From an uncultured delta proteobacterium (lineage in GTDB: Bacteria; Desulfobacterota; Desulfuromonadia; Desulfuromonadales; JACZKF01): 64,000 bases of DNA. Shown here piece after piece: positions 1-64,000 of this stretch. Positions within the stretch are counted from its first letter, which is position 1, and each line of letters begins with the position of its first letter. The stretch lies in contig CAWKDO010000011.1 of assembly GCA_963848425.1 (NCBI GenBank), positions 355 through 64,354 of the forward strand, in the 5' to 3' direction. The notes under the pieces were generated by a model. It saw only the letters and a list, made by a program, of their open reading frames with translations. It was not told the DNA's origin and did not search any database. A program made the position numbers and the translations under genes.

Positions 1-1
1 G

Positions 2-490
2 TGGCAAGAGGATCCCAAACTTCTGCGCAAGCGGCGAGGGGCACTCGACAAACTGCGCGCCCAACTCGATTCTCCGATGCCGCCGCCGCGACGAATCCCC
101 CCTCGTTTCCGGCAGTCGTGTGATTGGAGTGTCGGCGAGGTTATAGCCTACGCCGGCTTGCCTGGACGCCAGGTGCTCCTAAGGGTGACGGGGCACTCGA
201 CTGACCGGGGAGGGACGCGCCCAATCGTTGAGATCCTCGCCTGGACGACTGACGGCTTACCCGATTCTGCCGCAATCCATTCTCTGGGTGTTCTCAAATC
301 GGATGACGGGGACACGCAGTTCGAACTCGGCGCAATGTCGGCGCGTGAGATTCCAAACAAAGTGCTGGCGCGACTGGAGTGGTCACCCCACCTGCGCAGT
401 CACCATGGCTGCCTGTTGCCGATCACCCCGCGATCAGGGCATGCCGCTTCCGATTCTTATTTTGGCGGCAAATGGATGAATTTCTGCTGA
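2..490 (+). CDS. hypothetical protein (5' end probably outside the window)
   Basis: ORF 77..490 stays open in the same frame back to nt 2 (WQEDPKLLRKRRGALDKLRAQLDSP precedes the first Met). Codon usage is GC-rich like the neighbours. No motif recognised. Confidence 0.3.
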   Translation, partial: WQEDPKLLRKRRGALDKLRAQLDSPMPPPRRIPPRFRQSCDWSVGEVIAYAGLPGRQVLLRVTGHSTDRGGTRPIVEILAWTTDGLPDSAAIHSLGVLKSDDGDTQFELGAMSAREIPNKVLARLEWSPHLRSHHGCLLPITPRSGHAASDSYFGGKWMNFC

Positions 491-775
491 CACACATCGA
501 CGCTTTCAAGCCCGCTGGCTAACAAGCTGCGCCGTCGAGCTCCCCGGTAGACACCGCCGGCTGCATGGGCTGGCCCGACAGTCCCCTCGCCCCTCGATCA
601 TCCGCACCGGCCGCCTCCGCCGCAGCGGATTACCCGATCTTCTCCCAGCAAACATCCCGCCGTCATCACCCCAAAACCTCCTTGTTGCCTCTCCCCGGCA
701 AGCAGTAAAATTGGAGGGTAGGCCCTGGGAGGCTACGGGGCTGCCTCTACTAACAGATTGCGGAAAGCTGACCGC

Positions 776-1695
776 ATGCACGATTTCGAACCCGCCTACC
801 TGCAACTGCACCGCAGTGGCGAACTGGCCGAACGCGCCCGCCAGGCGCGCGAGCACCTGCGCCAGTGCGATCTGTGCGCCCGCGGCTGCCACGTCAACCG
901 CCTTCTCTCCACCCGCGACGCCTCCTGCCGCACCGGCGAACGGGCAGTCGTCTGCAGCGCCGGCGCGCACCATGGCGAGGAGCGTCCCCTCTCCGGCCGG
1001 CGCGGCTCGGGGACGATCTTCTTCTCCCGCTGCAATCTCGCCTGCCTGTTCTGCCAGAACTGGCAGATCAGCCGGCGCGGCGAAGGGGAGGAAGTGAGCG
1101 ACGAGGAGTTGGCCGCGATCATGCTGCGACCTGCAGGCGGACGGCTGCCATAACATCAATTTCGTCAGCCCCAGCCATGTCGTCGCGCCGATTCTGGCGG
1201 CGGTGGTCCTTGCCGCCGAGCAGGGGCTGCGCCTGCCGCTGGTCTGCAACAGCGGCGGCTACGACAGCCCCGAAGCGCTGGCGCTCCTGGACGGCGTGAT
1301 CGACATCTACATGCCGGATATGAAATTCGCCAGATTCGCAGGTAGCCCGCACGTATCTGGGCGTCAGCGACTATGCCGAGGTCAACCAGGCGGCGGTGCG
1401 CGAGATGCACCGCCAAGTGGGGGATCTGGTCCTCGATCGCCATGGGATTGCCCGGCGCGGTTTGCTGGTGCGCCACCTGGTGCTGCCGGAAAATCTGGCC
1501 GGCACCGACCGCATCCTCGCCTTTCTCGCCGGCGAAATTTCCCCCGCCACCTACCTCAACCTGATGGACCAGTACCACCCGTGCTACCGCGCCGACGAGT
1601 ACCCGCCCCTCGACCGCCGCCCCACTCCGGCGGAGCTGGCCGCCGCCCGCGCCATGGCCAAGGCCGCGGGGCTGACGCGCCTGGATGCCGGGTGA
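776..1695 (+). pseudogene. radical SAM protein, PflX-like (COG1313 type), two frameshifts as assembled
   Basis: Three co-linear ORF pieces (758..1153, 1203.., 1396..1695) in three frames. CNLACLFCQN is the CxxxCxxC radical SAM motif. The pieces rejoin sensibly (..AAIMLR/LQADGCHNINFVSPSHV.. near 1130; ..DMKFA../ARTYLGVSDYAEVNQAAVREMH near 1340). ATG at 776 gives MHDFEPAYL. Confidence 0.8.
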
Positions 1696-2022
1696 TCCCG
1701 CATGTTCACCCCCGTTACGCTTTGAACCTCAGCAGCTGAGGGTTAAAGGTTTGACAATGAAGTCTGGCTCAAGGTAAAAGGATGAATAATCGGCGCCGCG
1801 GGGGCGTCTGCGGGAGAAGGCGATGAGGAAAGGCGACAGAAATTTACGCCGTAGCGACGGCATCGGGAATGCCGGTTGTTGCGGCGTTTTCTTTTGAAGA
1901 TCACGGAGGATTGTTGAGGTTTGGCTGGAAAAGTATCTAATAGTAGATGCAAAATAAGCATATAGTATTATATACCAAAACCTGATAGCTCAATAACGAG
2001 TAAGTCTTAAAAGGAATCAGAT

Positions 2023-2697
2023 ATGATGAACTTATTGTCTATCTATGTTGCTTTTTTCATTTTGTTATCTGTTTCACAAACATTTGGAAGCGATATTGAT
2101 CCAATGTGGCTGATTGTCCCCGGTGGCAAAATTGGGCCTATCTCTCCTGATGCTAGCGAATCAGATCTTATTAAGTTGTATGGCAAACCAAATATAAAAA
2201 ATGAAGAAATATATTTATACAATGAAGGAGAGGAAACAGAAACAGGCTCGGTGATTTATCCAAACGACCCGCAGAAAAAAATAATAATATTGTGGAAAGA
2301 CCAAAGCAAAAGAAAGTTTTTAAAAAGAGTTGAATTCTTTGGAGATAAAAGCTACTGGAAACTAGCGGGAGGTGTTTCCCTCGGTACTAGCCTGAAAGAC
2401 CTCGAGCGTATCAATGGCGGCGAATTTATTTTATGGGGTTTTGGATGGGATGCTGGTGGCTTTGTAAAAACGTGGAGCAATGGCAAGCTTGAAAAGAACT
2501 TTGCAGGCGAAGTTAGCATTAGGTTAGATACGATTAGTCGAGTTAAAAAGCCCGACATCAGCCTCGTCCCAGATAACATCACCAAAGATGAATATTTTGC
2601 GGTTCAAGGAGAGCGTGAGTTTAGCTCAAGCCATCCTATCATGCAAAAAATCAATCCAACCGTTTGCCAGATTTTTATCCGTTTCAAAGAAAACTAA
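2023..2697 (+). CDS. secreted hypothetical protein (AT-rich orphan gene)
   Basis: 224-aa ORF with an N-terminal signal-like segment MMNLLSIYVAFFILLSVSQTFG. The gene and its 5' flank are strongly AT-rich relative to the surroundings. No family recognised. Confidence 0.6.
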   Translation: MMNLLSIYVAFFILLSVSQTFGSDIDPMWLIVPGGKIGPISPDASESDLIKLYGKPNIKNEEIYLYNEGEETETGSVIYPNDPQKKIIILWKDQSKRKFLKRVEFFGDKSYWKLAGGVSLGTSLKDLERINGGEFILWGFGWDAGGFVKTWSNGKLEKNFAGEVSIRLDTISRVKKPDISLVPDNITKDEYFAVQGEREFSSSHPIMQKINPTVCQIFIRFKEN

Positions 2698-2879
2698 CAA
2701 ATCGTTATACGCCGACCGCTTCGCGGCGTGTGAACTTCGCGTTGAGCAACAAAGGATAGAAAATTCGAATCCCAACCGGGTTGTCCTTTGCGCTTCTGTC
2801 CACGTACAAGTGGGCATAGCATGGCACCTGCAAACTCAAAGCCCCACAGTGCTCTCCCCCGTTAGATAGGAAGAGTAAC

Positions 2880-3212
2880 ATGCAGATTTTGCTCAAAGTC
2901 CTGATCAGCGTCGCAATCATCCTCACCGCGACGGCAGTCGGGAAAAAATTCCCGTCCGTCGCCGGCCTCGTCGCTGTCATGCCGCTTACGGGTGCCCTGG
3001 TGCTTGTCTGGATGTATCTGGAAAACAAGGGCGATCCCGCCATCATGCAAAAGTTTACCAGAGGGGCTCTTTGGGGGATGGTGCCGACCGTTCTTTTCTT
3101 TTTCGCGGCTTTCGTCTGCTTCAAGAAGCAATCTTCACTACCGACAGTTCTTGCGGTAAGTTTTGGCGTGTGGGTGGGGGCGGCGGTCGTTCATCAATTG
3201 TTGTTAAAATGA
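2880..3212 (+). CDS. small integral membrane protein (DUF3147-like)
   Basis: 110-aa ORF with four hydrophobic helices. Sequence pattern (ILLKVLISVAIILTATAVGKK.., LTGALVLVWMYLE) resembles the DUF3147 family from memory. Confidence 0.6.
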   Translation: MQILLKVLISVAIILTATAVGKKFPSVAGLVAVMPLTGALVLVWMYLENKGDPAIMQKFTRGALWGMVPTVLFFFAAFVCFKKQSSLPTVLAVSFGVWVGAAVVHQLLLK

Positions 3213-3348
3213 AGCAAATCCTGGCACAGCAAAAAGGCCCCCTTTCCCTGTCATTCATCTCCTTGCCAACCCCCACTTTATCCAGCCACCTTGACTGTTG
3301 ACCTGTTATCAGACTATATTTGGTCACATGCCAAGAAGGAGGTGAACC

Positions 3349-3624
3349 GTGAAACTATCCAGTCAGATCAAGCCGATCAGCTATCTGAAGGCCCATGCCG
3401 CCGAAATCGTGCGGAATCTGGGTGAGCAGCGGGAGCCGCTGGTGATCACCCAGAACGGCGAAGCCAAGGTGGTCATCCAGGACATCGCTAGTTACGAGCA
3501 AACCCAGGAGACGATGGCGCTGCTGAAGATCCTGGCGCTTGGCAACCGCCAGATCGAGGAAGGCAAGGTCCAGCCGGCTGCCGATGTGGTCAAGCGCCTG
3601 CGCGAGCGGCGGGAGACGCGCTGA
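3349..3624 (+). CDS. type II antitoxin, Phd/YefM family
   Basis: 91 aa. KPISYLKAHAAEIVRNL..PLVITQNGEAKVVIQDIASYE is typical of Phd/YefM. AGGAGG lies upstream of a GTG start. The stop overlaps the start of the toxin gene (ATG at 3624). Confidence 0.85.
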   Translation: MKLSSQIKPISYLKAHAAEIVRNLGEQREPLVITQNGEAKVVIQDIASYEQTQETMALLKILALGNRQIEEGKVQPAADVVKRLRERRETR

Positions 3625-3957
3625 TGGCGTTTGCCGTTTTGCTGACCGATGACGCGGCGCATGACCTGAACGAGCTTTACGACTATATCGCGCGCACTGA
3701 TGCGCCGGAAAAAGCGGATCACGTTCTGGAGCAGATCGAGAAGACTTTCATCAGCCTGGCCGAATTCCCCGAGCGCGGCACTTATCCGAAGGAGCTGCTG
3801 GCGCTGGGCATCCGGGAATATCGCGAGATTTTCTTCAAACCGTACCGTTTCATCTACCGAGTCATGGACAAGACCGTCTACGTCCTGCTGATCGTCGATG
3901 GCCGTCGGGACATGCAGATCACTTCTGCAGCGGCGATTGCTGGAAGCGCCAGAGTAG
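3624..3957 (+). pseudogene. type II toxin, ParE/RelE family, one frameshift near 3920 as assembled
   Basis: N-terminal 98 aa are ParE-like (..FPERGTYPKELLALGIREYREIFFKPYRFIYRV..VYVLLIVDGRRDMQ). After ~3920 the +1 frame gives LQRRLLEAPE-stop (TAG 3955-3957), the usual ParE C-terminus. The listed 261-aa ORF 3624..4409 is read-through. Confidence 0.8.
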
Positions 3958-3993
3958 TAAAAAAAGGACATCCCCACCCATGCCCTGCCGCTC

Positions 3994-4377
3994 ATGAAAC
4001 CTGCCTCCCTGAAGGTCTGGGCCAAACAGCTCAAGCAGCACACGCTAATCGTCTATTTCGCCGCCCGCGATCCCCGCACCCCTGTTCTCGTTCGCGCCTT
4101 GGCGATTCTCGTCGCCGCCTACGCGCTCAGCCCCATCGATCTCATTCCCGACTTCATCCCGCTCATCGGCCATCTCGACGACCTTCTGCTGGTCCCGCTC
4201 GGCCTGGCGCTCATCGTGCGGCTGACGCCGCCGGAGGTTCTGGAATCCGCCCGGCGGCACGCGCAACAAGCGGCCGACAGGCCGGTCAGTCGTTCGGCGG
4301 CGGCGTTCATCGTCATCTTCTGGCTGCTTGCTCTGGCCGTCTTGGCGAAATGGGCGTACCATATCGGGTGCCCTTGA
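3994..4377 (+). CDS. DUF1232/YkvA-family membrane protein
   Basis: 127 aa with the hallmark YALSPIDLIPDFIPLIGHLDDLLLVPLG motif and flanking TM helices. Confidence 0.75.
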   Translation: MKPASLKVWAKQLKQHTLIVYFAARDPRTPVLVRALAILVAAYALSPIDLIPDFIPLIGHLDDLLLVPLGLALIVRLTPPEVLESARRHAQQAADRPVSRSAAAFIVIFWLLALAVLAKWAYHIGCP

Positions 4378-4454
4378 CCAAACCGACGCAACCGCGGGAA
4401 ATGCCATGAATAGAGACAAGAAATCAGGGAGCCGTTTTTCAGCCCAAGGGGGGC

Positions 4455-5105
4455 TTGACCCTGCTGCACGAGGACCGCGATGTGCTGGTAGTGAACAAGC
4501 CGGCCGGCCTGCTGACGATCGGCACCGATCGGGATAAAACCCGCACGGCGCATTCTTATCTCAACGACTATGTCCGCAAAGGGGATCCGCGATCAAAGCA
4601 GCGGGTCTTCATTGTCCATCGCCTCGATCGCGACACCTCCGGCACCCTGCTCTTCGCCCGCAGCGAGGAGACGAAGCTATTTCTGCAGCAGAACTGGGAA
4701 GAGACGGAAAAGCGCTATCTCGCCGTCGTGCACGGCACGCTGACCGCCAAGGAAGGAACAATTACGTCGTATCTGGTGGAGAACGCCGCCCTCAACGTCT
4801 ACTCCACCGCCGATGCCAGCAAGGGGAAGCTGTCGCGCACCGCCTACCGGGTGCTGCGTGAGGTACGGAGGGTGAGCCTGCTGGAGATCGAACTGCTGAC
4901 CGGCCGCAAGCACCAGATCCGCGTGCATTTCGCCGAGCAGGGTCACCCGGTGCTCGGCGACCGCAAATACGGACGCGAAGACGGCGCGAAGAACCTCTTC
5001 CTGCATGCGCAGGCGCTCGCCTTCACACATCCCTTTTCACGCCAACGCCTGGCCTTCACCGCACCGCCGCCCGACTATTTCAGCCGGCTGGTTGGGCGGA
5101 TTTAG
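4455..5105 (+). CDS. RluA-family pseudouridine synthase
   Basis: LVVNKPAGLLT and the catalytic HRLDRDTSG motif, plus GRKHQIRVH. The start is uncertain. An ATG at 4406 (MNRDKKSGSRFSAQGG) would join in frame if one G of the G-run at 4447-4453 is an indel. Confidence 0.85.
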   Translation: MTLLHEDRDVLVVNKPAGLLTIGTDRDKTRTAHSYLNDYVRKGDPRSKQRVFIVHRLDRDTSGTLLFARSEETKLFLQQNWEETEKRYLAVVHGTLTAKEGTITSYLVENAALNVYSTADASKGKLSRTAYRVLREVRRVSLLEIELLTGRKHQIRVHFAEQGHPVLGDRKYGREDGAKNLFLHAQALAFTHPFSRQRLAFTAPPPDYFSRLVGRI

Positions 5106-5165
5106 CGGGATCAAAAGAAAGTAAGGCGGGGTGCGGGGCGCAGCGCCCGCGGTTGCCACCTGTAA

Positions 5166-5195
5166 ACAAAAAAAGGGCAGCCTATGTGGCCGCCC
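5166..5195 (-). terminator. rho-independent terminator of the M50 protease gene
   Basis: Minus strand reads GGGCGGCC-ACATA-GGCTGCCC followed by TTTTTTT, about 35 nt after the stop at 5231. Confidence 0.6.
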
Positions 5196-5230
5196 TTGAT
5201 CTTGTCGGTTCTTACCTGTAATTTAAACGA

Positions 5231-6175
5231 TCAATTCCCGGAAATCTGCGCCGCATTCTGGAAATCGGCCAGCGGTGCCTGCACGACGAGCATGCCGATG
5301 GAAGTCACCGCCAGCAGCGCTAAAAAGGCCACCCCCATGCCGATCCGCCTGCCCATTGATACTGTGTAATAGCGGGCCTTCTCGGCCTTCCCCTGTTTCG
5401 CCGCGGCCCGGATCTGCAGGCTCCCCATGATGACGATCAGAATGATGATGGGCGACCAGGTGAGGAAGAAAAGACCGATCGCCCCCGCCAGCCCGACAAA
5501 CCACAGCTTGGGGCTGATCACGCCGATAATCCGCCCGCCATCCAGGGGGGAGATGGGCAGCAGGTTGAACAGGTTGAGGAGAAAACCGGTTGACGCCAGG
5601 GCGAACCAGAAGGCGTTGCCGGTGATGAGGCCGACGGCCGCGCAGCCGATCGCCCCCACGGTGCCGAGCAACGGCCCGCCGTAGGCCGACACCGCCTCGG
5701 CGTAGGCGTTGTCGGGGAGCTGCTTCATACCGATGACCGCGCCGAGAAAGGGGATGAACATCGGCGCCGTTGCCTTGATCCCCTGCGTGCGCAAGGCGAT
5801 GACGTGCCCCATCTCGTGAACGAAAAGCAGGGCGACGAAGCCGACGGCAAAGGACCAGCCCCAGAAGAGGGCGTAGGCCCAGACGCTGATCAGCATGGTG
5901 ATGAAGGTCTTGAATTTGCCGACCTGCAGCAGCACGAGGAGGTACTTCAGCTTGCCGAAGACGAACAGAAGCAGCAAGCCGAGCGGTCCGAGCCGGCGCA
6001 GCAGCCCTTTCTTCTCCGGTTGTTGGCCCGGCGGCTGGTAGGTGAAGTCTTCCCCGCCGGGGATAGCAGTCTGCTCGCCGAAGGGATGCTGTTGCAGGAC
6101 CGGAGGCATGGACGTTGTTGTCGTCATCGGCTCGCTCGGCATCTCGGGTCTGCTTTCCGGTATCGTTTCGCGCAT
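5231..6175 (-). CDS. site-2 protease family (M50) zinc metalloprotease
   Basis: 314 aa, multi-TM, with the HEMGH zinc motif and NLLPISPLDGG (the second conserved M50 motif). Confidence 0.85.
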   Translation of the reverse strand: MRETIPESRPEMPSEPMTTTTSMPPVLQQHPFGEQTAIPGGEDFTYQPPGQQPEKKGLLRRLGPLGLLLLFVFGKLKYLLVLLQVGKFKTFITMLISVWAYALFWGWSFAVGFVALLFVHEMGHVIALRTQGIKATAPMFIPFLGAVIGMKQLPDNAYAEAVSAYGGPLLGTVGAIGCAAVGLITGNAFWFALASTGFLLNLFNLLPISPLDGGRIIGVISPKLWFVGLAGAIGLFFLTWSPIIILIVIMGSLQIRAAAKQGKAEKARYYTVSMGRRIGMGVAFLALLAVTSIGMLVVQAPLADFQNAAQISGN

Positions 6176-6329
6176 GGTTTTTCCTGAAATTTAGGGGTGC
6201 AGGCTGTAGGCTATGCCGGCGCTCGGCCGGCCACACCCCCGAGGGTAACCGCGGGAGCACTTCTGGCGCAAGACAATCTTCATTTCCTCTTTTGACCTGC
6301 TCGGCAATGGCTGAACAAGGACGCTCTCC

Positions 6330-6989
6330 ATGGACCGCTCGTCACGCAATCGCCTGACCGAAAAGCTCCTCCCGCAGTTCACCGGCGATTCCCTCTTCGA
6401 CCGCATCGCCCGGGCGGTCTGCCGCGCCGGCTGCTTGCCGCGAAAGGAACTGTACGAGGCGTGGGAGGTCGCCCGCCGGGTGCGCCGCCGCTTCCGTGGC
6501 GGGCGGGTGGTCGATCTCGCCTGCGGCCATGGGCTGCTGGCGCAGATCCTCCTGCTGCTCGACGACAGCTCCTCCGAGGCACTGGCGGTCGACCGCGCGC
6601 TGCCGGCAAGCACCGGCAAGCTGCACGGAACCATGCTCGAAAGCTGGCCGCGGCTGGCGCGGCGGATTCAGTTCATCGAGGGGGACCTGGCGCGGCTGGA
6701 ACTGCGGTCTTCCGATCTGGTCGTTTCGGTGCACGCCTGCGGCGGTCTGACCGATCTGGTTCTGGAGCGGGCGGTCGCCGCCGGTGCGCGCGTGGCAGTT
6801 CTCCCCTGCTGCCATGATCTCGACGACGCAGACCTCGGCGGCCTGGAGGGATGGCTCGATGGCCCCCTCGCCCTCGACGTCACCCGCGCCGCCCGCCTCC
6901 GCCAGCAGGGCTATCGGATCTTCACCCAGCAGATCCCCGCCGACATCACTCCGAAAAATCGGCTTCTGCTCGCCGAACCCACGTCATAA
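6330..6989 (+). CDS. SAM-dependent methyltransferase-like protein
   Basis: 219 aa. VVDLACGHGLL matches methyltransferase motif I. Specific family not resolved. Confidence 0.6.
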   Translation: MDRSSRNRLTEKLLPQFTGDSLFDRIARAVCRAGCLPRKELYEAWEVARRVRRRFRGGRVVDLACGHGLLAQILLLLDDSSSEALAVDRALPASTGKLHGTMLESWPRLARRIQFIEGDLARLELRSSDLVVSVHACGGLTDLVLERAVAAGARVAVLPCCHDLDDADLGGLEGWLDGPLALDVTRAARLRQQGYRIFTQQIPADITPKNRLLLAEPTS

Positions 6990-7011
6990 ACATGCTCCCT
7001 TTTGCCTTGCA

Positions 7012-8907
7012 ATGCTGGCGCGGCCAGACTTAAATGAAGTAATTTCACCGCACAATGGAACCCCTGTGAAAAAACACGACTGGGATACCGACCACATTCC
7101 CCTGCCGCAGCGCTTTATCGGCCTGTTCGACTACAGCCGGCGGGCGCTGCAGCTCGTCTGGTTGACGCGGCGCGATCTCACTCTGTTGCTTGCGGTACTG
7201 ACGCTGGTCGCCGGGGTGCTGCCGGCGGCGGCGGCGTGGGTCGGGCGGCTGATCGTCGACGCCGTCGTCGCCGCCGGTGAGCTGCAGCGGCAAACCGGCG
7301 CCGCCGATACCAGCCGCGTCCTCCTCTTCGTCGCCGTCGAGGCGGCGGTCATCGCCACCCTCGCCGGCGCCCAGCGCGGCATCGCTACCTGCCAGGCGCT
7401 GTTGCGGGCGCTGATGGGGCAGCGGATCAACGTGATGATCCTGGAAAAAGCCCTCACCCTGCGTCTGGCGCATTTCGAGGATTCGGAATTCTACGACAAG
7501 CTCACCCGTGCCCGCCGCGAAGCCTCCGTCCGCCCTTTAAGTCTGGTCAACCGCACCTTCGGTCTGGTGCAGAACGCCATCTCCCTGATCAGCTACGCCG
7601 TGCTGCTGGTGCAGTTCTCCCCCTGGGCGGTGCTCATCCTGTTCCTCGCCGGTTTTCCCGAATTCCTTGTCGAGGCGAAATATTCGGGGGACAAGTTCCG
7701 CCTCTTCCGCTGGCGCTCCCCCGACTCGCGCATGCAGATGTACCTGGAGACGGTTCTCGCCCGCGAGGATTTCGTCAAGGAGGTCAAGCTCTATCGCCTC
7801 GGCCCGAAGCTGCTGCGACGCTACAACGAGATCTTCGCCCGCCTCTTTGCCGAGGACCGCATTCTCACCCTGCGCCGCGACTTCTGGGGCTTTCTCCTCG
7901 GCCTGCTCGGCACCGCCGCCTTCTATGGCGCCTACGGCTGGATCGCCCTGGCCGCCATCGACGGATCGATCAGTCTCGGGCAGATGACGATGTACCTCCT
8001 CCTCTTCCGTCAGGGGCAGGCGGCAGTCTCGGCCAGTCTCTCGTCGATCAGCGGCATGTACGAGGACAATCTTTACCTCTCCAACCTCTACGAGTACCTG
8101 GGGCAGGAGGTGCCGCAGCCGGCCGGCCGCCTCGCCGCCGGTCCGCAGCCGGGGGACGGCGTGCGCTTCGAACACGTTTCCTTCACCTATCCGGGGACCG
8201 AAACGCCGGCGCTACGCGATATCGACCTGCACCTGCGACCGGGGGAGAGCCTGGCCCTGGTCGGCGAAAACGGCTCCGGCAAGACGACGCTGGTCAAACT
8301 GCTGACCCGTCTCTACAGCCCGGATTCCGGCCGTATTCTGCTCGACGGCCTCGACCTGCAGCAATGGGAGACGGATGCGTTGCGGCAGCGGATCGGCGTC
8401 ATCTTCCAGGACTTCGGCCGCTATCAGCTGATGGTCGGGGAAAATATCGGCGCCGGCGACGTGGCCCACTTCGAGGACCGGCAGCGCTGGCAGGAGGCGG
8501 CGGAAAAAGGGATGGCGGCGCCGTTCATCGACACGCTGCCGGAACGCTACGACACGCAGTTGGGAAAATGGTTCAAGGGGGGACGCGAGCTCTCCGGCGG
8601 CCAATGGCAAAAGATCGCCCTCTCCCGCGCCTTCATGCGTACCGGCGCCGACCTCCTCGTCCTCGATGAGCCGACCGCCACCATGGACGCCAGGGCCGAA
8701 GCGGAGCTATTCGCGCACTTTCGCGAGCTGTGCCGCGGCAAGATGACGATCCTCATCTCGCACCGCTTCTCGACGGTGCGCATGGCCGATCGGATCGTTG
8801 TCATCGAAAACGGTTCCATTCTGGAGCAGGGGAGCCACGCCGAGCTGATGGCGCAGGGTGGGCAGTATGCGCAGCTGTTTACCTTGCAGGCGAAGGGGTA
8901 TAGATGA
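7012..8907 (+). CDS. ABC transporter, fused permease/ATP-binding protein (exporter type)
   Basis: N-terminal TM domain. Walker A GENGSGKTT, signature LSGGQWQK, Walker B LLVLDEPT, H-loop ILISHR. The ORF opens at 6784 but overlaps the upstream gene; 7012 is the first ATG after its stop. Confidence 0.85.
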   Translation: MLARPDLNEVISPHNGTPVKKHDWDTDHIPLPQRFIGLFDYSRRALQLVWLTRRDLTLLLAVLTLVAGVLPAAAAWVGRLIVDAVVAAGELQRQTGAADTSRVLLFVAVEAAVIATLAGAQRGIATCQALLRALMGQRINVMILEKALTLRLAHFEDSEFYDKLTRARREASVRPLSLVNRTFGLVQNAISLISYAVLLVQFSPWAVLILFLAGFPEFLVEAKYSGDKFRLFRWRSPDSRMQMYLETVLAREDFVKEVKLYRLGPKLLRRYNEIFARLFAEDRILTLRRDFWGFLLGLLGTAAFYGAYGWIALAAIDGSISLGQMTMYLLLFRQGQAAVSASLSSISGMYEDNLYLSNLYEYLGQEVPQPAGRLAAGPQPGDGVRFEHVSFTYPGTETPALRDIDLHLRPGESLALVGENGSGKTTLVKLLTRLYSPDSGRILLDGLDLQQWETDALRQRIGVIFQDFGRYQLMVGENIGAGDVAHFEDRQRWQEAAEKGMAAPFIDTLPERYDTQLGKWFKGGRELSGGQWQKIALSRAFMRTGADLLVLDEPTATMDARAEAELFAHFRELCRGKMTILISHRFSTVRMADRIVVIENGSILEQGSHAELMAQGGQYAQLFTLQAKGYR

Positions 8908-8940
8908 AGCGTGAAACTTAGCTCCGCATTTTTCTTGCCG

Positions 8941-9070
8941 TTTATCCGTTAAGCAGGTATCTTCGAGGCGTTTTAATCCAATGCTGGAGGGTGTGCCTGT
9001 ATGCTTTTTGAAGCGGACGGGAAGATTGTTTTAAATGAACCGCTGGGCCGTAGAGCCTTGCGGTTTTTTG
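8941..9070 (+). repeat. left copy of an imperfect inverted repeat (partner 12633-12760)
   Basis: The reverse complement aligns by hand with 12633-12760, for example AAAAAACCGCAAGGCTCTACGGCCCAGCGG vs AAAAAAAACCGCAAGGCTCTAGCCCAGCAG, and ACAGGCACACCCTCCAGCATTGGATTAA vs ACAGGCAAACCCTCCAACATTGAATTAA. Confidence 0.75.
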
Positions 9071-9149
9071 TTGAGGGACATCAGAATTAATCTCAGAGCA
9101 TCCTGAAGCGTTTTTTCAATTTACTGTTTCATTTAAAAGGAGGTCTTGA

Positions 9150-10747
9150 ATGCTGAAAAAAAAAGTTCTCTCCGCCATGTGCCTTGTTGTCGTCACTACC
9201 TTCACTACTCCGACGTTTGCCGCCCAGCCTGTCATCAGGCAACATCCAGCAACCGTTATGGCGGGTGAAGCTGTGAAATTGGACGGTTCCAATCTTTGGG
9301 TCGCGGGTAGTCCAACAAAGGTGATCTTGAAATGGCAGAAATCCGAGTATGTCTTTCCGATCAACGCATCTGATGCGAACTTTGTTGTTGTCGCGCCTTT
9401 TCCAAGCCTCCCTTACGACGGTGATATGCAGGTTGCGGTATCGACGGCCAACGGTGAGTCGGAGGGGAAGACGGTCCGGTACAAATCGAGCCTGAAGATC
9501 GACCGGGTCACAGTTGCTTTCAACCCGCCGAATATTCAGGTGACCGTCACCGGGGAAGGGTTTCTCGTCAAGGATGCGGCCGGTGCGCCTGTCCCGGCAA
9601 AGATCACGATGACTTGGCCAGACGGTCGCTTTTTGCCGTTAACAGCCGTTCCGCAGAGCGAAACGACCATAGATTTCAACATTTCCCCTATTGAGCCCGC
9701 CGCCGACCTGCGGTTCAAGGTGGAAATCTGGGGTAAGACCTCTAACGAATTTACCGTGGCAAAACAGTTATTTCCGTCCAATCCTGCTGTCATCTCGAAG
9801 ATAGTACCGTCTTCACCGGGTTCAGAGGAAACGATATTAATTATTGGCACCCATTTCGACACAAGCGGGCAGGAGAACACTCTCATCATCAGACCCGTCC
9901 CCGATAAGGGGGAGATAATCGAGAGCAATACTGTCAAAGCAACGAGTGCCAACTTCCTCGAATATAAGCTCCCCGCCATCCTGGAAAGCTACGACAAAGT
10001 CTCGATCGCAATCAAAAACGCGAATGCTGCCGAGAGCAATCGGCAGGAGTTCGACCTTGCCCCCAAGAGCAAAAATATCCAGGTCGATTTCCGGGTGGGC
10101 ATGCAGACATCGACCAATAAGGGGGTCGAAGAAGACAGCAACAAACTCTTCCATGGCAACACCTTTTTTTACGATCTGGTGTCGCGCTTTAAGCTGTGTT
10201 CTTATTTCGACCTTGAAGCGAGGCTGGATGTTGGCCGGAAACTGGTCGAGGGCGAGAAGGCCGATCTTTCCGGCAACGAGGGGACCGGGACCATATTCGC
10301 TAATGCGGAGACGGTCGAAGGCGAACTTTCTTTCTATTTCAAAAATCCGAAATGGGACGCTTTCTACCTGCGCCCCGCCACCTCCTTTATCGCCACTACC
10401 GACAAGGAGATCGAGGACGACTTTTACCACGATTGGTTTTTGGGCATTGGCTACGAGCCGTTCACCGGGCAACACGACAGATTCCGCCGCTCGAAAATGG
10501 AAATCGGCTATGGATACACCAATGCGCTCGACAACAGGAGCCGATTCATCTCAAACCTGAAGCTCTTCTATCACCAGCCCGGCTCAGCACGGTCCCCTTC
10601 ATCGATTTCAAAGTCAATGCCGGAGAAGGGCCGGACGATCTGACTGTCTTTTACGGCGTCGATCTGAAGGTCGATAAAATCTTCGATTCGATTTTGGGTC
10701 TTTTCACCGAAAGCAAAAATGATGCGTCCGCCGCCTCGGGCGCTTGA
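9150..10747 (+). pseudogene. secreted IPT/TIG-repeat protein with C-terminal beta-barrel-like domain, one frameshift near 10575 as assembled
   Basis: Signal peptide MLKKKVLSAMCLVVVTTFTTPTFA. Repeated Ig-like segments (PVIRQHPATVMAGEAVKLDGSNL.., PAVISKIVPSSPGSEETILIIGTHF). The C-terminal half has alternating-hydrophobic strands. ORF 10352..10747 continues the protein in another frame (..VPFIDFKVNAGEGPDDLTVFYGVDLKVDKIFDSILGLF). Confidence 0.6.
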
Positions 10748-10807
10748 AAACGGGACTGCCTTTTTTCACTGATTCGAACCCATAGGGCTTTTCAGGGGAG
10801 GGACGCA

Positions 10808-12418
10808 ATGGCAAAGAACATCGTGCTGTGCTCTGACGGGACTGGGAACCAGGATATCAAAAACCGCGGTACCAATGTTTTTAAGCTTTACGAAGCCGTA
10901 GATATTCAGGGGTATAAAAAGAATCCGAAATTGACGAAACAGGTAGCGTTCTACGACGACGGGGTGGGGACGGCAAACGCCTTCGCCAGGGTGGTCGGTG
11001 GGGCTTTCGGGTGGGGGTTCTCCCGCAATGTCAAAAAATTGTATCGGGAGTTGGTAAACGTCTACGAGCCGGGCGACAAGGTGTTCCTTTTCGGGTTTAG
11101 CCGCGGGGCGTACACGGTGAGGGCTCTTGCCGGGTTCATTCAGTACTGCGGGATTCTGGATACGGAATATTACAGCACTCAGCCACATCAGGATCTTAGA
11201 GGTATCGTCGAAAAGAACTGGAAGGATTTCAGTGAGAACGCTTTCAAGCACGCCAATGCCAAAGAGCGCAGGGGGAAGATCCCTTCCGAAGCGGAAATCG
11301 CCGAGGGATGGGAAGCCACGAAGGCATGCCGCAGGGAGAACCATGCGGCCAACCCCGAAGAGAAGATTGACATAGCTTTCATCGGCGTCTGGGATACGGT
11401 GGGCGCCATCGCGACTCCTTTCGATGGTTTGCGGGAATTGATAAGCCGTTTCATCAAGCCGATATGGTTTGCTGACAATACCCTTGGCCCCGAGGTCACC
11501 CGCGCCTGTCATGCACTGGCCCTCGATGAAGAACGGCGTACTTTCCACCCCGAATTGTGGAACGAAAAGAACGGCAAGGATACCCGCATCAAGCAGGTCT
11601 GGTTCGCCGGCGTGCACTCGAACGTGGGAGGAGGGTATCCGAAACAGGGAATGTCGCTGGTGACACTGGACTGGATGATGAATGAGGCGAGCCAGGCAGG
11701 GCTACGCTTCAATCAGATGGATCGGGTTTTTGTACAGAAGCACCAGGACGTGCATGACAAAATGTATGATTCCCGATCGGGTGTCGCCGTGTATTACCGG
11801 TGGTCTCCGCGCGAATTAAACCAGCTGTGCGAGGAGCATAAGATACCGGCACCCAAAATCCATGTAAGCGTCTTCGAAAGAATCGCAAACGGAACCAACG
11901 GAACCAGAGGTGACGGGGGAATGGACTCCTATTCTCCCGGAAACATCCCATTCAATCTAGAGATCGACACCTCTGGGAGTATCAGATCCTGGCCGGCCCC
12001 CGCGGTTACCGCTAGCATTCCTACACTTATGAGCCCCCCCGGCAATACCACCTCAGAAAAGTCTCTCCTGAGCGGGATGAGCAACGTGGTTCTGTCGGGG
12101 AAGGGGTCGCATACTACGTTCCTCGTCGTGACGCTGATAACACTCGCGATGCTCGTCTGGGTCCACATCAGCCGATGGTGGGGATGCTGGCCCTATGGCA
12201 ATCCGCTATTGGTGCTGGGGGCGATCGCCTTTTTTACCGCCGGTAGTATTATCGTGTACCTGTGGGCTGACAAGGTCGATACCACCCTCGGCAAGAGGTA
12301 TATGGAATTTTGGCACCAACGCCATAGGGCTCTGCGTCCAATGCTGAATGAGGATCCGGTGAATATGCAATCACTTCACCCAGTGCGGAAGAAACAGAAA
12401 GCTATTCCCCTTATTTAA
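10808..12418 (+). CDS. DUF2235 (Tle1-like) alpha/beta-hydrolase with C-terminal transmembrane helices
   Basis: N-terminus NIVLCSDGTGNQ, then YDDGVGT and the GFSRGAY nucleophile elbow, typical of the DUF2235 / T6SS-phospholipase Tle1-like catalytic domain. Two hydrophobic helices near the C-terminus (TTFLVVTLITLAMLVWV, LLVLGAIAFFTAGSIIVYLW). Confidence 0.75.
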   Translation: MAKNIVLCSDGTGNQDIKNRGTNVFKLYEAVDIQGYKKNPKLTKQVAFYDDGVGTANAFARVVGGAFGWGFSRNVKKLYRELVNVYEPGDKVFLFGFSRGAYTVRALAGFIQYCGILDTEYYSTQPHQDLRGIVEKNWKDFSENAFKHANAKERRGKIPSEAEIAEGWEATKACRRENHAANPEEKIDIAFIGVWDTVGAIATPFDGLRELISRFIKPIWFADNTLGPEVTRACHALALDEERRTFHPELWNEKNGKDTRIKQVWFAGVHSNVGGGYPKQGMSLVTLDWMMNEASQAGLRFNQMDRVFVQKHQDVHDKMYDSRSGVAVYYRWSPRELNQLCEEHKIPAPKIHVSVFERIANGTNGTRGDGGMDSYSPGNIPFNLEIDTSGSIRSWPAPAVTASIPTLMSPPGNTTSEKSLLSGMSNVVLSGKGSHTTFLVVTLITLAMLVWVHISRWWGCWPYGNPLLVLGAIAFFTAGSIIVYLWADKVDTTLGKRYMEFWHQRHRALRPMLNEDPVNMQSLHPVRKKQKAIPLI

Positions 12419-12421
12419 ATT

Positions 12422-12607
12422 CACTTCGAGGACCGGCAGCGCTGGCAGGAGGCGGCGGAAAAAGGGATGGCGGCGCCGTTCATCGACACGCTGCCGGAAC
12501 GCTACGACACGCAGTTGGGAAAATGGTTCAAGGGGGGACGCGAGCTCTCCGGCTGCGAATGGCAAAAGATCGCCCTCTCCCGCGCCTTCATGCGTACCGG
12601 CGCCGAC
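12422..12607 (+). pseudogene. 186-bp duplicated fragment of the ABC-transporter NBD (copy of 8467-8652)
   Basis: Hand comparison gives 184/186 identical positions. The two mismatches change the signature LSGGQWQK to LSGCEWQK. The fragment starts 3 nt after the DUF2235 stop and has no 5' or 3' remainder of the gene. Confidence 0.9.
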
Positions 12608-12632
12608 TGGATTCCGTCCGATGGTCGGGGTC

Positions 12633-12760
12633 AAAAAAAAACCGCAAGGCTCTAGCCCAGCAGTTCTTTTAACAACCTGGCTTCCCTCTGAAAGACGCAT
12701 ACAGGCAAACCCTCCAACATTGAATTAATAAGGTTCGATAGATCACCGGTTCACGCGCGC
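12633..12760 (-). repeat. right copy of an imperfect inverted repeat (partner 8941-9070)
   Basis: See 8941-9070. About four-fifths of positions match in my hand alignment, with a few 1-2 nt indels. Confidence 0.75.
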
Positions 12761-12836
12761 GCGTGAACTGGTGAATACGAGTTATTTGGCCAACACCCAA
12801 AAACGGAGGATGGCCGGATCTGATCAATAACGAGTT

Positions 12837-13352
12837 ATGCGAGAAAAAATGACAAACGACGGAAAAATCAAAAAGCTCGAACAGTACAGAGACGATCTTG
12901 CCCACATCGGAATGATGTTTCACGAATCGTTCGGAACAAGCACAATGCGATACTCCGACAGGCAGAAATATGCGACTCTTGTTCTGTCCATCAAGGACTT
13001 TCTTCAAAAGACGTTCGGAGAAAATGACTACTTCGCCGAAAAAATAAAGCAAATACATAATAAAAGCATTGAACTTCATAACTATGATGCTCCGATGGTT
13101 CAAGATGTCGAAAGTATTGTTGCCGTTGTTGATGCGGCAATTGAACGAATGAAAAACTGCGGCGGAAAATCATTTATCAAGTCCACCACACAAAACATAG
13201 CAGCTGAAAAAACCGATACAGAAATACCACACGGCAACAATAAAAAGTCCAAGTCGCTCATTAACATAGCCGAAATGGTAGTAGGCGGGCTTTTGCTCGC
13301 CTGTGTCATTTACCTCGTCTGGTTTTACCTTGGAATCAAATTGAATCCGTAA
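12837..13352 (+). CDS. hypothetical protein with C-terminal membrane anchor
   Basis: 171-aa AT-rich ORF with one C-terminal TM helix (MVVGGLLLACVIYLVWFYLGI). No family recognised. Confidence 0.5.
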   Translation: MREKMTNDGKIKKLEQYRDDLAHIGMMFHESFGTSTMRYSDRQKYATLVLSIKDFLQKTFGENDYFAEKIKQIHNKSIELHNYDAPMVQDVESIVAVVDAAIERMKNCGGKSFIKSTTQNIAAEKTDTEIPHGNNKKSKSLINIAEMVVGGLLLACVIYLVWFYLGIKLNP

Positions 13353-13492
13353 CATACAGCCCTCAAATAAAAGGAAATAGCATAACCACGTCCTTAGACC
13401 TGCCCGGATGGCAGGTCAAGGCCGACCCCGTTGGCGAGGAATAAGAACAGAGAATAAGAACTGACCTTTATCTTGAACAAATAGGTGTCTCG

Positions 13493-14539
13493 ATGGAACG
13501 CTTCATCATTGATGAAAGTGGTTACACAGGTTTCGATCTGCTAAACAAAGACCAGCGATTCCAAGGCGCTTCAGCCACATCAATAACCGATGAAGTAGCG
13601 GCGGAACTCATCAGGGAACATTTTCCAAGGCTCAAAGCGCCCGAACTTAAGTATCAGAGTCTAGCGCGTTGACCAGGAAATCGTGAGCACCTGCTTAACC
13701 TACAGCGAGATGTACTGTCGCAATGGAAGTGCGTTACATACGTTTGCGATAAAAGATTCTTGCTGAGCCTGATGTTTATGGATTATGCGGTGGAGCCGTT
13801 TTACTACGAGAGGGGCTTCGACTTTTACGAAGACGGGCAAAATTATTCATTGGCTTCCCTTTTTTACCGTGCAGGACCATCTCTTTTCGGTAAGGCGCAG
13901 TTTGATGCCCTGATGGCAGCTTTTCAAAGAGCAATCAACAAAAAATCTCTGGAAGCCCTCAACGATCTTGTGTCAACTGTTCGCCAAATGAAATGGCAGG
14001 AACTACCTGAAGCGCTCGGACCTCTTGCATATGCATCGCCAGAGTGCTTGGAGGCTATCTCTACACCCGAATTAACAACTGATGCAGCATGTGTGGTTCT
14101 TCTATCGTTGATCAGTAGGATGGAAGCTATGGCTGACGGAGCATATCGTGTTGAGCACGACGAATCGAAAAATCTACTCAACTACCATCGACTTCTCAGG
14201 CAGTTTATAGAACATGACAACCAAATAGAGTTTAAGGAAACCCAAATTACGAGCTTAAAATTCCCTCTCAAGCTGTCAGAGGTGACTCAAACGGATTCTA
14301 AGTTGAGCCCCGCTGTGCAGGTTGCCGACGTATTGATAGGCGCTGCTGTTGAGGCATCGAAATCTCTTGCCGGAGGTTCTAAATCAACCGTCGAGACTGA
14401 AAGCCTAATGGACCTGTATTCCGATGACCAGATCATCCACTTATTTCCATCTCTTGATTTCAAGGAACAGAAGGAATTCCGGCGTGGCACCCAGGCCGGG
14501 GAGCTTATTGATTATTTCGCAAAGCACTTCGGTGGGTAA
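13493..14539 (+). pseudogene. DUF3800-family protein interrupted by an in-frame TGA at 13670-13672
   Basis: ATG 13493 gives MERFIIDESGYTGFDLLNKDQRF.. (DUF3800-type N-terminus with DESG). After 59 codons there is a TGA, and the same frame continues PGNREHLLNLQRDVL..CVTYVCDKRFLLSLMFMDYAVEPFYY into ORF 13760..14539. Confidence 0.7.
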
Positions 14540-14673
14540 GGCAATGGGAAGGCACTGGTGCCATAGAAGGCACTGGTGCCAGACATTGATATATTGAGAA
14601 ATTAAAGGGAAGAAGTGCCAACAAGGCAGAAGCAGCGGCCTTCGCCGCTGTTCTCCCCATGCCGTTAGGTCAA

Positions 14674-14874
14674 TCAAGAAATAACCGTCGAAATTGAAAC
14701 GAGGCGATCATCTGGGTTATACGGGCGTCTCGGCTGGAACTCAGGGATTTCGTCGCCGTCGTCTACTGCAACAACATTAAAACCAGAGTTGCGGAGAGCA
14801 TCACCAATAATATGGAGAATTGCTGTTTTCCCTGAACCACAAACACCACTAAGAACAATATTCACATCACGCAT
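14674..14874 (-). CDS. small P-loop protein (66 aa)
   Basis: Walker A-like GVCGSGKT near the N-terminus. AGGAG lies 6 nt upstream of the ATG. Too short for a complete NTPase domain, so it may be a fragment. Confidence 0.4.
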   Translation of the reverse strand: MRDVNIVLSGVCGSGKTAILHIIGDALRNSGFNVVAVDDGDEIPEFQPRRPYNPDDRLVSISTVIS

Positions 14875-14888
14875 AGGAGACTCCTTTT

Positions 14889-15182
14889 ATGGTTACCGAC
14901 AAAGAATGGACTACGATTAACGCCGCTTTTGACAAAGGTTTTACTGACGATATCAGTATTGCTCTTCGAGACCTGTTTGCACTTGGTTGTATCCTCCATG
15001 CGAAAGGACAAATTAAAGCAGGCAAAAAGGCTATTAGAACTGCATTGAGAGCAACCAGTATCCACGAAAGAAAAGACAATCTTTTTGACCAGATATTTGA
15101 CAGCCTGGCGGGTAACGAAAACACTTTCTTGCATGAAATTTGCCCTCATACTGAATTTACGGGACTTCTTGAGAATAAGTGA
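14889..15182 (+). CDS. hypothetical protein
   Basis: 97-aa ORF with AGGAG 9 nt upstream of the ATG. No family recognised. Confidence 0.4.
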   Translation: MVTDKEWTTINAAFDKGFTDDISIALRDLFALGCILHAKGQIKAGKKAIRTALRATSIHERKDNLFDQIFDSLAGNENTFLHEICPHTEFTGLLENK

Positions 15183-15257
15183 AAGACCTAACCAGCCCGG
15201 TCGAGACGGTCGCTAACGCGCCGCTCACCGGGGCACCCCGTTGGATGAAAGAAGAAA

Positions 15258-15680
15258 ATGGATAACAAATTTGAAAAGACAATTTGGACACAGGCTGATT
15301 TCCCACAAATGGGATGGCACGATTGCTCGATATACGCAATTCAATTGGCAGATATGGTAGACCTGGATATTGACTACATTCTGAAATGGGTAATAGAGGA
15401 AGAATCGAAGTCATACAATTTCTGGGTTGCACCGGCTACCTTGCGTTTCAACGATGCACGTAATCTAAGAATCAATATTGACTTGGAATTTGTGAACGGG
15501 CTGGAAATCGCCAACATTGAGCAGAAGATCCTGAATCAGACAGAATATGAATACTTGATTGAAACCCAGGAAGGAACAATTGAGCTGATAGCCTCTGGAT
15601 TCACTCAGACCTGCCGAAAGCCACCAATCCTAAAATCACAACAATGCTTGTCTGAGGAAGAGCGAGGCGGCTACCTGTAA
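15258..15680 (+). CDS. hypothetical protein
   Basis: 140-aa AT-rich ORF. No family recognised. Confidence 0.45.
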   Translation: MDNKFEKTIWTQADFPQMGWHDCSIYAIQLADMVDLDIDYILKWVIEEESKSYNFWVAPATLRFNDARNLRINIDLEFVNGLEIANIEQKILNQTEYEYLIETQEGTIELIASGFTQTCRKPPILKSQQCLSEEERGGYL

Positions 15681-15775
15681 AGAAGCATCCAACAAGGCGG
15701 CGGCACACAGACGCTGACGCGCTGGTGCGCCCCCACGACGTTGGCTGAGGAAAAGAACATGATCATAAAGACGAA

Positions 15776-16408
15776 ATGATGATTCCCATGCTCGAAGTTT
15801 GCCCGTCCTTTCGGGCAGACTGGGATGCTTTTGTTGATGAGTGGAAGGACGAGAAGGACGGTCTTCCGCTTTACTTGTCTTTATCTGAGCTGGCACGACA
15901 TCTTATCTCTATGTTGGAAATCGGAGAAACTGAAGCATTTCCTCAAATATTTCAGGTCATAGAAAGATGGCATACTGAAGGGGATGGATACGTCAGAGAA
16001 GCTGCTACAGTTGGGCTCCTTGAAGATTTGCAAAATACAAACCTACATGAAATAACCAACCCTGAGCAGTTCCGGTGTTATCTCGGGACAGAGTCATTGA
16101 AGTGGTGGGACAAGCTGGGGCGGTCATTGGGGTCAGACTTTGCATATTGGCATTCTTTCGAGAATTCTACTTACTCTAATTTCCCCCACCAGCCGAGCCT
16201 CATCCGGGAATTCACCCGTCTTCTTTTTCGAATACACCAGCATTCCGTCCACAACGACCTCAAACACCCCGCCGCTCGACTCGATAAGCCTGACCTCCGC
16301 AGCCATCGCCTCCTTGATCTTCGCCGCCAGACTGGCGGCACGCTCGCGATAGCCTCACTGGTTGCAGTATTCGATGGTGACCAGCATGATGATTCTCCTA
16401 CGGATTGA
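15776..16408 (+). CDS. hypothetical protein (immunity-protein-like; 3' limit unreliable)
   Basis: The first ~120 aa look like a genuine helical protein (..ARHLISMLEIGETEAFPQIFQVIERWHTEGDGYVREAATVGLLEDLQN..). From ~16133 on, the frame is open only because it runs antisense to the SelW-like gene. Confidence 0.45.
   Translation: MMIPMLEVCPSFRADWDAFVDEWKDEKDGLPLYLSLSELARHLISMLEIGETEAFPQIFQVIERWHTEGDGYVREAATVGLLEDLQNTNLHEITNPEQFRCYLGTESLKWWDKLGRSLGSDFAYWHSFENSTYSNFPHQPSLIREFTRLLFRIHQHSVHNDLKHPAARLDKPDLRSHRLLDLRRQTGGTLAIASLVAVFDGDQHDDSPTD
16133..16387 (-). CDS. SelW-like selenoprotein (in-frame TGA = Sec at 16355-16357), copy 1
   Basis: GGAGA-N6-ATG start. Translation MLVTIEYCNQ-U-GYRERAASLAAKIKEAMAAEVRLIESSGGVFEVVVDGMLVYSKKKTGEFPDE.. 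parallels SelW (VVYCGAUGYK...FEV.V.G.L.HSKK). CxxU redox motif. Hairpin GCCGCC-AGUCU-GGCGGC lies 15 nt after the UGA (16323-16339). Confidence 0.75.
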
Positions 16409-16456
16409 GTAAACCCGCCCTGTCCTTCATTATTCATCCGGTGGATAAATAATGTC

Positions 16457-16512
16457 ATGCCCGAAAGCTTTTATCGGGCATCCAGATCCTGGATTCCCGC
16501 CTTCGCGGGAAT
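16457..16512. repeat. REP-like double hairpin element
   Basis: ATGCCCGA-N9-TCGGGCAT followed by ATTCCCGC-CTTC-GCGGGAAT. The second hairpin is the widespread 'CCCGCCTTCGCGGGAATGAC' type of intergenic palindrome. Confidence 0.5.
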
Positions 16513-16539
16513 GACGGTTAGTAATCAGTCGCGAATGCT

Positions 16540-17184
16540 TCAGGCGGCTTCCAGGCGGCGGATGAAGACGTCGGCTTCGCGAATGGCCGCTTCCATCTCC
16601 CGGATCAGCCGTTCCACGTCCGCCTCGATTCGCCCAAGTGCGGGTCGCAGGGAAGCGACGGCGCGGGCGTTCAGATTGTGCTTGAGGAAGAGCACCTGGT
16701 CATTGAAGGCCGCGAGGACCGGGTCCATGCGGCTTTCGACCTGGCGCATGGTGCGCATCAGGTCGCGGTAGAGGCGGCGGGTCTCGGCCAGGGTGCGGCG
16801 GCTCTCCACCTGCAACCGTTTATCCCGGTACTGCTTCAGCTCGGCCTCCCACTCCTCGAAAAGCGCCCCGGCGACCTCCTCCCCCGCGTCGATGCGCTTG
16901 CTGACCTCTTCGGCCCGCGCCTCGCTGCGCTCAAAGGTGGCGCTGAGGGTTTCATATTTCTCCTCCAGCTCTCCCCCTTCGACATTCACCACCTCGCGAA
17001 ACCGGTCCAGGGCCGAGCGGAACTGCTCCCCCGCTTCCTGTTGGGCATCCCGCGCCCTCTCGACCCGGCTGGTGAGAATCTCCCGCTTCTGGAAGCCGAT
17101 CTTCTCCATGGCGCCGTAATAGGTGCGTTGGCAGGCGGTAAGGAGAAGGCAGGTGAAAACAAGGAGGATCGCTCCGGTACGCAT
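16540..17184 (-). CDS. DUF2959-family lipoprotein
   Basis: Lipobox LLLTAC after MRTGAILLVFTC. YYGAMEKIGFQKREILTSRVERARDAQQEAGEQFRSALDRFREVV matches the DUF2959 pattern from memory. Confidence 0.7.
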   Translation of the reverse strand: MRTGAILLVFTCLLLTACQRTYYGAMEKIGFQKREILTSRVERARDAQQEAGEQFRSALDRFREVVNVEGGELEEKYETLSATFERSEARAEEVSKRIDAGEEVAGALFEEWEAELKQYRDKRLQVESRRTLAETRRLYRDLMRTMRQVESRMDPVLAAFNDQVLFLKHNLNARAVASLRPALGRIEADVERLIREMEAAIREADVFIRRLEAA

Positions 17185-17278
17185 GGCCAAGTCCAAAGGT
17201 CGCGTTCATCGCAGTATGACACCGGCCGGGAAGATGGCAAATTACGCCATTTTTCATATCGGTGTATGATGAAAGAAA

Positions 17279-17524
17279 GTGAAGAAAGTTTTACCCGAGG
17301 AGCCTATGAGAAAACTGAACTACCGCTGTTTTTCCATCTACGCCGAACCGGGACGAAGACCGAACGGGAGTTTCGATGTCCGGGTGATTGTGCAGAAAAT
17401 CGGCACGTCGAAGATCACCCTCCACCGCCCCAACTTGGCGCAGCCCACGGCGAAAAAAGCAGAGGATCTCGGCATCGAAACGGGCAAAGAGATCGCCGAT
17501 GAGAAGAATTGTCCTAAAAGCTGA
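17279..17524 (+). CDS. hypothetical small protein
   Basis: 81-aa ORF. An alternative start is at MRKLNY (17306). No family recognised. Confidence 0.35.
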   Translation: MKKVLPEEPMRKLNYRCFSIYAEPGRRPNGSFDVRVIVQKIGTSKITLHRPNLAQPTAKKAEDLGIETGKEIADEKNCPKS

Positions 17525-17531
17525 CATCCAC

Positions 17532-17996
17532 ATGCTTTGGGGAGTTCAGGTCATTCTCGCCTTGCTGGTACTCGCCCTTGCCGCGCCGGCGACCGGCGCC
17601 TCGCCAGAATATCATTGTACCCCAACCCTGCCGGATGCCGAGGGTCCGTTCTACCGGGCGGGCGCGCCGATGCGCAACAAAATCGGCGAAGGTTACCTGC
17701 TCGTGGGGCAGGTCAAATCGGCGGCGGACTGTGCACCGATCCGGGGGGCAAAGGTTGAAGTGTGGATGGCCGGACCGGACGGCCGCTACGACGACCGCTG
17801 GCGGGCGACCTTCTTCTCCCGTGAGGACGGCCGTTATTACTTCCAATCTCACTCTCCCGTCCCCTACGGCAGCCGTCCGCCTCACATCCACCTTTTAGTT
17901 GCCGCCGACGGCTTCGCCGAGCTGATCACCCAGCACTATCCAATACCGGGCAGTGCCGAGGCCGTTTTCGATCTGGTACTGATCCCTGCACCCTGA
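17532..17996 (+). CDS. intradiol ring-cleavage dioxygenase-like protein (secreted)
   Basis: Signal-like MLWGVQVILALLVLALAAPATGA, then PDAEGPFY, and YGSRPPHIH typical of the dioxygenase_C fold. A start at 17499 is also possible. Confidence 0.7.
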   Translation: MLWGVQVILALLVLALAAPATGASPEYHCTPTLPDAEGPFYRAGAPMRNKIGEGYLLVGQVKSAADCAPIRGAKVEVWMAGPDGRYDDRWRATFFSREDGRYYFQSHSPVPYGSRPPHIHLLVAADGFAELITQHYPIPGSAEAVFDLVLIPAP

Positions 17997-18150
17997 AGCG
18001 AATCTTAAAACCTGAAGCATGCACGCGGATCAAATCTGATAAATTGGATAAAGGCGGATTTTAAAACCACCATTTTTGCTTGATCCGATTTTTATCCGAT
18101 TCGATCAGACCTTATCCGCGTGAAACGGTTTTGCTTTTCCCTTGGCCAGG

Positions 18151-18179
18151 GCAAAAGAACGGGCGGCCAGATGCCGCCC
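18151..18179 (-). terminator. rho-independent terminator of the hydrolase gene
   Basis: Minus strand GGGCGGC-ATCTG-GCCGCCC followed by GTTCTTTTG, about 17 nt after the stop. Confidence 0.55.
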
Positions 18180-18195
18180 GAGAGAATCGGCGGGA

Positions 18196-18855
18196 TCAGG
18201 CCGTAACGTCTTCGGAACGCTTGGTCAGCAGCCAACGATAGATCCGCTCGTCCCGGTAGGCGGAGGTCGCGGTGCCGACGTGATCGAGCCCCTCGTCGAC
18301 GAAAATACGGTCCTCGACATCCAGCTCGGCCACCGGCGGATGCAGCTGCAGGAAATCGATGAATTGCCTGCTGATGGCCCGTGAGGCTTCGCCCGCGGAG
18401 AGCCACACCGGCAGACCGGGGTCGGCCGGCGGCACGCGGGTCGGGTTGACCGCCCACAGCGCCGCCCACAAGTCCGGTTCACCCAAAGCCAGATCGAAAA
18501 CACCATCGCCGCCATAGCTGAAGCCGGTCAGGTAAGTGCGTTTGGGATCGCCGCCGTGCCCCCACTGCACTTGCCCGACGATCTCCACCACCGCCTCGCT
18601 GTACAGTCGCCAGAGATCGCCGCGCTCGGGCAGCTGCGGGGCGACCAGGATGAAGTCGCGGGTGGCGATGGGCGCACTCTCCGGCCGCAAGGGACCATGA
18701 CGCACGATCGCGGAATAAATATCCGTCGGCGGACCTTCGCCGAGCCCGTGCAGAAAACAGAGGATCGGCCATTTGCCGGCCGGCTCTCCCGGCGGCAGCG
18801 AAAGCAGATAACTCAGGCCGCCGGCTTCGGCCAGGTGGAGATCGGAACGATTCAT
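18196..18855 (-). CDS. alpha/beta hydrolase (esterase family)
   Basis: 219 aa. LCFLHGLGE, nucleophile elbow GFSYGG, and late DHV. Confidence 0.65.
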   Translation of the reverse strand: MNRSDLHLAEAGGLSYLLSLPPGEPAGKWPILCFLHGLGEGPPTDIYSAIVRHGPLRPESAPIATRDFILVAPQLPERGDLWRLYSEAVVEIVGQVQWGHGGDPKRTYLTGFSYGGDGVFDLALGEPDLWAALWAVNPTRVPPADPGLPVWLSAGEASRAISRQFIDFLQLHPPVAELDVEDRIFVDEGLDHVGTATSAYRDERIYRWLLTKRSEDVTA

Positions 18856-19022
18856 ACGCCCCCGAAAATTGTTATTCTCGTTTCTGCTAGTTTAGAGGAT
18901 GACGCCGGCTTTGCCAGTGGGGAATGCCATGGAGGAGAAGAGCGAAAGACAGGAAGGAAAAAGGGCAGGCTATCTTCAAGAGTAGCCTGCCCCTTTTTAG
19001 CTGCGAAACCGAGACGGTATGG

Positions 19023-20160
19023 TTACTGGTACTGGATATAGAGCGGCTGCGGCTGCAGGCGCAGGACTTCCTCGGGGTCATCAGCGGGTCGCCCTTCTTG
19101 GTGTCGTTGTGGTAGAAGAGCTTGAACCCGGTGTACTGCACCGGCTCCGTGACCACATAATCCTTGTAACTGTCGCGCTTCAGCCACGGCGCGCCCCAGC
19201 CGTCCATGTGCATGACGATCTGCACCTCGGGGCGCAGCTTGATCTGCCGCGCGTTGGTCACCCCGTTGCGGGTGAAGCGGTGCACGACGAAGACCTTGGG
19301 AGGGAGATTGTACTTCTTGCACCAGATCCGCCAGATAGCCGGAGACGTAATTGATATCGGCCGCATCGTAGGTGCCGATCTTGGTCCCCGGGAACCTGTC
19401 CGCTGCGATCAGGTTGAACTCCGGGTCGATCCCCAGGTGGACATCGGGATTCTTCAGCATCCACTCAAAGCGCGGCAGGATGTGCGGATGTCGTCATGGC
19501 CGGTCTGGATGTCGATAAACAGGACGGCCTTGGCCTCCCTGGCCCAGCCGTAGACCTTGATTGACGACCTCGTCCGGCATGACCATGCGGTATTTGCCGG
19601 CCTTGCCCGGTTCGCCCTGGGCCACCACCGCGATCAGGTGCAGGGCCGGCTGTACCGGCGTGGCCGGGTCGGCCTTCTCCCACGCCTGCGTCTCGCCTTG
19701 AGTCGGCGCAGCATCTCGTCCTTCTGGATATTCGCCCAGCGCCCCCATCCGTTTGGAGAGCGGGTTGCCGTAGTAGGCCACGATCCGCTTCGCCGGCAGG
19801 ATCGACCCCGGCAGCGGCTCGGGCATGTTGACCGGCCAGCCGCACTTGCGGGCATATTCAGGGTTCTCGCCGGCATTATAGCGACGGCTCTCTTTGGAGG
19901 CGGCGGGATCGATGGCCGGCACGGCAGGATCAAGTTTCGGCGTAGCGGCAACCGGCACGGGCGCGGTTGTCGGCAGAACGATCGGCGCCGGCGGATCGAC
20001 CACCGGCACGGCAGGCGCGGCAACGGGCGGCGCGCCAGTCGCCGGCAACGATGCTTCGGCGGCGGTCGGAGCCAGTACGGCGGAATTATCGGTGCCGCAT
20101 CCCGATAGAACCAGCAGCAGCCCAAGGGCAGGCAGCAGTCGGGTGGCCTCGCGGCCAAAA
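19023..20160 (-). pseudogene. conserved lipoprotein, at least three frameshifts as assembled
   Basis: Pieces in three frames (19494..20360, 19023..19460, 18887..19366 and others) join into one protein: lipobox LLLVLSGCG, Pro/Ala-rich linker, then ..GWPVNMPEPLPGSILPAKRIVAYYGNPLSKRMGALGEYP.. MLKNPDVHLGIDPEFNLIAADRFPGTKIGTYDAADINYVSGYLADLV.. VFVVHRFTRNGVTNARQIKLRPEVQIVMHMDGWGAPWLKRDSYKDYV..PLYIQYQ. Start not resolved. Confidence 0.55.
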
Positions 20161-20483
20161 GGAATGAACCGGTTCTGGCCGGCGGTGCGGCAGAGTTGGT
20201 CAGGCGAATGGAGACGATGCCGTCCCCGGACGCACGGGGGCAGCAAGAATGCGAGCGAGCGCATAGGATTGACGGTTCCTGTCAGGCTAAGAGGGCTCTT
20301 CGATAAATACGGGATGTGTTGCATTGTTCTTCGGCGCAGTTTTGCAAACTGAGGTTGCACTTGGTTGTACTACCAGAAGTGCTTTGTATATATACTTTTT
20401 GTTTGGAAGTCAACTACTTCGAAAGTTGGAGGGCTTCATGGGGGTAAGTAAATAGCAGCATCCGCTTGGGTGGGTGGAGCACG

Positions 20484-21256
20484 TCAGTATAAAATTTGCT
20501 CATCCGTAAAATACGTCGTTTTCGACGCGACTTTCTCCTTGATGATCGGGTGGCCGGTCGGACTTTTGGCGCGCTGCGGATTATGGATCAGGAGGAAATG
20601 CCGGATCTCGCCGCCTGTGATATCGGGGTTGGCGGCTCTAATTTTTTCTACGGCTTCAGTCAGCACCTTACGGATCGCAACCACCAATTCATCCAGGACA
20701 TTCCGGGGAATGCTCCCTGCTGCCGCTTTCGGCGAAATCCTGGCCACCCAAAGGATTCGTCCGCGTAAGCATTGCCGATGCCCCGCAGAATGACTTGATC
20801 GATCAGGAACGCTTTCGCCGGAGTCCGCGGCTTCGCCGCGGCTTTTTGCTGCAGATAAGCGGCACTGACTTCCAGTGCGTCCGGCGCGGCGCCGGGCTTC
20901 GGGTTGAGTGCGACTTTTACCAGCCCCTTGGGGTCGGTAATAACCAGCGCTGATCCGTCCTCGAACCGGATCGTCAACATCCTGTCGGTAAGCCGATCCG
21001 GTTTTTCCGTCAAGACAAAGCGGCCGGAGAGCATTAGATGGACGAGGAGCCGCTCTTTATTCGCGAAGCTGAATTCAATCTCTTTCCCGGATCTTGCTAC
21101 TTTTTCGATGACCGTGCCGATCACGGCGTCGCTCAAGGCCTGCGAATCGACGTTCAAGCGCTTGTTGCCGTGACTATCGACAAACCCCACCTTTTTGCCG
21201 CCGAGCCGCCGCTGCAGATTTTCGGCAAACACGGTCAGATCCGGCAATTCCGGCAT
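20484..21256 (-). pseudogene. Fpg/Nei-family DNA glycosylase, one frameshift near 20750 as assembled
   Basis: N-terminal MPELPDL (catalytic Pro2/Glu3). H2TH segment AFLIDQVILRGIGNAYADE, then a frame change into ..ARISPKAAAGSIPRNVLDELVVAIRKVL.. (ORF 20484..20747). Confidence 0.75.
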
Positions 21257-21294
21257 GTGCTTTCCTTTCGTGTCAAACCGCGGGTGCGGAACGC

Positions 21295-23913
21295 TCAGGG
21301 ATGGAATCCGGGGGCAACCGGGACGTGTCGCTTCAAGCTTTCTCCCGCTGAGGCATTTGTCAAGGCCATCAAAAGAGCGGCCAGATAGGGGAGGGACTGG
21401 ACGCAGAGAGCAAGCCCCCAGAGGATTGTGCCGTGGAAATTCTTGCCCTGCACCCAGATCACCCCGGTCGCCGCGGCGAGGAGAGCGAGCGCCAGCACCG
21501 TTTCTTCACAGGCGCTAAAGAGTGCCCGCACCAGGGCCGGATGATTTTCGCACTTCGGCGTGCGGAAAAACGGTTTGCCGCTGGTCCAGAAACCCGCGAC
21601 CATCGCCTTGGCAATGGTATGGGTCAAGGCCAGTCCGGCCAAGGCGGCCGCCAGGGTCTGCAGGCGCGTGGCGCCGACCCGGGACCGATATAGAATGACC
21701 AGCTTGCCCACCTTGAAGAGAAAAAGGGCCAGCGGCGGAATGGTGAACAGGGCCAGCGGCGGATCTGTGTGTTGCGGGTCGATGATGAGGACGGCAGACC
21801 AGGCCAGGGCGGCCAGCGTGTAGAAAAGGTTCATGCCATCGGCCACCCAGGGGAGCCAGCCGGCAATAAAGTGGTAGCGCTGGCCGCGGGTCAGGCGCGT
21901 GCCGTCCAGGCCAATGAGGTCCCGCAGGTGCCGGCGCATGATCTGCATCGACCCATAAGCCCAGCGGTAGCGCTGTTTTTTGTAATCGAGAAAGGTGTCG
22001 GGCATCACGCCACGGCCGTAGCTCTGTTCCGTGTACACGGCTTCGTAGCCGCCCATGAAAACGCGCAGGCCGAGTTCGGCATCCTCGGTGATGCACCATT
22101 CGGCCCAGCCACCGACCTGCTTCAGGACCGAGGTCCGCACCATGGTCATGGTTCCGTGTTCGATGATGGCGTTGCGTTCGTTTCTGGTGACCATGCCGAT
22201 ATGAAAGAATCCCTTGTACTCGGCATGGCACATCGCTTTGAAGGCGTTTCCCTCGCCGTCCCGATAATCCTGGGGCGCCTGCACGATGCCGATTTCCGGG
22301 CGGTCGAAGTGGGGAATCAGATCGTGCAACCACCGTGGATCGACCTGGTAATCGCTGTCGATCACGGCAACGATTTCGGCCTTGGCATCTGTTCTTGCCA
22401 GGGCATAGTTGAGCGCTCCGGCCTTGAATCCCTGGAGCGGATCGACGTGGAAGAAACGGAAACGGGGACCGAGACAGCGGCAATGCTCCGCCACCGGGCG
22501 CCAGACCCGGGGATCCTTCGTGTTGTTGTCAATTACCAGCACTTCGAAATCGGGATAATCGAGGCGCGACAGGGCGTTGAGGGTTTCCACCAGCATTTCC
22601 GGCGGTTCATTGTAGGCGGGAACATGAATCGAGACCTTCGGTAGCGGACTGGAAAGCAACGTCCTCATGGCATCCGCCACGGCGAAAGGACGCCGGCGCC
22701 GCTTCACCCAGCGCGCTTCCGCCAGCTCATGCGCCTCGGTAAACAGGACCAGGCAAATCCCGAAAAAGCCCAACAGCAGCACAACGCCGATGGCGATGGA
22801 AAAGGGGGTGAAGTATTGCTGGCCATAATCGTAGGCGACCCAGACCACCATGGCCGCCACGCCGTAGGCAACCACGGCGAGAAAAGTTCGCCCGCGCCGG
22901 CCCAACGCCTGGCCGTCAATGAGCAGCATGATTAGACCTACCAGGCCCATGGCAACGGAAATACCGGCAAGTATGCGCCAATGGGGGACCGGGACGATCG
23001 GTTTCGTGAACTCGAACTTCTGTTGCCGGTCGAGATTGTAAACCCCCCAATAGGCGCCCACCGCCCCTTCCGTATCGGTCTTCCACGGCTGGTCGAAAGC
23101 TTCCATCAGGAAATAATCGAAGTGCTCCTTTTCGGCCCGGGCGAGAAAACGGCGCAGGAAGATCGCCTCATTGGCTTCGGAGGCGACGGCGCCGCGCAAC
23201 GTCCGCCCATTACTCGGCCAGCCCACTTCGGCCAGCAGCACCGGTTTCCCCGGGAAAGCCGCCTCCAGCTGCCGCACGTTGGCGACCACATGCTCCACCG
23301 CCTCCCCCAGGGCGACCCCTTCCCAGTAAGGAAGAAAATGGGCGGCAATGAAATCGGCGTGTGCGGCAAGCTGAGGGTGCGCCAACCACACATGCCACGG
23401 CTCGCCGGTGCTGACCGGCACGCGCAGCGATCGGCGCACCCGGTCGAGATAGGCCGCGAGCTGCTCGGCACTGAGATCGCCGCGCAGGAGGGCCTCGTTG
23501 CCGACGACGACCCGCGAAACGTTCGGGTTAACCAGGGCGATGGAGATGAGCCTTTCGATTTCCCGATCATTTTCTTCCAGGTTGGAGGTCAACCACGCCC
23601 CCAGCGTCACCTTGATTTTATGTTTGTTTGCCATAGCAGGGATGTCGGCCTGCGCACCGCCGAGGCCGTAGGTGCGAATCGAGCGAACCTTGCCGGCCAG
23701 CAATTTCAGGTCGCTGTCAACCTCGTCATGGCTGGGAAACAGGTTTTTTTCCGGATCGTTCCCCGCCCGCAGCGGGGAAAAAGACATGCCAGCCACCTGA
23801 TAGGGCCATGGCGGCTCCGAAGAGGGTTTATTGCCCATCGCCCAGACACCGATGGTAGCGAAACCGAAGATCACGGCAATCAACGGGTTGACCCACCAAC
23901 GAAATTTTTTCAT
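21295..23913 (-). CDS. bifunctional GH17-like glucanase / family-2 glycosyltransferase (NdvB-like beta-1,3-glucan synthase)
   Basis: 872 aa and intact. The N-terminal domain has VVVGNEAL and LAEVGWPS (GH17 catalytic Glu contexts). TM segments follow, then GT2 motifs VSIHVPAYNEP, VIDNNT, VIDSDY and QRYRWAYG (QxxRW). The architecture matches Pseudomonas NdvB from memory. Confidence 0.7.
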   Translation of the reverse strand: MKKFRWWVNPLIAVIFGFATIGVWAMGNKPSSEPPWPYQVAGMSFSPLRAGNDPEKNLFPSHDEVDSDLKLLAGKVRSIRTYGLGGAQADIPAMANKHKIKVTLGAWLTSNLEENDREIERLISIALVNPNVSRVVVGNEALLRGDLSAEQLAAYLDRVRRSLRVPVSTGEPWHVWLAHPQLAAHADFIAAHFLPYWEGVALGEAVEHVVANVRQLEAAFPGKPVLLAEVGWPSNGRTLRGAVASEANEAIFLRRFLARAEKEHFDYFLMEAFDQPWKTDTEGAVGAYWGVYNLDRQQKFEFTKPIVPVPHWRILAGISVAMGLVGLIMLLIDGQALGRRGRTFLAVVAYGVAAMVVWVAYDYGQQYFTPFSIAIGVVLLLGFFGICLVLFTEAHELAEARWVKRRRRPFAVADAMRTLLSSPLPKVSIHVPAYNEPPEMLVETLNALSRLDYPDFEVLVIDNNTKDPRVWRPVAEHCRCLGPRFRFFHVDPLQGFKAGALNYALARTDAKAEIVAVIDSDYQVDPRWLHDLIPHFDRPEIGIVQAPQDYRDGEGNAFKAMCHAEYKGFFHIGMVTRNERNAIIEHGTMTMVRTSVLKQVGGWAEWCITEDAELGLRVFMGGYEAVYTEQSYGRGVMPDTFLDYKKQRYRWAYGSMQIMRRHLRDLIGLDGTRLTRGQRYHFIAGWLPWVADGMNLFYTLAALAWSAVLIIDPQHTDPPLALFTIPPLALFLFKVGKLVILYRSRVGATRLQTLAAALAGLALTHTIAKAMVAGFWTSGKPFFRTPKCENHPALVRALFSACEETVLALALLAAATGVIWVQGKNFHGTILWGLALCVQSLPYLAALLMALTNASAGESLKRHVPVAPGFHP

Positions 23914-24134
23914 GGCATGAATCCCTTTTCCGGATTATTCGTCATTTCATGGCTCCGACTACCCGCTCTGTATGGCCACCCTTTTGCGATGGCGCGCCGG
24001 ACGACGGATTAAGAGGTAAAGTATATGCAAAAAAAAGACCTTTCTCCGCGATATTATTGCCTATCACGAAAAAAGGTCTGGCAAGGCTCGGTGGTGCATT
24101 AAGTCGCCCCCTGCGACCCGTGATCATTGTCGGG

Positions 24135-24518
24135 TTAGCGATTCGCCTTCAGCGCCCTTTCATAAGCCTCCGGTGAAAACCCCTGGATCTTTTGCCCGTT
24201 GATAACGGCAAAAGGAACACCGCCGCGTTTGTCGAGACGTTTTTTCCGCTGGGCGGCCAGCTCATCCTTTTCGATGTCATAGGAGGTAAATGGAATGCCC
24301 CGTGAGCGGAGGTACTGCGCTGCTTGCTTGCAGTAAGGGCACCAGTTCGTGACATAAAGTTCGACCTTGGGCGCCGCGCTTTCTTCGACAGCAACATCCT
24401 TCATTTCGGAATGAATCTCCCCCTGCTCGTCGATCCAGATGATTTTTTCCGCCAGCGCCGGTCCGTTCGCCACCAGCAGCAAAAACAACAGGGCTACCGC
24501 CAAAACGCTCTCCCGCAT
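24135..24518 (-). CDS. secreted glutaredoxin/thioredoxin-fold protein
   Basis: Signal-like MRESVLAVALLFLLLVANGPALA. CPYC active site (YVTNWCPYCKQA). GVPFAVINGQKIQGF. Confidence 0.75.
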   Translation of the reverse strand: MRESVLAVALLFLLLVANGPALAEKIIWIDEQGEIHSEMKDVAVEESAAPKVELYVTNWCPYCKQAAQYLRSRGIPFTSYDIEKDELAAQRKKRLDKRGGVPFAVINGQKIQGFSPEAYERALKANR

Positions 24519-24698
24519 TTTTTCCTCCTGCAAAATGGTGATCATCTTTCAACTGGAAAGAGTGTAAAGTGTCGTCTGAATAATGCCACTGCTTGCGGCA
24601 AAGTTTCACCCGCACGGCAAGCGCCATGCCTTTTTTAGTCTCACCTGTCGGCGGAAGGGCCGTCGGCAGCGTATTTTCCCTCATCCGGATTTGGGCAT

Positions 24699-26456
24699 AT
24701 GACCGAAGAAATCGCCATCACCTTCGCGCAACTCTCCCTTGCGCCCGCTGTCTGCCGGGCCATCGATGAAGTCGGTTACGAGACGCCCCTCGCCGATCCA
24801 GGCCGCGACCATCCCGCCGCTGCTGGCGGGCCGCGACGTCGTCGGCCAGGCGCAGACCGGCACCGGCAAGACCGCCGCCTTCGCCCTGCCGATCCTGTCG
24901 CCGCCTCGACCCGCGCAGAAGGCGCCGCAGGTCCTGGTGCTGACGCCCGACCCGCGAGCTCGCGCTGCAGGTCGCCGAGGCGATCGCAGACGCTACGCCC
25001 GCACATCTGCCGGGCTTCCACGTGCTGCCGGTCTACGGCGGCCAGGAGTACGGCGCTGCAGCTGCGCCAGCTGCGGCGCGGCGTGCAGGTCGTCGTCGGC
25101 ACCCCGGGCCGGGTCATGGACCACCTGCGACGGGCACCCTCGACCTGTCGGAGCTCAGCGCGCTGGTGCTCGACGAGGCCGACGAGATGCTGCGCATGGG
25201 CTTCGTCGAGGACGTCGAGCGGATCCTCGCGCACGACCCCGCCCGAGCGGCAGACCGCGCTGTTCTCGGCGACCATGCCGCACGGAGATCCGCAGGATCG
25301 CCCGCGAGTACCTCAACGACCCGGTGGAGATCCGCATCCAGACCAAGACCTCGACCGTCGACGACCATCGCGCAGCGCTACTGGCAGGTCAGCGGCCTGC
25401 AGAAGCTCGACGCCCTGACCCGCATCCTCGAGGTCGAAGAGTTCGAGGCGATGATCGTCTTCGTCCGCACCAAGAACGAGACCGCGAGCTCGCCGAGAAG
25501 CTGCGGGCGCGCGGCTTCTCCGCCGCCGCCCTCAACGGCGACATGGCCCAGGCGCAGCGCGAGCGACCATCGACCGGCTCAAGAGCGGCAAGCTCGACAT
25601 CCTGGTCGCCACCGACGTCGCCGCCCGCGGCCTCGACGTCGAGCGCATCAGCCACGTCGTCAACTACGACATCCCCACCGACACCGAGGCCTACGTCCAC
25701 CGCATCGGCCGCACCGGCCGCGCCGGGCGCGAGGGGAAGGCGATCCTCTTCGTCGCCCCGCGCGAGATGCGCATGCTCAACGCGCATCGAGCAGGCCACC
25801 CGGCAGCCGATCACGGCCGATGAGTCTGCCGACCCGCAAAGAGATCGCCAATCGCCGCGTCAGTCCTATTCAAGGAACAGATTGCGCAGACGATGGAATC
25901 CCAGGAGCTCGAATTCTTCGAGGAGTTGATCGACAGCTACCAGAGCGAGTACGACGTCGGCTTGCGCCGCATCGCCGCCACGCTCGCTTTTCTGGTGCAG
26001 AAGGAGCGGCCGCTGCAGCTGGAGGAAAGCGCCGCCGAGGAGGCCGCTGCAGCTGCGCCGCCCACCCCCGTTGGCCGGGAGAGGAGCATCCCCGAGGGCG
26101 GCTTCCAGCGCTACCGCATCGACGTCGGCCGCATGCATGGAGTGGAACCGCGGCATATCGTCGGCGCTATCACCAACGAAGCACAGCTCAGCAGCTGCGA
26201 CATCGGCCAGATCAGAATTCAGGAGGATCATTGCCTGGTCGACCTGCCGCAGAAACTACCGCCCAAGATCCTGCGGCATCTGCAAGGGGTCTGGGTGTGC
26301 GGCCGGCAGTTGCAGCTGCGGCCGTCTGGCGAAAGTGCGGGCGGGCGGCCCGGCGGCCCTCCGAAACGACGGCCGCCAGGCAAGGGTGGGGAATTTCGGC
26401 CATCCCGGCCAGCGCCTAAAAAGTCACCGCCCAGCCGGAAACCACCAAAGAAATAG
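24699..26456 (+). pseudogene. deaD: DEAD-box RNA helicase (DeaD/CsdA-like), at least ten frame switches as assembled
   Basis: Motifs are scattered over all three forward frames: [10 protein letters not shown] (Q), AQTGTGKT (I), VLDEADEML (II), LFSATMP (III), [23 protein letters not shown] (VI). A DbpA-like C-terminal domain and basic tail lie in ORF 25893..26456. The first switch is an extra C in CCCC at ~24787. Confidence 0.85.
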
Positions 26457-26501
26457 CTGAAAGCTGAATTTGTAACGAAAATTTTAGGATAACAGGCGAC
26501 A

Positions 26502-26711
26502 ATGGAAGAATTTGAACTGGGAGATCACGAATTCATCGAACTCAACAACCTGCTCAAGGTGACCGGGCTCTGTGCCAGCGGCGGGGCGGCCAAAGCCCTG
26601 ATCGCCGAGGGGATGGTCAAGGTCGATGGCGGGGTGGAATTGCGCAAGCGCTGCAAGATACGGCAAGGGCAGCGTGTCGAATTCGAAGGTCACGAGATCG
26701 TCGTCGTCTGA
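26502..26711 (+). CDS. S4-domain RNA-binding protein (YbcJ-like)
   Basis: 69 aa. LNNLLKVTGLCASGGAAKALIAEGMVKVDGGVELRKRCKIRQGQRVEF parallels E. coli YbcJ. Confidence 0.75.
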   Translation: MEEFELGDHEFIELNNLLKVTGLCASGGAAKALIAEGMVKVDGGVELRKRCKIRQGQRVEFEGHEIVVV

Positions 26712-26939
26712 ATGGAAGCTTTCGATCACCGCGCCCTGCTCGAACTTGCCGCCGCCCGCATGCCTTTCGGCAAATATGCGGGCCGGCTGCTCATCGATCT
26801 CCCCGAGCACTATCTCGTCTGGTTTGCCAGGCAGGGCTTTCCCGAGGGGAAACTCGGCTGCCTGCTGCAGGCGGTCTACGAAATCCAGCTGAACGGCCTG
26901 GAGTACCTGTTCGATCCGCTGCGCCCGCCACCGGAATGA
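26712..26939 (+). CDS. DUF3820-family protein
   Basis: 75 aa. MPFGKYAGRLLIDLPEHYLVWFARQGFPEGKLG matches the DUF3820 pattern from memory. Confidence 0.7.
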   Translation: MEAFDHRALLELAAARMPFGKYAGRLLIDLPEHYLVWFARQGFPEGKLGCLLQAVYEIQLNGLEYLFDPLRPPPE

Positions 26940-26960
26940 TACCAATGCGACTACGCCTCC

Positions 26961-27206
26961 ATGTCTGAGGAAAGACCAACCGATCATCGCGAAGAAGGGG
27001 TCGATGTCCCGTACGAGCGGATCGACCCGGAGACGTTGCGGAAGTTGCTCCAGGAGTTTGTGACGCGCGAGGGATCGGACTGGAGTGAGGCAGACGGTAC
27101 GCTGGAGGACAAGGTTGAGCAGGTGCTGCAACGATTGCGGGACCGAAAGGTGAAAGTCGTTTTCGACCTGACGTTGCAAACGGCCAATATCGTCGTCTGC
27201 CGCTGA
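26961..27206 (+). CDS. YheU-family (UPF0270) protein
   Basis: 81 aa. VPYERIDPETLRKLLQEFVTREGSDWSEADGTLEDKVEQVLQRL parallels YheU. Confidence 0.7.
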   Translation: MSEERPTDHREEGVDVPYERIDPETLRKLLQEFVTREGSDWSEADGTLEDKVEQVLQRLRDRKVKVVFDLTLQTANIVVCR

Positions 27207-27340
27207 AAGCCACTGCCAAGCCGCACCCGTAAGAGCTTCCCTCCGTCTGGTATATTTACCCTATCCCGACGAGAGTCCGTTCGTCAGCGGGATGCCGGCG
27301 AACGCTGCCGTGCCCATCACCATTTTGGGAGAGACTATCC

Positions 27341-27628
27341 ATGGCCGAAAGCTTCGAAGGGTATCCCCCGGCTACTGCAGAAGAGGTGCGCATCACCGCC
27401 CTGATGAACGTCCTTTACTATGCGCAAATAGAAGACGTTGAAGGATTGCTCACCTGGAGCCGCCTGCTGGCGCGCTCCGGGGATTTGTCCGAGGAATCGC
27501 CGACTGAGGTGGAAAAGGCGATCGCCGACGTTGTCACCCTGAGCCTGGCCGAGGAAACCCCCGATCCGGAGCGGCTGAAGGCTGCTTTTGCCACCGCTTG
27601 CCGGATGCTGGGGGTCGAACCGTCATAG
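27341..27628 (+). CDS. hypothetical protein
   Basis: 95-aa acidic ORF with GGGAGAG upstream. No family recognised. Confidence 0.45.
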   Translation: MAESFEGYPPATAEEVRITALMNVLYYAQIEDVEGLLTWSRLLARSGDLSEESPTEVEKAIADVVTLSLAEETPDPERLKAAFATACRMLGVEPS

Positions 27629-27652
27629 GGGGCGCGAGTCGCCGGAGCTTCC

Positions 27653-28012
27653 TTACCCGCCCGCCTTGGCCTGCCAGAGAGCCAGGGCCGCGCCGGTCGG
27701 ATCGATGATCACGCTGAACCAGCCGTAGACGGGGACCTCGGTTACCTCCTTGACAATGGTAGCGCCCAGGGACTTCGCCTTTTGGGTTGCGGCCGCCACA
27801 TCGTCCACCAAGACGTATGCCAGCCAATGGGAGGAGCCCTCCGGCATGGGGTTCTTCATCATCCCGCCACCGGTTCCCTCCCCCACATTGATCATCGTAT
27901 AGTCCGTCCCCGGAGCGTCTTCCAGTTTCCAGTCGAACAGGTTCTTGTAGAAATCCTTGGCCCTTGCCATATCGTTTGTCAGCAGCTCAATATGCACGAA
28001 CGGATTTGCCAT
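27653..28012 (-). CDS. VOC/glyoxalase-family protein
   Basis: 119 aa. FVHIELLTNDMARAKDFYKNLFDW... and GWFSVIIDPTGAALALWQ are typical of the glyoxalase/bleomycin-resistance fold. Confidence 0.8.
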   Translation of the reverse strand: MANPFVHIELLTNDMARAKDFYKNLFDWKLEDAPGTDYTMINVGEGTGGGMMKNPMPEGSSHWLAYVLVDDVAAATQKAKSLGATIVKEVTEVPVYGWFSVIIDPTGAALALWQAKAGG

Positions 28013-28072
28013 GGCTCACCTCCCATAAAGTTTATCCGACAGTATCAGCGAAAATGCCCCCGGCGCCTAAAC

Positions 28073-28294
28073 CTAGGCACTGCAAATTATTTCCACCAGC
28101 CGTACCTCGTCGGGGAACTCGCCCGTCTGCTTTTTCGAATAGGCCAGTGTTCCGTTAACAACGACCTCAAACACCCCGCCGCTCGACTCGATCAGCCTGA
28201 CCTCCGCAGGCATCGCCTCTCTGATCCGCTCCGCCAGACTGGCGGCTCGCTCGCGATAGCCTCACTGATTGCAGTATTCGATGGTGATCAGCAT
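28073..28294 (-). CDS. SelW-like selenoprotein (in-frame TGA = Sec at 28262-28264), copy 2
   Basis: GGGAGA-N6-ATG. MLITIEYCNQ-U-GYRERAASLAERIREAMPAEVRLIESSGGVFEVVVNGTLAYSKKQTGEFPDEVRLVEIICSA-stop(TAG). The same CxxU motif and the CCGCCA-GUC-UGGCGG hairpin after the UGA (28231-28245). High nucleotide similarity to 16190-16390. Confidence 0.8.
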
Positions 28295-28415
28295 GATGAT
28301 TCTCCCTGCCATTCGTTTACGGAAATTATACCATCGCTAATTCCCCGTCCCTGCGCCAAGCTCGGCAGGGATTAAGTACCGTGTGGTAGACTTTGAATAG
28401 GAAAGGTTCCTGGCG

Positions 28416-29916
28416 ATGATTCTGGAGATGCACAGCCACACTGCGGAATTCTCCTCCTGCAGCCATGTCGCAGCGGTCGATCTGGTGCGGCGGGCCTGCG
28501 ACCTCGGTTTGCAGGGGATCGTGCTGACCGATCATCACCACTACTGGCCCCCCGAAAAGCTTCTGCGCCTGCGGCGCAACACCGCGCTCCCCGATCATTT
28601 TGTGCTTTTCTCCGGACAGGAGGTCACCACCTTCGATGTCGGCGATGTTCTGGTCTACGGCGCCGATGTCACCATCCAGAAGGGGACGCCCCTGAACGTG
28701 ATCCGCACCCGCTTTCCCGAGGCCGCCATTGTTTGGGCGCACCCCTATCGCGACGAGAAGCATCCGGCCCCTGAACAGCTGATGAATCCGCTGCTCGACG
28801 GGGTGGAGATCTTCAATTCGAATCAGACGCATCTGGAGAACAGCCGCGGCCTGCACGATTGGCATCAGTACCGCTTCACCGCCACCGGCGGCACCGACAC
28901 CCATGCCGTGAACTATACCGGCACCTACCCGACACTCTTCGATCATCCGGTCGCCTCTGTGACGGAACTTGCTGCCGAGTTGCGCCGCGGCCGTTGCCGC
29001 CCCTTCTTCAAGGAGGTTCCGCATTCCGGCAGCAACATCCAACTGGCGGAACTGACCTGGGGCGCTCCCGGCAGCCCTCGCGAAAGAATCATCGTCAAAG
29101 AGGTCAAGCCGGAGAAATGGGCGACTGCCGACCGCTCTTTCATCTCCTTTCCGAACTGCATCGACTCGGCTTTCCGGCGGACCCCTTCCAGGTGCCGCTC
29201 CCTTTGGCCCGCGATGCGGAGGCCCGCACGCTGGTGGAACAGGGGATGGGCGGACAACCCTGTACGAGCAAATTGTGCATGCCGATCCGGCCGCCGGCCG
29301 GGAGAGTCTCGAGCTGGCTGCGGCTGGCTGGCGCGCCTGCATGGCATGCGGCTGCAGATCACGGCGGAGGAGGAGTTCCTTTCTCTGGAGGAGGCGCTTT
29401 TCACCGGCTATCTCGCGGCCTTCACCACCATGGAACACCGCCAGACCCGGCGCGCCCGCGAGGTTCTCGAACATATCCTGCAGGTTGAGCGGCAGCTTTA
29501 CTTTGGCCACCCGGAGCGACTCGTTCAGGGGCACGGGGATTTCAATCCGAAGAACATTCTCATCGGCCGGGACGCCGCCGGTCACTCTTCCGTCGCCGCC
29601 ATCGATTTCGATTACTCCTGCTGCATGCCGCCCGCCCTGGACGTGGGGACAATGCTCGCGCAAATGCGGCATGAGTTCTTCCGCCATCCGGAGGCGATGA
29701 AAAAGGCGACCGAACAATTGTTTTTCGATGCCTACCGGCGGGCCGGCGGCGGCGACGGCGCTTTGTTTCCATCGAGATCGAACTGTTTCGGGCGCGCGCC
29801 AACCTGAGCATCGCGCACTACCTGATCAGATCGGGCTGGGCTATGGCGAAGATATCTGGCGGGTGTTGGTGGAAGCGGATCGGAGCATGGCGCAAGTGAC
29901 CATGCACGGGTACTGA
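28416..29916 (+). pseudogene. PHP-domain protein fused to a phosphotransferase (APH/kinase-like) domain, several frameshifts as assembled
   Basis: N-terminal PHP motifs MHSHTAEFSSCS, VLTDHHHY, TGGTDTH. The C-terminal kinase-like part is split over frames (..ELHRLGFPADPFQVP.., ..WLARLHGMRLQITAEEEF.., HGDFNPKNILIGRD..AAIDFDYSCCMPPALDVG). Confidence 0.6.
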
Positions 29917-29986
29917 GGGGAGAAGAGGAAAAAGGAAGGGGCCGGCGTCTCTGCCCGGGCCCCTATTCCAGGATCAGCTCGCTCTA

Positions 29987-31837
29987 TCAGGTCGTCTTTC
30001 CCGGTGTGGGGTTGCCCAGGCGCTGCCACCGGCTGAGAATGACCGAATCGAGCGCCACGGCGAGACCGAAGGAAAATACGCTGGCCACCAGGGGAAATCC
30101 GCGAGTGGCGAAGAGATCTGAGAGAAAGACATTGCCGCCGCCGATCAGGATCACCAGCAATGCCACACTGCGAATTTCCTTGTTGCGACGGAAAAAAGCG
30201 AAGAGCATCAGGCCGGCGGCGGACGCATTGATGACCACGGACTGGATACAGGCAAAGGCGTTGGCCACATCGCCCGGGGATGCCGTAAGGGCCAGAAAGA
30301 GCAACACCCGCAGCATCAGAAAACCATTGATCAGGGCCACCATGAAGAGCAGAACCGCGGAACGGTCTTCCTTGTCGAACGGGGAGTAGATCTGCGATTC
30401 TTTCGGCGGCGCGGTTTTTCGGCACCAGTGGAACTGCAGCAGGGCACAGAGGGCGGCCATTCCGGTCGCCGGGGCATAAGCGAAGGAAAATCCGGCGGAG
30501 TCATGCCCGTGCAAGGCCAGGCCGAGGGCAATGCCGACATAAAGCTGCAGCAGCAAGGCGGTCACGCGGACCCCGCCGCTGCGCCATTCCGCCGATAGAT
30601 GCGCCATCGCCAGCGCTGCCCCGGCCAGAATGGGGAGATAGGCCAGGGCATAACCGGCGGCGGCCAGGGGGAGCGACAGGATCAGCAGTACCGAACCGGC
30701 CAGGGTAAAGGTGTTCGTCCCCGGCGCCCCGGCGATTTTTCTCCTTCCCAGCCAGAAGGCCAGAAACAGGTACGCCGCCGCCACAGCGGCACCAAACATC
30801 CCCAGCAGGATAATATTTTCCCCTCGGGCGGTCAAAACGTACCGCATCGCCAGGAAGGCCCAGATGACGTTGATCGTCGGCAACGAGAAGTCGAAACGGG
30901 AAATTTTGCCGGAGTTGTCCTTCAGAATGCCGTAAAGGGAAATCGCCAGGTAAATGGCGGACAGCAGCGCCACCATCGGCAAGAACCACGGCAGGGCCTG
31001 CCCCGCGACCGCGACTTTTCTGCTCAGGGAAAGACCAAGCTTCACCGCCCAGACCTGGAAGGTGAATACCGTCAAACCGAGAATGATCCAGCGCAGCCAG
31101 GAACAGCGTTGCAGTCTGGTGGCGAAAAAGCCGAGGATATTGGCGAACAGCAGGAGGAGCACCAGATAGGGAAAGATGGGGTTGGGGTAGTTGACGGCGA
31201 AAGCGGCAATGCACATGCCGAGAGTCCCGACCAGCATGGGGAGCGCAATACGGAATCTGTAGCTGATGCCGGCCATTGCCGCAGCGGTGCACATCAACAG
31301 AAGGTACGCCGGGATAGAAGGGAGAGAGGCGAAATGGGCATGGGTTTCGACGATGATGGTGAACATCAGCGCCGCGCCGCAAATGGTGAAAACCGGTGCC
31401 AGCGGGCTTGACCGGCGGTAGTTGTACCAGCCATAGCCGATCAGCGCCGCGGCGTAAGTCATACCCAGAAGGGAGCCGAGCTGTTTATCGAGAATATCGT
31501 TATCGGTGACGGTCCGCAGCATCAGTGCCACCACCAGCAGGAAACAGAGGGTGGCTAGCTGGGGGAGGAGTGAAGACTGATTCACCCAGGACAGGATCTC
31601 TTCCGAGGCGTCTTCCGGCACAGGGGGTTTTGCCGGTGCCGGCGGGGCGGAAGCTTCGATCTTTTTCCCCCGCAGTTGAACCAGCGTCACTTGCATTTCC
31701 CTGATATCCCGCTCCAGAAGTTCTACGCGGGCTTCCAGTAATTTCACGGCATCGGCCATATCTTCCCCCTTAATCGAGCGTCCGTCCGAACGCTTTGCCC
31801 TGAGCCCTTTGATTTCCCCTAGCAATTTCATCAACAT
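29987..31837 (-). CDS. DUF2339-family polytopic membrane protein
   Basis: 616 aa and intact. N-terminal coiled-coil (LEARVELLERDIREMQVTLVQL), a Pro/Ala linker, then ~16 hydrophobic helices. Confidence 0.65.
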   Translation of the reverse strand: MLMKLLGEIKGLRAKRSDGRSIKGEDMADAVKLLEARVELLERDIREMQVTLVQLRGKKIEASAPPAPAKPPVPEDASEEILSWVNQSSLLPQLATLCFLLVVALMLRTVTDNDILDKQLGSLLGMTYAAALIGYGWYNYRRSSPLAPVFTICGAALMFTIIVETHAHFASLPSIPAYLLLMCTAAAMAGISYRFRIALPMLVGTLGMCIAAFAVNYPNPIFPYLVLLLLFANILGFFATRLQRCSWLRWIILGLTVFTFQVWAVKLGLSLSRKVAVAGQALPWFLPMVALLSAIYLAISLYGILKDNSGKISRFDFSLPTINVIWAFLAMRYVLTARGENIILLGMFGAAVAAAYLFLAFWLGRRKIAGAPGTNTFTLAGSVLLILSLPLAAAGYALAYLPILAGAALAMAHLSAEWRSGGVRVTALLLQLYVGIALGLALHGHDSAGFSFAYAPATGMAALCALLQFHWCRKTAPPKESQIYSPFDKEDRSAVLLFMVALINGFLMLRVLLFLALTASPGDVANAFACIQSVVINASAAGLMLFAFFRRNKEIRSVALLVILIGGGNVFLSDLFATRGFPLVASVFSFGLAVALDSVILSRWQRLGNPTPGKTT

Positions 31838-32122
31838 GCAATTTTATAACAGAGTACCTGAAGGCCTAAATGCCCAAATAATAACAAATTTCTAAGTTAG
31901 CCTAAACCCGATCCGCCCAACTTGGTTCTTGTAAAATCAAACATTTTTTTATATTCTGCAAGTGCAAAAACTCTAGCACAAAGAAAAGGCGTCGCCAACA
32001 GACAAATAAAATCCTGAACGGAGCTGCACTTTTTTGAAGTGTTTGATCCAGCGGCTTTATTTTTTTCGAAAAGAATGAGAAGTTAACCTGGTCTCGAAAT
32101 CCGATGGGGAAGGGAGCGTCTG

Positions 32123-32619
32123 GTGAAAAGTCACGTCTGGCGACCACTGTACGTGGTCATTGCTTTTGTCGTCGCATTACTGGTATTTCGTTTGTTCTAT
32201 GTCCCCAACGACTTCGGCTCCGGCAAAATGGGTTTCATGTACTCCTTCCACCGTAAATCCAATGAAGCGGAATGGAAGAATCAGCCGGTCAAGTACCGGG
32301 ATACGGGCAAAGCAGAAGATGCATGAATACTGCGCCCAGTGCCACGGCGAAGAGGTGAAGACCCGTAGCAAGACCTCCACGGCATCATCCCTTGCGAGAA
32401 CTGCCATGGCCCGGCACTCAACCATCCTGAAGCACCTCGGAAAGCTAATCATCGACCGCAGCCGCGGAGCTTTGTCTGCGCTGCCATACCAGCCTCCCTT
32501 ACACGACCAGTGAACGCAAGCGCATCCCCGGCATCGAACCTAAAGAACACAATCCCGGCTTGGAATGCGTCCTGTGCCACAACCCGCATAACCCGAGACT
32601 GGAGGACAGGAAACAATGA
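32123..32619 (+). pseudogene. membrane-anchored tetrahaem cytochrome c (NrfH/Cbc-type), three frameshifts as assembled
   Basis: N-terminal TM helix (LYVVIAFVVALLVFRLF). Four CxxCH motifs are recovered across frames: CAQCH, CENCH, CLRCH, CVLCH. The stop TGA at 32617-32619 overlaps the ATG of the next gene. Confidence 0.75.
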
Positions 32620-33388
32620 ACAGGCGAGATTTTATCAAAAATTGTATCGTAGTCATCGCCGGAGCCTCGGTCCCGCTCTCGGCCCTGGCACTTGTTGACC
32701 CGAAGAAGGTGCTGGCGGATAATCCGGAAATCCACTGGGCCTTTCTGATCGATACCACGAAGTGCGTCGGCTGCGGCTTCTGCGTCAAGGCTTGCAAGAC
32801 CGAAAACGACATCCCGATGGATGCCAATGTCACCCGGACCTGGGTGGAACGCTACGTCTACACCAAGGATGACCGGCGCTATATCGACAGCCCCAAGGGC
32901 GCGCTTAACGGCTTTACCGATTCCCGCATCGACCTGGGAGAGGGGAATTTCAAGGAAATCGATCCGAAAAACGTCGGCAAGGCTTTTTTTGTCCCCAAGC
33001 TCTGCAATCACTGCGAGACCCCTCCCTGCACCCAGGTCTGCCCGGTTGGCGCCACCTACAAGACCGACGAAGGCCTGGTTCTGGTGGATCGAAATGGTGT
33101 ATCGGTTGCGGCTATTGCATCATGGCCTGCCCTTACGCCGCCCGCTTTTTCCACCCGGTACACAAGGTTGCCGACAAGTGCACCTTCTGCTACCACCGCA
33201 TCACCAAAGGGCTGGAGACGGCCTGCGTCAATGCCTGCCCCTTCGGGGCGCGCAAAATGTGCAATATCCGCGATATCAACGACCCGGTCACCAAGATCAT
33301 CCTCAACGAGCGGGTCGGCGTCCTGAAGGACGAATTCGGAACCAAGCCTCAGGCCTTCTATATCGGCCTTGCCCAGGAGGTGCGCTAG
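32616..33388 (+). pseudogene. 4Fe-4S ferredoxin-type subunit with Tat signal (NrfC/PsrB/HybA family), one frameshift near 33095 as assembled
   Basis: Twin-arginine leader MNRRDFIKNCIVVIAGASVPLSALA. Cys clusters CVGCGFCVKAC, CNHCETPPCTQVCP, (C)MACPY, CTFCYHRI..CVNACP. The C-terminal part lies in ORF 33122..33388. Confidence 0.8.
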
Positions 33389-33390
33389 TC

Positions 33391-34724
33391 ATGGTCGAAC
33401 AGCTCGCACAACACGCTATGCAGGTCCACGGGGAAGCCTGGACCATCAAGGAACTTTTCGTGCTGCCGAACGAATACATCTACTGGTCGATCCAGATCGT
33501 CATGTATCCGTTCATGACCGGTCTGGTGGCGGGGGCCTTCGTTCTTTCCTCGCTTTACCATGTTTTCGGCGTGCAGAAACTGAAGGAGATCGCCAGGTTT
33601 TCCCTGGTTTTTTCCTTTGCCCTGCTGCCGGTGGCGATGATGCCGTTGATGCTGCACCTGCAGCAGCCGTTTCGGGGGATTCACGTGCTGATGACGCCGC
33701 ACTTTACCTCCGCCATTTCGGCGTTCGGCATTGTTTTCCTGACCTATGCCTCCATCGTCGCGACGGAACTGTGGCTGGTCTACCGGCAGGCATTTCGTGC
33801 TGACGGCTCAGGCCTTGCAGGCCAAGCAGAACCGGAGCGCGATTGACAGCCTTCTGCCTGTTGTCTTTCAGGATCCTAACCCTGGGCGCCATGGACATCA
33901 GCCCCGAAGCCATCGAAAAGGACCACAAGGCCTGCAAGATCATGGCCGGGATCGGTATCCCGGTCGCCTGTTTCCTCCACGGCTATGCCGGCTTCATCTT
34001 CGGCTCGGTCAAAGCCAACGCCCTCTGGATGACCCCGCTGATGCCGGTCATTTTCATCTGTCGGCGGTCGTTTCCGGGGATTGCCCTCTGCATCCTCTGT
34101 TATGTGATCGTTCAGGAGATGCGCAAGTTCCTGGCCAAGCGGAAGATGGCCCGCTGGGCCAGGGATGCCGAATGCGCCCGACCGTTGAGGAGATTGAGGG
34201 GCGCGAGAGCACGAGGTCATGATTGCCTCCAACTACCTTCTCTACTTCATGATCGGCGCCATAACGCTCGAAATCCTGGACCTTATTTTCCGCGGCTACA
34301 CACAGGTCAAATCATGGGACATCCTGCGGGAGGTCATCATGGAGAGGGATTTCACCAAAATTTTCATCATGCAATACGCCATCGGCAATGTGTTACCGTT
34401 CATGATGATGGTTCTGCCGGGCGCACCGTAAGACGCACCACGATCGCACCGTGCTGGTTCTGTTCGGTGTATTCATGATGCGCTAGAACGTAGTTATCGG
34501 CGGGCAGGCCTTCTCGCTCAGCTTCGCCGGGTTCATGGATTATCATCTGCCGATCATCCCGCATGACCTGGAGACATTCAAGGAAGGGCTCTTCGGCGCC
34601 CTCACGGTCGCTGCGACCCCGTTCGTGCATCTTTTATTTCATCAACAAGTTTCTTCCGGCTTTCCTCAAAGAAGACGATGCGCATGGAAAGACGGAAACA
34701 GCCAAGCCGGGCGTCTCGCTGTAA
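33391..34724 (+). pseudogene. NrfD/PsrC-family polytopic membrane (quinol-interacting) subunit, at least four frameshifts as assembled
   Basis: Hydrophobic pieces are co-linear in three frames (33391.., 33843.., 34219..34431, 34535..), for example WSIQIVMYPFMTGLVAGAF, MAGIGIPVACFLHGYAGFIFGSVKANALWMTPLMPVIFI, VLFGVFMMRWNVVIGGQAF. The position after the NrfC-like gene fits. Confidence 0.65.
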
Positions 34725-34745
34725 TCCTAATCTGACTGCATGCAC

Positions 34746-34776
34746 AGAAAAAGCCCGCTATCTCGGCGGGCTTTTT
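34746..34776. terminator. bidirectional rho-independent terminator
   Basis: AGAAAAA-GCCCGC-TATCTCG-GCGGGC-TTTTT between convergent genes (NrfD-like on +, sensor kinase on -). Confidence 0.75.
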
Positions 34777-34820
34777 CTATGCGGAAGCAGAAGATTATTT
34801 AGGCACCGCAGCCAGGCAAT

Positions 34821-37090
34821 CTACTCTCCTCCATTAAGTGGCTCAATCCCGCAGGGGCATTTTTCGATGACCGCATTCAGCTCCTCAAGACGTATCGGCT
34901 TGACGAGAAACCCGTCCATGCCCGCTGCCAGGCATTGCTCCCGATCCTCCTGGCGGGCATGGGCGCTCAGGGCAAAGATGCAGGGCCTTGATCCCCGTTC
35001 CTTCTCCTGTTCACGGATCAGCCGGGTCGCTTCCAGGCCATCCATCTCCGGCATCTGCAGGTCCATCAGAATCAGATCGACTTTTTCCGTCTGCCACTTC
35101 TCCACCGTCTGGCGACCATTTGCGGCAATGAGAACCTCCGCCCCTTGCTGCTCCAGGAGCAATTTCACCAGATCCCGCACCATTGGATCATCCTCGGCCA
35201 GGAGGATCCGCCGGGTTCGCTTGCCCTCGACCGCGGTTTTGGCAAGCTGCGGCTGTTCGTCGGTAGTCTCGGCCGGCCGCAGAGGAATGGTGAAGGTGAA
35301 GGTGCTTCCCTGCCCCTCCTGGCTCTCCAGCCGAATGTCTCCCCCCATCAAATGCACCAGTTCCTTGCTGATCGCCAGCCCCAGCCCGGTGCCGCCATGG
35401 CGGCGGGTCAGCGAACTGTCCACCTGGGTGAAGGGCTGAAACAACTGGTCGGTCTTATTCGCCGGGATGCCGATGCCGGTGTCGCGGACGGTGAAAACCA
35501 GTTCGTCGCCGACGCCGGCAACCGTGACCGCAATCTCACCGCGTTGGGTAAATTTGATGGCATTGCCCACCAGGTTGATCAGCACCTGCCCAAGGCGAGC
35601 CGGATCGCCACTGATCTGCGCCGGCAATTGCGGCGCCACCTGCCAGCGCAATAGCACGCCCTTTCCCTGACTTCGAGCGGCAAATAGCTCCACCGCTTCG
35701 CGCACGCACTGCCGAAGATCGAACGGTTCCAATTCAATCTTCAACCGGCCCGCCTCGATTCTGGAAATGTCGAGCAGGTCATCGATGATGCCGAGGAGTC
35801 GATGCGCGGAGGTATCGGCCAGGTCCAGCAGCTGCCGTTCCTCATGGGCGGCCGCGTCTGCTGGAGAATCTCCACTGAACCCATGATCACGGTCATCGGC
35901 GTGCGCAGTTCATGGCTCATGTTGGCCAGGAACTCGCTCTTGGCGCGGCTGGCGGCCTCGGCACCTTCCTTGGTCTTGACCAGGCTCGCCGCCATTGCCG
36001 CCACCGTGCTGCGCAGCGTTTGCACCTCGGCCGGCGCCAGCGGATCGTTTCTTCGCGGGATCTCGCCGGTGCCCATGCGCCGCGCATCCTCGCCGAGGCG
36101 CAGCAGCGGCCCGGAAATGGTCCGGGCAAGGAAAAAAGCCAGCAGGAAAGCGATCATGGTGATCAATGCGGTCAAGGACAGATCGCGGACCATCGTCTGT
36201 TGCAACGGTGCGAAAGCGATCGCCGTCGGCCGGCCGGCGCCGGCGACCCAGCCGAAATCGGGGATTGGCACTCGCGCCGACAACCACTCCCCTTCCAGAG
36301 AGGCGGGTTTCATGATCCCCATCTGAGGTTTTCCAGTGGCCAAGGCACGCTGCAACAAGGGATCGCTCTCCCGCCATTGCCCGCGTTCCTTCCAGGTGAT
36401 CGCCTCCTCCGGGCTGAGATAGACCAGCATCCCCTGGCGATCGAAAAGGGCAATGCGGCCGCCGGAAGGCCGCTCATGCGCCAGAGTCAGCTTGCCCACC
36501 TGTTCGGGTCCGATCGCCGCCACGATGACGCCCTGCAGGTGTCCGACATCGTCGCGCGCCTCGACGGCGATGAAGAAGATGGGGCTCTCGGTGATGCTGC
36601 CACGGAGGAAAAGATCGCTGATAATCCAGGGCGCACCGGCCAGAATCTCCTGGAAATAGGGGCGGGCGGAGATATTGCGGCCAACCAATCGCGGCACGCT
36701 GGAGGCCAGAATGGAGCCGTCGAGGCCGACCCAGTTCAGGTTGCGGATGGCCGTAAAATGCTTCGTGCCTTCCGTGAGGATGCGTGTCGCCTTGGCATCG
36801 GTATAGGGCGAAAAAGTGAGAAGCGCCTGTCCGGTGACATGCAGATGCTCGCGGACGCCGTTCACATAGGTTGCGAATGTCGTGGCGACGCCCTGGGCGA
36901 CCTCCATCTCGGTCAGCAACTCGGTTCGGCGCAGGGCTTGGTAACGCTGGTAACTGCTCCATCCCAGCAGCAGGGTCATCGGCAGCAGCACCAGCCCGAT
37001 AAGCAAAAACAAGCGGGCCTGAATACCGCCGGAAAATACCAGGCAGGACGGCCGTTTTTCCTTCTGTGGATCGGTCTTTTTCGGAAGCAT
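34821..37090 (-). pseudogene. hybrid sensor histidine kinase (periplasmic Cache-like sensor, HAMP, HisKA, HATPase, receiver), one frameshift near 35864 as assembled
   Basis: ATG 37090 ([12 protein letters not shown]). Two TM helices flank a ~270-aa periplasmic domain. H-box SHELRTPM. After the frameshift ..[45 protein letters not shown]. Then NLVGNAIKF, DTGIGI, GGTGLGLAI, and the receiver LLAEDDPMVR..DLILMDLQMPEMDG..K. Confidence 0.85.
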
Positions 37091-37357
37091 TCTGTCTCTT
37101 CTGCGTCCATTTATTTTTGTTAAACAATAAACTTTATCATTTAATTCCTTTTCAGAGCAAGCACAGAAACGCTTTGGGCCTGCATCGAAAGGGAATCCTT
37201 CCGCATTGCAGTCTAACGGGCAGGAGCGCGGAAACAACCGCCGGTGGGGGATAGCCCTCTTGCTATTGCAGTTGGTGTCTGGACTATCTTTCCTTGACAC
37301 CCCCCTTCCCGCCGATAAAATCCGCTTACAGAGCCCGTAAGAAAGGAGTCGAAGCCA

Positions 37358-37759
37358 ATGGAATACCGGGAGTTGGTAAATGCGGTCAGAGAACTCGAAT
37401 TCATAAAGGATGAAGGGACGGCGGAAGCGGCGGTGAAGGCGGTCCTCGGGGTGCTGGCGAGCCGGCTGGAGGAGGATGTGGCACGGGAGTTCACGGAGTC
37501 GCTGCCGGCGCCGCTCGACTACGAAACGCTGCGCGGGCAGCAGGTGAACGTGACCGATGTTTCGGTGCAGCAGTACCGAGGAACGATCGCCAGTCAGTTC
37601 AATCTGCCACCCGACAATGCCTGGCAGCTGGTGCGGACCGTTCTGCATATCGTCAAAGACGGCCTTGCCGAAGAGGTCATCGAGGATATCCAGGAGACGC
37701 TCCCCGCCGACTGGCAACGGATCTTCCACACCGAAGGAACCCCGGGGGGGCGCAGTTAA
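37358..37759 (+). CDS. DUF2267-domain protein
   Basis: 133 aa. A two-repeat helical pattern (..[31 protein letters not shown].. / ..[29 protein letters not shown]..) is typical of DUF2267. Confidence 0.65.
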
Positions 37760-37849
37760 TTAACATGTCGATGGCCGTGCGCGTCGGCGGAGCGTAAGAG
37801 AGAGGAAGCACGCCCCAAAACCGGCAGCGGCTGCCGCGCAGGGGGAAAC

Positions 37850-38101
37850 ATGATGTTCCGCATCCGGGTCGAATGCTATGCCGGTTACCGGGGCGAGGAG
37901 GCGCCGCGGCGCTTTTTCTTGGGTGAGCGCAAGGTGGAGGTGGTCGAGATCCTGGATCGCTGGCTAAGCCCCGATCATCGCTACTTCAAGCTGCGCGGCG
38001 AGGATGGCGGACTGTACATCATCCGGCACGATACCGAGTCGGATGCCTGGGAGCTGACCCTGTTCGACAGCGGCATCGCCCATGAGCCGATGTCGCGCTA
38101 G
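37850..38101 (+). CDS. hypothetical protein
   Basis: 83-aa ORF (MMFRIRVECYAGYRGEEAPRRFFLGERKVEV..). No family recognised. Confidence 0.45.
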   Translation: MMFRIRVECYAGYRGEEAPRRFFLGERKVEVVEILDRWLSPDHRYFKLRGEDGGLYIIRHDTESDAWELTLFDSGIAHEPMSR

Positions 38102-38217
38102 CAGACGCCGGTTTTGCTGATTTTTTTAAGTTGCTTTCGTCCGGCCGTTCCGAATAAAGTAAAAAGACCGGATTAGTCATCTTCGGGCAGCAAAAGGCAA
38201 AGGCAAGAATCGAAGAC

Positions 38218-40173
38218 ATGCAAGGATGGAACAGCCAGACCACCGCGAAAGCCTGGTCTAGTTACATCGATGAGGACCGCCTCGATCTGCAGACGGTTCG
38301 GCAGGCGGTCGCCACCTCGTGGGCGCGCTGCCGCGCTCTGGAAATCGACCCCTACGGCACGGTAAACCTCCCTACCCCCCAGCTGGAGCTGCGCGAGCGG
38401 CTGCACCGGCGCTGCCATCTGGTAAAAATCGCCCTTCCCTTCATGCAGAACCTCTACAACTTCGTAAAAGGTTCCGGTTTTCAGGTCATCCTGGCCGATG
38501 AGGAGGGCTATCTTCTCGAGGTCGTCGGCGACCCCGATATTCTGGCCAAGACCCGGCAGGTCCAGCTCAGCCCCGGCGGCAACTGGGCCGAAGAGAGCAA
38601 GGGAACCAATGCCATCGGCACCGCCATCGTCGAGCGGAAACCGGTCCAGATCCACGCCTGGGAACATTACTGCCAGGCCAATCATTTCCTCACCTGCTCG
38701 GCCGCACCGATCTTCGACCCGGAGGGACGGTTGCTGGGCGCCCTCGACATCACCGGCGATTACCGCTTCGCCAACGCCCACACCCTCGGCATGGTAGTGG
38801 CGGCGGTCAACGCCATCGAAAATCAGCTGCGCCTGCAGAAGACTACCGCCAGCCTGTATGTCGCCTACCGCTACTCCAACACCTTGCTCGAATCGATGTC
38901 GGACGGTCTGGTTTCCATCAATACCGGCGGCATCATCACCGAGCTGAACAGCACCGGCGGCCGAATTCTCGGCATCCATCCGAACACGGCCAAAGGCCGG
39001 CACATCAACGACGTTCCTGCGGGCGCCGGCGCCGATGCTGCAGCTGCTGACCTCCGGCGGGGAGTACCGGGACAAGGAGATCCCCCTGGCGACGCTGGGC
39101 AAGACGATCTACAGCTCCGCCACCCTGCTGCACGACGACGACGGCCGGCTGATCGGCGCCGTCGCGGTGCTGCGGGAAGGCCGCCAGGCGACCCGGAACG
39201 CGACCCTGCCCCCCCGCTACTCTTTCGTCGACATCACCGGCACCAGCGCGGCGATCAGCGAAGCCAGGCAATGGGCCGAGCTGGCGGCGGCGATGCCCTC
39301 AACCGTCCTGCTCAATGGCGAGAGCGGCACCGGCAAGGAACTCTTCGCCCAAGCGATTCACAATGCCAGCCCGCGGTGCAAAGGCCCTTTCGTCGCGCTC
39401 AACTGCGCCGCCTTGCCGGAAACTCTGATCGAAAGCGAACTGTTCGGCTACGAGGAGGGGGCCTTCACCGGCGCCCGCAAGGGGGGCAGACCGGCAAGTT
39501 CGAGCTCTCCCACGGCGGGTCCATCTTCCTCGACGAAATCGGCGACATGCCCCTGGGCGTCCAGGCCAAACTGCTGCGGGTCATCCAGGAGAAGAAGATC
39601 GCCCGCGTCGGCTCGTCCCGCGAGCTGCCGGTGGACATCCGGATCATCGCCGCCACCCACCGCGATCTGGCCGCCGAGGTGCGCGCCGGGCGCTTCCGGG
39701 AGGACCTCTATTACCGCCTCAACGTCGTTGCCATCCGGATTCCGGCGTTGCGCGAACGCAAGGAAGATCTGCCCCTGCTGGCCCGCCAGCTGCTGGAGAG
39801 AGTCGCCGCGAAGCTGGGCCGCGAGCTGCAGGCCGGCGACGACTTTCTCGGCGGACTCGCCGCTCATCACTGGCCCGGCAATGTCCGCGAGCTGGAGAAC
39901 ACCCTGGAGCGGGCCGCCCTGCGGGCCGGCGAAGTGGGCGTGCTCACCGCAGACCACCTCGTCCTCGACCATCCCGCCGGCAACACCCCGCCCATCCCGG
40001 CCACCGCATCGTTGGCCAACGAGCCGGTACGCTCGCTGAAAGAGGTGGAGAAGGAGGCGATCTCCCATGCCCTGGCGAAGCACGCGGGCAACATCAGCCA
40101 AGCCGCCACCGACCTCGGCATCGGCCGCAACACCCTTTACCGCAAGATCAAGGAGTACGGACTGTCGATCTAA
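38218..40173 (+). pseudogene. sigma54-dependent transcriptional activator, AcoR-type (GAF-PAS-AAA+-HTH), two frameshifts as assembled
   Basis: N-terminal GAF-like region (..PGGNWAEESKGTNAIGTAIVERKPVQIHAWEHY..). The central part lies in ORF 39035.. with Walker A GESGTGKE and the GAFTGA loop. It returns to the first frame at the G-run 39478-39484 (..[18 protein letters not shown]..). C-terminal Fis-type HTH AATDLGIGRNTLYRKIKEYG. Confidence 0.85.
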
Positions 40174-40206
40174 ACCCTCGCATTCCACCGGAAACAAAAG
40201 AGGAGC

Positions 40207-40239
40207 CCGCAACAGGGCTCCTCTTTTTTATGGAAAAGC
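40207..40239 (+). terminator. rho-independent terminator after the sigma54 activator gene
   Basis: GAGGAGCCC-GCAACA-GGGCTCCTC followed by TTTTTT. Confidence 0.8.
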
Positions 40240-40438
40240 TTGCGCAGAAAAATGGCTGACCGAGGAGTGCGCGAGGGATATCTGACGAAGGCCAGGCATT
40301 TAGAGGCAGAAAGGAGGCCGCTCTTCATAATTATCGCAAATGAGGAGGGGATGTGGTAAAGGTGAAACGGATAGCCACAACCCTGTGATCTGTGGGGGCC
40401 GCGCCGAAAGGCCACGGAGGTATGCCGGAGGTGATGAC

Positions 40439-40732
40439 ATGATCGGTAGAGATCAGGCATTAGAAGTGTTGCGCAGTCTTAAAAGTGAGTTTTCAGATCG
40501 CTACGGCATCACCGCTCTTGGAATTTTCGGCTCGGTGGCCCGCGGGGAGGCAAAAATGACGAGTGACTTGGATGTGGTGGTTAAAATGCGGGAACCCAAC
40601 CTCTTTACTCTCGTTCATGTCAAGGAGGATCTGGAAGAAGCGCTGCATGAGCATGTGGATATCGTCCAATACCGGGAGCGGATGAACTCGTTTCTGAAAC
40701 GGCGCATCGACCAGGAAGCTGTCTATGTATGA
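40439..40732 (+). CDS. MNT-type nucleotidyltransferase antitoxin (MntA-like)
   Basis: GGAGGTGA lies upstream of the ATG. GIFGSVARGE...SDLDVVV is the minimal nucleotidyltransferase G-S..D.D motif. 8-nt overlap with the HepT gene. Confidence 0.8.
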   Translation: MIGRDQALEVLRSLKSEFSDRYGITALGIFGSVARGEAKMTSDLDVVVKMREPNLFTLVHVKEDLEEALHEHVDIVQYRERMNSFLKRRIDQEAVYV

Positions 40733-41111
40733 CTCCGAATTGGTCATTGAAATCCTGCGGCAAATCCAGGAGGCGGGAAAAAGGATCGAGCGACGCTTTT
40801 CCCCCGTACGATTTCCTGATGATTTTCTGATTACGGACGAGGGACTTGACCGCCTGGATGCAATCTGCATGATGCTGATCGCCATCGGTGAAAGCCTCAA
40901 GAACCTTGACAAGCTGACCAACGGTGAGCTGCTGGCGAGATACCCCGGTGTCGATTGGAAAGGTGCCAAAGGGGCGCGTGACATCATTTCCCATCACTAT
41001 TTCGATTTGAATGCCGAGGCGGTGTTCGGCATCTGTCAAAGCGACATCCCAAACCTCGCCGTGACCATTGAGAAGATGATTGAGGATCTGAGCCATGGCG
41101 CAGCGTCGTAG
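40725..41111 (+). CDS. HepT-like (DUF86/HEPN) toxin
   Basis: 128 aa. The RDIISHHY segment is the HEPN Rx4H motif. Paired with the MNT gene. Confidence 0.8.
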   Translation: MYDSELVIEILRQIQEAGKRIERRFSPVRFPDDFLITDEGLDRLDAICMMLIAIGESLKNLDKLTNGELLARYPGVDWKGAKGARDIISHHYFDLNAEAVFGICQSDIPNLAVTIEKMIEDLSHGAAS

Positions 41112-41119
41112 GAGGTCTA

Positions 41120-41455
41120 ATGCCCCCGAAAGGATTTTCTTGTAAGCAGTGCGGCAATTGCTGTCTTAATCTCGGCGCATATCAAACGTGTGCAACGGAT
41201 GAGGATGTCGCCTCATGGGAGAAAAACGGACGAGACGATATCCTGGAATGGGTAGATGAGATGGTGCCCGGAATTTATGACATCTGGATCAGCCCGCGGA
41301 CCGGTGACGATGTCAGCCGATGCCCATGGCTCCGCAAGCTGCCGCGGCAGGAAAAGTACATTTGCCGGATTCAAGATATGAAGCCGAGGATATGCAGAAA
41401 TTATCCGCTATCGAAAGATCAGGCGGAAAAAACCGGATGCATGGGGTTTGGGTAG
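41120..41455 (+). CDS. YkgJ-family cysteine-cluster protein
   Basis: 111 aa. CKQCGNCC N-terminal cluster, plus C..C near the C-terminus (CPWL, CRIQDMKPRICRNYP). Confidence 0.7.
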   Translation: MPPKGFSCKQCGNCCLNLGAYQTCATDEDVASWEKNGRDDILEWVDEMVPGIYDIWISPRTGDDVSRCPWLRKLPRQEKYICRIQDMKPRICRNYPLSKDQAEKTGCMGFG

Positions 41456-41697
41456 GGCGGCGGGCTTAGTTTGCTTCGCCTGATTGACTCAGGGGTGGAT
41501 TTTACGAAATGGCAGAAAGTCAAACTCGACCCCGTGGTTTTCCCGTTCCCGCATTCAGCTGCAAACTGAAGAGCAACAGGCCCTTCCTATTCCAGAGCTC
41601 CGAAGTTCTTTTCTCATTGTAAACGAGAGATGAATCCTTTAATGTCATTCCCATGCTTTTCTAGGGGGAAGAGATGGCGAAGGATGAAGACAACAGA

Positions 41698-41735
41698 CCG
41701 CCGGTACAGCACTCGCTGACCGGCGGGTTTTTTTT
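41698..41735 (+). terminator. strong rho-independent terminator without an obvious upstream gene
   Basis: CCGCCGGT-N13-ACCGGCGG followed by eight T. The nearest upstream CDS ends 240 nt earlier. Confidence 0.7.
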
Positions 41736-41781
41736 GCGCGGGTGAGCCTGCATTTCTCTACGCAACCCGAAAAAAAATTTG

Positions 41782-41830
41782 TTGACTCGTAAATACCAAT
41801 TGGTATACATATCTTAAACACCAATTGGTG
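41782..41830 (+). promoter_or_regulatory. sigma70-like promoter with two ACCAATTGGT operator palindromes
   Basis: TTGACT (41782-41787), a 16-17 nt spacer, then TATACA/ATACAT (41804-41810). TACCAATTGGTA (41794-41805) overlaps the spacer and -10. CACCAATTGGTG (41819-41830) lies just downstream. RBS GAGGGTGA and ATG at 41853. Confidence 0.6.
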
Positions 41831-41852
41831 CATAAATCTTGAGGGTGACATT

Positions 41853-42191
41853 ATGCCTCCGATTGGGACGAATTTAGATGGATATGTACTGAATATGATA
41901 CGGGATGCGTACATAGCCGGGGAGATCCGCAAGACGAAGGACTGCATGGCAGACATGGCTCGTGACAGGCTGTACGAAGCCGATGTGGAGAAGGTTATCA
42001 CTGAAGCGGATTCCATAGAGAAAGCCATGCCGGCCACGAGTGAACGAGCAAGCAGTCCCAAAAACACCCACTACGTTTTACGCGGGGCCAGCACCAGAGG
42101 TACTGAGGTCTATTGCAAGGTCTGCAGCAATTACCATCCGAGGACGGACGAATTCCTCGGCTGGAAACTGACCTCTTTCGAGAACAAGTGA
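41853..42191 (+). CDS. MqsR-like type II toxin
   Basis: 112 aa. The C-terminal pattern ..SIEKAMPATSE..YVLRGASTRGTEVYCKV....WKLTSFENK parallels MqsR (..FYKSMTT..DVY....VYLKI....IVSFKEK). Followed 8 nt later by an MqsA-type gene. Confidence 0.55.
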   Translation: MPPIGTNLDGYVLNMIRDAYIAGEIRKTKDCMADMARDRLYEADVEKVITEADSIEKAMPATSERASSPKNTHYVLRGASTRGTEVYCKVCSNYHPRTDEFLGWKLTSFENK

Positions 42192-42199
42192 GACTGACC

Positions 42200-43090
42200 A
42201 TGATCTGCACAGACTGCTTCGAAGCAGAATATGAGGCTGGCAAAACCGAGTTGACCGTCACCATCAACGGCGAGCGACATGTCCTCCGCGATCTCGATTG
42301 CGAGACCTGCCCCGCGTGCGGTGAAATCACCTTTACTCACGCCCAGAGCCTGGAAGTCGATAAAAAGCGGATCGCCCTCGAATTCGGGGTGAAGCCGCTG
42401 CTGACGTCTGCCCAGTTGAAAAACCTGCGACGCTTTCTAGGCATGAAACTGGACGAGATCTGCGACCTGCTTCATATCGGCAGAAACACCTACGGCCGCT
42501 GGGAACGCGGGGAAGTGGAAATTACCCCATCCATGAACCTGCTGGTCCATAACCTTATCGAAAAGGTTCCCGATGCCCGCGTGAATGTCCTGGACAACGT
42601 AAGGATCGCAGCGATTGAAAAGGCGAACGCCACGTTGCTTGGACAATACATCTCTTTTGGCGAATACATCAGGGAAGCGATGGCCGCTACCAAACTGGTC
42701 CCGGTTGTCGTGTGCGCCTCGGTTGACATAGAGCCAGCGAACCTTACCAGGATTCAGAACAACGATGTGGCGCCGGAAAGAACACCTGCTGAGATAACGG
42801 CAAAGCTCGCCCATTTCTTCAGGGTTAACTTCGACGCTTTGAAGAGGCTGTTGAATGAGACGGCCATCGTTTTTGCCCTGAAGAATTCAGTGATGGCCGT
42901 GCATGCCCGGTCCACCTGTTACGACGCCAAGGGAGCGGCGGTACAGTCAAGCAGCGTCAACAAGATCATGGAGAAACTGGCCCAGAAAAAGGGGGCGGAG
43001 CCAGGCCGAAAACAGGTGAGCGAGGAGTATCTGGATAAGGTCAAAGCAATTCTGGAGCGGCTGAACGAGAGCGGGGGGGTAGAGCCATGA
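42200..43090 (+). CDS. extended MqsA-like antitoxin/repressor: CxxC..CxxC zinc ribbon + XRE HTH + second HTH-like domain
   Basis: MICTDC..CETCPACGE zinc ribbon, then LTSAQLKNLRRFLGMKLDEICDLLHIGRNTYGRWERGE (XRE HTH). The extra ~170 aa include a second HTH-like segment (ISFGEYIREAMAATKL..VDIEPANLTRIQNND). At 296 aa it is about twice the size of E. coli MqsA. The stop overlaps the ImmA start (ATGA). Confidence 0.7.
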   Translation: MICTDCFEAEYEAGKTELTVTINGERHVLRDLDCETCPACGEITFTHAQSLEVDKKRIALEFGVKPLLTSAQLKNLRRFLGMKLDEICDLLHIGRNTYGRWERGEVEITPSMNLLVHNLIEKVPDARVNVLDNVRIAAIEKANATLLGQYISFGEYIREAMAATKLVPVVVCASVDIEPANLTRIQNNDVAPERTPAEITAKLAHFFRVNFDALKRLLNETAIVFALKNSVMAVHARSTCYDAKGAAVQSSSVNKIMEKLAQKKGAEPGRKQVSEEYLDKVKAILERLNESGGVEP

Positions 43091-43605
43091 TGGAGCCGAA
43101 TTATAAATTTGCCAGGGAGATGGCCAGGAAGATATTGCGGCAGCACAAGATCACTAGCGTTCCCACGGATATGCAAATAATTTGCGAACGGCTGGGTTTG
43201 GAGTTTGTCGAATTGGATGATCCGAACGAGAGTGATGGCGCGGTGTTAGAGATGGAGGGGGGATTGCGGGTTGCCATGCTGAACAGGGCAAAGCCGTTCG
43301 TCCGTGCCCGGTTCACCCTGGCCCACGAGCTTGGCCACATCTTTCTTAATCACGACAAGCGCGAGTTTTACGATCCCGAGGTGGCAAGGGAGTGGGGCGA
43401 GGATGCGCCGGAGAATGCGAAACCGGCAAAGGAGAGGGAGGCGGATGCGTTTGCTTCGGAGTTGCTGATTCCGATGGAGCAGCTGAAAAAGTATCAGGGT
43501 GAATTGAATAATCTTGAAAAGCTGGCGGGGATATTTCAGGTCAGCAAACCCGCCATGTCGATTGCGGTGGCGAATTATTTTAGTTCTTCGAAGAATTTTA
43601 AGTGA
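43087..43605 (+). CDS. ImmA/IrrE-family zinc metallopeptidase
   Basis: 172 aa. FTLAHELGHIFLNH (HExxH) and downstream EREADAFASELLIP are typical of ImmA/IrrE (DUF955). Confidence 0.85.
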   Translation: MMEPNYKFAREMARKILRQHKITSVPTDMQIICERLGLEFVELDDPNESDGAVLEMEGGLRVAMLNRAKPFVRARFTLAHELGHIFLNHDKREFYDPEVAREWGEDAPENAKPAKEREADAFASELLIPMEQLKKYQGELNNLEKLAGIFQVSKPAMSIAVANYFSSSKNFK

Positions 43606-43749
43606 GTGGATTTGCATCCAAGGCGAACAGCTCAAACGTCGAAAGGAGAGCCAAGATGGCAAAACCGAAAGTGACAGGGGCAAAGGCTGCCCCCAGTGCA
43701 TCAAAGACGTTGACAAGTTTTAGTTATTGAAACTGCAAGGAGGTTCGCA

Positions 43750-44568
43750 GTGCATATCTACACGTTGAATGTTGGGCAGGGTCAATTCGTTGTCGTTACT
43801 GGTGATACGCAAGCGGTAATTGTGGATACTTATGTGCCGCTCAATCCTACTAACGACATCATTAACGTTAAAGCGGCGCTAGCGACAATTCTTCCGGGCA
43901 AGGAACTTGTAGGGCTTATTGTTACCGGATTTGACTCTGATCATTTTAATGAAGTGGGGATGAAAATAGTCCTGAACAAGTACAGGCCAAATTGGATAAT
44001 GTACCCAAAATACTTCAAGGATACCAAGGTGGCAGACGCATGCTTTGACGTAATAAAGGGCTTTGAGTCACAAAAAGCCTTTAATCGTCACTCGGTATCG
44101 CTGTCCCAGAATGACACCAGATTCTACAAGAAGCTATCAACAGATTTCCAATTTGAAATCTTTTCGCCACATTCTGCTGACATGAATTCATCCAATAATT
44201 GTTCATTGGTTTGTCGAATAAAAGAACGATCTACAGGCTGCACATACCTCGTTACAGGGGACACAGAGAATGATCGGTGGAAGTCAATTGTGCAATATTT
44301 CGGTAAAGCACTTGCCTCCGATGTTCTCGCTGCCCCACATCATGGGTCAAAGAACGGTATCTCTGCAGAGGCATTGGCTTTGATTAAACCAAAATCTGTT
44401 CTAATCAGTGCCGGAGTGGACAACCAATATGGGCATCCTAACCGGGAAGCAACCCGATTTTTTGCAGCTCACACTGAAAAATACTATTCGACCAATTATG
44501 GTGGTGGTCAGTCCATAAAGACAGTGGTTTCGGGGCAAGATGTGAATACCTACAAATTCGTGCCATAG
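43750..44568 (+). CDS. MBL-fold protein 1 (ComEC C-terminal-domain type)
   Basis: AAGGAGG lies upstream of a GTG start. IYTLNVGQGQFVVV, LIVTGFDSDHF (degenerate HxHxDH), YLVTGDTE, LAAPHHGSKNG and QYGHPN follow the ComEC/Rec2-type metallo-beta-lactamase pattern. Confidence 0.75.
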   Translation: MHIYTLNVGQGQFVVVTGDTQAVIVDTYVPLNPTNDIINVKAALATILPGKELVGLIVTGFDSDHFNEVGMKIVLNKYRPNWIMYPKYFKDTKVADACFDVIKGFESQKAFNRHSVSLSQNDTRFYKKLSTDFQFEIFSPHSADMNSSNNCSLVCRIKERSTGCTYLVTGDTENDRWKSIVQYFGKALASDVLAAPHHGSKNGISAEALALIKPKSVLISAGVDNQYGHPNREATRFFAAHTEKYYSTNYGGGQSIKTVVSGQDVNTYKFVP

Positions 44569-44584
44569 AGGAAGGAACCAACTC

Positions 44585-45727
44585 ATGCACCAGATTATCT
44601 TTTACCCAGTAGGCAACGGTGACAGTAGTCAGATTATCCTCGAAAACGGTAAGCGGATATTATTCGATTACCGGCATTTGAAGAAAGGGGAAGGTGAGGA
44701 GAGCCCAGAAATCGACTTGAAGGGACGCCTGAAAAAAGAGCTTGATGACGCAAAGAGGGACTACTTCGATGTTGTCGGTTTTACCCATTGCGATAGCGAT
44801 CACATTGAAAATAGCACCGAGTTTTTTGAGCTGCGCTATGCCCAGAAATACCAAGGCAACGACGGCAGGATAAAGATCAACGAATTGTGGGCCCCGGCTG
44901 CCATGATCCTGGAAACAACAACGAACGGCCAGCAAAGCAGCGAGTTCGTCATCTGGCGGCAGGAAGCCCGATATCGCTTGAAGAAAGGCGAAGGCATCCG
45001 CGTTTTTTCGAAGCCTGACAAATTGAAAGACTGGCTTGAAGGCGAAGGCTTGTCGGTAGAATCACGGAAACATCTTATCACGGACGCGGGGTCGTTAGTG
45101 CCTGGGTTTGACCTCCAGAAAGACGGCATCGAGTTCTTCTGCCATAGCCCGTTCATCCGGCATGCCGACGACGGTGACGACCTCCGAAACCCGTGTTCAC
45201 TCATCTTCAATGTCCGGTTGAAAGCCGGAACCAATACATACGACTACCTGGCCGTCGGGGATACGGAATGGGAAATTTTGGAGGAGATCGTCAGCACCAC
45301 ACGGTATCACAAGAACGATGATCGGTTAAATTGGGACATCTTCAACATTCCTCACCACTGCAGCTACCTGGCTCTCAGTGACGAAAAAGGAGAAAAGGAG
45401 ACGGAGCCGAAGCCCCTTGTCAAAGACCTGCTGCTCCAGGGGACGACTGATGCATACATTGTCAGCTCAAGCAACCCGATAAAGGATTCGAAGGAAGCAC
45501 GGGAACAAACGCAGCCCCCTCATATTCAGGCTAAGAAATGCTATGAGCGGTACTTAAAGGAGGTTAACGGCGCAAAATTCCTTGTGACGATGGAAGAGCC
45601 GAACGAGAAAACTCCCGAGCCTCTTGTATTCAACATCGAAAGCAACGGGATCAAGCGCGGTGCGAAGAAACCAGTTGCGGCTCCATCTGTGATCATTACG
45701 TCTGCTCCGGCTCCGAGGGCAGGTTAA
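44585..45727 (+). CDS. MBL-fold protein 2 (divergent paralog) with Pro/Ala-rich C-terminal tail ending in Gly
   Basis: IIFYPVGNGDSSQIIL, VVGFTHCDSDHI, YLAVGDTE and NIPHHCSY parallel protein 1. Extra insertions. Tail ..GAKKPVAAPSVIITSAPAPRAG-stop. The TAA is immediately followed by the ATG of the next gene. Confidence 0.7.
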   Translation: MHQIIFYPVGNGDSSQIILENGKRILFDYRHLKKGEGEESPEIDLKGRLKKELDDAKRDYFDVVGFTHCDSDHIENSTEFFELRYAQKYQGNDGRIKINELWAPAAMILETTTNGQQSSEFVIWRQEARYRLKKGEGIRVFSKPDKLKDWLEGEGLSVESRKHLITDAGSLVPGFDLQKDGIEFFCHSPFIRHADDGDDLRNPCSLIFNVRLKAGTNTYDYLAVGDTEWEILEEIVSTTRYHKNDDRLNWDIFNIPHHCSYLALSDEKGEKETEPKPLVKDLLLQGTTDAYIVSSSNPIKDSKEAREQTQPPHIQAKKCYERYLKEVNGAKFLVTMEEPNEKTPEPLVFNIESNGIKRGAKKPVAAPSVIITSAPAPRAG

Positions 45728-47974
45728 ATGTCTTCGTTCATCTCCTTGGGCGAAGCCTTGCCTGCTGTTGCAGGTGACCTTTTGGAGCAGCCGTATGCAA
45801 GAGAGACTCTTGATGTAGCCGCACGGGCTAAAGATGTCGAGATTGTCCAGCTTCGCCGAGCAAAGAATGCCGATGGCAGCTTTTCGGATGTCATCGTTGT
45901 CGATGTCGTCAACGATGACATCCCGACGAGGAACACCTATGGTATCAGGGTCAGAGAGCGGTTGGCCCTTGTTTTTCATGCCACCGGCCTTCCTGAAGTG
46001 CGGGCGCTACGTGCCGACTTCCCAATCGTTCTCCATACCAATCACACTCCCCCTGGCGAACCCCGCCAACTGTGCCTCTACTTTGAGCCTTGGTCTGTTG
46101 TTGAGAGGACTTGGACACCGCAGAAATTCATCAAACGAATCATGTGGTGGCTCGGCGAGAGTGCGAATGGAACTCTGCATCGGCCCGACCAACCCGTAGA
46201 ACAGCTGTATTTTACAAGCCCATTTGAGATTGTCCTACCTCCCGACTTCGACGAAAAAATACTCGATGACAACCTGGCCTTAACCTGGTCTTCCTCCCCT
46301 GACCTCAAAACATTACGGTCCTTTTTCTTGCCGAAAGGGCACCCCCAGCTCAAGACCATTTCCGGCATCACCTTTCTTTCCCTTGAACTTCCTCCCCTTA
46401 TTCATGGTCCAGTCGAATGCTACCCAAACACTTTGGGCGGTCTGCATAACCAACTTGCCGCTCGCGGGGCACCGTTTATCGATGAATTGAGGAGTAAGAT
46501 CAAAGAGAAGGTACCTCAAGAGGGGATATTAAGGTCCTCGAAAGATCGGTGCCTATTATTCCTTTTTTTGCCCGTCAAGAGAGATGCGTCCTCTTCACCG
46601 GAAAAACGTGACATTATTGCTTTTCTCATACCGTCCGATTTGTCAGTTGTCGGCGAGGCCACAGAAGATCTAGCCCATTACGATGGGAAATACTATGCAA
46701 CTTCTCTTCTCGGTGCTACGCCGCCTTCCGAAAAATGGCGCGATCTGGCCATAGCCCCAATCGAAGTGAAATACGAAATCGGGCTGCCGTTTGCTCGGTC
46801 AGCCTCTGGAATTGATGGCTCTAATGCCGATCTTGCTGGCGTCATGGCTGGAGTTGGTGCTCTAGGAAGCGCAATTTTGGAACTGTGGGTTCGTGAAGGC
46901 TGGGGGCGGTGGACGCTAATTGATCCGGATATGATAAAGGCCCACAACCTGGTCCGACACATCGCTCGTAACACCGATATCGGCAAAGCCAAAGTCGATG
47001 TTGTAAAAAACTCAATCGAAGCCATCTACCACCCAGGATACCTCGCTGTTGCCGGTATCAAGGGAAGCGCGACTGCGTGGGACAGAGTCGAAATACGCGA
47101 TGCAATTTGCACCTCTTCGATTTTTGTCAACGCGACCACAACCCTCGATGTCCCCAGGGATATGTCGCAGCGTGAACAAGCACCACGAATAGCATCCATC
47201 TTCGTAACGCCATCTGGCCGTGATTCTGTGCTCCTGATTGAATCAAGTGACAGGCAAGCACGTGTTGATTCGCTCGAAGCTCAGTATTACAGAGCCCTTT
47301 TGGAACTTCCACTGGGCATAGATCATTTAGACGGCAACGCTGGTGGATTATGGGTAGGTGCTGGCTGCAGAGACATTTCCGCAAAGATTTCCTACGAGGA
47401 TATTCAACTGCATGCTGCCATTTTGGCGAAGCAGGTTCGCACCGCATCAAGGAGAACCGAGGCCCAAGTTTGCATCTGGCGCTCGGAGCCGACAGGCGCG
47501 GTCACCACAGCAAATCTTGATGTGAAGGAGACTGTCAGAAGGGAATCGGAAGGGTGGCATGTTGTCTGGGATAAGGGGGTGGAAGAGAAAATGATTGCCA
47601 TTCGGCAAACCCACCTTCCGGAAGAAACTGGCGGTGTCCTAGTTGGCTACATCGACCAGAAACTGCGCCATATCTATGTTGTTGATGCCCTTTCGGCACC
47701 CGCTGACAGCGTTTCCGAAAGGGGGAGTTTTATCCGAGGCATCGACGGTCTCAATAAAAAGCTGGGGGAGATTGGCACACGAACAGCCAACATCGTGGGG
47801 TATCTTGGCGAATGGCATTCACACCCTCCTTTTTCGGGGCCTAGTCCGAGCCCTTGGGATAAGCTTCTCGTGAAAACATTAGCCGATGTCTTGGCAATGG
47901 ATGGTCTTCCTGCGTTGATGATGATCGTTGGAGCCGCAAGAGAAATCTCTGTATCCGTGAGGTTTGTGGCGTGA
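45728..47974 (+). CDS. E2-like / E1-like (ThiF) / JAB (JAMM) triple-fusion protein
   Basis: 748 aa. E2-like H103-T-N..C116 (VLHTNHTPPGEPRQLCLYF). E1 Rossmann loop AGVGALGS (aa 373-380), LIDPD, NLVRH. JAMM: E632/E633-TGGVLVG, H697-S-H699, S708-P-W-D711. Confidence 0.8.
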   Translation: MSSFISLGEALPAVAGDLLEQPYARETLDVAARAKDVEIVQLRRAKNADGSFSDVIVVDVVNDDIPTRNTYGIRVRERLALVFHATGLPEVRALRADFPIVLHTNHTPPGEPRQLCLYFEPWSVVERTWTPQKFIKRIMWWLGESANGTLHRPDQPVEQLYFTSPFEIVLPPDFDEKILDDNLALTWSSSPDLKTLRSFFLPKGHPQLKTISGITFLSLELPPLIHGPVECYPNTLGGLHNQLAARGAPFIDELRSKIKEKVPQEGILRSSKDRCLLFLFLPVKRDASSSPEKRDIIAFLIPSDLSVVGEATEDLAHYDGKYYATSLLGATPPSEKWRDLAIAPIEVKYEIGLPFARSASGIDGSNADLAGVMAGVGALGSAILELWVREGWGRWTLIDPDMIKAHNLVRHIARNTDIGKAKVDVVKNSIEAIYHPGYLAVAGIKGSATAWDRVEIRDAICTSSIFVNATTTLDVPRDMSQREQAPRIASIFVTPSGRDSVLLIESSDRQARVDSLEAQYYRALLELPLGIDHLDGNAGGLWVGAGCRDISAKISYEDIQLHAAILAKQVRTASRRTEAQVCIWRSEPTGAVTTANLDVKETVRRESEGWHVVWDKGVEEKMIAIRQTHLPEETGGVLVGYIDQKLRHIYVVDALSAPADSVSERGSFIRGIDGLNKKLGEIGTRTANIVGYLGEWHSHPPFSGPSPSPWDKLLVKTLADVLAMDGLPALMMIVGAAREISVSVRFVA

Positions 47975-49131
47975 CGACCGAAAGCAAACGAATAGGAATC
48001 GCCCTCTCAGGTGGCGGTGTCCGGGCTGCCGCATTCCATGCCGGGGTATTGTTATGGCTGGCTGAAAAAGGGCAGCTAGAGACAATTCGTCATATCTCAT
48101 CCGTATCCGGAGGAAGCCTCTTTGCTGGCCTCATCTTCCATATTTCCGATTATGCATGGCCTTCGTCTGAGGCATATGCCAGCAAGGTTTTCCCTGCTAT
48201 CAGGTCCGTTTTAACTTCCAATTCACTCCAGGTGAACGCTTTGCTCCGCCTTCTTCACCCATTGAATTGGCGATTTTTGCTTTCACGTGCAAACATCCTG
48301 GCCCAAAGCATCCGGCACCTTTGGGGAGTAACTGGCTCTCTTTCTGATCTTCCAGGCAATCCAGTGTGGTCAATTAATGGTACTACCGCCGAAAACGGGA
48401 GGAGGTTCCGGTTTAAAGAAAAGAAACTGGGAGACTACGAGATTGGGTATGCTGATGCGCCCAATTTCCCCTTAGCTGACGCGATGGCGATCTCTGCCGC
48501 TTTTCCTGGTGGAATCGGCCCGTTAAAGATTTTTTCCGACAGATTCGAATGGGAAAAGCGAAAGTCTTGGGATTGGTCAACTGCCCCCGAAAAAATTGAG
48601 CCGACTTTTCGGCGCATCCACATATATGACGGTGGCGTGTATGACAACCTGGGTCTGGAACCCTTCTTTGACATTGGGAAACAGGTTATAAAGACCGAAA
48701 CAGGAAGCCCACCGGTAGATTTCATAATTGTTTCAGACGCTGGAGCCGCTTTCGGCCGACAACAGATTCCGGGGCCACTACATCCAGGACGCTTAGAGCG
48801 GGTCGCAAATATTGGGTTTGGCCAGGCGAGGGCTTTGAGGGTTAGGTCCTTTGTCCACTTTCTTCAGCACAATAGTGATTCAGGAATGTATGTCCAAATC
48901 GGCTCTGACCCCGTCGCTTCGATAAAAACATATGGAGAAAAGTCTTTGCCGATGACGGATATCCAATGGCTAACCGCCGACAAAGTTGCTGAGGCGGGGA
49001 GATATCCAACTTCATTACGCAAAATGCAAGTGGATGAATTCGACCTGCTAGCTTTGCATGGTTATCAGACTGTTGCATGGAATGAATTTGTTTTCGGCAG
49101 TACCGTAGCTCTAGGGAATCTGAAAAATTGA
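47971..49131 (+). CDS. patatin-like phospholipase
   Basis: The GTG start overlaps the upstream stop (GTGA). GIALSGGGVRAAAFHAG (oxyanion GGGxR), SVSGGS (nucleophile Ser), IYDGGVYDNLG (catalytic Asp). Confidence 0.85.
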   Translation: MTTESKRIGIALSGGGVRAAAFHAGVLLWLAEKGQLETIRHISSVSGGSLFAGLIFHISDYAWPSSEAYASKVFPAIRSVLTSNSLQVNALLRLLHPLNWRFLLSRANILAQSIRHLWGVTGSLSDLPGNPVWSINGTTAENGRRFRFKEKKLGDYEIGYADAPNFPLADAMAISAAFPGGIGPLKIFSDRFEWEKRKSWDWSTAPEKIEPTFRRIHIYDGGVYDNLGLEPFFDIGKQVIKTETGSPPVDFIIVSDAGAAFGRQQIPGPLHPGRLERVANIGFGQARALRVRSFVHFLQHNSDSGMYVQIGSDPVASIKTYGEKSLPMTDIQWLTADKVAEAGRYPTSLRKMQVDEFDLLALHGYQTVAWNEFVFGSTVALGNLKN

Positions 49132-49278
49132 GCGATCCCAAGGGGGTGTTTCTGTCAAGGCAATGAAACATGACTAAAGAACACCGCTCATGAAAGCCGG
49201 ATTTTACCGTGCTAATCTAATAATCCTTGCCTGAGATCGTCCGCATTAGCGTTCTGCCTTCGCCCGCGCCCGCAATAA

Positions 49279-49316
49279 GAAGGGGCTTGCAAGCCGATCA
49301 GCCTGCAAGCCCCTTT
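49279..49316. terminator. bidirectional terminator between the patatin gene and the radical SAM gene
   Basis: GGGGCTTGCA-N12-TGCAAGCCCC (10-bp stem) flanked by AAGAA / TTTCCTTT. Confidence 0.7.
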
Positions 49317-49342
49317 CCTTTACCTCCGAACCCACCTTGGTC

Positions 49343-50673
49343 TTACGCCATGCACTGAAACAATCCGGCACTCCACAAGCAGCTGCCGCACGGCTCGGCG
49401 TTGACGTAGCAGTCCTGTTCGAAACTCTCCGCCTGCACATAGTCGCAGGGGGCGAAGTTACACCCGGGGCAGAAGGGATAATCGTAGCGCAGCACGTTCT
49501 CCCGGTAGGCACGAAACTCCCGGCTGTTCCAGATGTCCAGCAAACCTTTCTCGGCCAGGCTGCCGAAAACTTTCGGCTGCACCGGATGCAGCCAGCCGCT
49601 GGCAAAGGAACGGCAGGCGTGCCAGAGATAGTAACAGGGGTGCACCTTGCCGTCCCAGGAGACGAACGCTCCCCCTGCTCGACGAAATCGCACCGCCGCC
49701 GCTCCCGCGGCGCCGCTTCGGGGAGCCGCAGATCGAGGCCGGTTTCCCGCGCCACCTCCCGCGCCTCCTCGAAAACCTCGACCACCTCGTCGAGCCCGGA
49801 GCTGCCCGCGGCGAGGAGACGCCTGAGGTCGAGGGTGATGCCGCAGTTTTGCGCATCGGCCTTCATCGTTTCGACGAAATTGGCAATCCTTTGCTCCTCC
49901 GCCGTTTTTTGGTACTTCCAGAGAATGTCGAAATAGCGCCGGAGATCGACGCCGGCAAGCTCGGCCTTGACCTCCCAGGCATGAAAGAGGGATATGGCTT
50001 CGATGGTGCAGAGATCATAAGCCGCTTGGGTAGTATGGGCCTCGTCATAGGGGAGGACGTGGGAAGCGATGGCGAAGGTGGCCCCGCGGGCGGCAGCCCA
50101 GCGCAGCGCCGACGGCAACTCCCGCAGGTTGTCGCGCATGACGACGAATTCGACGCCGACCTGCAGGTCCGGCCGGCCGCATGCCGCCTTGGCGGTGGTA
50201 AGGGCGGCAAGAGCGCACTCGAGATCGCGCAGCTGTCCGCCCTCGCGGATCGAGCGGAAGGTCTCGGCAGAAGCGCCATCCATCGACAAGCAGATCCGGT
50301 CCACCCCCGCTTTGGCAAGGGTCACCGCACGAAGTTTGGTCAGTAGAAGCCCGTTGCTCTGAAACCCGACCCAGCTCCGGGCCGGCATCAGCTTCTTCGC
50401 CCGGCCGATGAACCGCTCCAGATGGGGATGGAGCAGCGGCTCGCCAATGCCGTTGAGGACCAGCGCCTCCAGATCCGGAAAGGCTGGCTCCAAAGCGGCG
50501 AAGGTCCCCGGCTGCAGATCCCCGTCCCCCGTTTGGCCGGAGGTTTGCTTCATGCACATGACGCAGTTCAGGTTACAGCGGCTGGTCGTTTCGACAAACA
50601 GCTTCGCCGGTTGCCGCCGCAACCCCGGCCTGCTTTCAACTTCACGGCAGGAAGGATGTGCCAGGACCGTCAT
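49343..50673 (-). pseudogene. radical SAM/SPASM-domain protein, one frameshift near 49685 as assembled
   Basis: FVETTSRCNLNCVMC (CxxxCxxC). The C-terminal SPASM-like Cys-rich part lies in ORF 49343..49693 (..VHPCYYLWHAC.., YPFCPGCNFAPCDY.., CGSCLWSAGLFQC). Confidence 0.75.
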
Positions 50674-50867
50674 GCGGCTCTTGCCTGCCTGACCGTCCCC
50701 GGCCGTACCCGCTTATCCCCTCTGGCCGCGTAAACCAGAAGCGCCTCGCGCATGAGTTCCGAGGCGCTCATCCGGGCCACGTCCATTAATTCCTGAATTT
50801 GTCCCATCTCCCTGTCGGTTACCCGCACCGAGAGAACATTTGTTTTTCGCAGAGTCCCGTTACGCAT
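50670..50867 (-). CDS. ribbon-helix-helix (CopG/Arc-like) protein
   Basis: 65 aa. [33 protein letters not shown] fits a beta-strand plus two helices. 4-nt overlap with the radical SAM gene. Confidence 0.55.
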
Positions 50868-51269
50868 CGCTCTTCTCCTTTCCCTCTGTAAATCGTCGTC
50901 TGCGGCTGACAGCGCCGTTCCCGGATGCCATCTCTACAAAATGGATACCAAGCCGGAAGCCGGTTCGGCGTCCGGGTGCGCCAAAACGGGCGCAGAGTCG
51001 CTCGCCAAGCGCGTCGCCGCCGGCACAGGCCAGCAAACTGGCGGCGCATCACCCCGCCACTTCTGTTCCCCTTTGGCACAGCCGTACCGTTCCGGAATAG
51101 AACAGCCACGCCAAAATGGAACACCCCCAAGCGAGCCTCCAGAAGAGCTTCCGCCGCCGCTTCCTCCACCGAATCATTGCGGAATGCCGAGCAAATTCAA
51201 AACCTTTACCGCCGGAAGGCGGCCAACCGAAAACGTGGCTGCTGCGATCTGCAGCCAGTGGACAGAGCT

Positions 51270-51284
51270 TGGTACGGTACTTGC
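51270..51284 (+). promoter_or_regulatory. sigma54 (-24/-12) promoter upstream of adh
   Basis: TGGTAC-GGTAC-TTGC matches TGGCAC-N5-TTGC in 9 of 10 conserved positions. About 110 nt upstream of the ATG at 51395. Confidence 0.6.
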
Positions 51285-51394
51285 CAAACTTTGTTTTAAT
51301 ATCTGCATGCTCCCCAGCGGCTGGAATTGCCACCGCCGGGGAGGAACTGGCCGGAAACGGCTGAACTCATTACCGGATAAAAAAGGAGAGAGCA

Positions 51395-52563
51395 ATGGCA
51401 TTAGCAGAGCAGACTTACGGATTCTACATCCCGACCGTTTCACTGATGGGTATCGGCTGCGCCAAGGAAACAGGCGCGCAGGCCAAGGCGCTCGGCGCGA
51501 CCAAGCTGCTGATCGTCACCGACGCAGGGCTCTCCAAGATGGGCGTTGCCGACAAGATCAAGGCCCAGGTGGAAGCGGCCGGCGCTCAAGGCGGTCATCT
51601 TCGACGGCGCCGAGCCGAACCCGACCGACACGAACGTCCATGCCGGCGTCAAGGTTTACCAGGACAACAAGTGCGACGGCATCATCTCCCTCGGCGGCGG
51701 CAGCTCCCATGACTGCGGCAAGGGGATCGGCATGGTCATCGGCAACGGCGGCCACATCCGCGACTACGAAGGGGTCAACAAGATCCACCAAGCCGATGCC
51801 GCCCTTCCTCGCCATCAACACCACCGCCGGCACCGCCAGCGAAATGACCCGCTTCTGCATCATCACCAACACCGACACCCACGTGAAGATGGCGATCGTC
51901 GACTGGCGCTGCACCCCGAACATCGCCATCAACGATCCGCTGCTGATGGTCGGCATGCCCCCCGCACTGACCGCCGCCACCGGCATGGACGCCCTGACCC
52001 ACGCCGTCGAGGCGTATGTCTCCATCATCGCCACCCCGATCACCGACGCCTGCGCCATCAAGGCGATCGAGCTGATCGCCGAGTACCTGCGCCCGGCCGT
52101 GGCCAACGGCGACGAACCTGGAAGCCCGCGACAAGATGGCCTATGCCGAGTACCTGGCCGGCATGGCGTTCAACAACGCCAGCCTCGGCTACGTCCACGC
52201 CATGGCTCACCAGCTGGGCGGCTTCTACAACCTGCCCCACGGCGTCTGCAACGCCATCCTGCTCCCGGCCGTCTGCGAGTTCAACCTGATCGCCAGTCCG
52301 CAGCGTTTCGCCGACATCGCCGTTGCCATGGGCGAGAACATCGCCGGCCTCTCCGACGTCGAAGCCGCCGCCAAAGGCGATCGCCGCCATCCGCAAGCTC
52401 TCCGCGGCCATCGGCATCCCGGCCGGCCTCAAGGCGCTGAACGTCAAGGAGACCGGACCTGAAGGTCATGGCGGAAAACGCCAAGAAAGACGCCTGCATG
52501 CTCACCAACCCGCGCAAGGCCACCCTTGAGCAGGTCATCGACATCTTCAAGGCGGCAATGTAA
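51395..52563 (+). pseudogene. iron-containing (group III) alcohol dehydrogenase, at least five frameshifts as assembled
   Basis: Co-linear pieces in three frames: [22 protein letters not shown].., [16 protein letters not shown] (GGGSxxD), [58 protein letters not shown], ..MLTNPRKATLEQVIDIFKAAM-stop (TAA 52561-52563). Confidence 0.85.
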
Positions 52564-52565
52564 GC

Positions 52566-52665
52566 ATTCCGCCCGAGCACGGAGCGCCTAACGGGGTGAC
52601 CCTACGGCGTCAGGCCACGGGTGTCCGCTGGAAACGGCGGCGCCTCCCTTTGGAAAGGAGTCACT
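52566..52665 (+). promoter_or_regulatory. Moco/Tuco-type riboswitch candidate (upstream of aor)
   Basis: Shares blocks with the element at 57703-57800: CCGAGC, CGCCTAAC-GGGTGACC, ACGGGTG, GGAAACGGC-GCGCCTCCCTTT-GGAAAGGAG. These are as I recall for the Moco RNA motif. Located 45 nt upstream of the AOR start. Confidence 0.65.
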
Positions 52666-52708
52666 CATCGCCAAACGGAGATCAAGACCAAGACAGGGAG
52701 CAATAAGC

Positions 52709-54453
52709 ATGGATAAGATTTTACGCGTAAACATGACCGACCTCAGCGCACCAATCGAAGACGGTGCCGGCCGCATGGGCGGGGCTCGGCGGTCGCGGCG
52801 CTCACCTCGACCATCGTCGCCGCAGGAAGTCCCACCCACCTGCCACCCGCTCGGCGAGCACAACAAACTGGTCTTTGCCCCCGGCCTGCTCGCCGGCACC
52901 CCCGCAGCCAAGTCCGGGCGGCTCTCTGCCGGCGCCAAGAGCCCGCTGACCGGCACCATCAAGGAGATCAACGCCGGCGGCACCGCGGCACAGAACCTGG
53001 CCCGGCTCGGCATCAAGGCGCTGATCATCGAAGGCATGCCGGCCGAGGACACGAAGTGGTACAGCCTCCACATCAACAAGGACGGCGCCACAATCAGCGA
53101 AGAGACGGAACTGGTCGGCAAAGGGAACTACGAGGTGATCGACGCCCTCGAGGCAGCGGCTCGGCAAGAAGACCGGCGTCCTCACCATCGGCCCGGCCGG
53201 CGAAATGAGGATGACCGCAGCCAACATCTCGGTCAAGGACCCGGACAGCAAGATCCGCAGCCACGGCCGCGGCGGGCTCGGCGCCGTCATGGGCTCCAAG
53301 AAGATCAAGTACATCTCCATCGACGATGCCGGCGGCCCCGGCGTCGAACATCGCCGATCCGGAGAAATTCAAGACCGCCGCCAAGACCTTCGCCAAGGCG
53401 ATGCTCGATCACCCGGTCAGCGGCGAAGGGCTGCCCACCTACGGCACCAACGTCCTGGTCAACATCCTCAACGAGGCCGGCGGCCTGCCGACCAGGAACT
53501 TCCGTACCGGCCAGTTCGAAGGGCACGACAAGATCTGCGGCGAGACCATGCACGACACCATCGTCGCCCGCGGCGGCAAGCCGAAGCACGGCTGCCATGC
53601 CGGCTGCATCATCCAGTGTTCGCAGGTCTACAACGACAAGGAAGGCAAGTACATGACCTCCGGCTTCGAGTACGAGACCGATCTGGGGCTTCGGCGCCAA
53701 CTGCTGCATCGACGACCTGGACGACATCGCCCATGCCGACAGGATCATGGACGACATCGGCATCGACTCCATCGAGACCGCCGTCATCTTCGGCGTCGCC
53801 ATGGAAGCCGGCATCCTCCCCTTCGGCGACGGTCAAGGCATCCTGCGGCTGCTGCGAGGAAATCGGCAAGGGAACCCCGCTCGGGCCGCATCCTCGGCGG
53901 CGGCGCCGGCTTCGGTCGGCAAGGCCTATGGCCTGACCCGGGTCCCGGTGGTCAAAGAACCAGGGGATCCCCGCCTACGATCCGCGCTCCGTCAAAGGGA
54001 TCGGCATCACCTACGCCACCACCACCATGGGCGCCGACCACACCGCCGGCTACACCATCGCCACCAACATCCTCAACGTCGGCGGTTTTGTCGATCCGCT
54101 GCAAGAAGGATGGCCAGGTGGAACTCTCCCGCAACCTGCAGATCGCCACCGCCGCCGTCGACTCGACCGGCCTCTGCATCTTCGTCGCCTTCCCGGCCCT
54201 CGACATCCCCGAGATGCCTGCCGGCGATCATCGACATGATCAACGCCCGTTACGGCATCTGCCCTGACCGGCGAGGACGTGATCGACCTCGGCAAGCAGG
54301 TCCTGAAGACCGAGCGCGCGTTCAACATCGCGGCCGGCTTCACCAACAAGCACGACCGGCTGCCCGAATTCTTCGCCGAGGATACCTGTGCACCGCACAA
54401 TCGTTACCTGGACGATCAGCGACGCGGAAATCGACGAGTTCTGGAATTTTTAA
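52709..54453 (+). pseudogene. aor: aldehyde:ferredoxin oxidoreductase (tungstopterin AOR family), at least eight frameshifts as assembled
   Basis: Pieces in three frames rejoin into a full AOR: MDKILRVNMTDLS.., HPLGEHNKLVFAPGLLAGTPAAKSGRLSAGAKSPLTG, RSHGRGGLGAVMGSKKIK, LPTYGTNVLVNILNEAGGLPTRNF, KPKHGCHAGCIIQC, TTTMGADHTAGY, ..DEFWNF-stop (TAA 54451-54453). Confidence 0.85.
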
Positions 54454-54550
54454 ATCGTAAACCCCTCAATCTCACCACCCCGCCCTGACGGGCACCCCCT
54501 CCTGATTCAGGAGGGGGCTGGGGGGTGGTGGTTTGTTAGAGGAGCTATTC

Positions 54551-54775
54551 ATGCAGATCACCGTCAAATTGTTCGCCTCCTTCCGCATCGGCCGCTTCGT
54601 GGCGATGCCGCAGAGCTATCCGGCAGACACGACTGTCGGCAAGATCGTTAGCGAACTGCACATCCCGGAAGCGGAAGTGGGCGTGGTCCTGATCAACAGC
54701 CGGCATGCCGAACTGCGGCAGCGGCTGAATGAGGGGGACACCCTCTCCCTCTTCCCCCTCGTCGGGGGAGGATGA
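54551..54775 (+). CDS. MoaD/ThiS-family sulfur-carrier (ubiquitin-like) protein
   Basis: GAGGAG lies 6 nt upstream of ATG 54551. 74 aa starting MQITVKLFASFR and ending ..LSLFPLVGGG-stop (C-terminal Gly-Gly). Confidence 0.8.
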   Translation: MQITVKLFASFRIGRFVAMPQSYPADTTVGKIVSELHIPEAEVGVVLINSRHAELRQRLNEGDTLSLFPLVGGG

Positions 54776-54776
54776 T

Positions 54777-55622
54777 ATGAACCTGCACGCCTTTCTGACC
54801 AACCAGGCCCGGGGCGATCTGCTCCCCTGGTCCGTCCAGGTCGCAGCCGCCCAAGGTTACGATCTCGCCCTGGGCGAGGTGGAAGAGACGGCACTCGTAC
54901 TCGGCCTGTTGCCGGCCCGTTATCAGCGCAACCGGCAGACGATCGGGATCGAGCAGCAGCTTCGGCTTTGCCGCAGCAAGGCGGTAATCATCGGCAGCGG
55001 CGGCCTCGGCGGTTACCTGGTCGAGGAATTGGCCCGGCTCGGCGTCGGCCGGCTGGTAGTTATCGATCCCGACGTTTTCGAGGAACACAATCTGAACCGC
55101 CAGCTCCTCTCCTCTCCGGCCCTTCTGGGCGAGCCGAAAGTGAAGGTTGCGGCGGCGCGGGTCGGCGAGATCAATCCCGCCGTCACCGTCACCCCCCGGC
55201 GCGAGGCCTTCGGCCCTGGCAATGCCCGGGAACTTCTCGCCGGCGCCGACGTGGTGCTGGACGGACTCGACACGATCACCGCCCGGCTGGAGCTGGCGCA
55301 GGCGTGCTCTGAACTCGCCCTTCCCCTGGTGCACGGCGCAATCGGCGGCTGGTACGGCCAAGTCGCCACCCAGCTGCCGGGGGAGGAGATCGCGCCACAT
55401 CTCTTCGGCCCCTGGGCACAGCAACCGAAGGGCGTGGAGACACGGCTGGGCAATCCATCCTTCACCCCGGCGGTGGTGGCCAGTCTCCAGGTCGCCGAGG
55501 CGTGCAAAATCCTGCTGGGGCAGGGAGAGCTTCTTTCTGGTCGCTTTCTTTTCATCAATCTCTATGATATGGAGTTCGCTGAGATCGGGACCGAAAGACA
55601 CCGGGAAGTGGTTGGGCAATAG
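54777..55622 (+). CDS. ThiF/MoeB/HesA-family E1-like adenylyltransferase
   Basis: AVIIGSGGLGGYLVEELARLGVGRLVVIDPDVFEEHNLNRQ (GxGxxG, D.D, NLNRQ). Starts 1 nt after the MoaD-like stop. Confidence 0.8.
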   Translation: MNLHAFLTNQARGDLLPWSVQVAAAQGYDLALGEVEETALVLGLLPARYQRNRQTIGIEQQLRLCRSKAVIIGSGGLGGYLVEELARLGVGRLVVIDPDVFEEHNLNRQLLSSPALLGEPKVKVAAARVGEINPAVTVTPRREAFGPGNARELLAGADVVLDGLDTITARLELAQACSELALPLVHGAIGGWYGQVATQLPGEEIAPHLFGPWAQQPKGVETRLGNPSFTPAVVASLQVAEACKILLGQGELLSGRFLFINLYDMEFAEIGTERHREVVGQ

Positions 55623-55651
55623 CGATCCACCCTCCGCTGGCGGAAAAGGAA

Positions 55652-56636
55652 ATGGACATGTCACTCGTCGATGCGCACGGCCGCAAGATCAACTACCTCC
55701 GCCTCTCGGTCACCGACCGCTGCAACCTGCGCTGCACGTACTGCATGCCGGCGGCGGGGGTAGCGAAGCTCGCCTGCGATCAGGTCCTGCGTTATGAAGA
55801 GCTGCTGGCGGTGGCGCGAGCGGCGGTGCACGTCGGCATCGAGAAGATCCGGGTGACCGGTGGCGAACCGCTGGTGCGCAAAGGGCTGCCCGCCTTTCTC
55901 GAACAGCTGGCAAAGCTCCCCGGCCTGCGCGAGCTGGTCCTGACCACCAACGGCGTGCTGCTGCCCGAGCTGGCGCAGACGTTGAAGGACGCCGGGGTCC
56001 AGCGCCTGAACATCAGCCTCGATTCACTGCAGCCGGAAACGTTCGCCCGCGATCACCCGCGGCGGGGTCCTGGCGCGGGTCCTGGCGGGAATAACCGCGG
56101 CCGAAGCGGCGGGTTTTCCGATCAAACTCAATATGGTGGTGATGCGCGGGGTGAACGACCGGCGAGGTGGCCGACTTCGCCGCCCTGACCCTGCAGAAGC
56201 CTTTTTCCGTGCGCTTCATCGAGTATATGCCGGCGATCGGGCCGAGGACTTCCGCTCTTTCCTCGTCCCGGGTGATACCATCGTCGTCGACCTCGCCCGC
56301 CGCTTCCCGCTGGAGCGGGTCGAGCGGGGAGCGCTGTGCGGCCCGGCGCAGGAATTCCGCATTGCCGGGGCGGCCGGAACGCTCGGCCTGATCACCGCCA
56401 TGTCCGGGCATTTCTGCGGCGACTGCAACCGCATCCGGGTGACCGCCTCCGGCCTCGCCCGCAGCTGCCTCTTCGGCAGCGACACCCTTGACCTGAAACC
56501 GGTGCTGGCCGCTGGCGATCCCGACCAGGTGGAGCAGGCCCTGCGCCGGCTGGTGGAGAACAAACCGGCCCGGCACTTAATCAACGAACCGACGCTCGCC
56601 CCGGCCCCGTTCGCCATGTCGGCAATCGGCGGCTGA
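55652..56636 (+). pseudogene. moaA: GTP 3',8-cyclase MoaA, at least three frameshifts as assembled
   Basis: INYLRLSVTDRCNLRCTYCMP (radical SAM), RVTGGEPLVR, LTTNG, NISLDSL. The later parts are in other frames (..KLNMVVMRGVND.., FSVRFIEYMP, ..GHFCGDCNRIRVTASG..). Confidence 0.85.
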
Positions 56637-56743
56637 AAACACAGGTATCAGGTAGCAGGTAGCAGGGAAATCGGGGCAGGCTTGGACCTGAAACCCGAAT
56701 CCGGAAACCTGAATCCTTTTTTAAAAAAACAGGAGAAGAACAG

Positions 56744-57189
56744 ATGCAGGGAAAAATTGTCGCCGTCAGCATCAGCGAAACAAAGGGGAGCGAAAGAAGC
56801 CGGTCGAAGCGGTCGAGCTCTGCGAGGAGCACGGCATTGTCGGTGATGCCCATGCCGGCGACTGGCACCGGCAGGTGAGCCTTCTTGCCCGGGAGAGCAT
56901 CGACAAGATGCGGGCGACTGGGGCTGGATGTCACCAGCGGCGACTTCGCCGAGAATATCACCACCGAAGGGATCGATCTCGTCTCCCTGCCGATCGGGAC
57001 GCGTCTCACGATCGGCAAGGCGGTGCTGGAGGTGACCCAGATCGGCAAGGAATGCCATACCCGCTGCGCCATCTTCTACCAGGCCGGGGACTGCGTCATG
57101 CCGAAGGAGGGGATCTTCGCCCGGGTGCTCCGGGGGGGACCGTCCGGCCGGGGGACGCGGTTGCGGTTTGCCGTCCCGGCGCGCCTTGA
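56744..57189 (+). pseudogene. MOSC-domain protein, frameshifted as assembled
   Basis: MQGKIVAVSISETKG.. then ..HGIVGDAHAGDWHRQVSLLARESIDKMRA.. and ..GDFAENITTEGIDLVSLPIGTRLTIGKAVLEVTQIGKECHTRCAIFYQAGDCVMPKEGIFARVLRGG.. in different frames. Confidence 0.7.
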
Positions 57190-57243
57190 CACCCTGAGGC
57201 GGACAATCATACTTTGGGCAAAAACCTGAACAGGAGTTTGCCC

Positions 57244-57672
57244 ATGAAAGTCAGCGCCCGAAACGTATGGACCGGCAAGGTGAGCGCAGTGAAGCGGGGG
57301 GCCGTCAACGCCGAGGTCGAGTTGACGCTGCCGGGAGGGCATCGGATCGTCTCGATCATCACCATCGGGAGCATGGATAACCTTGGCCTGGCCGTCGGCA
57401 GCGAGGCGCTCGCCCTGGTCAAGGCGCCGCTGGTGATCCTTGCCAAGGAGACGGCCGGAATGAAGTTCAGCACCCGCAACGTGCTGGAGGGGACCATCCG
57501 GCACATCACCGACGGTGCGGTCAATGCCGAGGTGACCATCGAGCTGACAGGCGGGACGCTGGTTAACGCCATCGTCACCGAGCAGAGTATCGCCGGCATG
57601 GGGCTGAAGGTCGGCGATCAGGCTTCGGCCTTGTTCAAGGCGTCCAGCGTGATTTTGGCGGTCAAGGCCTGA
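57244..57672 (+). CDS. tandem Mop/TOBE-domain molybdate/tungstate-binding protein
   Basis: Two repeats of the Mop pattern (MKVSARNVWTGKVSAVKRGAVNAEVELTL.. and MKFSTRNVLEGTIRHITDGAVNAEVTIEL..). Confidence 0.8.
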   Translation: MKVSARNVWTGKVSAVKRGAVNAEVELTLPGGHRIVSIITIGSMDNLGLAVGSEALALVKAPLVILAKETAGMKFSTRNVLEGTIRHITDGAVNAEVTIELTGGTLVNAIVTEQSIAGMGLKVGDQASALFKASSVILAVKA

Positions 57673-57702
57673 GTCGAGCGCTGGCGACAACGACAATCTA
57701 TC

Positions 57703-57800
57703 CACTCTCCGAGCCGGTCCGCCTAACAGGGTGACCTCATGACGGCCGGCCAACGGGTGCTGTCGGAAACGGCAGCGCCTCCCTTTCGGAAAGGAGAAAG
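57703..57800 (+). promoter_or_regulatory. Moco/Tuco-type riboswitch candidate (upstream of tupA)
   Basis: Same conserved blocks as 52566-52665. Followed directly by an intrinsic terminator (57825-57856), which fits a transcription-attenuation expression platform. Confidence 0.65.
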
Positions 57801-57824
57801 CTGCGGCGGAAAAGTCCGCTACGA

Positions 57825-57856
57825 GGCTTTCCCTTGCCGGGGGGAAGCCTTTTTTT
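57825..57856 (+). terminator. intrinsic terminator (putative riboswitch expression platform)
   Basis: GGCTTTCCC-TTGCCGG-GGGGAAGCC (9 bp including one G-U) followed by TTTTTTT, 68 nt upstream of the tupA ATG. Confidence 0.75.
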
Positions 57857-57923
57857 GTACCGCTACGGCATTGGTGATTTCGCTTGAGGCCTGCCCTCGA
57901 TTAACCACCGACTGGAGGAAACG

Positions 57924-58730
57924 ATGAAACTGTTGCGTACCCTGGCGTCCATCCTGGCCATCACCCTGGCCCTCTGCCCCGCCGCCGTCGCCGCGGAGCG
58001 TCTGCGCCTGTCCACCACCACCTCGACCGAAAACTCCGGCCTGCTCAAGGTCCTCCTTCCCCCGTTCGAGGAGAAGTGCGGCTGCAAGGTGGATGTCATC
58101 GCCGTCGGCACCGGCAAGGCCCTCAAGCTGGGCGAGGCCGGCGACGTCGACGTGGTTCTCGTCCACGCCCGCAAGGCGGAGGACAAGTTCGTCGCCGACG
58201 GCTTCGGGGTGAACCGCAAGGATGTCATGTACAACGACTTCGTCCTCCTCGGCCCGGCCGCCGACCCGGCCGGGGTGAAGGGGGCGAAGAGCGCGGCCGA
58301 GGCGCTGGCGAAAATCGCCGAAAAGCAGGCGCCTTTCATTTCCCGCAGCGACGAGTCGGGAACGCACCAGAAGGAGAAGGAGCTCTGGCAGGCGGCGGGC
58401 GTCAAGCCGGCCGGCGCCTGGTACGTGGAAGCCGGCCAGGGGATGGGGGAGGTGATCATCATGGCCACCCAGAAGCAGGGCTATACCTTGGCCGACCGGG
58501 GGACCTATAATGCCTTCAAGAAGGATAAGACCGATCTGAAAATCGTCTTTGCAGGAGAAAAGGGGCTGTTCAACCCGTACGGGGTGATCGCCGTCAACCC
58601 GCAGAAGTTCCCCCATGTGAAGTACGATCTGGCGCTGAAGTTCATCGACTATATCACCGGCCCGGAGGGGCAAAAGATCGTCGCCGACTACAAGGTGGAC
58701 GGGGAGCCGATTTTCTTCGTTTACAAATGA
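57924..58730 (+). CDS. tupA: tungstate ABC transporter substrate-binding protein TupA
   Basis: Signal peptide. RLSTTTSTENSGLL is the TupA-type TTTS anion-binding motif. 268 aa periplasmic-binding fold. Confidence 0.85.
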   Translation: MKLLRTLASILAITLALCPAAVAAERLRLSTTTSTENSGLLKVLLPPFEEKCGCKVDVIAVGTGKALKLGEAGDVDVVLVHARKAEDKFVADGFGVNRKDVMYNDFVLLGPAADPAGVKGAKSAAEALAKIAEKQAPFISRSDESGTHQKEKELWQAAGVKPAGAWYVEAGQGMGEVIIMATQKQGYTLADRGTYNAFKKDKTDLKIVFAGEKGLFNPYGVIAVNPQKFPHVKYDLALKFIDYITGPEGQKIVADYKVDGEPIFFVYK

Positions 58731-58732
58731 GC

Positions 58733-58781
58733 GTAGGGGCGCTGCTTGCTGCGCCCTGGGCAGGGCAAGCCCTGCCCCTAC
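58733..58781. repeat. GC-rich nested palindromic (REP-like) element
   Basis: GTAGGGGC...GCCCCTAC encloses GGCGC-N8-GCGCC and the perfect GGGCAGGGC-AA-GCCCTGCCC. Intergenic between tupA and tupB. Confidence 0.6.
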
Positions 58782-58811
58782 AAAAACAATTTCTTTAAAT
58801 CGGGGTTCTTC

Positions 58812-59498
58812 TTGGATTTTCTGACCGAATCGCTGCGCACCGCCCTCACCCTTATCCTTGCCCTGGACGGCGAGGTGGTCGGGGCGGTGCGCACCTCTCT
58901 GACCGTCGCCCTCTGGTCGGTCCTGCTCGCCGCCTTGGGCGGCATTCCCCTCGGCGCGGCCGTGGCGGTTGCGGAGTTCCCCGGCAAGCGGTGGGTGATC
59001 ATCCTGCTCAACACCCTGATGGCCCTGCCGACGGTGGTGGTCGGGCTGGTGGTCTATGGACTGATCAGCCGGCAGGGTCCCCTCGGGGGAATGGGACTCC
59101 TCTTCACTCCGGCGGCGATCGTGCTCGGGCAGACGGTGCTGGCCTTACCGATCGTCGCCAATTATACCTTGGGCGCAGTGCGGGGGGCCGACCAGCGCAT
59201 CGTGCCAACCGCCCTGACCCTCGGGGCGGGACCGCTGCGCGGGGTGATGCGGCTCCTCCTGGACGTGCGCTTCGGGGTGGTCGCCGCGGTCGTCGCCGGC
59301 TTCGGCCGTGTGATGGCCGAGGTGGGGGTGGCGATGATGCTCGGCGGCAACATCCGGGGGTACACGCGGACGATGACCACCGCCATCGCCCTGGAAACGA
59401 GCAAGGGGGAGTTCGCCTTCGGCCTTGCCCTGGGCATCGTGCTGATGACCGTCGCCCTCGCTGTCAACCTTTTCTTCAACGCCCTGCAGGAGCGATGA
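58812..59498 (+). CDS. tupB: tungstate ABC transporter permease TupB
   Basis: A TTG start gives (M)DFLTESLRTALTLIL.., as in TupB homologs. Five or more TM helices. ABC permease EAA-like region (TLGAGPLRGVMRLLLDVRFG). Confidence 0.75.
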   Translation: MDFLTESLRTALTLILALDGEVVGAVRTSLTVALWSVLLAALGGIPLGAAVAVAEFPGKRWVIILLNTLMALPTVVVGLVVYGLISRQGPLGGMGLLFTPAAIVLGQTVLALPIVANYTLGAVRGADQRIVPTALTLGAGPLRGVMRLLLDVRFGVVAAVVAGFGRVMAEVGVAMMLGGNIRGYTRTMTTAIALETSKGEFAFGLALGIVLMTVALAVNLFFNALQER

Positions 59499-60229
59499 CG
59501 ATGCCGCCTCTCTATTTTTTGCACGGGCTCACCAAAGACTACGGCGCGCGGACCGTCCTCGCCATCGAGGAACTTCATCTCGAGGCCGGCCGGCTCTACA
59601 CCCTCACCGGACCGAACGGTGCCGGCAAGAGCACCCTCCTGCAAATTCTCGCCTTCCTCGCTACGCCAACGTCCGGCGACCTCTCCTTCCGCGGGGAGTC
59701 GGCGATCGGGAACGGAGCCGCCCTTCGTCAGCTCCGGCGGGAAGTCACTCTCCTGCATCAGGACCCGTATCTCTTCGCCACCACGGTTGCCGCCAATGTC
59801 GCCTTCGGCCTGAAGGTGCGCAGCATCCAGAGTGCGGAGCAGCGGCGGCGGGTGGAGGCAGCGCTGACGCAGGTGGGGCTTGAGGGCTTCGGGCCGCGCC
59901 GCGCCAGCGAACTCTCCGGCGGCGAGGTACAGCGGGTTGCCATGGCCCGGGCGCTGGCTTTGGCCCCGGCCGTGCTCCTTTTGGACGAGCCCCTGGCCAA
60001 TATCGATCGGCAGACCGCCTGCCTGCTGGAGGGGTTGATTGCCGAGTTGCCCGCCCACGGCACCACCGTTATCCTTACCACCCACGATCCCGATCTGCCG
60101 CAGCGGCTGGGTGGGGAAATTATCCGCCTGCGCGCGGGTCGGCTGGAAGCGTCGATGTCGCCAGCCAGCCATCATGAAGTGGAGAAATATCCGTTATGTC
60201 TATCGCCTTTGCAGCCGCAAGAAGCCTGA
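59495..60229 (+). CDS. tupC: tungstate ABC transporter ATP-binding protein TupC
   Basis: ATG overlaps the tupB stop (ATGA). GPNGAGKST, LSGGEVQRV, LLLDEP, TTHD. Confidence 0.8.
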   Translation: MTMPPLYFLHGLTKDYGARTVLAIEELHLEAGRLYTLTGPNGAGKSTLLQILAFLATPTSGDLSFRGESAIGNGAALRQLRREVTLLHQDPYLFATTVAANVAFGLKVRSIQSAEQRRRVEAALTQVGLEGFGPRRASELSGGEVQRVAMARALALAPAVLLLDEPLANIDRQTACLLEGLIAELPAHGTTVILTTHDPDLPQRLGGEIIRLRAGRLEASMSPASHHEVEKYPLCLSPLQPQEA

Positions 60230-61408
60230 TTCTCGAACACGTCGCTCCGCTCGGGATCGAGCGGGTCTGGCTCCTCGACGCTGCCAGCCGGGTGCTGGCC
60301 GAGGCGGCGCTCGCCCCTTGGGACATGCCCCGCTGGGACAACTCGGCGATGGACGGCTACGCCGTGCGTGCTGCCGACTGCCCCGGATCGGCCGTCCTGA
60401 CCGTCAGCGGCTATCTTCCGGCTGGCGCCTCGGCCGAAGGAATAGCCGTGCTGCCGGGAATGGCGGTGAAAATCATGACCGGAGCGCCGATCCCGGAAGG
60501 TTGCGATGCCGTTGTGCCTGTCGAGGAGACGGAGGCGGACGGCGGACGGGTGCACATCCAGGCCCAGGTCGAACCGGGCGCGCATTTCCGGCGCCGGGGG
60601 GAGGATGTGGCCGGCGGCGAGATGGTGATACCGGCCGGGACCCTGCTGCGGCCGCCGGAGATCAACATGCTCGCTTCCTTCGGCCAAGCCTTCATTGGCG
60701 GTCCACCGCCGACCAAAGGTCGCCATCCTCTCCACCGGCGACGAACTGGTGGAACTGGGCGAACCGATCGCTCCGGGCCGCATCGTCAACAGCAACTCCC
60801 TTTCGCTGGCGGCGGCGGTGAAGGAAATTGGCGGTGAGCCGGTGCTCCTCGGAATTGCCCGGGACAACCTCGAAAGCCTGCGGGAGAAGCTGACCGAGGG
60901 GCTGCGAGCGGACGTCCTGATCACCTCTGCCGGGGTTTCGGCCGGCGACCGCGATCTGGTGCGCGAGGTGCTGGAGGAGCTGGGGGTGGCGCAGCTGTTC
61001 TGGAAGGTTGACATAAAGCCGGGGCGTCCTACCGCCTTCGGCATCCGGGGAACGACACCGGTCTTCTCCCTCCCCGGCAACCCGGTCTCGACCATGATCA
61101 CCTTCGAGGAGTTCGTCCGCCCCGCCCTGCTGCGCATGCTGGGACACCACGAGGTCATTCGCCCTTTCGTCCGGGCGGTCCTGCGGGAGTCGGTGAAGAA
61201 GAAAGCCGGCCGGGTGCAGTTTCTGCGGGTACGGGTGACGGCCGAGAACCGGCGGCTTCTCGCCTCCAGCTCCGGGGATCAGAACACCGGCATCCTGCGG
61301 ACGATGGTGCGGGCCAACGGCATCGCCGTGCTGCCGGCCGAGCGCGAACGCTTCGAGGCCGGCGAGGAGGTCGATGTCCATCTGCTCGACCCGACCGGCA
61401 CCTTATAG
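60196..61408 (+). pseudogene. moeA: molybdopterin molybdo/tungstotransferase MoeA, one frameshift near 60695 as assembled
   Basis: DNSAMDGYAV and MTGAPIPEGCDAVV in the first frame. KVAILSTGDEL, NSNS, ITSAGVSAGDRDLV and LPGNPVS in ORF 60695..61408. Confidence 0.85.
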
Positions 61409-61466
61409 CAGGGAGCGCCCAGGGCGGACGCCGTCCGCCCCTACGGTTTTAAAAATCCGCCGCCGC

Positions 61467-64000
61467 TCACCTCATCCCGCCTCCTTTCCCCCTTCCCTGC
61501 CCCACCCCGGCAATATCCGCAAGGATCTCCGGCAGCGCCAGTGCTTCGGGACACGCCAGATAGCGCGGGTGCCAATGCGGGCGGAAGCTTTCCTTGAAGG
61601 CGCGCAGTTCGTGCACGTCGGCGAAATGTTCGCCGTGCGGAAAAATATGCGGGCCGAAGCGCTGCCAGAAGGCGGCGAGTAGATCGTCTTTGCCACCGAG
61701 GGGAGGGACCAACCCCAGATTCAGCCAGGAGAATCCCGCCTGCTGCGCCCAACTGCAGATCTCCACCACCAGAAAAGCAAATAGCCCTTTCGGCGCGTCC
61801 GGCAGAAAACGCCCGAGACCGAGGATCAGGTCGGCGCCGCCGTTCGCCGGCGGCAGACTGGCAAAGGCGAGAAGCGAACCGTCGCGTCGGACTGTGGCGA
61901 GTGGAAAACGGGCGATTTGCTCGCTATTAAAATCTCCGTGCAGAAGACCATGATCCTCTTTCCCGTGTGCTGCCCGCCAGTGGTCGGCGATGCCCGCCAG
62001 CTCCGGCAGCAAGCGGGCAACCTCCGCCGCGGCAACGATCTCGCCAACGCAGCCGCTGCCTTGCAGGGCGCGGTAATTGTCTCTTTGCCCCGCCTGGAGC
62101 TGCGCGAGTGAAAATTCGAACAGCGGGAGCGTCCCCTCGCTGCCGATCGGCTGCAGCGCCAGCCCCATTTCCAGGCAAAGGGGAGAACTCTCCGTTCCTA
62201 TGCCGAAAAAAACCGGCCATTTCCCGTGTCGCTCGCAGATCTCTCGAAAACGCCAGGCCAGTTCCTGCCGCTGCGCTGTCGCCCCGACCGCATCGCCGAG
62301 GCTTATCAGGCTGCTTGCGCCCTCGGCGTACATGAGGAACGAATCCCCCTCCGTACTGAAAAGAAGGTGCTTGTCACCGAGCAGGGCCAGGTGGGCGAAA
62401 GATGATCGATCCTTCTCTGCAAGCGTTGCCGCCCGCGCGATATCCTGCGCATCCGCCGGCTTCGACAGCAGAGCGGATCGCCGCAGGCGCTTGCCGGCGA
62501 TGAAGAGAAGGAACACCGCTGCCGATCCGATTTCGGCGCGCAGGATACGTGTCGCCTCGGCTGAATAATCGGCCATTTCCGCCATTGGATTGAAACCGAC
62601 CTCCTGTAAGGAAAAGAGGCTCAGCCAGATTGCCGTAAAATTGATGATGAGAATGAGATTCACCCACCAGGGGGTGAATGGTTCGTCCAGCAAGGAGAGG
62701 CGCCGGTGGAAAAGGGCGCGCCCGGGGAGAAGCGCCGCCAGGACAACTCCGGAAATGGCGAGTGGCCAGATGCCGCTGCCGCTGCCGAGAGAAAGGAGAA
62801 TGCCAGCTGGCAGGAGCAGCGCGGCGGAGCGCCAGGCGGAACGCAGGCGGACTTGCAGACCGCGAGCGAGGAGGAGCAGGCTGGCGCCGACCAGGGCGGA
62901 GAAAAAATGTCCGGCCTCCAGCAAGGGCCGCGGCAGCCAGAACGCCCACTGCTGCAGCCGCGCTGCATCGGGAAGAAGAACGGCGGAAAACAGCAGGGCG
63001 CCACCGGCGCCGAGGGCACCGACGCTCAATAAGGCCGGCCCGGCGATGGCAATCCACTGCCCGAAAACAACGCCGGCGCGGCGTACCCGTTTCGCCTGCT
63101 GCACGATTTCAAACGCAGCAAGGAGCAGAATCGCCAGCCCGAAGGGAAGCAGGTAGTAGATACCGCGGAAAACCAGCAGCGAGCCGAACAGGGCCGGTGG
63201 CGGTACATTCGGTACCAGCAGCAAAATAACCGACTCAAATACCCCAGAGGCCGCCGGGTACATGACTGAAAAGGGCAACCAGATGAGCAAGGAGGTAAAT
63301 CTGCAGGAATTGCGGCAAGCTGAGACCGGCTTCGGACGGCAGCAGAGGATACAGCACACTGGCGGTCAGCGCCCATTCGGTCGTACCGAGGATAATCTGC
63401 CCGAGGCCCTGGCGAAAGGACGGCAGCGGCAGCTGCCAGCCGCGCAAACGCAGCGGCTGCTTGCGAAACTGAATCAGCAGCAGATAGCCGCAGCCGATCG
63501 CCAGGCCAACGGCGCCAAATGGCCAAAGTGTCTGCAGGGGAAGATAGGGAATGTGCGGCAGGTCGGCGGGTGAGAAGGTCAGCAGCACACCAGTGGCGGT
63601 AGCCAGCCCGAGCAGGAAGGAAAGCGCAGCAAAGGCGGTCAGGCGGGCGATCTCCTCGGCCGCCAGCCCCCAGGAAGAATACATGCGATAACGAATGGAG
63701 CCGCCGGTCAGCAGGGCGAAGCCGACATTGTGGCTGAAGGCGTAACTGGTAAAGGAGGCCAGGGTGACGCGCGCCACCGGCAACCGGCGACCGAGATAAC
63801 GCAAGGCGAGTTGATCGTAGAAGGTCAGCAGCAGGTAGCTGCCGATACTCAATACCAGAGCGGCAACGATCGCCTCCGGCGGCAGGCGATCCAGTTCCCC
63901 CAGGATCTCGCTGAAGCGGTAGCGCCCCAAAACCTTCTTCAGAGTCCACAAAGCGACAAGAAAAATCGCCAGGGCCAAAAATGGCGACAGCCATGTGAGG
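61467..64000 (-). pseudogene. mprF: MprF-like lysylphosphatidylglycerol synthase/flippase (5' end outside the window), one frameshift near 63260 as assembled
   Basis: Polytopic N-terminal part in ORF 63235..63978, open to the window edge. It continues in ORF 61467..63359, with more TM helices and a C-terminal DUF2156/aminoacyl-PG synthase domain (..GDSFLMYAEGASSLISLGD.., FSWLNLGLVP.., FKESFRPHWHPRYL). Confidence 0.7.

Follow-up and report, generated by a model that had tools for sequence, protein, structure and literature searches.

The window, a stretch of 64,000 nucleotides, carries a copy of the named 6A-MBL anti-phage system, the core of which is formed by a metallo-beta-lactamase (MBL)-fold protein (gene 2, MBL2) and an E2-E1-JAB fusion protein (gene 3, the ligase). 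According to other papers, which cite Van den Berg et al. 2024, this system was validated experimentally in Pseudomonas. We consider it probable that the locus represents the 6A-MBL system, to which two accessory hydrolases and a regulator of its own have been added. The whole unit comprises seven genes, namely a small ORF, an MqsA-type repressor gene and an M78 peptidase gene, followed by the genes for MBL1, MBL2, the ligase and a patatin:

41782..41829, + strand: candidate promoter (TTGACT -35-like, TATACA -10-like)
41795-41804 and 41820-41829: pair of perfect 10-bp palindromes, ACCAATTGGT, straddling the candidate promoter
41853..42191, + strand: 112-aa protein of unknown family, conserved, directly 5′ of the MqsA-type repressor
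42197..43090, + strand: MqsA-type zinc-ribbon and HTH_3 repressor (MqsA_antitoxin 5.8e-13, HTH_3 1e-05) with a ~170-aa C-terminal extension
43087..43605, + strand: M78 (IrrE/ImmA/CapP-like) zinc metallopeptidase, peptidase domain only, overlapping the repressor gene by 4 nt
43750..44568, + strand: MBL1, 272 aa, GTG start
44585..45727, + strand: MBL2, 380 aa
45728..47974, + strand: E2-E1-JAB fusion ("cap2_3"), 748 aa
Ligase residues: E2 Cys116, ThiF-type adenylation motif GxGxxG at 375-380, E1 Cys547 (GCRD)
Ligase JAMM residues: E633, H697, H699, S708, D711
47971..49131, + strand: patatin-like phospholipase, 386 aa, GTG start

Assignment of the locus to the 6A-MBL system

Direct reading of the sequence bore out the four co-directional + strand ORFs of the initial annotation, together with their coordinates, their junctions and an AAGGAGG 7 nt ahead of the MBL1 GTG at 43750. 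The TAG of MBL1 is followed after 16 nt by the ATG of MBL2, the TAA of MBL2 abuts the ATG of the ligase gene (45725-45730), and the ligase and patatin genes overlap in a GTGA (47971-47974). The motifs quoted at that stage (LNVGQGQ/PVGNGD, GFDSDH/THCDSDH, PHHGS/PHHCS, GGGVR, SVSGG and DGG) are all present in the translations.

NCBIfam covers 6A-MBL by two equivalog models only, and both were passed: MBL2 scored 416.6 bits against NF058524 (cut-off 220) and the ligase 626 bits against NF058523 (cut-off 320), while a Pseudomonas locus scored 405.8 and 657 bits against the same two models. 6A-MBL is operon type 6a of Iyer, Burroughs and Aravind, which was defined in Iyer 2006 and has been described as "usually two genes". 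The MBL neighbours that the initial annotation attributed to the surveys of these authors are indeed those of type 6a. The locus shares with 6A-MBL the two core proteins, their order, the tight junction and the catalytic residues. Beyond these, it has a patatin that is translationally coupled, a paralogous MBL of ComEC type and the small-ORF/MqsA-HTH/M78 regulators.

The initial annotation had viewed the operon as a new and uncharacterised class of defence system gated by conjugation. We regard this as extremely improbable, since both core proteins carry the 6A-MBL name in curated NCBIfam models, the operon type dates from 2006, a four-gene 6a operon with CapH/CapP-like regulators beside it was drawn in Lau 2022, and other papers refer to Van den Berg et al. 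2024 for the validation of the system. The locus is thus classified as an already named system, and to call it unnamed or uncharacterised was wrong. In favour of novelty, none of the papers searched combines a patatin with the 6A chassis, and no PDB entry matches MBL2 or the ligase at the sequence level. The reading is refuted for the core and survives for the accessory genes only.

The description of the operon as a CBASS-like chassis with an MBL fold in the place of the cyclase, with neither a cyclase nor a ubiquitin-like (Ubl) gene, was confirmed by profile and fold searches. Profiles from Pfam, PADLOC, NCBIfam and PHROGs gave no CD-NTase/SMODS or beta-grasp match on any ORF of the island. 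Conservation of synteny was likewise supported: among 80 related genomic loci, the MBL2 gene lies immediately 5′ of the ligase gene in 77, and the remaining three are cut by the locus end. Furthermore, the whole cassette returns in two other assemblies, with protein identities of 86-89%, and its seven-gene form is conserved in L168 and L001. Core adjacency and the recurrence of the cassette together indicate that the grouping of these genes is not due to chance.

The ligase and its predicted substrate

Pfam searches of the ligase returned Prok-E2_A (4.9e-27), ThiF (2.2e-12) and Prok-JAB (4.6e-09), and all the ligase residues listed above were invariant in an alignment of 12 sequences with 44-52% identity. 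In E2, E1, JAB, MBL2 and the patatin alike, all catalytic residues are intact. Type II CBASS has a homologous E2-E1 ligase and JAB peptidase; here, a single fusion protein combines Cap2 and Cap3. The ubiquitination-like Bil and Bub systems likewise use E1, E2 and JAB-type chemistry, in or near defence loci, but there E1 and E2 are separate proteins, and they conjugate a dedicated beta-grasp Ubl that is not encoded here.

MBL2 had no Pfam match. Its AlphaFold model (pTM 0.82) most closely resembled the C-terminal MBL domain of ComEC/Rec2 (9ic4, E 2.6e-10), with which it has an HxDxDH-type motif in common, although MBL2 is soluble and stand-alone, lacks the competence channel and carries ~110 extra residues and a PRAG tail. 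The possibility that a CD-NTase or Ubl is hidden in MBL2 was addressed by this fold search, in which every significant match was an MBL fold and neither a CD-NTase nor a beta-grasp fold was among the matches. The motif residues H68-x-D70-x-D72-H73, D226 and H257-H258 are intact and invariant among homologs. After ComEC, the next fold matches were phosphocholine/lipid head-group phosphodiesterases (Pce, NAPE-PLD), and the substrate of MBL2 therefore need not be DNA. Between MBL2 and MBL1 the identity is 33% over 78 aa (E 8e-5), which makes them only distant paralogs.

The C-terminal tail of MBL2 ends in P-R-A-G380, and residues 361-380 are disordered in the model. An end at the Gly of P-[RK]-A-G was found in 57 of 75 genomic and 87 of 120 database homologs, the others having short extensions beyond it; comparable C-terminal conservation was absent from MBL1, the patatin, the ligase and MBLs without a core. 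This conserved tail Gly has a parallel in the terminal Gly/Ala of cGAS: that residue is needed for thioester formation and conjugation, and its conservation is limited to operons with full Cap2 and Cap3 (Jenson 2023). Both here and in type II CBASS, the substrate enzyme has a flexible tail that ends in a conserved Gly; a CD-NTase is absent from this locus, however, and a ComEC-like MBL hydrolase is present instead. The initial annotation had placed both MBL proteins in the cyclase slot. This holds for gene 2, with its PRAG tail and obligate adjacency to the ligase, but not for gene 1, which is a rare accessory. Gene 2 alone fills the slot, its tail resembling the conjugated cGAS C-terminus, and we strongly infer that MBL2 is the predicted E1/E2 substrate. 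MBL2 is also the most conserved of three proteins compared, with a mean pairwise identity of 0.52 against 0.34 for the ligase and 0.36 for the patatin.

The patatin, MBL1 and the third-gene slot

Gene 4 matched Pfam Patatin (5.7e-17) and has a GGGxR oxyanion hole, Ser46 (xVSGG) and Asp220 (DGG), the catalytic ones being invariant in homologs. Its model (pLDDT 86.6) shows a generic patatin fold, with a TM of ~0.5 for each of PlpD, cPLA2, CapV and CapE. In type II CBASS a patatin is one of several interchangeable effectors, as it is here, but the patatin of this locus matched no CapV-family HMM among the PADLOC profiles and by fold was no closer to CapV than to PlpD.

For the third-gene slot, the 80 genomic loci with a 6A core were taken as the sample. 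A patatin gene lies 3′ of the ligase gene in 34 of them, spread over many phyla, and membrane-protein families hold the slot in about 34 (a 4-TM family in ~21 loci, a second TM family in 13). ComEC-type MBLs, including MBL1-type genes, and one calcineurin-like phosphoesterase were further occupants, and 10 loci are bare two-gene cores. The alternatives are interspersed on the ligase tree. The Pseudomonas and Klebsiella representatives examined (L030, L036, L041 and one Klebsiella plasmid) have no patatin, and the Pseudomonas MBL2 proteins are only ~25% identical to the one described here. Bare cores would also include many of the 166 Klebsiella plasmid records with the ligase, one of which was inspected. 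Since bare cores are frequent, the patatin is not needed for the core, and MBL2 may itself be the terminal effector.

The patatin-ligase junction measured -8 to +15 nt in 34 of 41 loci and exactly -4 in 20. Conversely, of the 19 closest patatin relatives for which the upstream sequence was long enough, 11 follow a 6A core. Patatin and ligase distances were correlated with an r of 0.81 (Mantel p = 0.001), against 0.90 for the MBL2-ligase pair; such a correlation can arise from co-inheritance in one operon and is not proof of functional coupling. The patatin is a probable membrane effector. That its partnership with the 6A core is common had been overlooked in the initial annotation. Its statement that no characterised example with a patatin partner is known stands so far as our literature search reached, which found no paper on this partnership; a layout of core, patatin and second hydrolase is common in genomes, and we found no description of it in print.

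These data also bear on a cyclase-free signalling cascade, in which MBL2 would not be the killer but would act upstream, generating or sensing a signal. Conjugation would boost its output, as it does for cGAS, and the product, either a small molecule or the conjugate itself, would switch on whichever membrane effector lies next to it, be it the patatin, the 4-TM or the TM protein. The extra gene of swappable effector type in ~85% of loci, interspersed on the ligase tree, would fit such a cascade, as would the translational coupling of the patatin to the ligase, the high conservation of MBL2, which suits a fixed-chemistry enzyme, and the occurrence of an MBL-type partner beside the patatin even where the ligase is missing. 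The Corbett lab, which groups 6A-MBL with type II CBASS and Pycsar, moreover terms its MBL protein a "signaling enzyme". We nevertheless judge the cascade unlikely, because two-gene cores without an effector candidate are common and reportedly defend (their two-gene composition being deduced from the two NCBIfam models), the patatin and TM proteins have no recognisable ligand-sensor domain, and cGAMP-activated CapV resembles the patatin no more than PlpD or cPLA2 do. To our knowledge, MBL-fold enzymes are hydrolases without precedent as second-messenger synthases, which also counts against it. In contrast to type II CBASS, 6A-MBL is not known to have a second messenger.

MBL1 is a ComEC-type MBL-fold accessory gene product and predicted hydrolase, and not a member of the cyclase slot. 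Its best sequence match was ComEC/Rec2 (TIGR00361, C-terminal MBL, 5.5e-27, under the full-length cut-off; solved ComEC structures, 9vc9 and others, 5e-14), but it is soluble and stand-alone, with no competence channel, and lacks a conserved Gly at the C-terminus. Its family does not keep the first His of the HxDxDH motif (GFDSDH here), so its activity is uncertain. It occurs near 6A cores in ~17 of 80 loci, at variable positions, and is paired with the patatin family in loci without a core (L102, L097). In L102, an MBL1 with 62% identity lies directly 5′ of a patatin with 49% identity, and L144 holds a further such pair. Since these pairs exist without a ligase, the patatin can work apart from conjugation.

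Such core-less pairs are what one would expect if MBL1 and the patatin were a self-contained module bracketing a standard 6A-MBL core without cross-talk. The exchange of the MBL1 gene and the patatin C-terminus in L001, beside a core that is still 86% identical, also suggests separability, and defence genes often cluster. Still, two independent modules seem quite improbable to us: MBL1 is missing from 27 of the 34 6A loci with a patatin, leaving the core as the patatin's sole partner, the start of the patatin gene usually lies within the end of the ligase gene, the flanking genes would need to have been split repeatedly by the core, and patatin and ligase distances are correlated.

The upstream module and a proposed mode of action

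The upstream module of small ORF, MqsA-type HTH gene and M78/CapP-like peptidase gene had been overlooked in the initial annotation. The candidate promoter follows a terminator-like hairpin with a T-run (41711-41728); a consensus promoter scan gave no more promoter-like sites than shuffled sequence. L001 and L168 have the palindrome pair in the same position, whilst it is absent from the other 166 loci, and the paired ACCAATTGGT palindromes are probably the operator predicted for the HTH repressor. The repressor scored 62.2 bits against TIGR03830 (cut-off 61.8). Its start was set by the ORF lister at TTG 42113, while ATG 42197 agrees with the point where the domains begin and with the length of 294 aa called for the L168 homolog. 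The peptidase matched Peptidase_M78 (1.5e-16), a PHROG metallo-protease (2.3e-23) and PADLOC capP (1.7e-26, profile positions 5-153 of 242), the C-terminal GAF part being absent. The 112-aa protein, which shares 64-71% aa identity with its L001 and L168 equivalents, had no significant match in Pfam, PADLOC, NCBIfam or PHROGs; it may be an MqsR-like toxin.

In CapH/CapP, ImmR/ImmA and DdrO/IrrE, as here, an HTH repressor gene overlaps an M78 gene 5′ of a defence operon. An HTH and M78 regulator is optional in type II CBASS, and Lau 2022 had already described CapH/CapP-like regulators next to a 6a operon. Unlike capH/capP, the genes described here are co-directional with the operon and not divergent, and the peptidase has no GAF part; compared with the known repressor-peptidase switches, the repressor is MqsA-type (zinc ribbon and HTH_3) and is preceded by the 112-aa gene. 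From these analogies, we infer that the MqsA-type protein would repress the seven-gene unit at the paired palindromes and that the M78 peptidase would cleave it upon a stress signal such as ssDNA or DNA damage, raising expression.

MBL2 very probably has the role of the CD-NTase in type II CBASS. The ThiF/E1 domain would adenylate Gly380 at the end of the flexible PRAG tail, which would pass as a thioester to E1 Cys547 and on to E2 Cys116, and MBL2 would be ligated to lysines of other proteins. The JAB domain would undo such conjugates and, in relatives with 1-8 extra residues after PRAG, trim the precursor. MBL1, the second accessory hydrolase, would probably be a ComEC-like nuclease and a habitual companion of the patatin. 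Most likely, E1 and E2 attach MBL2 to other proteins, and comparative genomics suggests that the patatin, translationally coupled to the ligase, would supply the membrane-damaging effector arm, in a slot held elsewhere by either of two membrane-protein families.

Gene organization and identity of the core

The operon comprises four co-directional genes, which encode two MBL-fold proteins (MBL1 and MBL2), a ligase with E2, E1 and JAB parts fused in one chain, and a patatin:

43750-44568, + strand: MBL1, 272 aa, GTG start
44585-45727, + strand: MBL2, 380 aa
45728-47974, + strand: ligase, 748 aa
47971-49131, + strand: patatin, 386 aa, GTG start

An ORF listing and direct reading of the sequence confirmed the four ORFs and their junctions as initially annotated, and the motif strings quoted in that annotation were all present in the translations. 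As read in the sequence, the TAG stop codon of MBL1 is separated by 16 nt from the ATG of MBL2, the TAA of MBL2 abuts the ATG of the ligase gene (0 nt; 45725-45730), and the ligase and patatin genes overlap by GTGA (47971-47974). An AAGGAGG sequence is located 7 nt 5′ of the MBL1 GTG at 43750. The 144-nt gap between MBL1 and the preceding peptidase gene contains a 24-codon ORF (43656-43730; MAKPKVTGAKAAPSASKTLTSFSY) with the RBS-like GAAAGGAGAG, which may be spurious.

In NCBIfam (June 2026), two equivalog models, NF058523 and NF058524, are named for the "anti-phage 6A-MBL system". MBL2 matched NF058524 over the full length with 416.6 bits (cut-off 220), and residues 66-733 of the ligase matched NF058523 with 626.1 bits (cut-off 320). 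The proteins of a Pseudomonas locus scored about alike, with 405.8 bits for the MBL and 657 bits for the ligase. The Pfam domains of the ligase are Prok-E2_A, ThiF and Prok-JAB, and its E2 Cys116, E1 Cys547 and JAMM residues E633, H697, H699, S708 and D711 were invariant among ligases that are 44-52% identical. Likewise, the metal ligands H68, D70, D72, H73, D226, H257 and H258 were invariant in the MBL2 alignment. Every feature examined in sequence and fold was thus that of a 6A-MBL system, in which "6a" denotes row 6a of Table 1 in Iyer, Burroughs and Aravind 2006. Protection against phage is reported for Pseudomonas representatives, and the experimental validation of 6A-MBL in P. aeruginosa is credited to Van den Berg et al. 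2024; later literature counts 6A-MBL among the anti-jumbo-phage systems. The chief novelty claim of the initial annotation, namely that the system was unnamed and uncharacterised, therefore fails for the core, of which NCBIfam names both proteins. The core is already known, and the locus, viewed as a single genomic occurrence, is an unremarkable representative of this system. A structure has been deposited for neither core protein.

The ligase resembles the machinery of type II CBASS in that it matched the PADLOC profiles for E1-E2 (2.7e-25) and JAB (5.1e-23). Against the NCBIfam Cap3 model it reached just 42 bits, with a cut-off of 200. The ligase is homologous to Cap2/Cap3, but it is fused and belongs to a different subfamily. 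The operon departs from type II CBASS in the CD-NTase, for which MBL2 with its ComEC-like MBL fold is found instead: Pfam, PADLOC and NCBIfam profiles gave no CD-NTase/SMODS match on any ORF of the island, and apart from an MNT of 130 aa, which forms a pair with HepT and is not a CD-NTase, no nucleotidyltransferase is encoded nearby. From Bil/Bub systems it differs in the dedicated Ubl with a C-terminal Gly. No beta-grasp Ubl was matched in the island, no unassigned intergenic space is left for a gene of at least 70 aa, and the C-terminus of the 112-aa ORF upstream reads ...SFENK. Without a CD-NTase or Ubl match, the initial description of a type II CBASS-like chassis with neither cyclase nor ubiquitin-like protein was borne out.

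Regulatory module and genomic setting

Upstream of MBL1, three co-directional genes complete a seven-gene unit, of which the first is:

41853-42191: conserved 112-aa ORF, always just 5′ of the MqsA-type repressor gene

Profile searches with Pfam, NCBIfam, PADLOC and PHROGs assigned the 112-aa protein to no family. Its pattern (AG-x-[IV]R, VY-x-K[IV], [VT]SF-x-x-K) may be MqsR-toxin-like, in which case the regulator would be a toxin-antitoxin pair joined to an ImmA-like protease. The second gene, with ATG 42197 as its likely start, encodes an MqsA-type zinc-ribbon/HTH protein (MqsA domain, 49.5 bits with a cut-off of 30; TIGR03830, 62.2 bits with a cut-off of 61.8). It is overlapped by the gene for a 172-aa M78 peptidase that matched positions 5-153 of the 242 positions of the PADLOC capP profile (1.7e-26) and that, unlike CapP, has no C-terminal GAF domain. 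A further difference is that CapH/CapP are described as divergent from their operon, whereas the present regulators are co-directional and upstream. A locus with 89% ligase identity (L168) matched the unit in all seven genes and in their order, and a Geobacter relative (L001) had the same layout except for a replaced MBL1 gene and a replaced 3′ end of the patatin gene.

Between a terminator-like hairpin (41711-41728) and the 112-aa ORF, we found two perfect ACCAATTGGT palindromes, 15 nt apart, which straddle TTGACT and TATACA hexamers. L001 and L168 have the pair in the corresponding position, within DNA that is just 71-73% identical, and it was found in 0 of the other 166 loci. This candidate operator was found via inverted repeats and not via a promoter scan; a consensus promoter and terminator scan was uninformative, with 8 sites versus 6.9 expected. 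By analogy with CapH/CapP, ImmR/ImmA and DdrO/IrrE, the HTH protein probably represses the unit at the ACCAATTGGT pair, and the M78 peptidase probably lifts this repression when ssDNA or DNA damage is signalled. Lau et al. 2022 had already drawn a 6a operon of Methylobacterium oxalidis that is associated with CapP/CapH, so a regulated 6a layout with four genes has a precedent, in which the accessory genes were not identified. Cyanobacterial loci and some others share a conserved ~200-aa protein, encoded 5′ of MBL2 (L005:1964-2557, with equivalents in L006-L009, L017 and L018), that gives a weak winged-helix signal and is possibly another type of regulator.

The operon resides within a 9-kb low-GC patch (GC 0.49-0.54 versus 0.62-0.65 in the flanks) that is flanked by a sigma-54 activator gene and a radical-SAM gene. 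No tRNA was found in the window and no integrase in the island. A phage origin was rejected, as merely 7 weak or partial ligase relatives were present among 2.9 million viral contigs. At the upstream edge of the island, the toxin-antitoxin pair of MNT (130 aa) and HepT (128 aa) occupies 40340-41111. It is separated from the defence cassette by a gene for a 111-aa CxxCxxCC protein (41120-41455; putatively Zn/Fe-chelating), after which the terminator-like hairpin follows. While the defence operon itself is intact, the flanking host genes look frameshifted (49246-50673 on the - strand, 50941-52440 and 52709-54267): the radical-SAM ORF ends in a nonsense-looking tail with a SPASM-like C-terminus in another frame (49343-49693), the N- and C-domains of an aldehyde:ferredoxin oxidoreductase are split over two overlapping frames, and a 499-aa ORF is just partly covered by Fe-ADH domains. 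The explanation is either pseudogenization or indels in the assembly. A Tle1-like (DUF2235) phospholipase of the T6SS-effector type (10808-12418; 1.9e-77) is encoded in a second patch of low GC at 10-16 kb, with genes for proteins of the families DUF3800 (13760-14539) and DUF7674 (15776-16408) nearby. In a third patch (2-4 kb), the ParE toxin domain of a 261-aa ORF (3624-4409) is confined to its N-terminal ~97 residues, which may reflect read-through or a mis-set stop.

Fold and C-terminal tail of MBL2

MBL2 had no Pfam match. The top fold match of its AlphaFold model (pLDDT 77, pTM 0.82) was the ComEC MBL domain 9ic4 (E 2.6e-10), followed by Pce (phosphocholine esterase) and NAPE-PLD, and 29 of 29 matches with E below 0.001 were MBL-fold proteins. 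ComEC is a nuclease. For MBL1, sequence searches returned the MBL domain at the ComEC/Rec2 C-terminus as well as solved structures of ComEC (5e-14). The two MBL proteins share 33% identity over 78 aa and are distant paralogs only. In the MBL1 family, the HxDxDH motif is without its first His, so the activity of MBL1 is uncertain. A hidden CD-NTase or Ubl was rejected for MBL2, since all significant fold matches were MBL-fold and a beta-grasp domain could not be fitted in ahead of the tail, and for MBL1 because its sequence matches ComEC.

The C-terminus of the MBL2 family is a near-invariant P-[RK]-A-G. The chain ended exactly at the Gly in 57 of 75 genomic homologs, with a few Gly-ending proteins duplicating the motif (e.g. 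PRAG-RAG), and continued for 1-8 residues in the others (e.g. PRAG-VK, PRAG-SDD and PRAG-TAEK). An independent database set of 120 homologs gave a Gly end in 87, of which 74 ended in PRAG, the remaining 33 extending just 1-2 residues past [RK]AG. When homolog termini were compared, no C-terminal conservation was detected in MBL1, the patatin, the ligase or core-less MBLs. In the MBL2 model, residues 361-380 are disordered (pLDDT about 30).

For type II CBASS, Jenson et al. 2023 showed that conservation of the C-terminal Gly/Ala of cGAS is restricted to operons in which Cap2 and Cap3 are full-length, that this residue is required for the Cap2 thioester and conjugation, and that Cap3 cuts at that terminus. 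MBL2 carries the same conserved C-terminal Gly signature and, like the CD-NTase that it replaces, would be the substrate enzyme of the chassis. The tail strongly suggests, rather than demonstrates, that MBL2 alone is the conjugated substrate. Conjugation of both MBL proteins was ruled out, as the Gly tail is found only on MBL2; of the earlier proposal that two MBL proteins hold the cyclase slot, the part on MBL2 stands, whereas that on MBL1 does not. In this locus MBL2 ends exactly at Gly380, and the JAB domain would therefore be needed only for deconjugation.

Accessory genes and the exchangeable third position

With an alignment of ligase homologs we fetched 80 genomic loci from many phyla, the closest of which was a Geobacter MAG (86% identity), and counted architectures with HMMs built from the neighbour proteins. 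MBL2 was directly 5′ of the ligase in 77 of the 80 loci, the other 3 being cut by the locus end, and where the junction could be measured (78 loci), it lay between -8 and +15 nt in 69. The third gene encoded a patatin in 34 of the 80 loci, a ~250-aa protein with four hydrophobic segments (4-TM family) in about 21, a member of a second membrane-protein (TM) family of ~210 aa in 13, and a calcineurin-like phosphoesterase in one, while 10 of the 80 were bare two-gene cores. Architectures were interspersed along the ligase similarity tree, which indicates repeated swapping. The two multi-pass families, which take the place of the patatin in about 34 of the 80 loci, are unannotated (e.g. L004:10204-11037, L058:10136-10888, L038:10280-10966 and L039:6193-6816). 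Neither matched Pfam or NCBIfam, and their assignment to known CBASS or Pycsar effectors was rejected on these grounds. The common partners all act on or within the membrane, and a lipid head-group substrate for MBL2 is therefore conceivable.

The ligase was also present on 252 plasmid records, 166 of them from Klebsiella. The one Klebsiella record inspected, the K. pneumoniae plasmid NZ_CP138739.1 (L169), carried a bare core with a divergent WYL-domain (CapW/BrxR-like) regulator; the core proteins are annotated there just as 'hypothetical protein' and 'ThiF family adenylyltransferase'.

Several lines of evidence connect the patatin with the core. The start of the patatin gene was located -8 to +15 nt from the ligase stop in 34 of 41 loci, and in 20 the overlap was exactly 4 nt. 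Among the 28 loci that had each of the three proteins at full length, patatin and ligase distances correlated with r = 0.81 (Mantel p = 0.001), nearly as tightly as those of MBL2, the obligate partner of the ligase (r = 0.90). Furthermore, when metagenome contigs were scanned reciprocally with the alignment of patatins, 11 of the 19 closest relatives (at least 45% identity, with enough upstream sequence) were located behind a 6A core, compared with 0 of 15 relatives below 34% identity. The gene product contains the Pfam Patatin domain with invariant GGGxR, Ser46 and Asp220. PADLOC and NCBIfam gave no match for it, and a PDB profile search missed CapV. In the fold search, CapV and CapE were matched (E about 4e-8, TM about 0.5) no better than PlpD or cPLA2, and orthology with CapV was consequently not supported. 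For a patatin with this chassis, the literature search retrieved only Iyer 2006, in which a patatin is not mentioned.

We consider it likely that the locus is a stress-inducible 6A-MBL system, in which the ligase would conjugate MBL2 via Gly380 to targets, the JAB domain would reverse this conjugation, and the patatin, and probably MBL1, would serve as accessory effectors. The pattern of the effector slot, the translational coupling of patatin and ligase and the high conservation of MBL2 could also be accommodated by a signalling cascade with MBL2 upstream of interchangeable membrane effectors. We regard such a cascade as unlikely here, because bare cores are frequent and the effectors are devoid of any recognisable sensor domain.

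MBL1-type genes were found in about 17 of the 80 loci, up- or downstream of the core; 7 of these loci also had a patatin, 6 the second TM family and 2 the 4-TM family, while 2 had the MBL1-type gene alone. In three loci with no ligase in the available contig, an MBL1-type gene adjoined a patatin gene: L102:2515-4438 has an MBL1 gene (62% identical) 23 nt upstream of the patatin gene (49% identical), and in L097 (2894-5060) and L144 the patatin precedes the MBL1-type gene. A further MBL-fold gene is located just upstream of the pair in L102. As ligase-free loci still pair the two, an MBL-fold protein and a patatin form a recurrent pairing in its own right, and the MBL1-type and patatin pair may be a stand-alone two-gene module. 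Such core-less pairs would fit an arrangement of nested independent modules, with MBL1 and the patatin as a separate system that brackets a standard core; the lack of MBL1 in 27 of the 34 patatin-bearing loci makes this arrangement quite improbable. In L001, the core is 86% identical to that of the window at the DNA level, whereas the MBL1 gene (window 43750-44568) is replaced by a divergent paralog (L001:5863-6813; 26% aa identity) and the patatin 3′ end (window 48711-49131) by another sequence (L001:10990-11725), giving a product of 493 aa. Judged from this sequence comparison, diversification is far more rapid in the accessory parts than it is in the core.

The extension with patatin and MBL1, the MqsA-type regulator with its operator, the PRAG statistics and the effector-slot census were not found in the literature searched, and Van den Berg et al. 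2024 may cover some of them. The PRAG tail, the third-gene census and the ligase-free pairs make the mechanism of 6A-MBL testable. The sharply defined P-[RK]-A-G tail on MBL2 alone allows clean point mutants and a mass-spectrometry remnant, and the patatin-MBL pairs without a ligase, which parallel type I versus type II CBASS, offer a simpler system for the link between MBL and patatin. The third gene that most natural loci have is exchangeable and membrane-acting, with a patatin in translational coupling to the ligase gene as the most frequent type; the MBL might accordingly be either the executioner or an activator that acts upstream. Tentatively, 6A-MBL might be a three-part cascade and not basically a two-gene nuclease system: the conjugated MBL would act upstream of swappable patatin or TM effectors with a CBASS-like logic that needs no cyclase, through a small-molecule product of the MBL or conjugation-dependent effector activation, and a ligase-free 'type I' form of MBL and patatin would exist alongside. 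If this upstream-activator reading were true, Cap2-type conjugation would be an amplifier of general use, with which unrelated sensor enzymes can be equipped.

Follow-up and report, generated by a model that had tools for sequence, protein, structure and literature searches.

Operons in which a chain of E2, E1 and JAB domains, the 'triple module protein', is encoded beside a specialized MBL-fold protein were described by Iyer, Burroughs and Aravind in 2006 as operon type 6a, a class first presented as comprising 'usually two genes' (PMC1779556). MBL pathways have been placed alongside type II CBASS and Pycsar among those in which a fused E2-E1 protein conjugates a partner enzyme, the conjugated partners being termed 'signaling enzymes' (PMC11601596), and related defense MBLs have been described as autoinhibited DNases (10.1101/2025.09.03.673762). 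The resulting 6A-MBL system is listed as a phage defense, including against jumbo phages, in Pseudomonas aeruginosa, in reports that cite van den Berg 2024. In type II CBASS, Cap2 carries between its E2 and E1 domains a linker homologous to the ATG7 N-terminal domain, with C109 as the E2 cysteine and C548 as the E1 cysteine on a crossover loop (10.1101/2022.03.31.486616). Among the sources found by our literature search, which covered reports other than the primary van den Berg 2024 one, there was no mechanistic study of 6A-MBL, and the 6A-MBL literature found names neither a target nor a function of the MBL enzyme and does not explain why the peptidase is fused. The NCBIfam models of the system comprise two proteins only.

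Here we analyzed a window of 64,000 nucleotides from an uncultured delta proteobacterium (contig CAWKDO010000011.1) and show that the gene at positions 45728..47974, cap2_3, is an ordinary member of this already catalogued anti-phage system. The reading frame is intact from its ATG start and encodes a 748-residue protein. It lies on the plus strand, as do its domain-coding segments and the neighboring operon genes described below. The protein matches the NCBIfam model 6A-MBL_cap2_3 (NF058523.1) with a score of 626.1 bits (cut-off 320), in one stretch of residues 66-733 that spans profile positions 1-665 of 665, and Pfam places E2, E1 and JAB in this order within the single chain (residues 29-171, 373-434 and 617-739). 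The adjacent MBL gene product likewise scores above its NCBIfam cut-off, and the locus agrees with type 6a in its two core genes, in their order and spacing, and in the E2-E1-JAB architecture. An earlier note on this DNA had recognized a 748-residue polypeptide combining E2, E1 and JAMM activities, which the intact frame and the three Pfam domains confirm, and each motif that it quoted is found at the residue given. The same note saw in the fusion a departure from the separate Cap2 and Cap3 proteins; the family is, however, already curated as an NCBIfam equivalog, and the cap2_3 fusion itself is not new, having been described in 2006 and being covered by NCBI annotation models.

Frame changes disrupt two other genes of the window, encoding a sigma-54 activator (about 39.2-39.5 kb) and an aldehyde ferredoxin oxidoreductase (52.7-54.3 kb), indicating that indel errors or pseudogenes exist in this sequence and lending some substance to the concern, raised in the earlier note, that an assembly or frameshift artefact had joined separate Cap2-like and Cap3-like genes. 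The homologs speak otherwise. At E <= 1e-5 the protein matches 530 database proteins, and its relatives are encoded in at least 479 species genomes; among the 120 matches listed, all but two are about 750-810 residues long, and nearly all share its three Pfam domains, with a query coverage of 95-100%. Colinear homologs of 750-810 residues are found in the hundreds across many phyla, with identity down to 29%, JAB follows E1 directly and gaplessly in the alignment, and the NCBIfam match crosses the junction unbroken. These colinear full-length homologs exclude the frameshift explanation, whose probability we regard as negligible.

Residue conservation was counted over 80 full-length cap2_3 relatives, each from a different species. 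The E2 domain (residues 1-170, 45728..46237) is matched by Pfam Prok-E2_A over residues 29-171 (E = 4.9e-27), which confirms the E2-like signature H103-T-N105 and C116 noticed earlier; H103 and the catalytic C116 (codon 46073-46075) are kept in 80/80 relatives and N105 in 69/80. The E1 adenylation domain (residues ~361-600, 46808..47527) is matched by Pfam ThiF over residues 373-434 (E = 2.2e-12) and by profile to Cap2, and the ThiF-type assignment is borne out by its motifs, AGVGALG (G375, G377, G380), LIDPD (D399, D401) and NLVRH (N407, R410), together with K422. G375, G377, G380, D399, D401, N407, K422 and C547 are invariant in all 80 relatives, with R410 and D468 present in 79. C547 (codon 47366-47368) is the probable E1 catalytic cysteine. 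It lies within an invariant GxGCRD loop that is modelled with low confidence (blocks 531-550, pLDDT 53-70) and is presumably flexible; C547 was absent from the motif list of the earlier note. The JAB/JAMM isopeptidase domain (residues ~601-748, 47528..47971) is matched by Pfam Prok-JAB over residues 617-739 (E = 4.6e-9), by PADLOC JAB (E = 5.1e-23), by NCBIfam Cap3 below its cut-off (E = 1.1e-10) and by the PDB entry 9ild_A, annotated 'Peptidase' (E = 3.8e-7). Its motifs are EETGG (E633), HSH (H697, H699) and SPWD (S708, D711), and the metal-binding and catalytic residues E633, H697, H699, S708 and D711 are found in 80/80 relatives, as is S698. Overall, the catalytic residues of all three enzymatic domains, including the candidate C547, are intact (C116, C547, E633, H697, H699, S708, D711).

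The segment between E2 and E1 (residues ~171-360, 46238..46807) had been noted as matching nothing and proposed as a sensor or substrate-docking domain. At the level of sequence the first point stands: residues 170-360 gave no match in Pfam, PADLOC, PDB phmmer or PDB profile searches, and the linker is the least conserved segment of cap2_3 (mean column conservation 0.36 vs ~0.51-0.54 elsewhere). At the level of fold it does not, as the segment is confidently modelled as an α/β domain (pLDDT ~79-92) within an AF2 model of mean pLDDT 86.8, for which Foldseek returned full-length Cap2 (7to3_A) as the best PDB match (E = 5e-27, 629 columns, TM 0.52/0.67, rmsd 7.6 Å, identity 16%). Since the linker must fall inside this 629-column alignment, whose output gives the overall match rather than per-residue ranges, residues 170-360 are best read, from the predicted model, as a Cap2 linker (ATG7 N-terminal-like) domain; with the first ~600 residues superposing on Cap2, a sensor or docking domain at this position is most likely not present. 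In the E2 and linker regions, which have no sequence-level similarity to Cap2, the likeness is one of predicted structure, while further along the chain positions 377-478 of the cap2_3 family profile match residues 379-477 of 7to3_A, the E1 fold beginning at nearly the same number in both (377 and 379, respectively). The cysteine pairs C116/C547 of cap2_3 and C109/C548 of Cap2 have closely similar residue numbers.

Judged by the match to full-length Cap2, the fold order E2, linker, E1 is shared with type II CBASS (Enterobacter cloacae Cap2, 7TO3), as are a partner enzyme whose C-terminal glycine tail is flexible and a JAMM peptidase with an antagonizing or trimming role; in contrast to CBASS, the peptidase is fused (residues 601-748), with no separate Cap3 gene, and the partner is an MBL-fold hydrolase rather than a CD-NTase. 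The fold search also recovered Atg7-Atg10 (4gsk, E = 1.6e-9), in line with a likeness to ATG7-ATG10/ATG3, but the eukaryotic ATG system differs in its separate E2, its β-grasp Ubl substrate (ATG8/ATG12) and its lack of a fused peptidase. Bil (6E) and Bub also combine E1, E2 and JAB peptidase, and in type I Bub the JAB domain is likewise fused to the E1-containing BubCD, although there it sits at the N-terminus and serines serve as catalytic residues (PMC11601596). Nor does cap2_3 fit the ThiF/MoeB sulfur-carrier adenylyltransferases, which are stand-alone E1 enzymes with a ThiS/MoaD partner in cofactor biosynthesis: all NCBIfam models of this class score only 17-36 bits on cap2_3, against cut-offs of 150-650. 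PADLOC CBASS 'E1-E2' and 'JAB' models, on the other hand, do match cap2_3, up to E = 2.7e-25, and a CapP-like gene lies upstream, as might be expected if the locus were type II CBASS or a Bil-type module and acted on a nearby CD-NTase or a free ubiquitin-like protein. We find this very improbable: the E2 of cap2_3 belongs to Pfam family A, which CBASS profiles miss, no operon gene matched a CD-NTase in Pfam, PADLOC or NCBIfam, and the dedicated Ubl conjugated by Bil and Bub has no counterpart here, no β-grasp Ubl being found among the operon genes by Pfam search and gene annotation. The surrounding island is likewise devoid of CD-NTase and β-grasp genes, and in 81/81 loci an MBL homolog, encoded directly before cap2_3, takes the place of the CD-NTase. 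The sole nucleotidyltransferase of the island, an MNT of 130 residues at 40340-40732, was considered as a CD-NTase substrate and rejected because it is paired with HepT as a toxin-antitoxin gene.

The upstream neighbor is the 6A-MBL enzyme itself (380 residues, 44585..45727), which scores 416.6 bits with NF058524.1 against a cut-off of 220 and adopts a ComEC/Pce-clade MBL fold, with the ComEC β-lactamase-like domain 9ic4 as best fold match (E = 4.3e-10). Its TAA stop codon is directly followed by the ATG of cap2_3. It keeps the HxDxDH, D and HH ligands, and conservation is at least 95% at H68, D70, D72, H73, D226, H257, H258, R378 and G380, the MBL showing ~70% identity over the same loci in which cap2_3 shows 45-50%. 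The protein ends in APAPRAG, within a tail (residues 361-380) that is disordered in the model (pLDDT 35), and a conserved P-R-A-G tail motif is present on the MBL partner in 81/81 loci, with its glycine at the very C-terminus in 59/81 and followed by 1-5 further residues in the other 22. This conserved disordered tail, found at every locus, marks the MBL as the probable conjugation substrate, and in particular as the probable substrate of the cap2_3 E1 domain. It also points to the exact bond that would be made and cut, which makes the system more testable. The substrate, key to the mechanism, did not figure in the earlier note. In a scan of the island for glycine-terminal ORFs, the real genes were this MBL and one unrelated CxxCxxCC protein (ORF 41084-41455, annotated 41120-41455).

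We consider it likely that cap2_3 is a Cap2-Cap3 fusion of the 6A-MBL anti-phage system that acts as proposed by homology with Cap2 and Cap3. By this analogy, the E1 domain would bind the disordered tail of the upstream MBL enzyme and adenylate its terminal Gly380, and the acyl group would move first to C547 on the putative E1 crossover loop and from there to C116 in the E2 domain, which the ATG7-like linker may position above the E1 site of the dimer partner. The MBL enzyme, which in view of its ComEC/Pce clade and its retained ligands most likely acts as a phosphodiesterase or nuclease dependent on metal, would be joined through an isopeptide bond to one target or several and thereby be primed or relocated. 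The C-terminal JAMM domain would undo these conjugates, and in relatives with 1-5 residues after PRAG it may also trim the MBL tail to expose the glycine. The short extensions found in 22/81 genes would provide the fused JAB with a further, well-defined task in tail maturation; the MBL gene studied here already ends at the glycine, so that trimming would be needless. Extra residues after PRAG are found in 7/10 members of a divergent MBL clade that has no patatin and includes the sampled Pseudomonas relative (L030), whose MBL ends in PRAGTAEK; in another relative (L038) the end is PRAGSDD. With its domain reading upheld and its suggestions of a departure from known systems and of a sensor or docking region set aside, the idea of the earlier note that a fused peptidase controls a conjugate of the protein's own making is a reasonable one.

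Downstream, cap2_3 overlaps by 4 nt (GTGA) with the gene of a patatin-like phospholipase (386 residues, 47971..49131; Pfam Patatin E = 5.7e-17) whose motifs GGGxR (14-18), S46 (SVSGG) and D220-G-G reach at least 95% conservation among 37 homologs. Patatin gave no PADLOC or NCBIfam match, even at E <= 1, and its only PDB sequence match is a marginal one to ExoU; assignment as a CapV-type CBASS effector was rejected, the CBASS patatin models in PADLOC being among those without similarity at this threshold. A patatin homolog lies directly downstream of cap2_3 in 39/80 loci, this one included; two unannotated families of ~4 TM helices, with no Pfam or PADLOC match, take the place of the third gene in 14 and 7 of the 80 loci, and in ~18/80 no third gene was recognized beside the MBL-cap2_3 pair. 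These recurrent optional partners suggest a membrane-directed output stage, of which we found no mention in the literature on 6A-MBL, and, like the conserved tail, they make the system more testable. Patatin is probably the membrane effector of the subtype that bears it, and the translationally coupled phospholipase would most likely act by damaging membranes.

The same modularity, reminiscent of CBASS and Pycsar effectors, raises the question of whether the MBL could stand in the place of a CD-NTase as a sensor or signal enzyme that is activated by conjugation and triggers an interchangeable membrane effector. Its conjugated counterparts are after all named 'signaling enzymes' (PMC11601596), and the MBL is far better conserved than cap2_3. 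We nevertheless consider this unlikely, as in the ~18 loci with no recognized third gene the MBL would need to work by itself, type 6a was described as usually two genes, and the patatin lacks detectable similarity to the CBASS patatin models in PADLOC. MBL-fold enzymes are moreover hydrolases, and we know of no signal-synthesizing member of the fold. The broader proposal that MBL and cap2_3 form a platform comparable to CBASS, combined with one or another membrane-directed effector (patatin, the two 4-TM families and a second MBL), appears to us just as doubtful. If true, the conjugated MBL would be an upstream sensor or signal generator, instead of or besides a killing enzyme, and the patatin-bearing four-gene form with CapH/CapP-type control would represent an undescribed subtype with an equally undescribed route coupling an MBL to a phospholipase.

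Beyond the described two-gene system, this locus, which sits within a low-GC island, contains the coupled patatin gene, a further MBL that is ComEC-like, and genes for a CapH/CapP-like pair, and its genes form an apparent operon in the order CapH-like, CapP-like, short MBL, 6A-MBL enzyme, cap2_3 and patatin, with stop and start codons abutting or overlapping at the MBL/cap2_3 and cap2_3/patatin junctions. Scans for promoters and terminators of the operon gave signals no higher than the shuffled background. The shorter MBL-fold protein (272 residues, 43750..44568), a ComEC/Rec2-like accessory, matches TIGR00361 ComEC_Rec2 below its cut-off (E = 5.5e-27), shares 26% identity with the 380-residue MBL and ends in YKFVP, without a glycine tail; close homologs occupy the same position in three further loci (L033, L045 and L062; E = 1e-114 to 2e-67). 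Upstream lies an M78 (ImmA/IrrE-type) metallopeptidase, a CapP-like regulator (43087..43605; Pfam Peptidase_M78 E = 1.5e-16, PADLOC capP E = 1.7e-26), whose gene overlaps by 4 nt with that of a CapH-like repressor (42200..43090) combining an MqsA-type zinc ribbon (Pfam MqsA_antitoxin E = 5.8e-13) with an XRE HTH (HTH_3) and scoring 62.2 bits with TIGR03830 against a cut-off of 61.8. The program-made ORF of this repressor runs from 42113, and the gene caller places its start at 42200 (296 residues, L001). The pair, found at this locus only among 85, would probably provide stress-inducible transcription, or might instead be part of a DUF4258/MqsA-type toxin-antitoxin module. Finally, a separate, ordinary ThiF gene is present in the window at 54729-55622.

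The open reading frame (ORF) at 45728-47974 (+) is intact and encodes a 748-residue protein, cap2_3, to which Pfam assigns a Prok-E2_A domain (residues 29-171, E = 4.9e-27), a ThiF domain (residues 373-434, E = 2.2e-12) and a Prok-JAB domain (residues 617-739, E = 4.6e-9). The earlier note was thus right to see E2, E1 and JAMM modules in a single chain, and every motif it quoted lies at the residue given. We aligned 80 full-length relatives, drawn from as many loci in public genomes and metagenome contigs and nearly all of different species. H103, C116, the GxGxxG glycines, D399, D401, N407, K422 and C547 are conserved in every one, as are E633, H697, S698, H699, S708 and D711 in the JAB region; N105 is kept in 69/80. 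C547, which lies within an invariant GxGCRD loop and was overlooked in the earlier note, is likely the E1 catalytic cysteine, and the low model confidence of this loop, the lowest in the E1 domain, would fit a mobile crossover loop.

cap2_3 scores 626 bits against the NCBIfam equivalog NF058523.1, 'anti-phage 6A-MBL system cap2_3 protein' (cut-off 320), in one stretch spanning residues 66-733, and the 380-aa product of the ORF directly upstream (44585-45727), hereafter the MBL enzyme, scores 417 bits against NF058524.1, 'anti-phage 6A-MBL system MBL-fold protein' (cut-off 220). By these profile matches the locus is a member of the already catalogued 6A-MBL system, so that the domain reading of the earlier note stands while the novelty it saw in the fusion is largely a rediscovery. 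The E2-E1-JAB architecture was first reported in 2006 by Iyer, Burroughs and Aravind (PMC1779556), and later papers count 6A-MBL among Pseudomonas aeruginosa defences against phage, jumbo phage included. 'MBL pathways' have also been classed together with type II CBASS and Pycsar: in these systems an ATG7-related fused E2-E1 conjugates a partner enzyme to unknown targets (PMC11601596). The residual interest is modest and lies in the poorly understood 6A-MBL mechanism and in the patatin, second MBL and CapH/CapP-like additions at this locus.

A protein search with cap2_3 returned 530 proteins at E <= 1e-5; among the 120 matches listed, all but two are about 750-810 aa long, and the three Pfam domains recur in nearly all of them, with 95-100% of the query covered. 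With each species represented by a single genome, at least 479 species encode a relative, spread over Cyanobacteria, Proteobacteria, Myxococcota, Nitrospirota, Acidobacteriota, Chloroflexota, Planctomycetota, Bacteroidota and other phyla. These colinear full-length relatives, together with an alignment unbroken from E1 to JAB, led us to reject the frameshift artefact that had been named as a possible refutation, although other genes of the window are frame-broken, namely a sigma-54 activator (~39.2-39.5 kb) and an aldehyde ferredoxin oxidoreductase (52.7-54.3 kb). The former, a GAF-PAS protein, is divided over ORFs 38218-40173 and 39035-40039 (+), with Sigma54_activat profile positions 1-84 in one and 84-167 in the other; an indel error or a pseudogene would account for the split. 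The latter extends over three overlapping ORFs at 52709-54267 (+), matching AFOR_N 2-147, AFOR_N 162-197 and AFOR_C 3-100, and the neighbouring Fe-ADH ORF (50941-52440) has a partial profile match only; the high-GC flank thus contains more frame breaks. In four related loci (L020, L058, L061 and L064) the cap2_3 homologue itself occupies two ORFs, which are possible pseudogenes or assembly errors.

Residues 170-360 of cap2_3, said earlier to match nothing, were indeed assigned to no family by Pfam, PADLOC, PDB phmmer or a PDB profile search, but in fold they should fall within a match to full-length Cap2, the E2-linker-E1 protein of type II CBASS. The structure prediction and fold search that the earlier note had called for yielded an AlphaFold2 model with mean pLDDT 86.8 (blocks of 79-92 over residues 170-360), whose top PDB match as a whole is Enterobacter cloacae Cap2 (7to3_A, E = 5e-27; 629 aligned columns, 568-residue chain, TM 0.67 on the target). 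In a profile search, family positions 377-478 match Cap2 residues 379-477, so that some 370 residues precede the E1 fold in both proteins. The N-terminal part of Cap2 comprises an E2 domain and a homologue of the ATG7 N-terminal domain, termed the 'linker domain', which drapes over the partner protomer and brings E2 C109 beside E1 C548 (10.1101/2022.03.31.486616); in cap2_3 the two cysteines are C116 and C547. Judged by coverage and position at the level of the whole match rather than of per-residue ranges, the middle region, the least conserved segment of the 80-relative alignment, is most likely a Cap2-type linker and not the substrate-docking or sensor domain suggested before.

The MBL enzyme ends in ...SAPAPRAG, followed by TAA and immediately by the cap2_3 ATG. 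Its gene lies directly upstream of cap2_3 in all 81 related loci with upstream sequence, each with a P-R-A-G-type end motif whose glycine is the final residue in 59 and is followed by 1-5 residues in 22 (PRAGVK, PRAGSDD and PRAGTAEK, for example). Conservation among 79 homologues reaches at least 95% for both R378 and G380, and the model shows the final 20 residues as disordered (pLDDT 35). As Cap2 acts on the C-terminal tail of the CD-NTase, so this tail bears the signature of a C-terminus adenylated by E1, which makes the MBL enzyme the probable substrate of cap2_3; the short extensions past PRAG suggest a maturation role for the fused JAB, besides deconjugation. Family searches and a scan for Gly-terminal ORFs found neither a β-grasp protein nor a CD-NTase in the island, and membership of CBASS or Bil was rejected on this ground. 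Ten loci (L017, L030, L038, L039, L041, L050, L053, L063, L065 and L069) form a divergent MBL-partner clade (E = 1e-17 to 1e-29 to the MBL enzyme of the window) that includes the Pseudomonas representative, L030; 3-5 residues follow the PRAG motif in seven of them, and none has a patatin.

We consider it quite probable that this is a 6A-MBL system running a cycle like that of Cap2 and Cap3, the type II CBASS JAB protein, on Gly380 of the MBL enzyme. The E1 domain would adenylate Gly380, a thioester would then form on C547, the acyl group would pass to C116, and the MBL enzyme would be ligated by an isopeptide bond to some target, with the fused JAMM domain undoing such conjugates and the damaging activities supplied by the MBL enzyme and patatin. 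By fold, the MBL enzyme comes closest to the β-lactamase-like domain of ComEC (9ic4, E = 4.3e-10), with Pce, the phosphorylcholine esterase of pneumococcus, as the next match. H68-x-D70-x-D72-H73, D226 and H257-H258 are each retained by 95% or more of 79 homologues, and from these residues the enzyme is predicted to be, in all likelihood, a phosphodiesterase or nuclease that depends on metal; among related defence MBLs, those of the Avs1a/Hachiman type are DNases under autoinhibition (10.1101/2025.09.03.673762).

Downstream, with a 4-nt overlap (GTGA), cap2_3 is followed by a gene for a patatin-like phospholipase with conserved GGGxR, S46 and D220-G-G motifs, a homologue of which holds this position in 39/80 loci. 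Where patatin is absent, the MBL/cap2_3 pair may be adjoined by one of two unannotated membrane-protein families of ~210-260 aa and about four helices, neither with a match in Pfam or PADLOC, which are candidate alternative membrane effectors (14 loci: L006-L011, L032, L060, L070, L071, L077, L080, L081 and L085; 7 loci: L036, L038, L050, L053, L069, L078 and L079). Such CBASS-like modularity of the third gene speaks for the main live alternative, where the effector would be encoded by the variable third gene and the MBL would act upstream of it, as a sensor or signal enzyme; we nevertheless regard it as improbable, as the MBL fold is a hydrolase by nature and no third gene is recognised next to the pair in ~18/80 loci.

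A second MBL is another accessory gene of related loci, and the one added here, a 272-aa ComEC-like MBL without a Gly tail, is common to L033, L045 and L062. Also added are an MqsA/HTH protein and an M78 peptidase resembling CapP (PADLOC, E = 1.7e-26), a pair which, by analogy with CBASS regulation, may exert CapH/CapP-type control. Just upstream of the HTH gene, a 112-aa ORF (41853-42191, +) weakly matches DUF4258 (E = 0.039), so the HTH gene might be one half of a toxin-antitoxin pair of the DUF4258/MqsA-like kind, instead of or besides CapH-like regulation.

The island (~40-50 kb) has a G+C content of 49-54%, against 60-66% in the flanks, and has the look of a defence islet gained by horizontal transfer. 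Besides the entire 6A-MBL locus, this low-GC stretch encodes a CxxCxxCC protein (41120-41455) and the toxin-antitoxin pair MNT/HepT (40340-41111). Convergent with the patatin gene is a 475-aa radical SAM protein (49246-50673, -) that weakly matches prokaryotic viperin models in PADLOC (E = 7.8e-10). A stand-alone ThiF/MoeB-type E1 (Pfam ThiF, E = 6e-52) with a radical SAM gene alongside (54729-55622 and 55652-56188, both +) lies near the aldehyde ferredoxin oxidoreductase genes and probably serves cofactor biosynthesis, separate from the defence E1.
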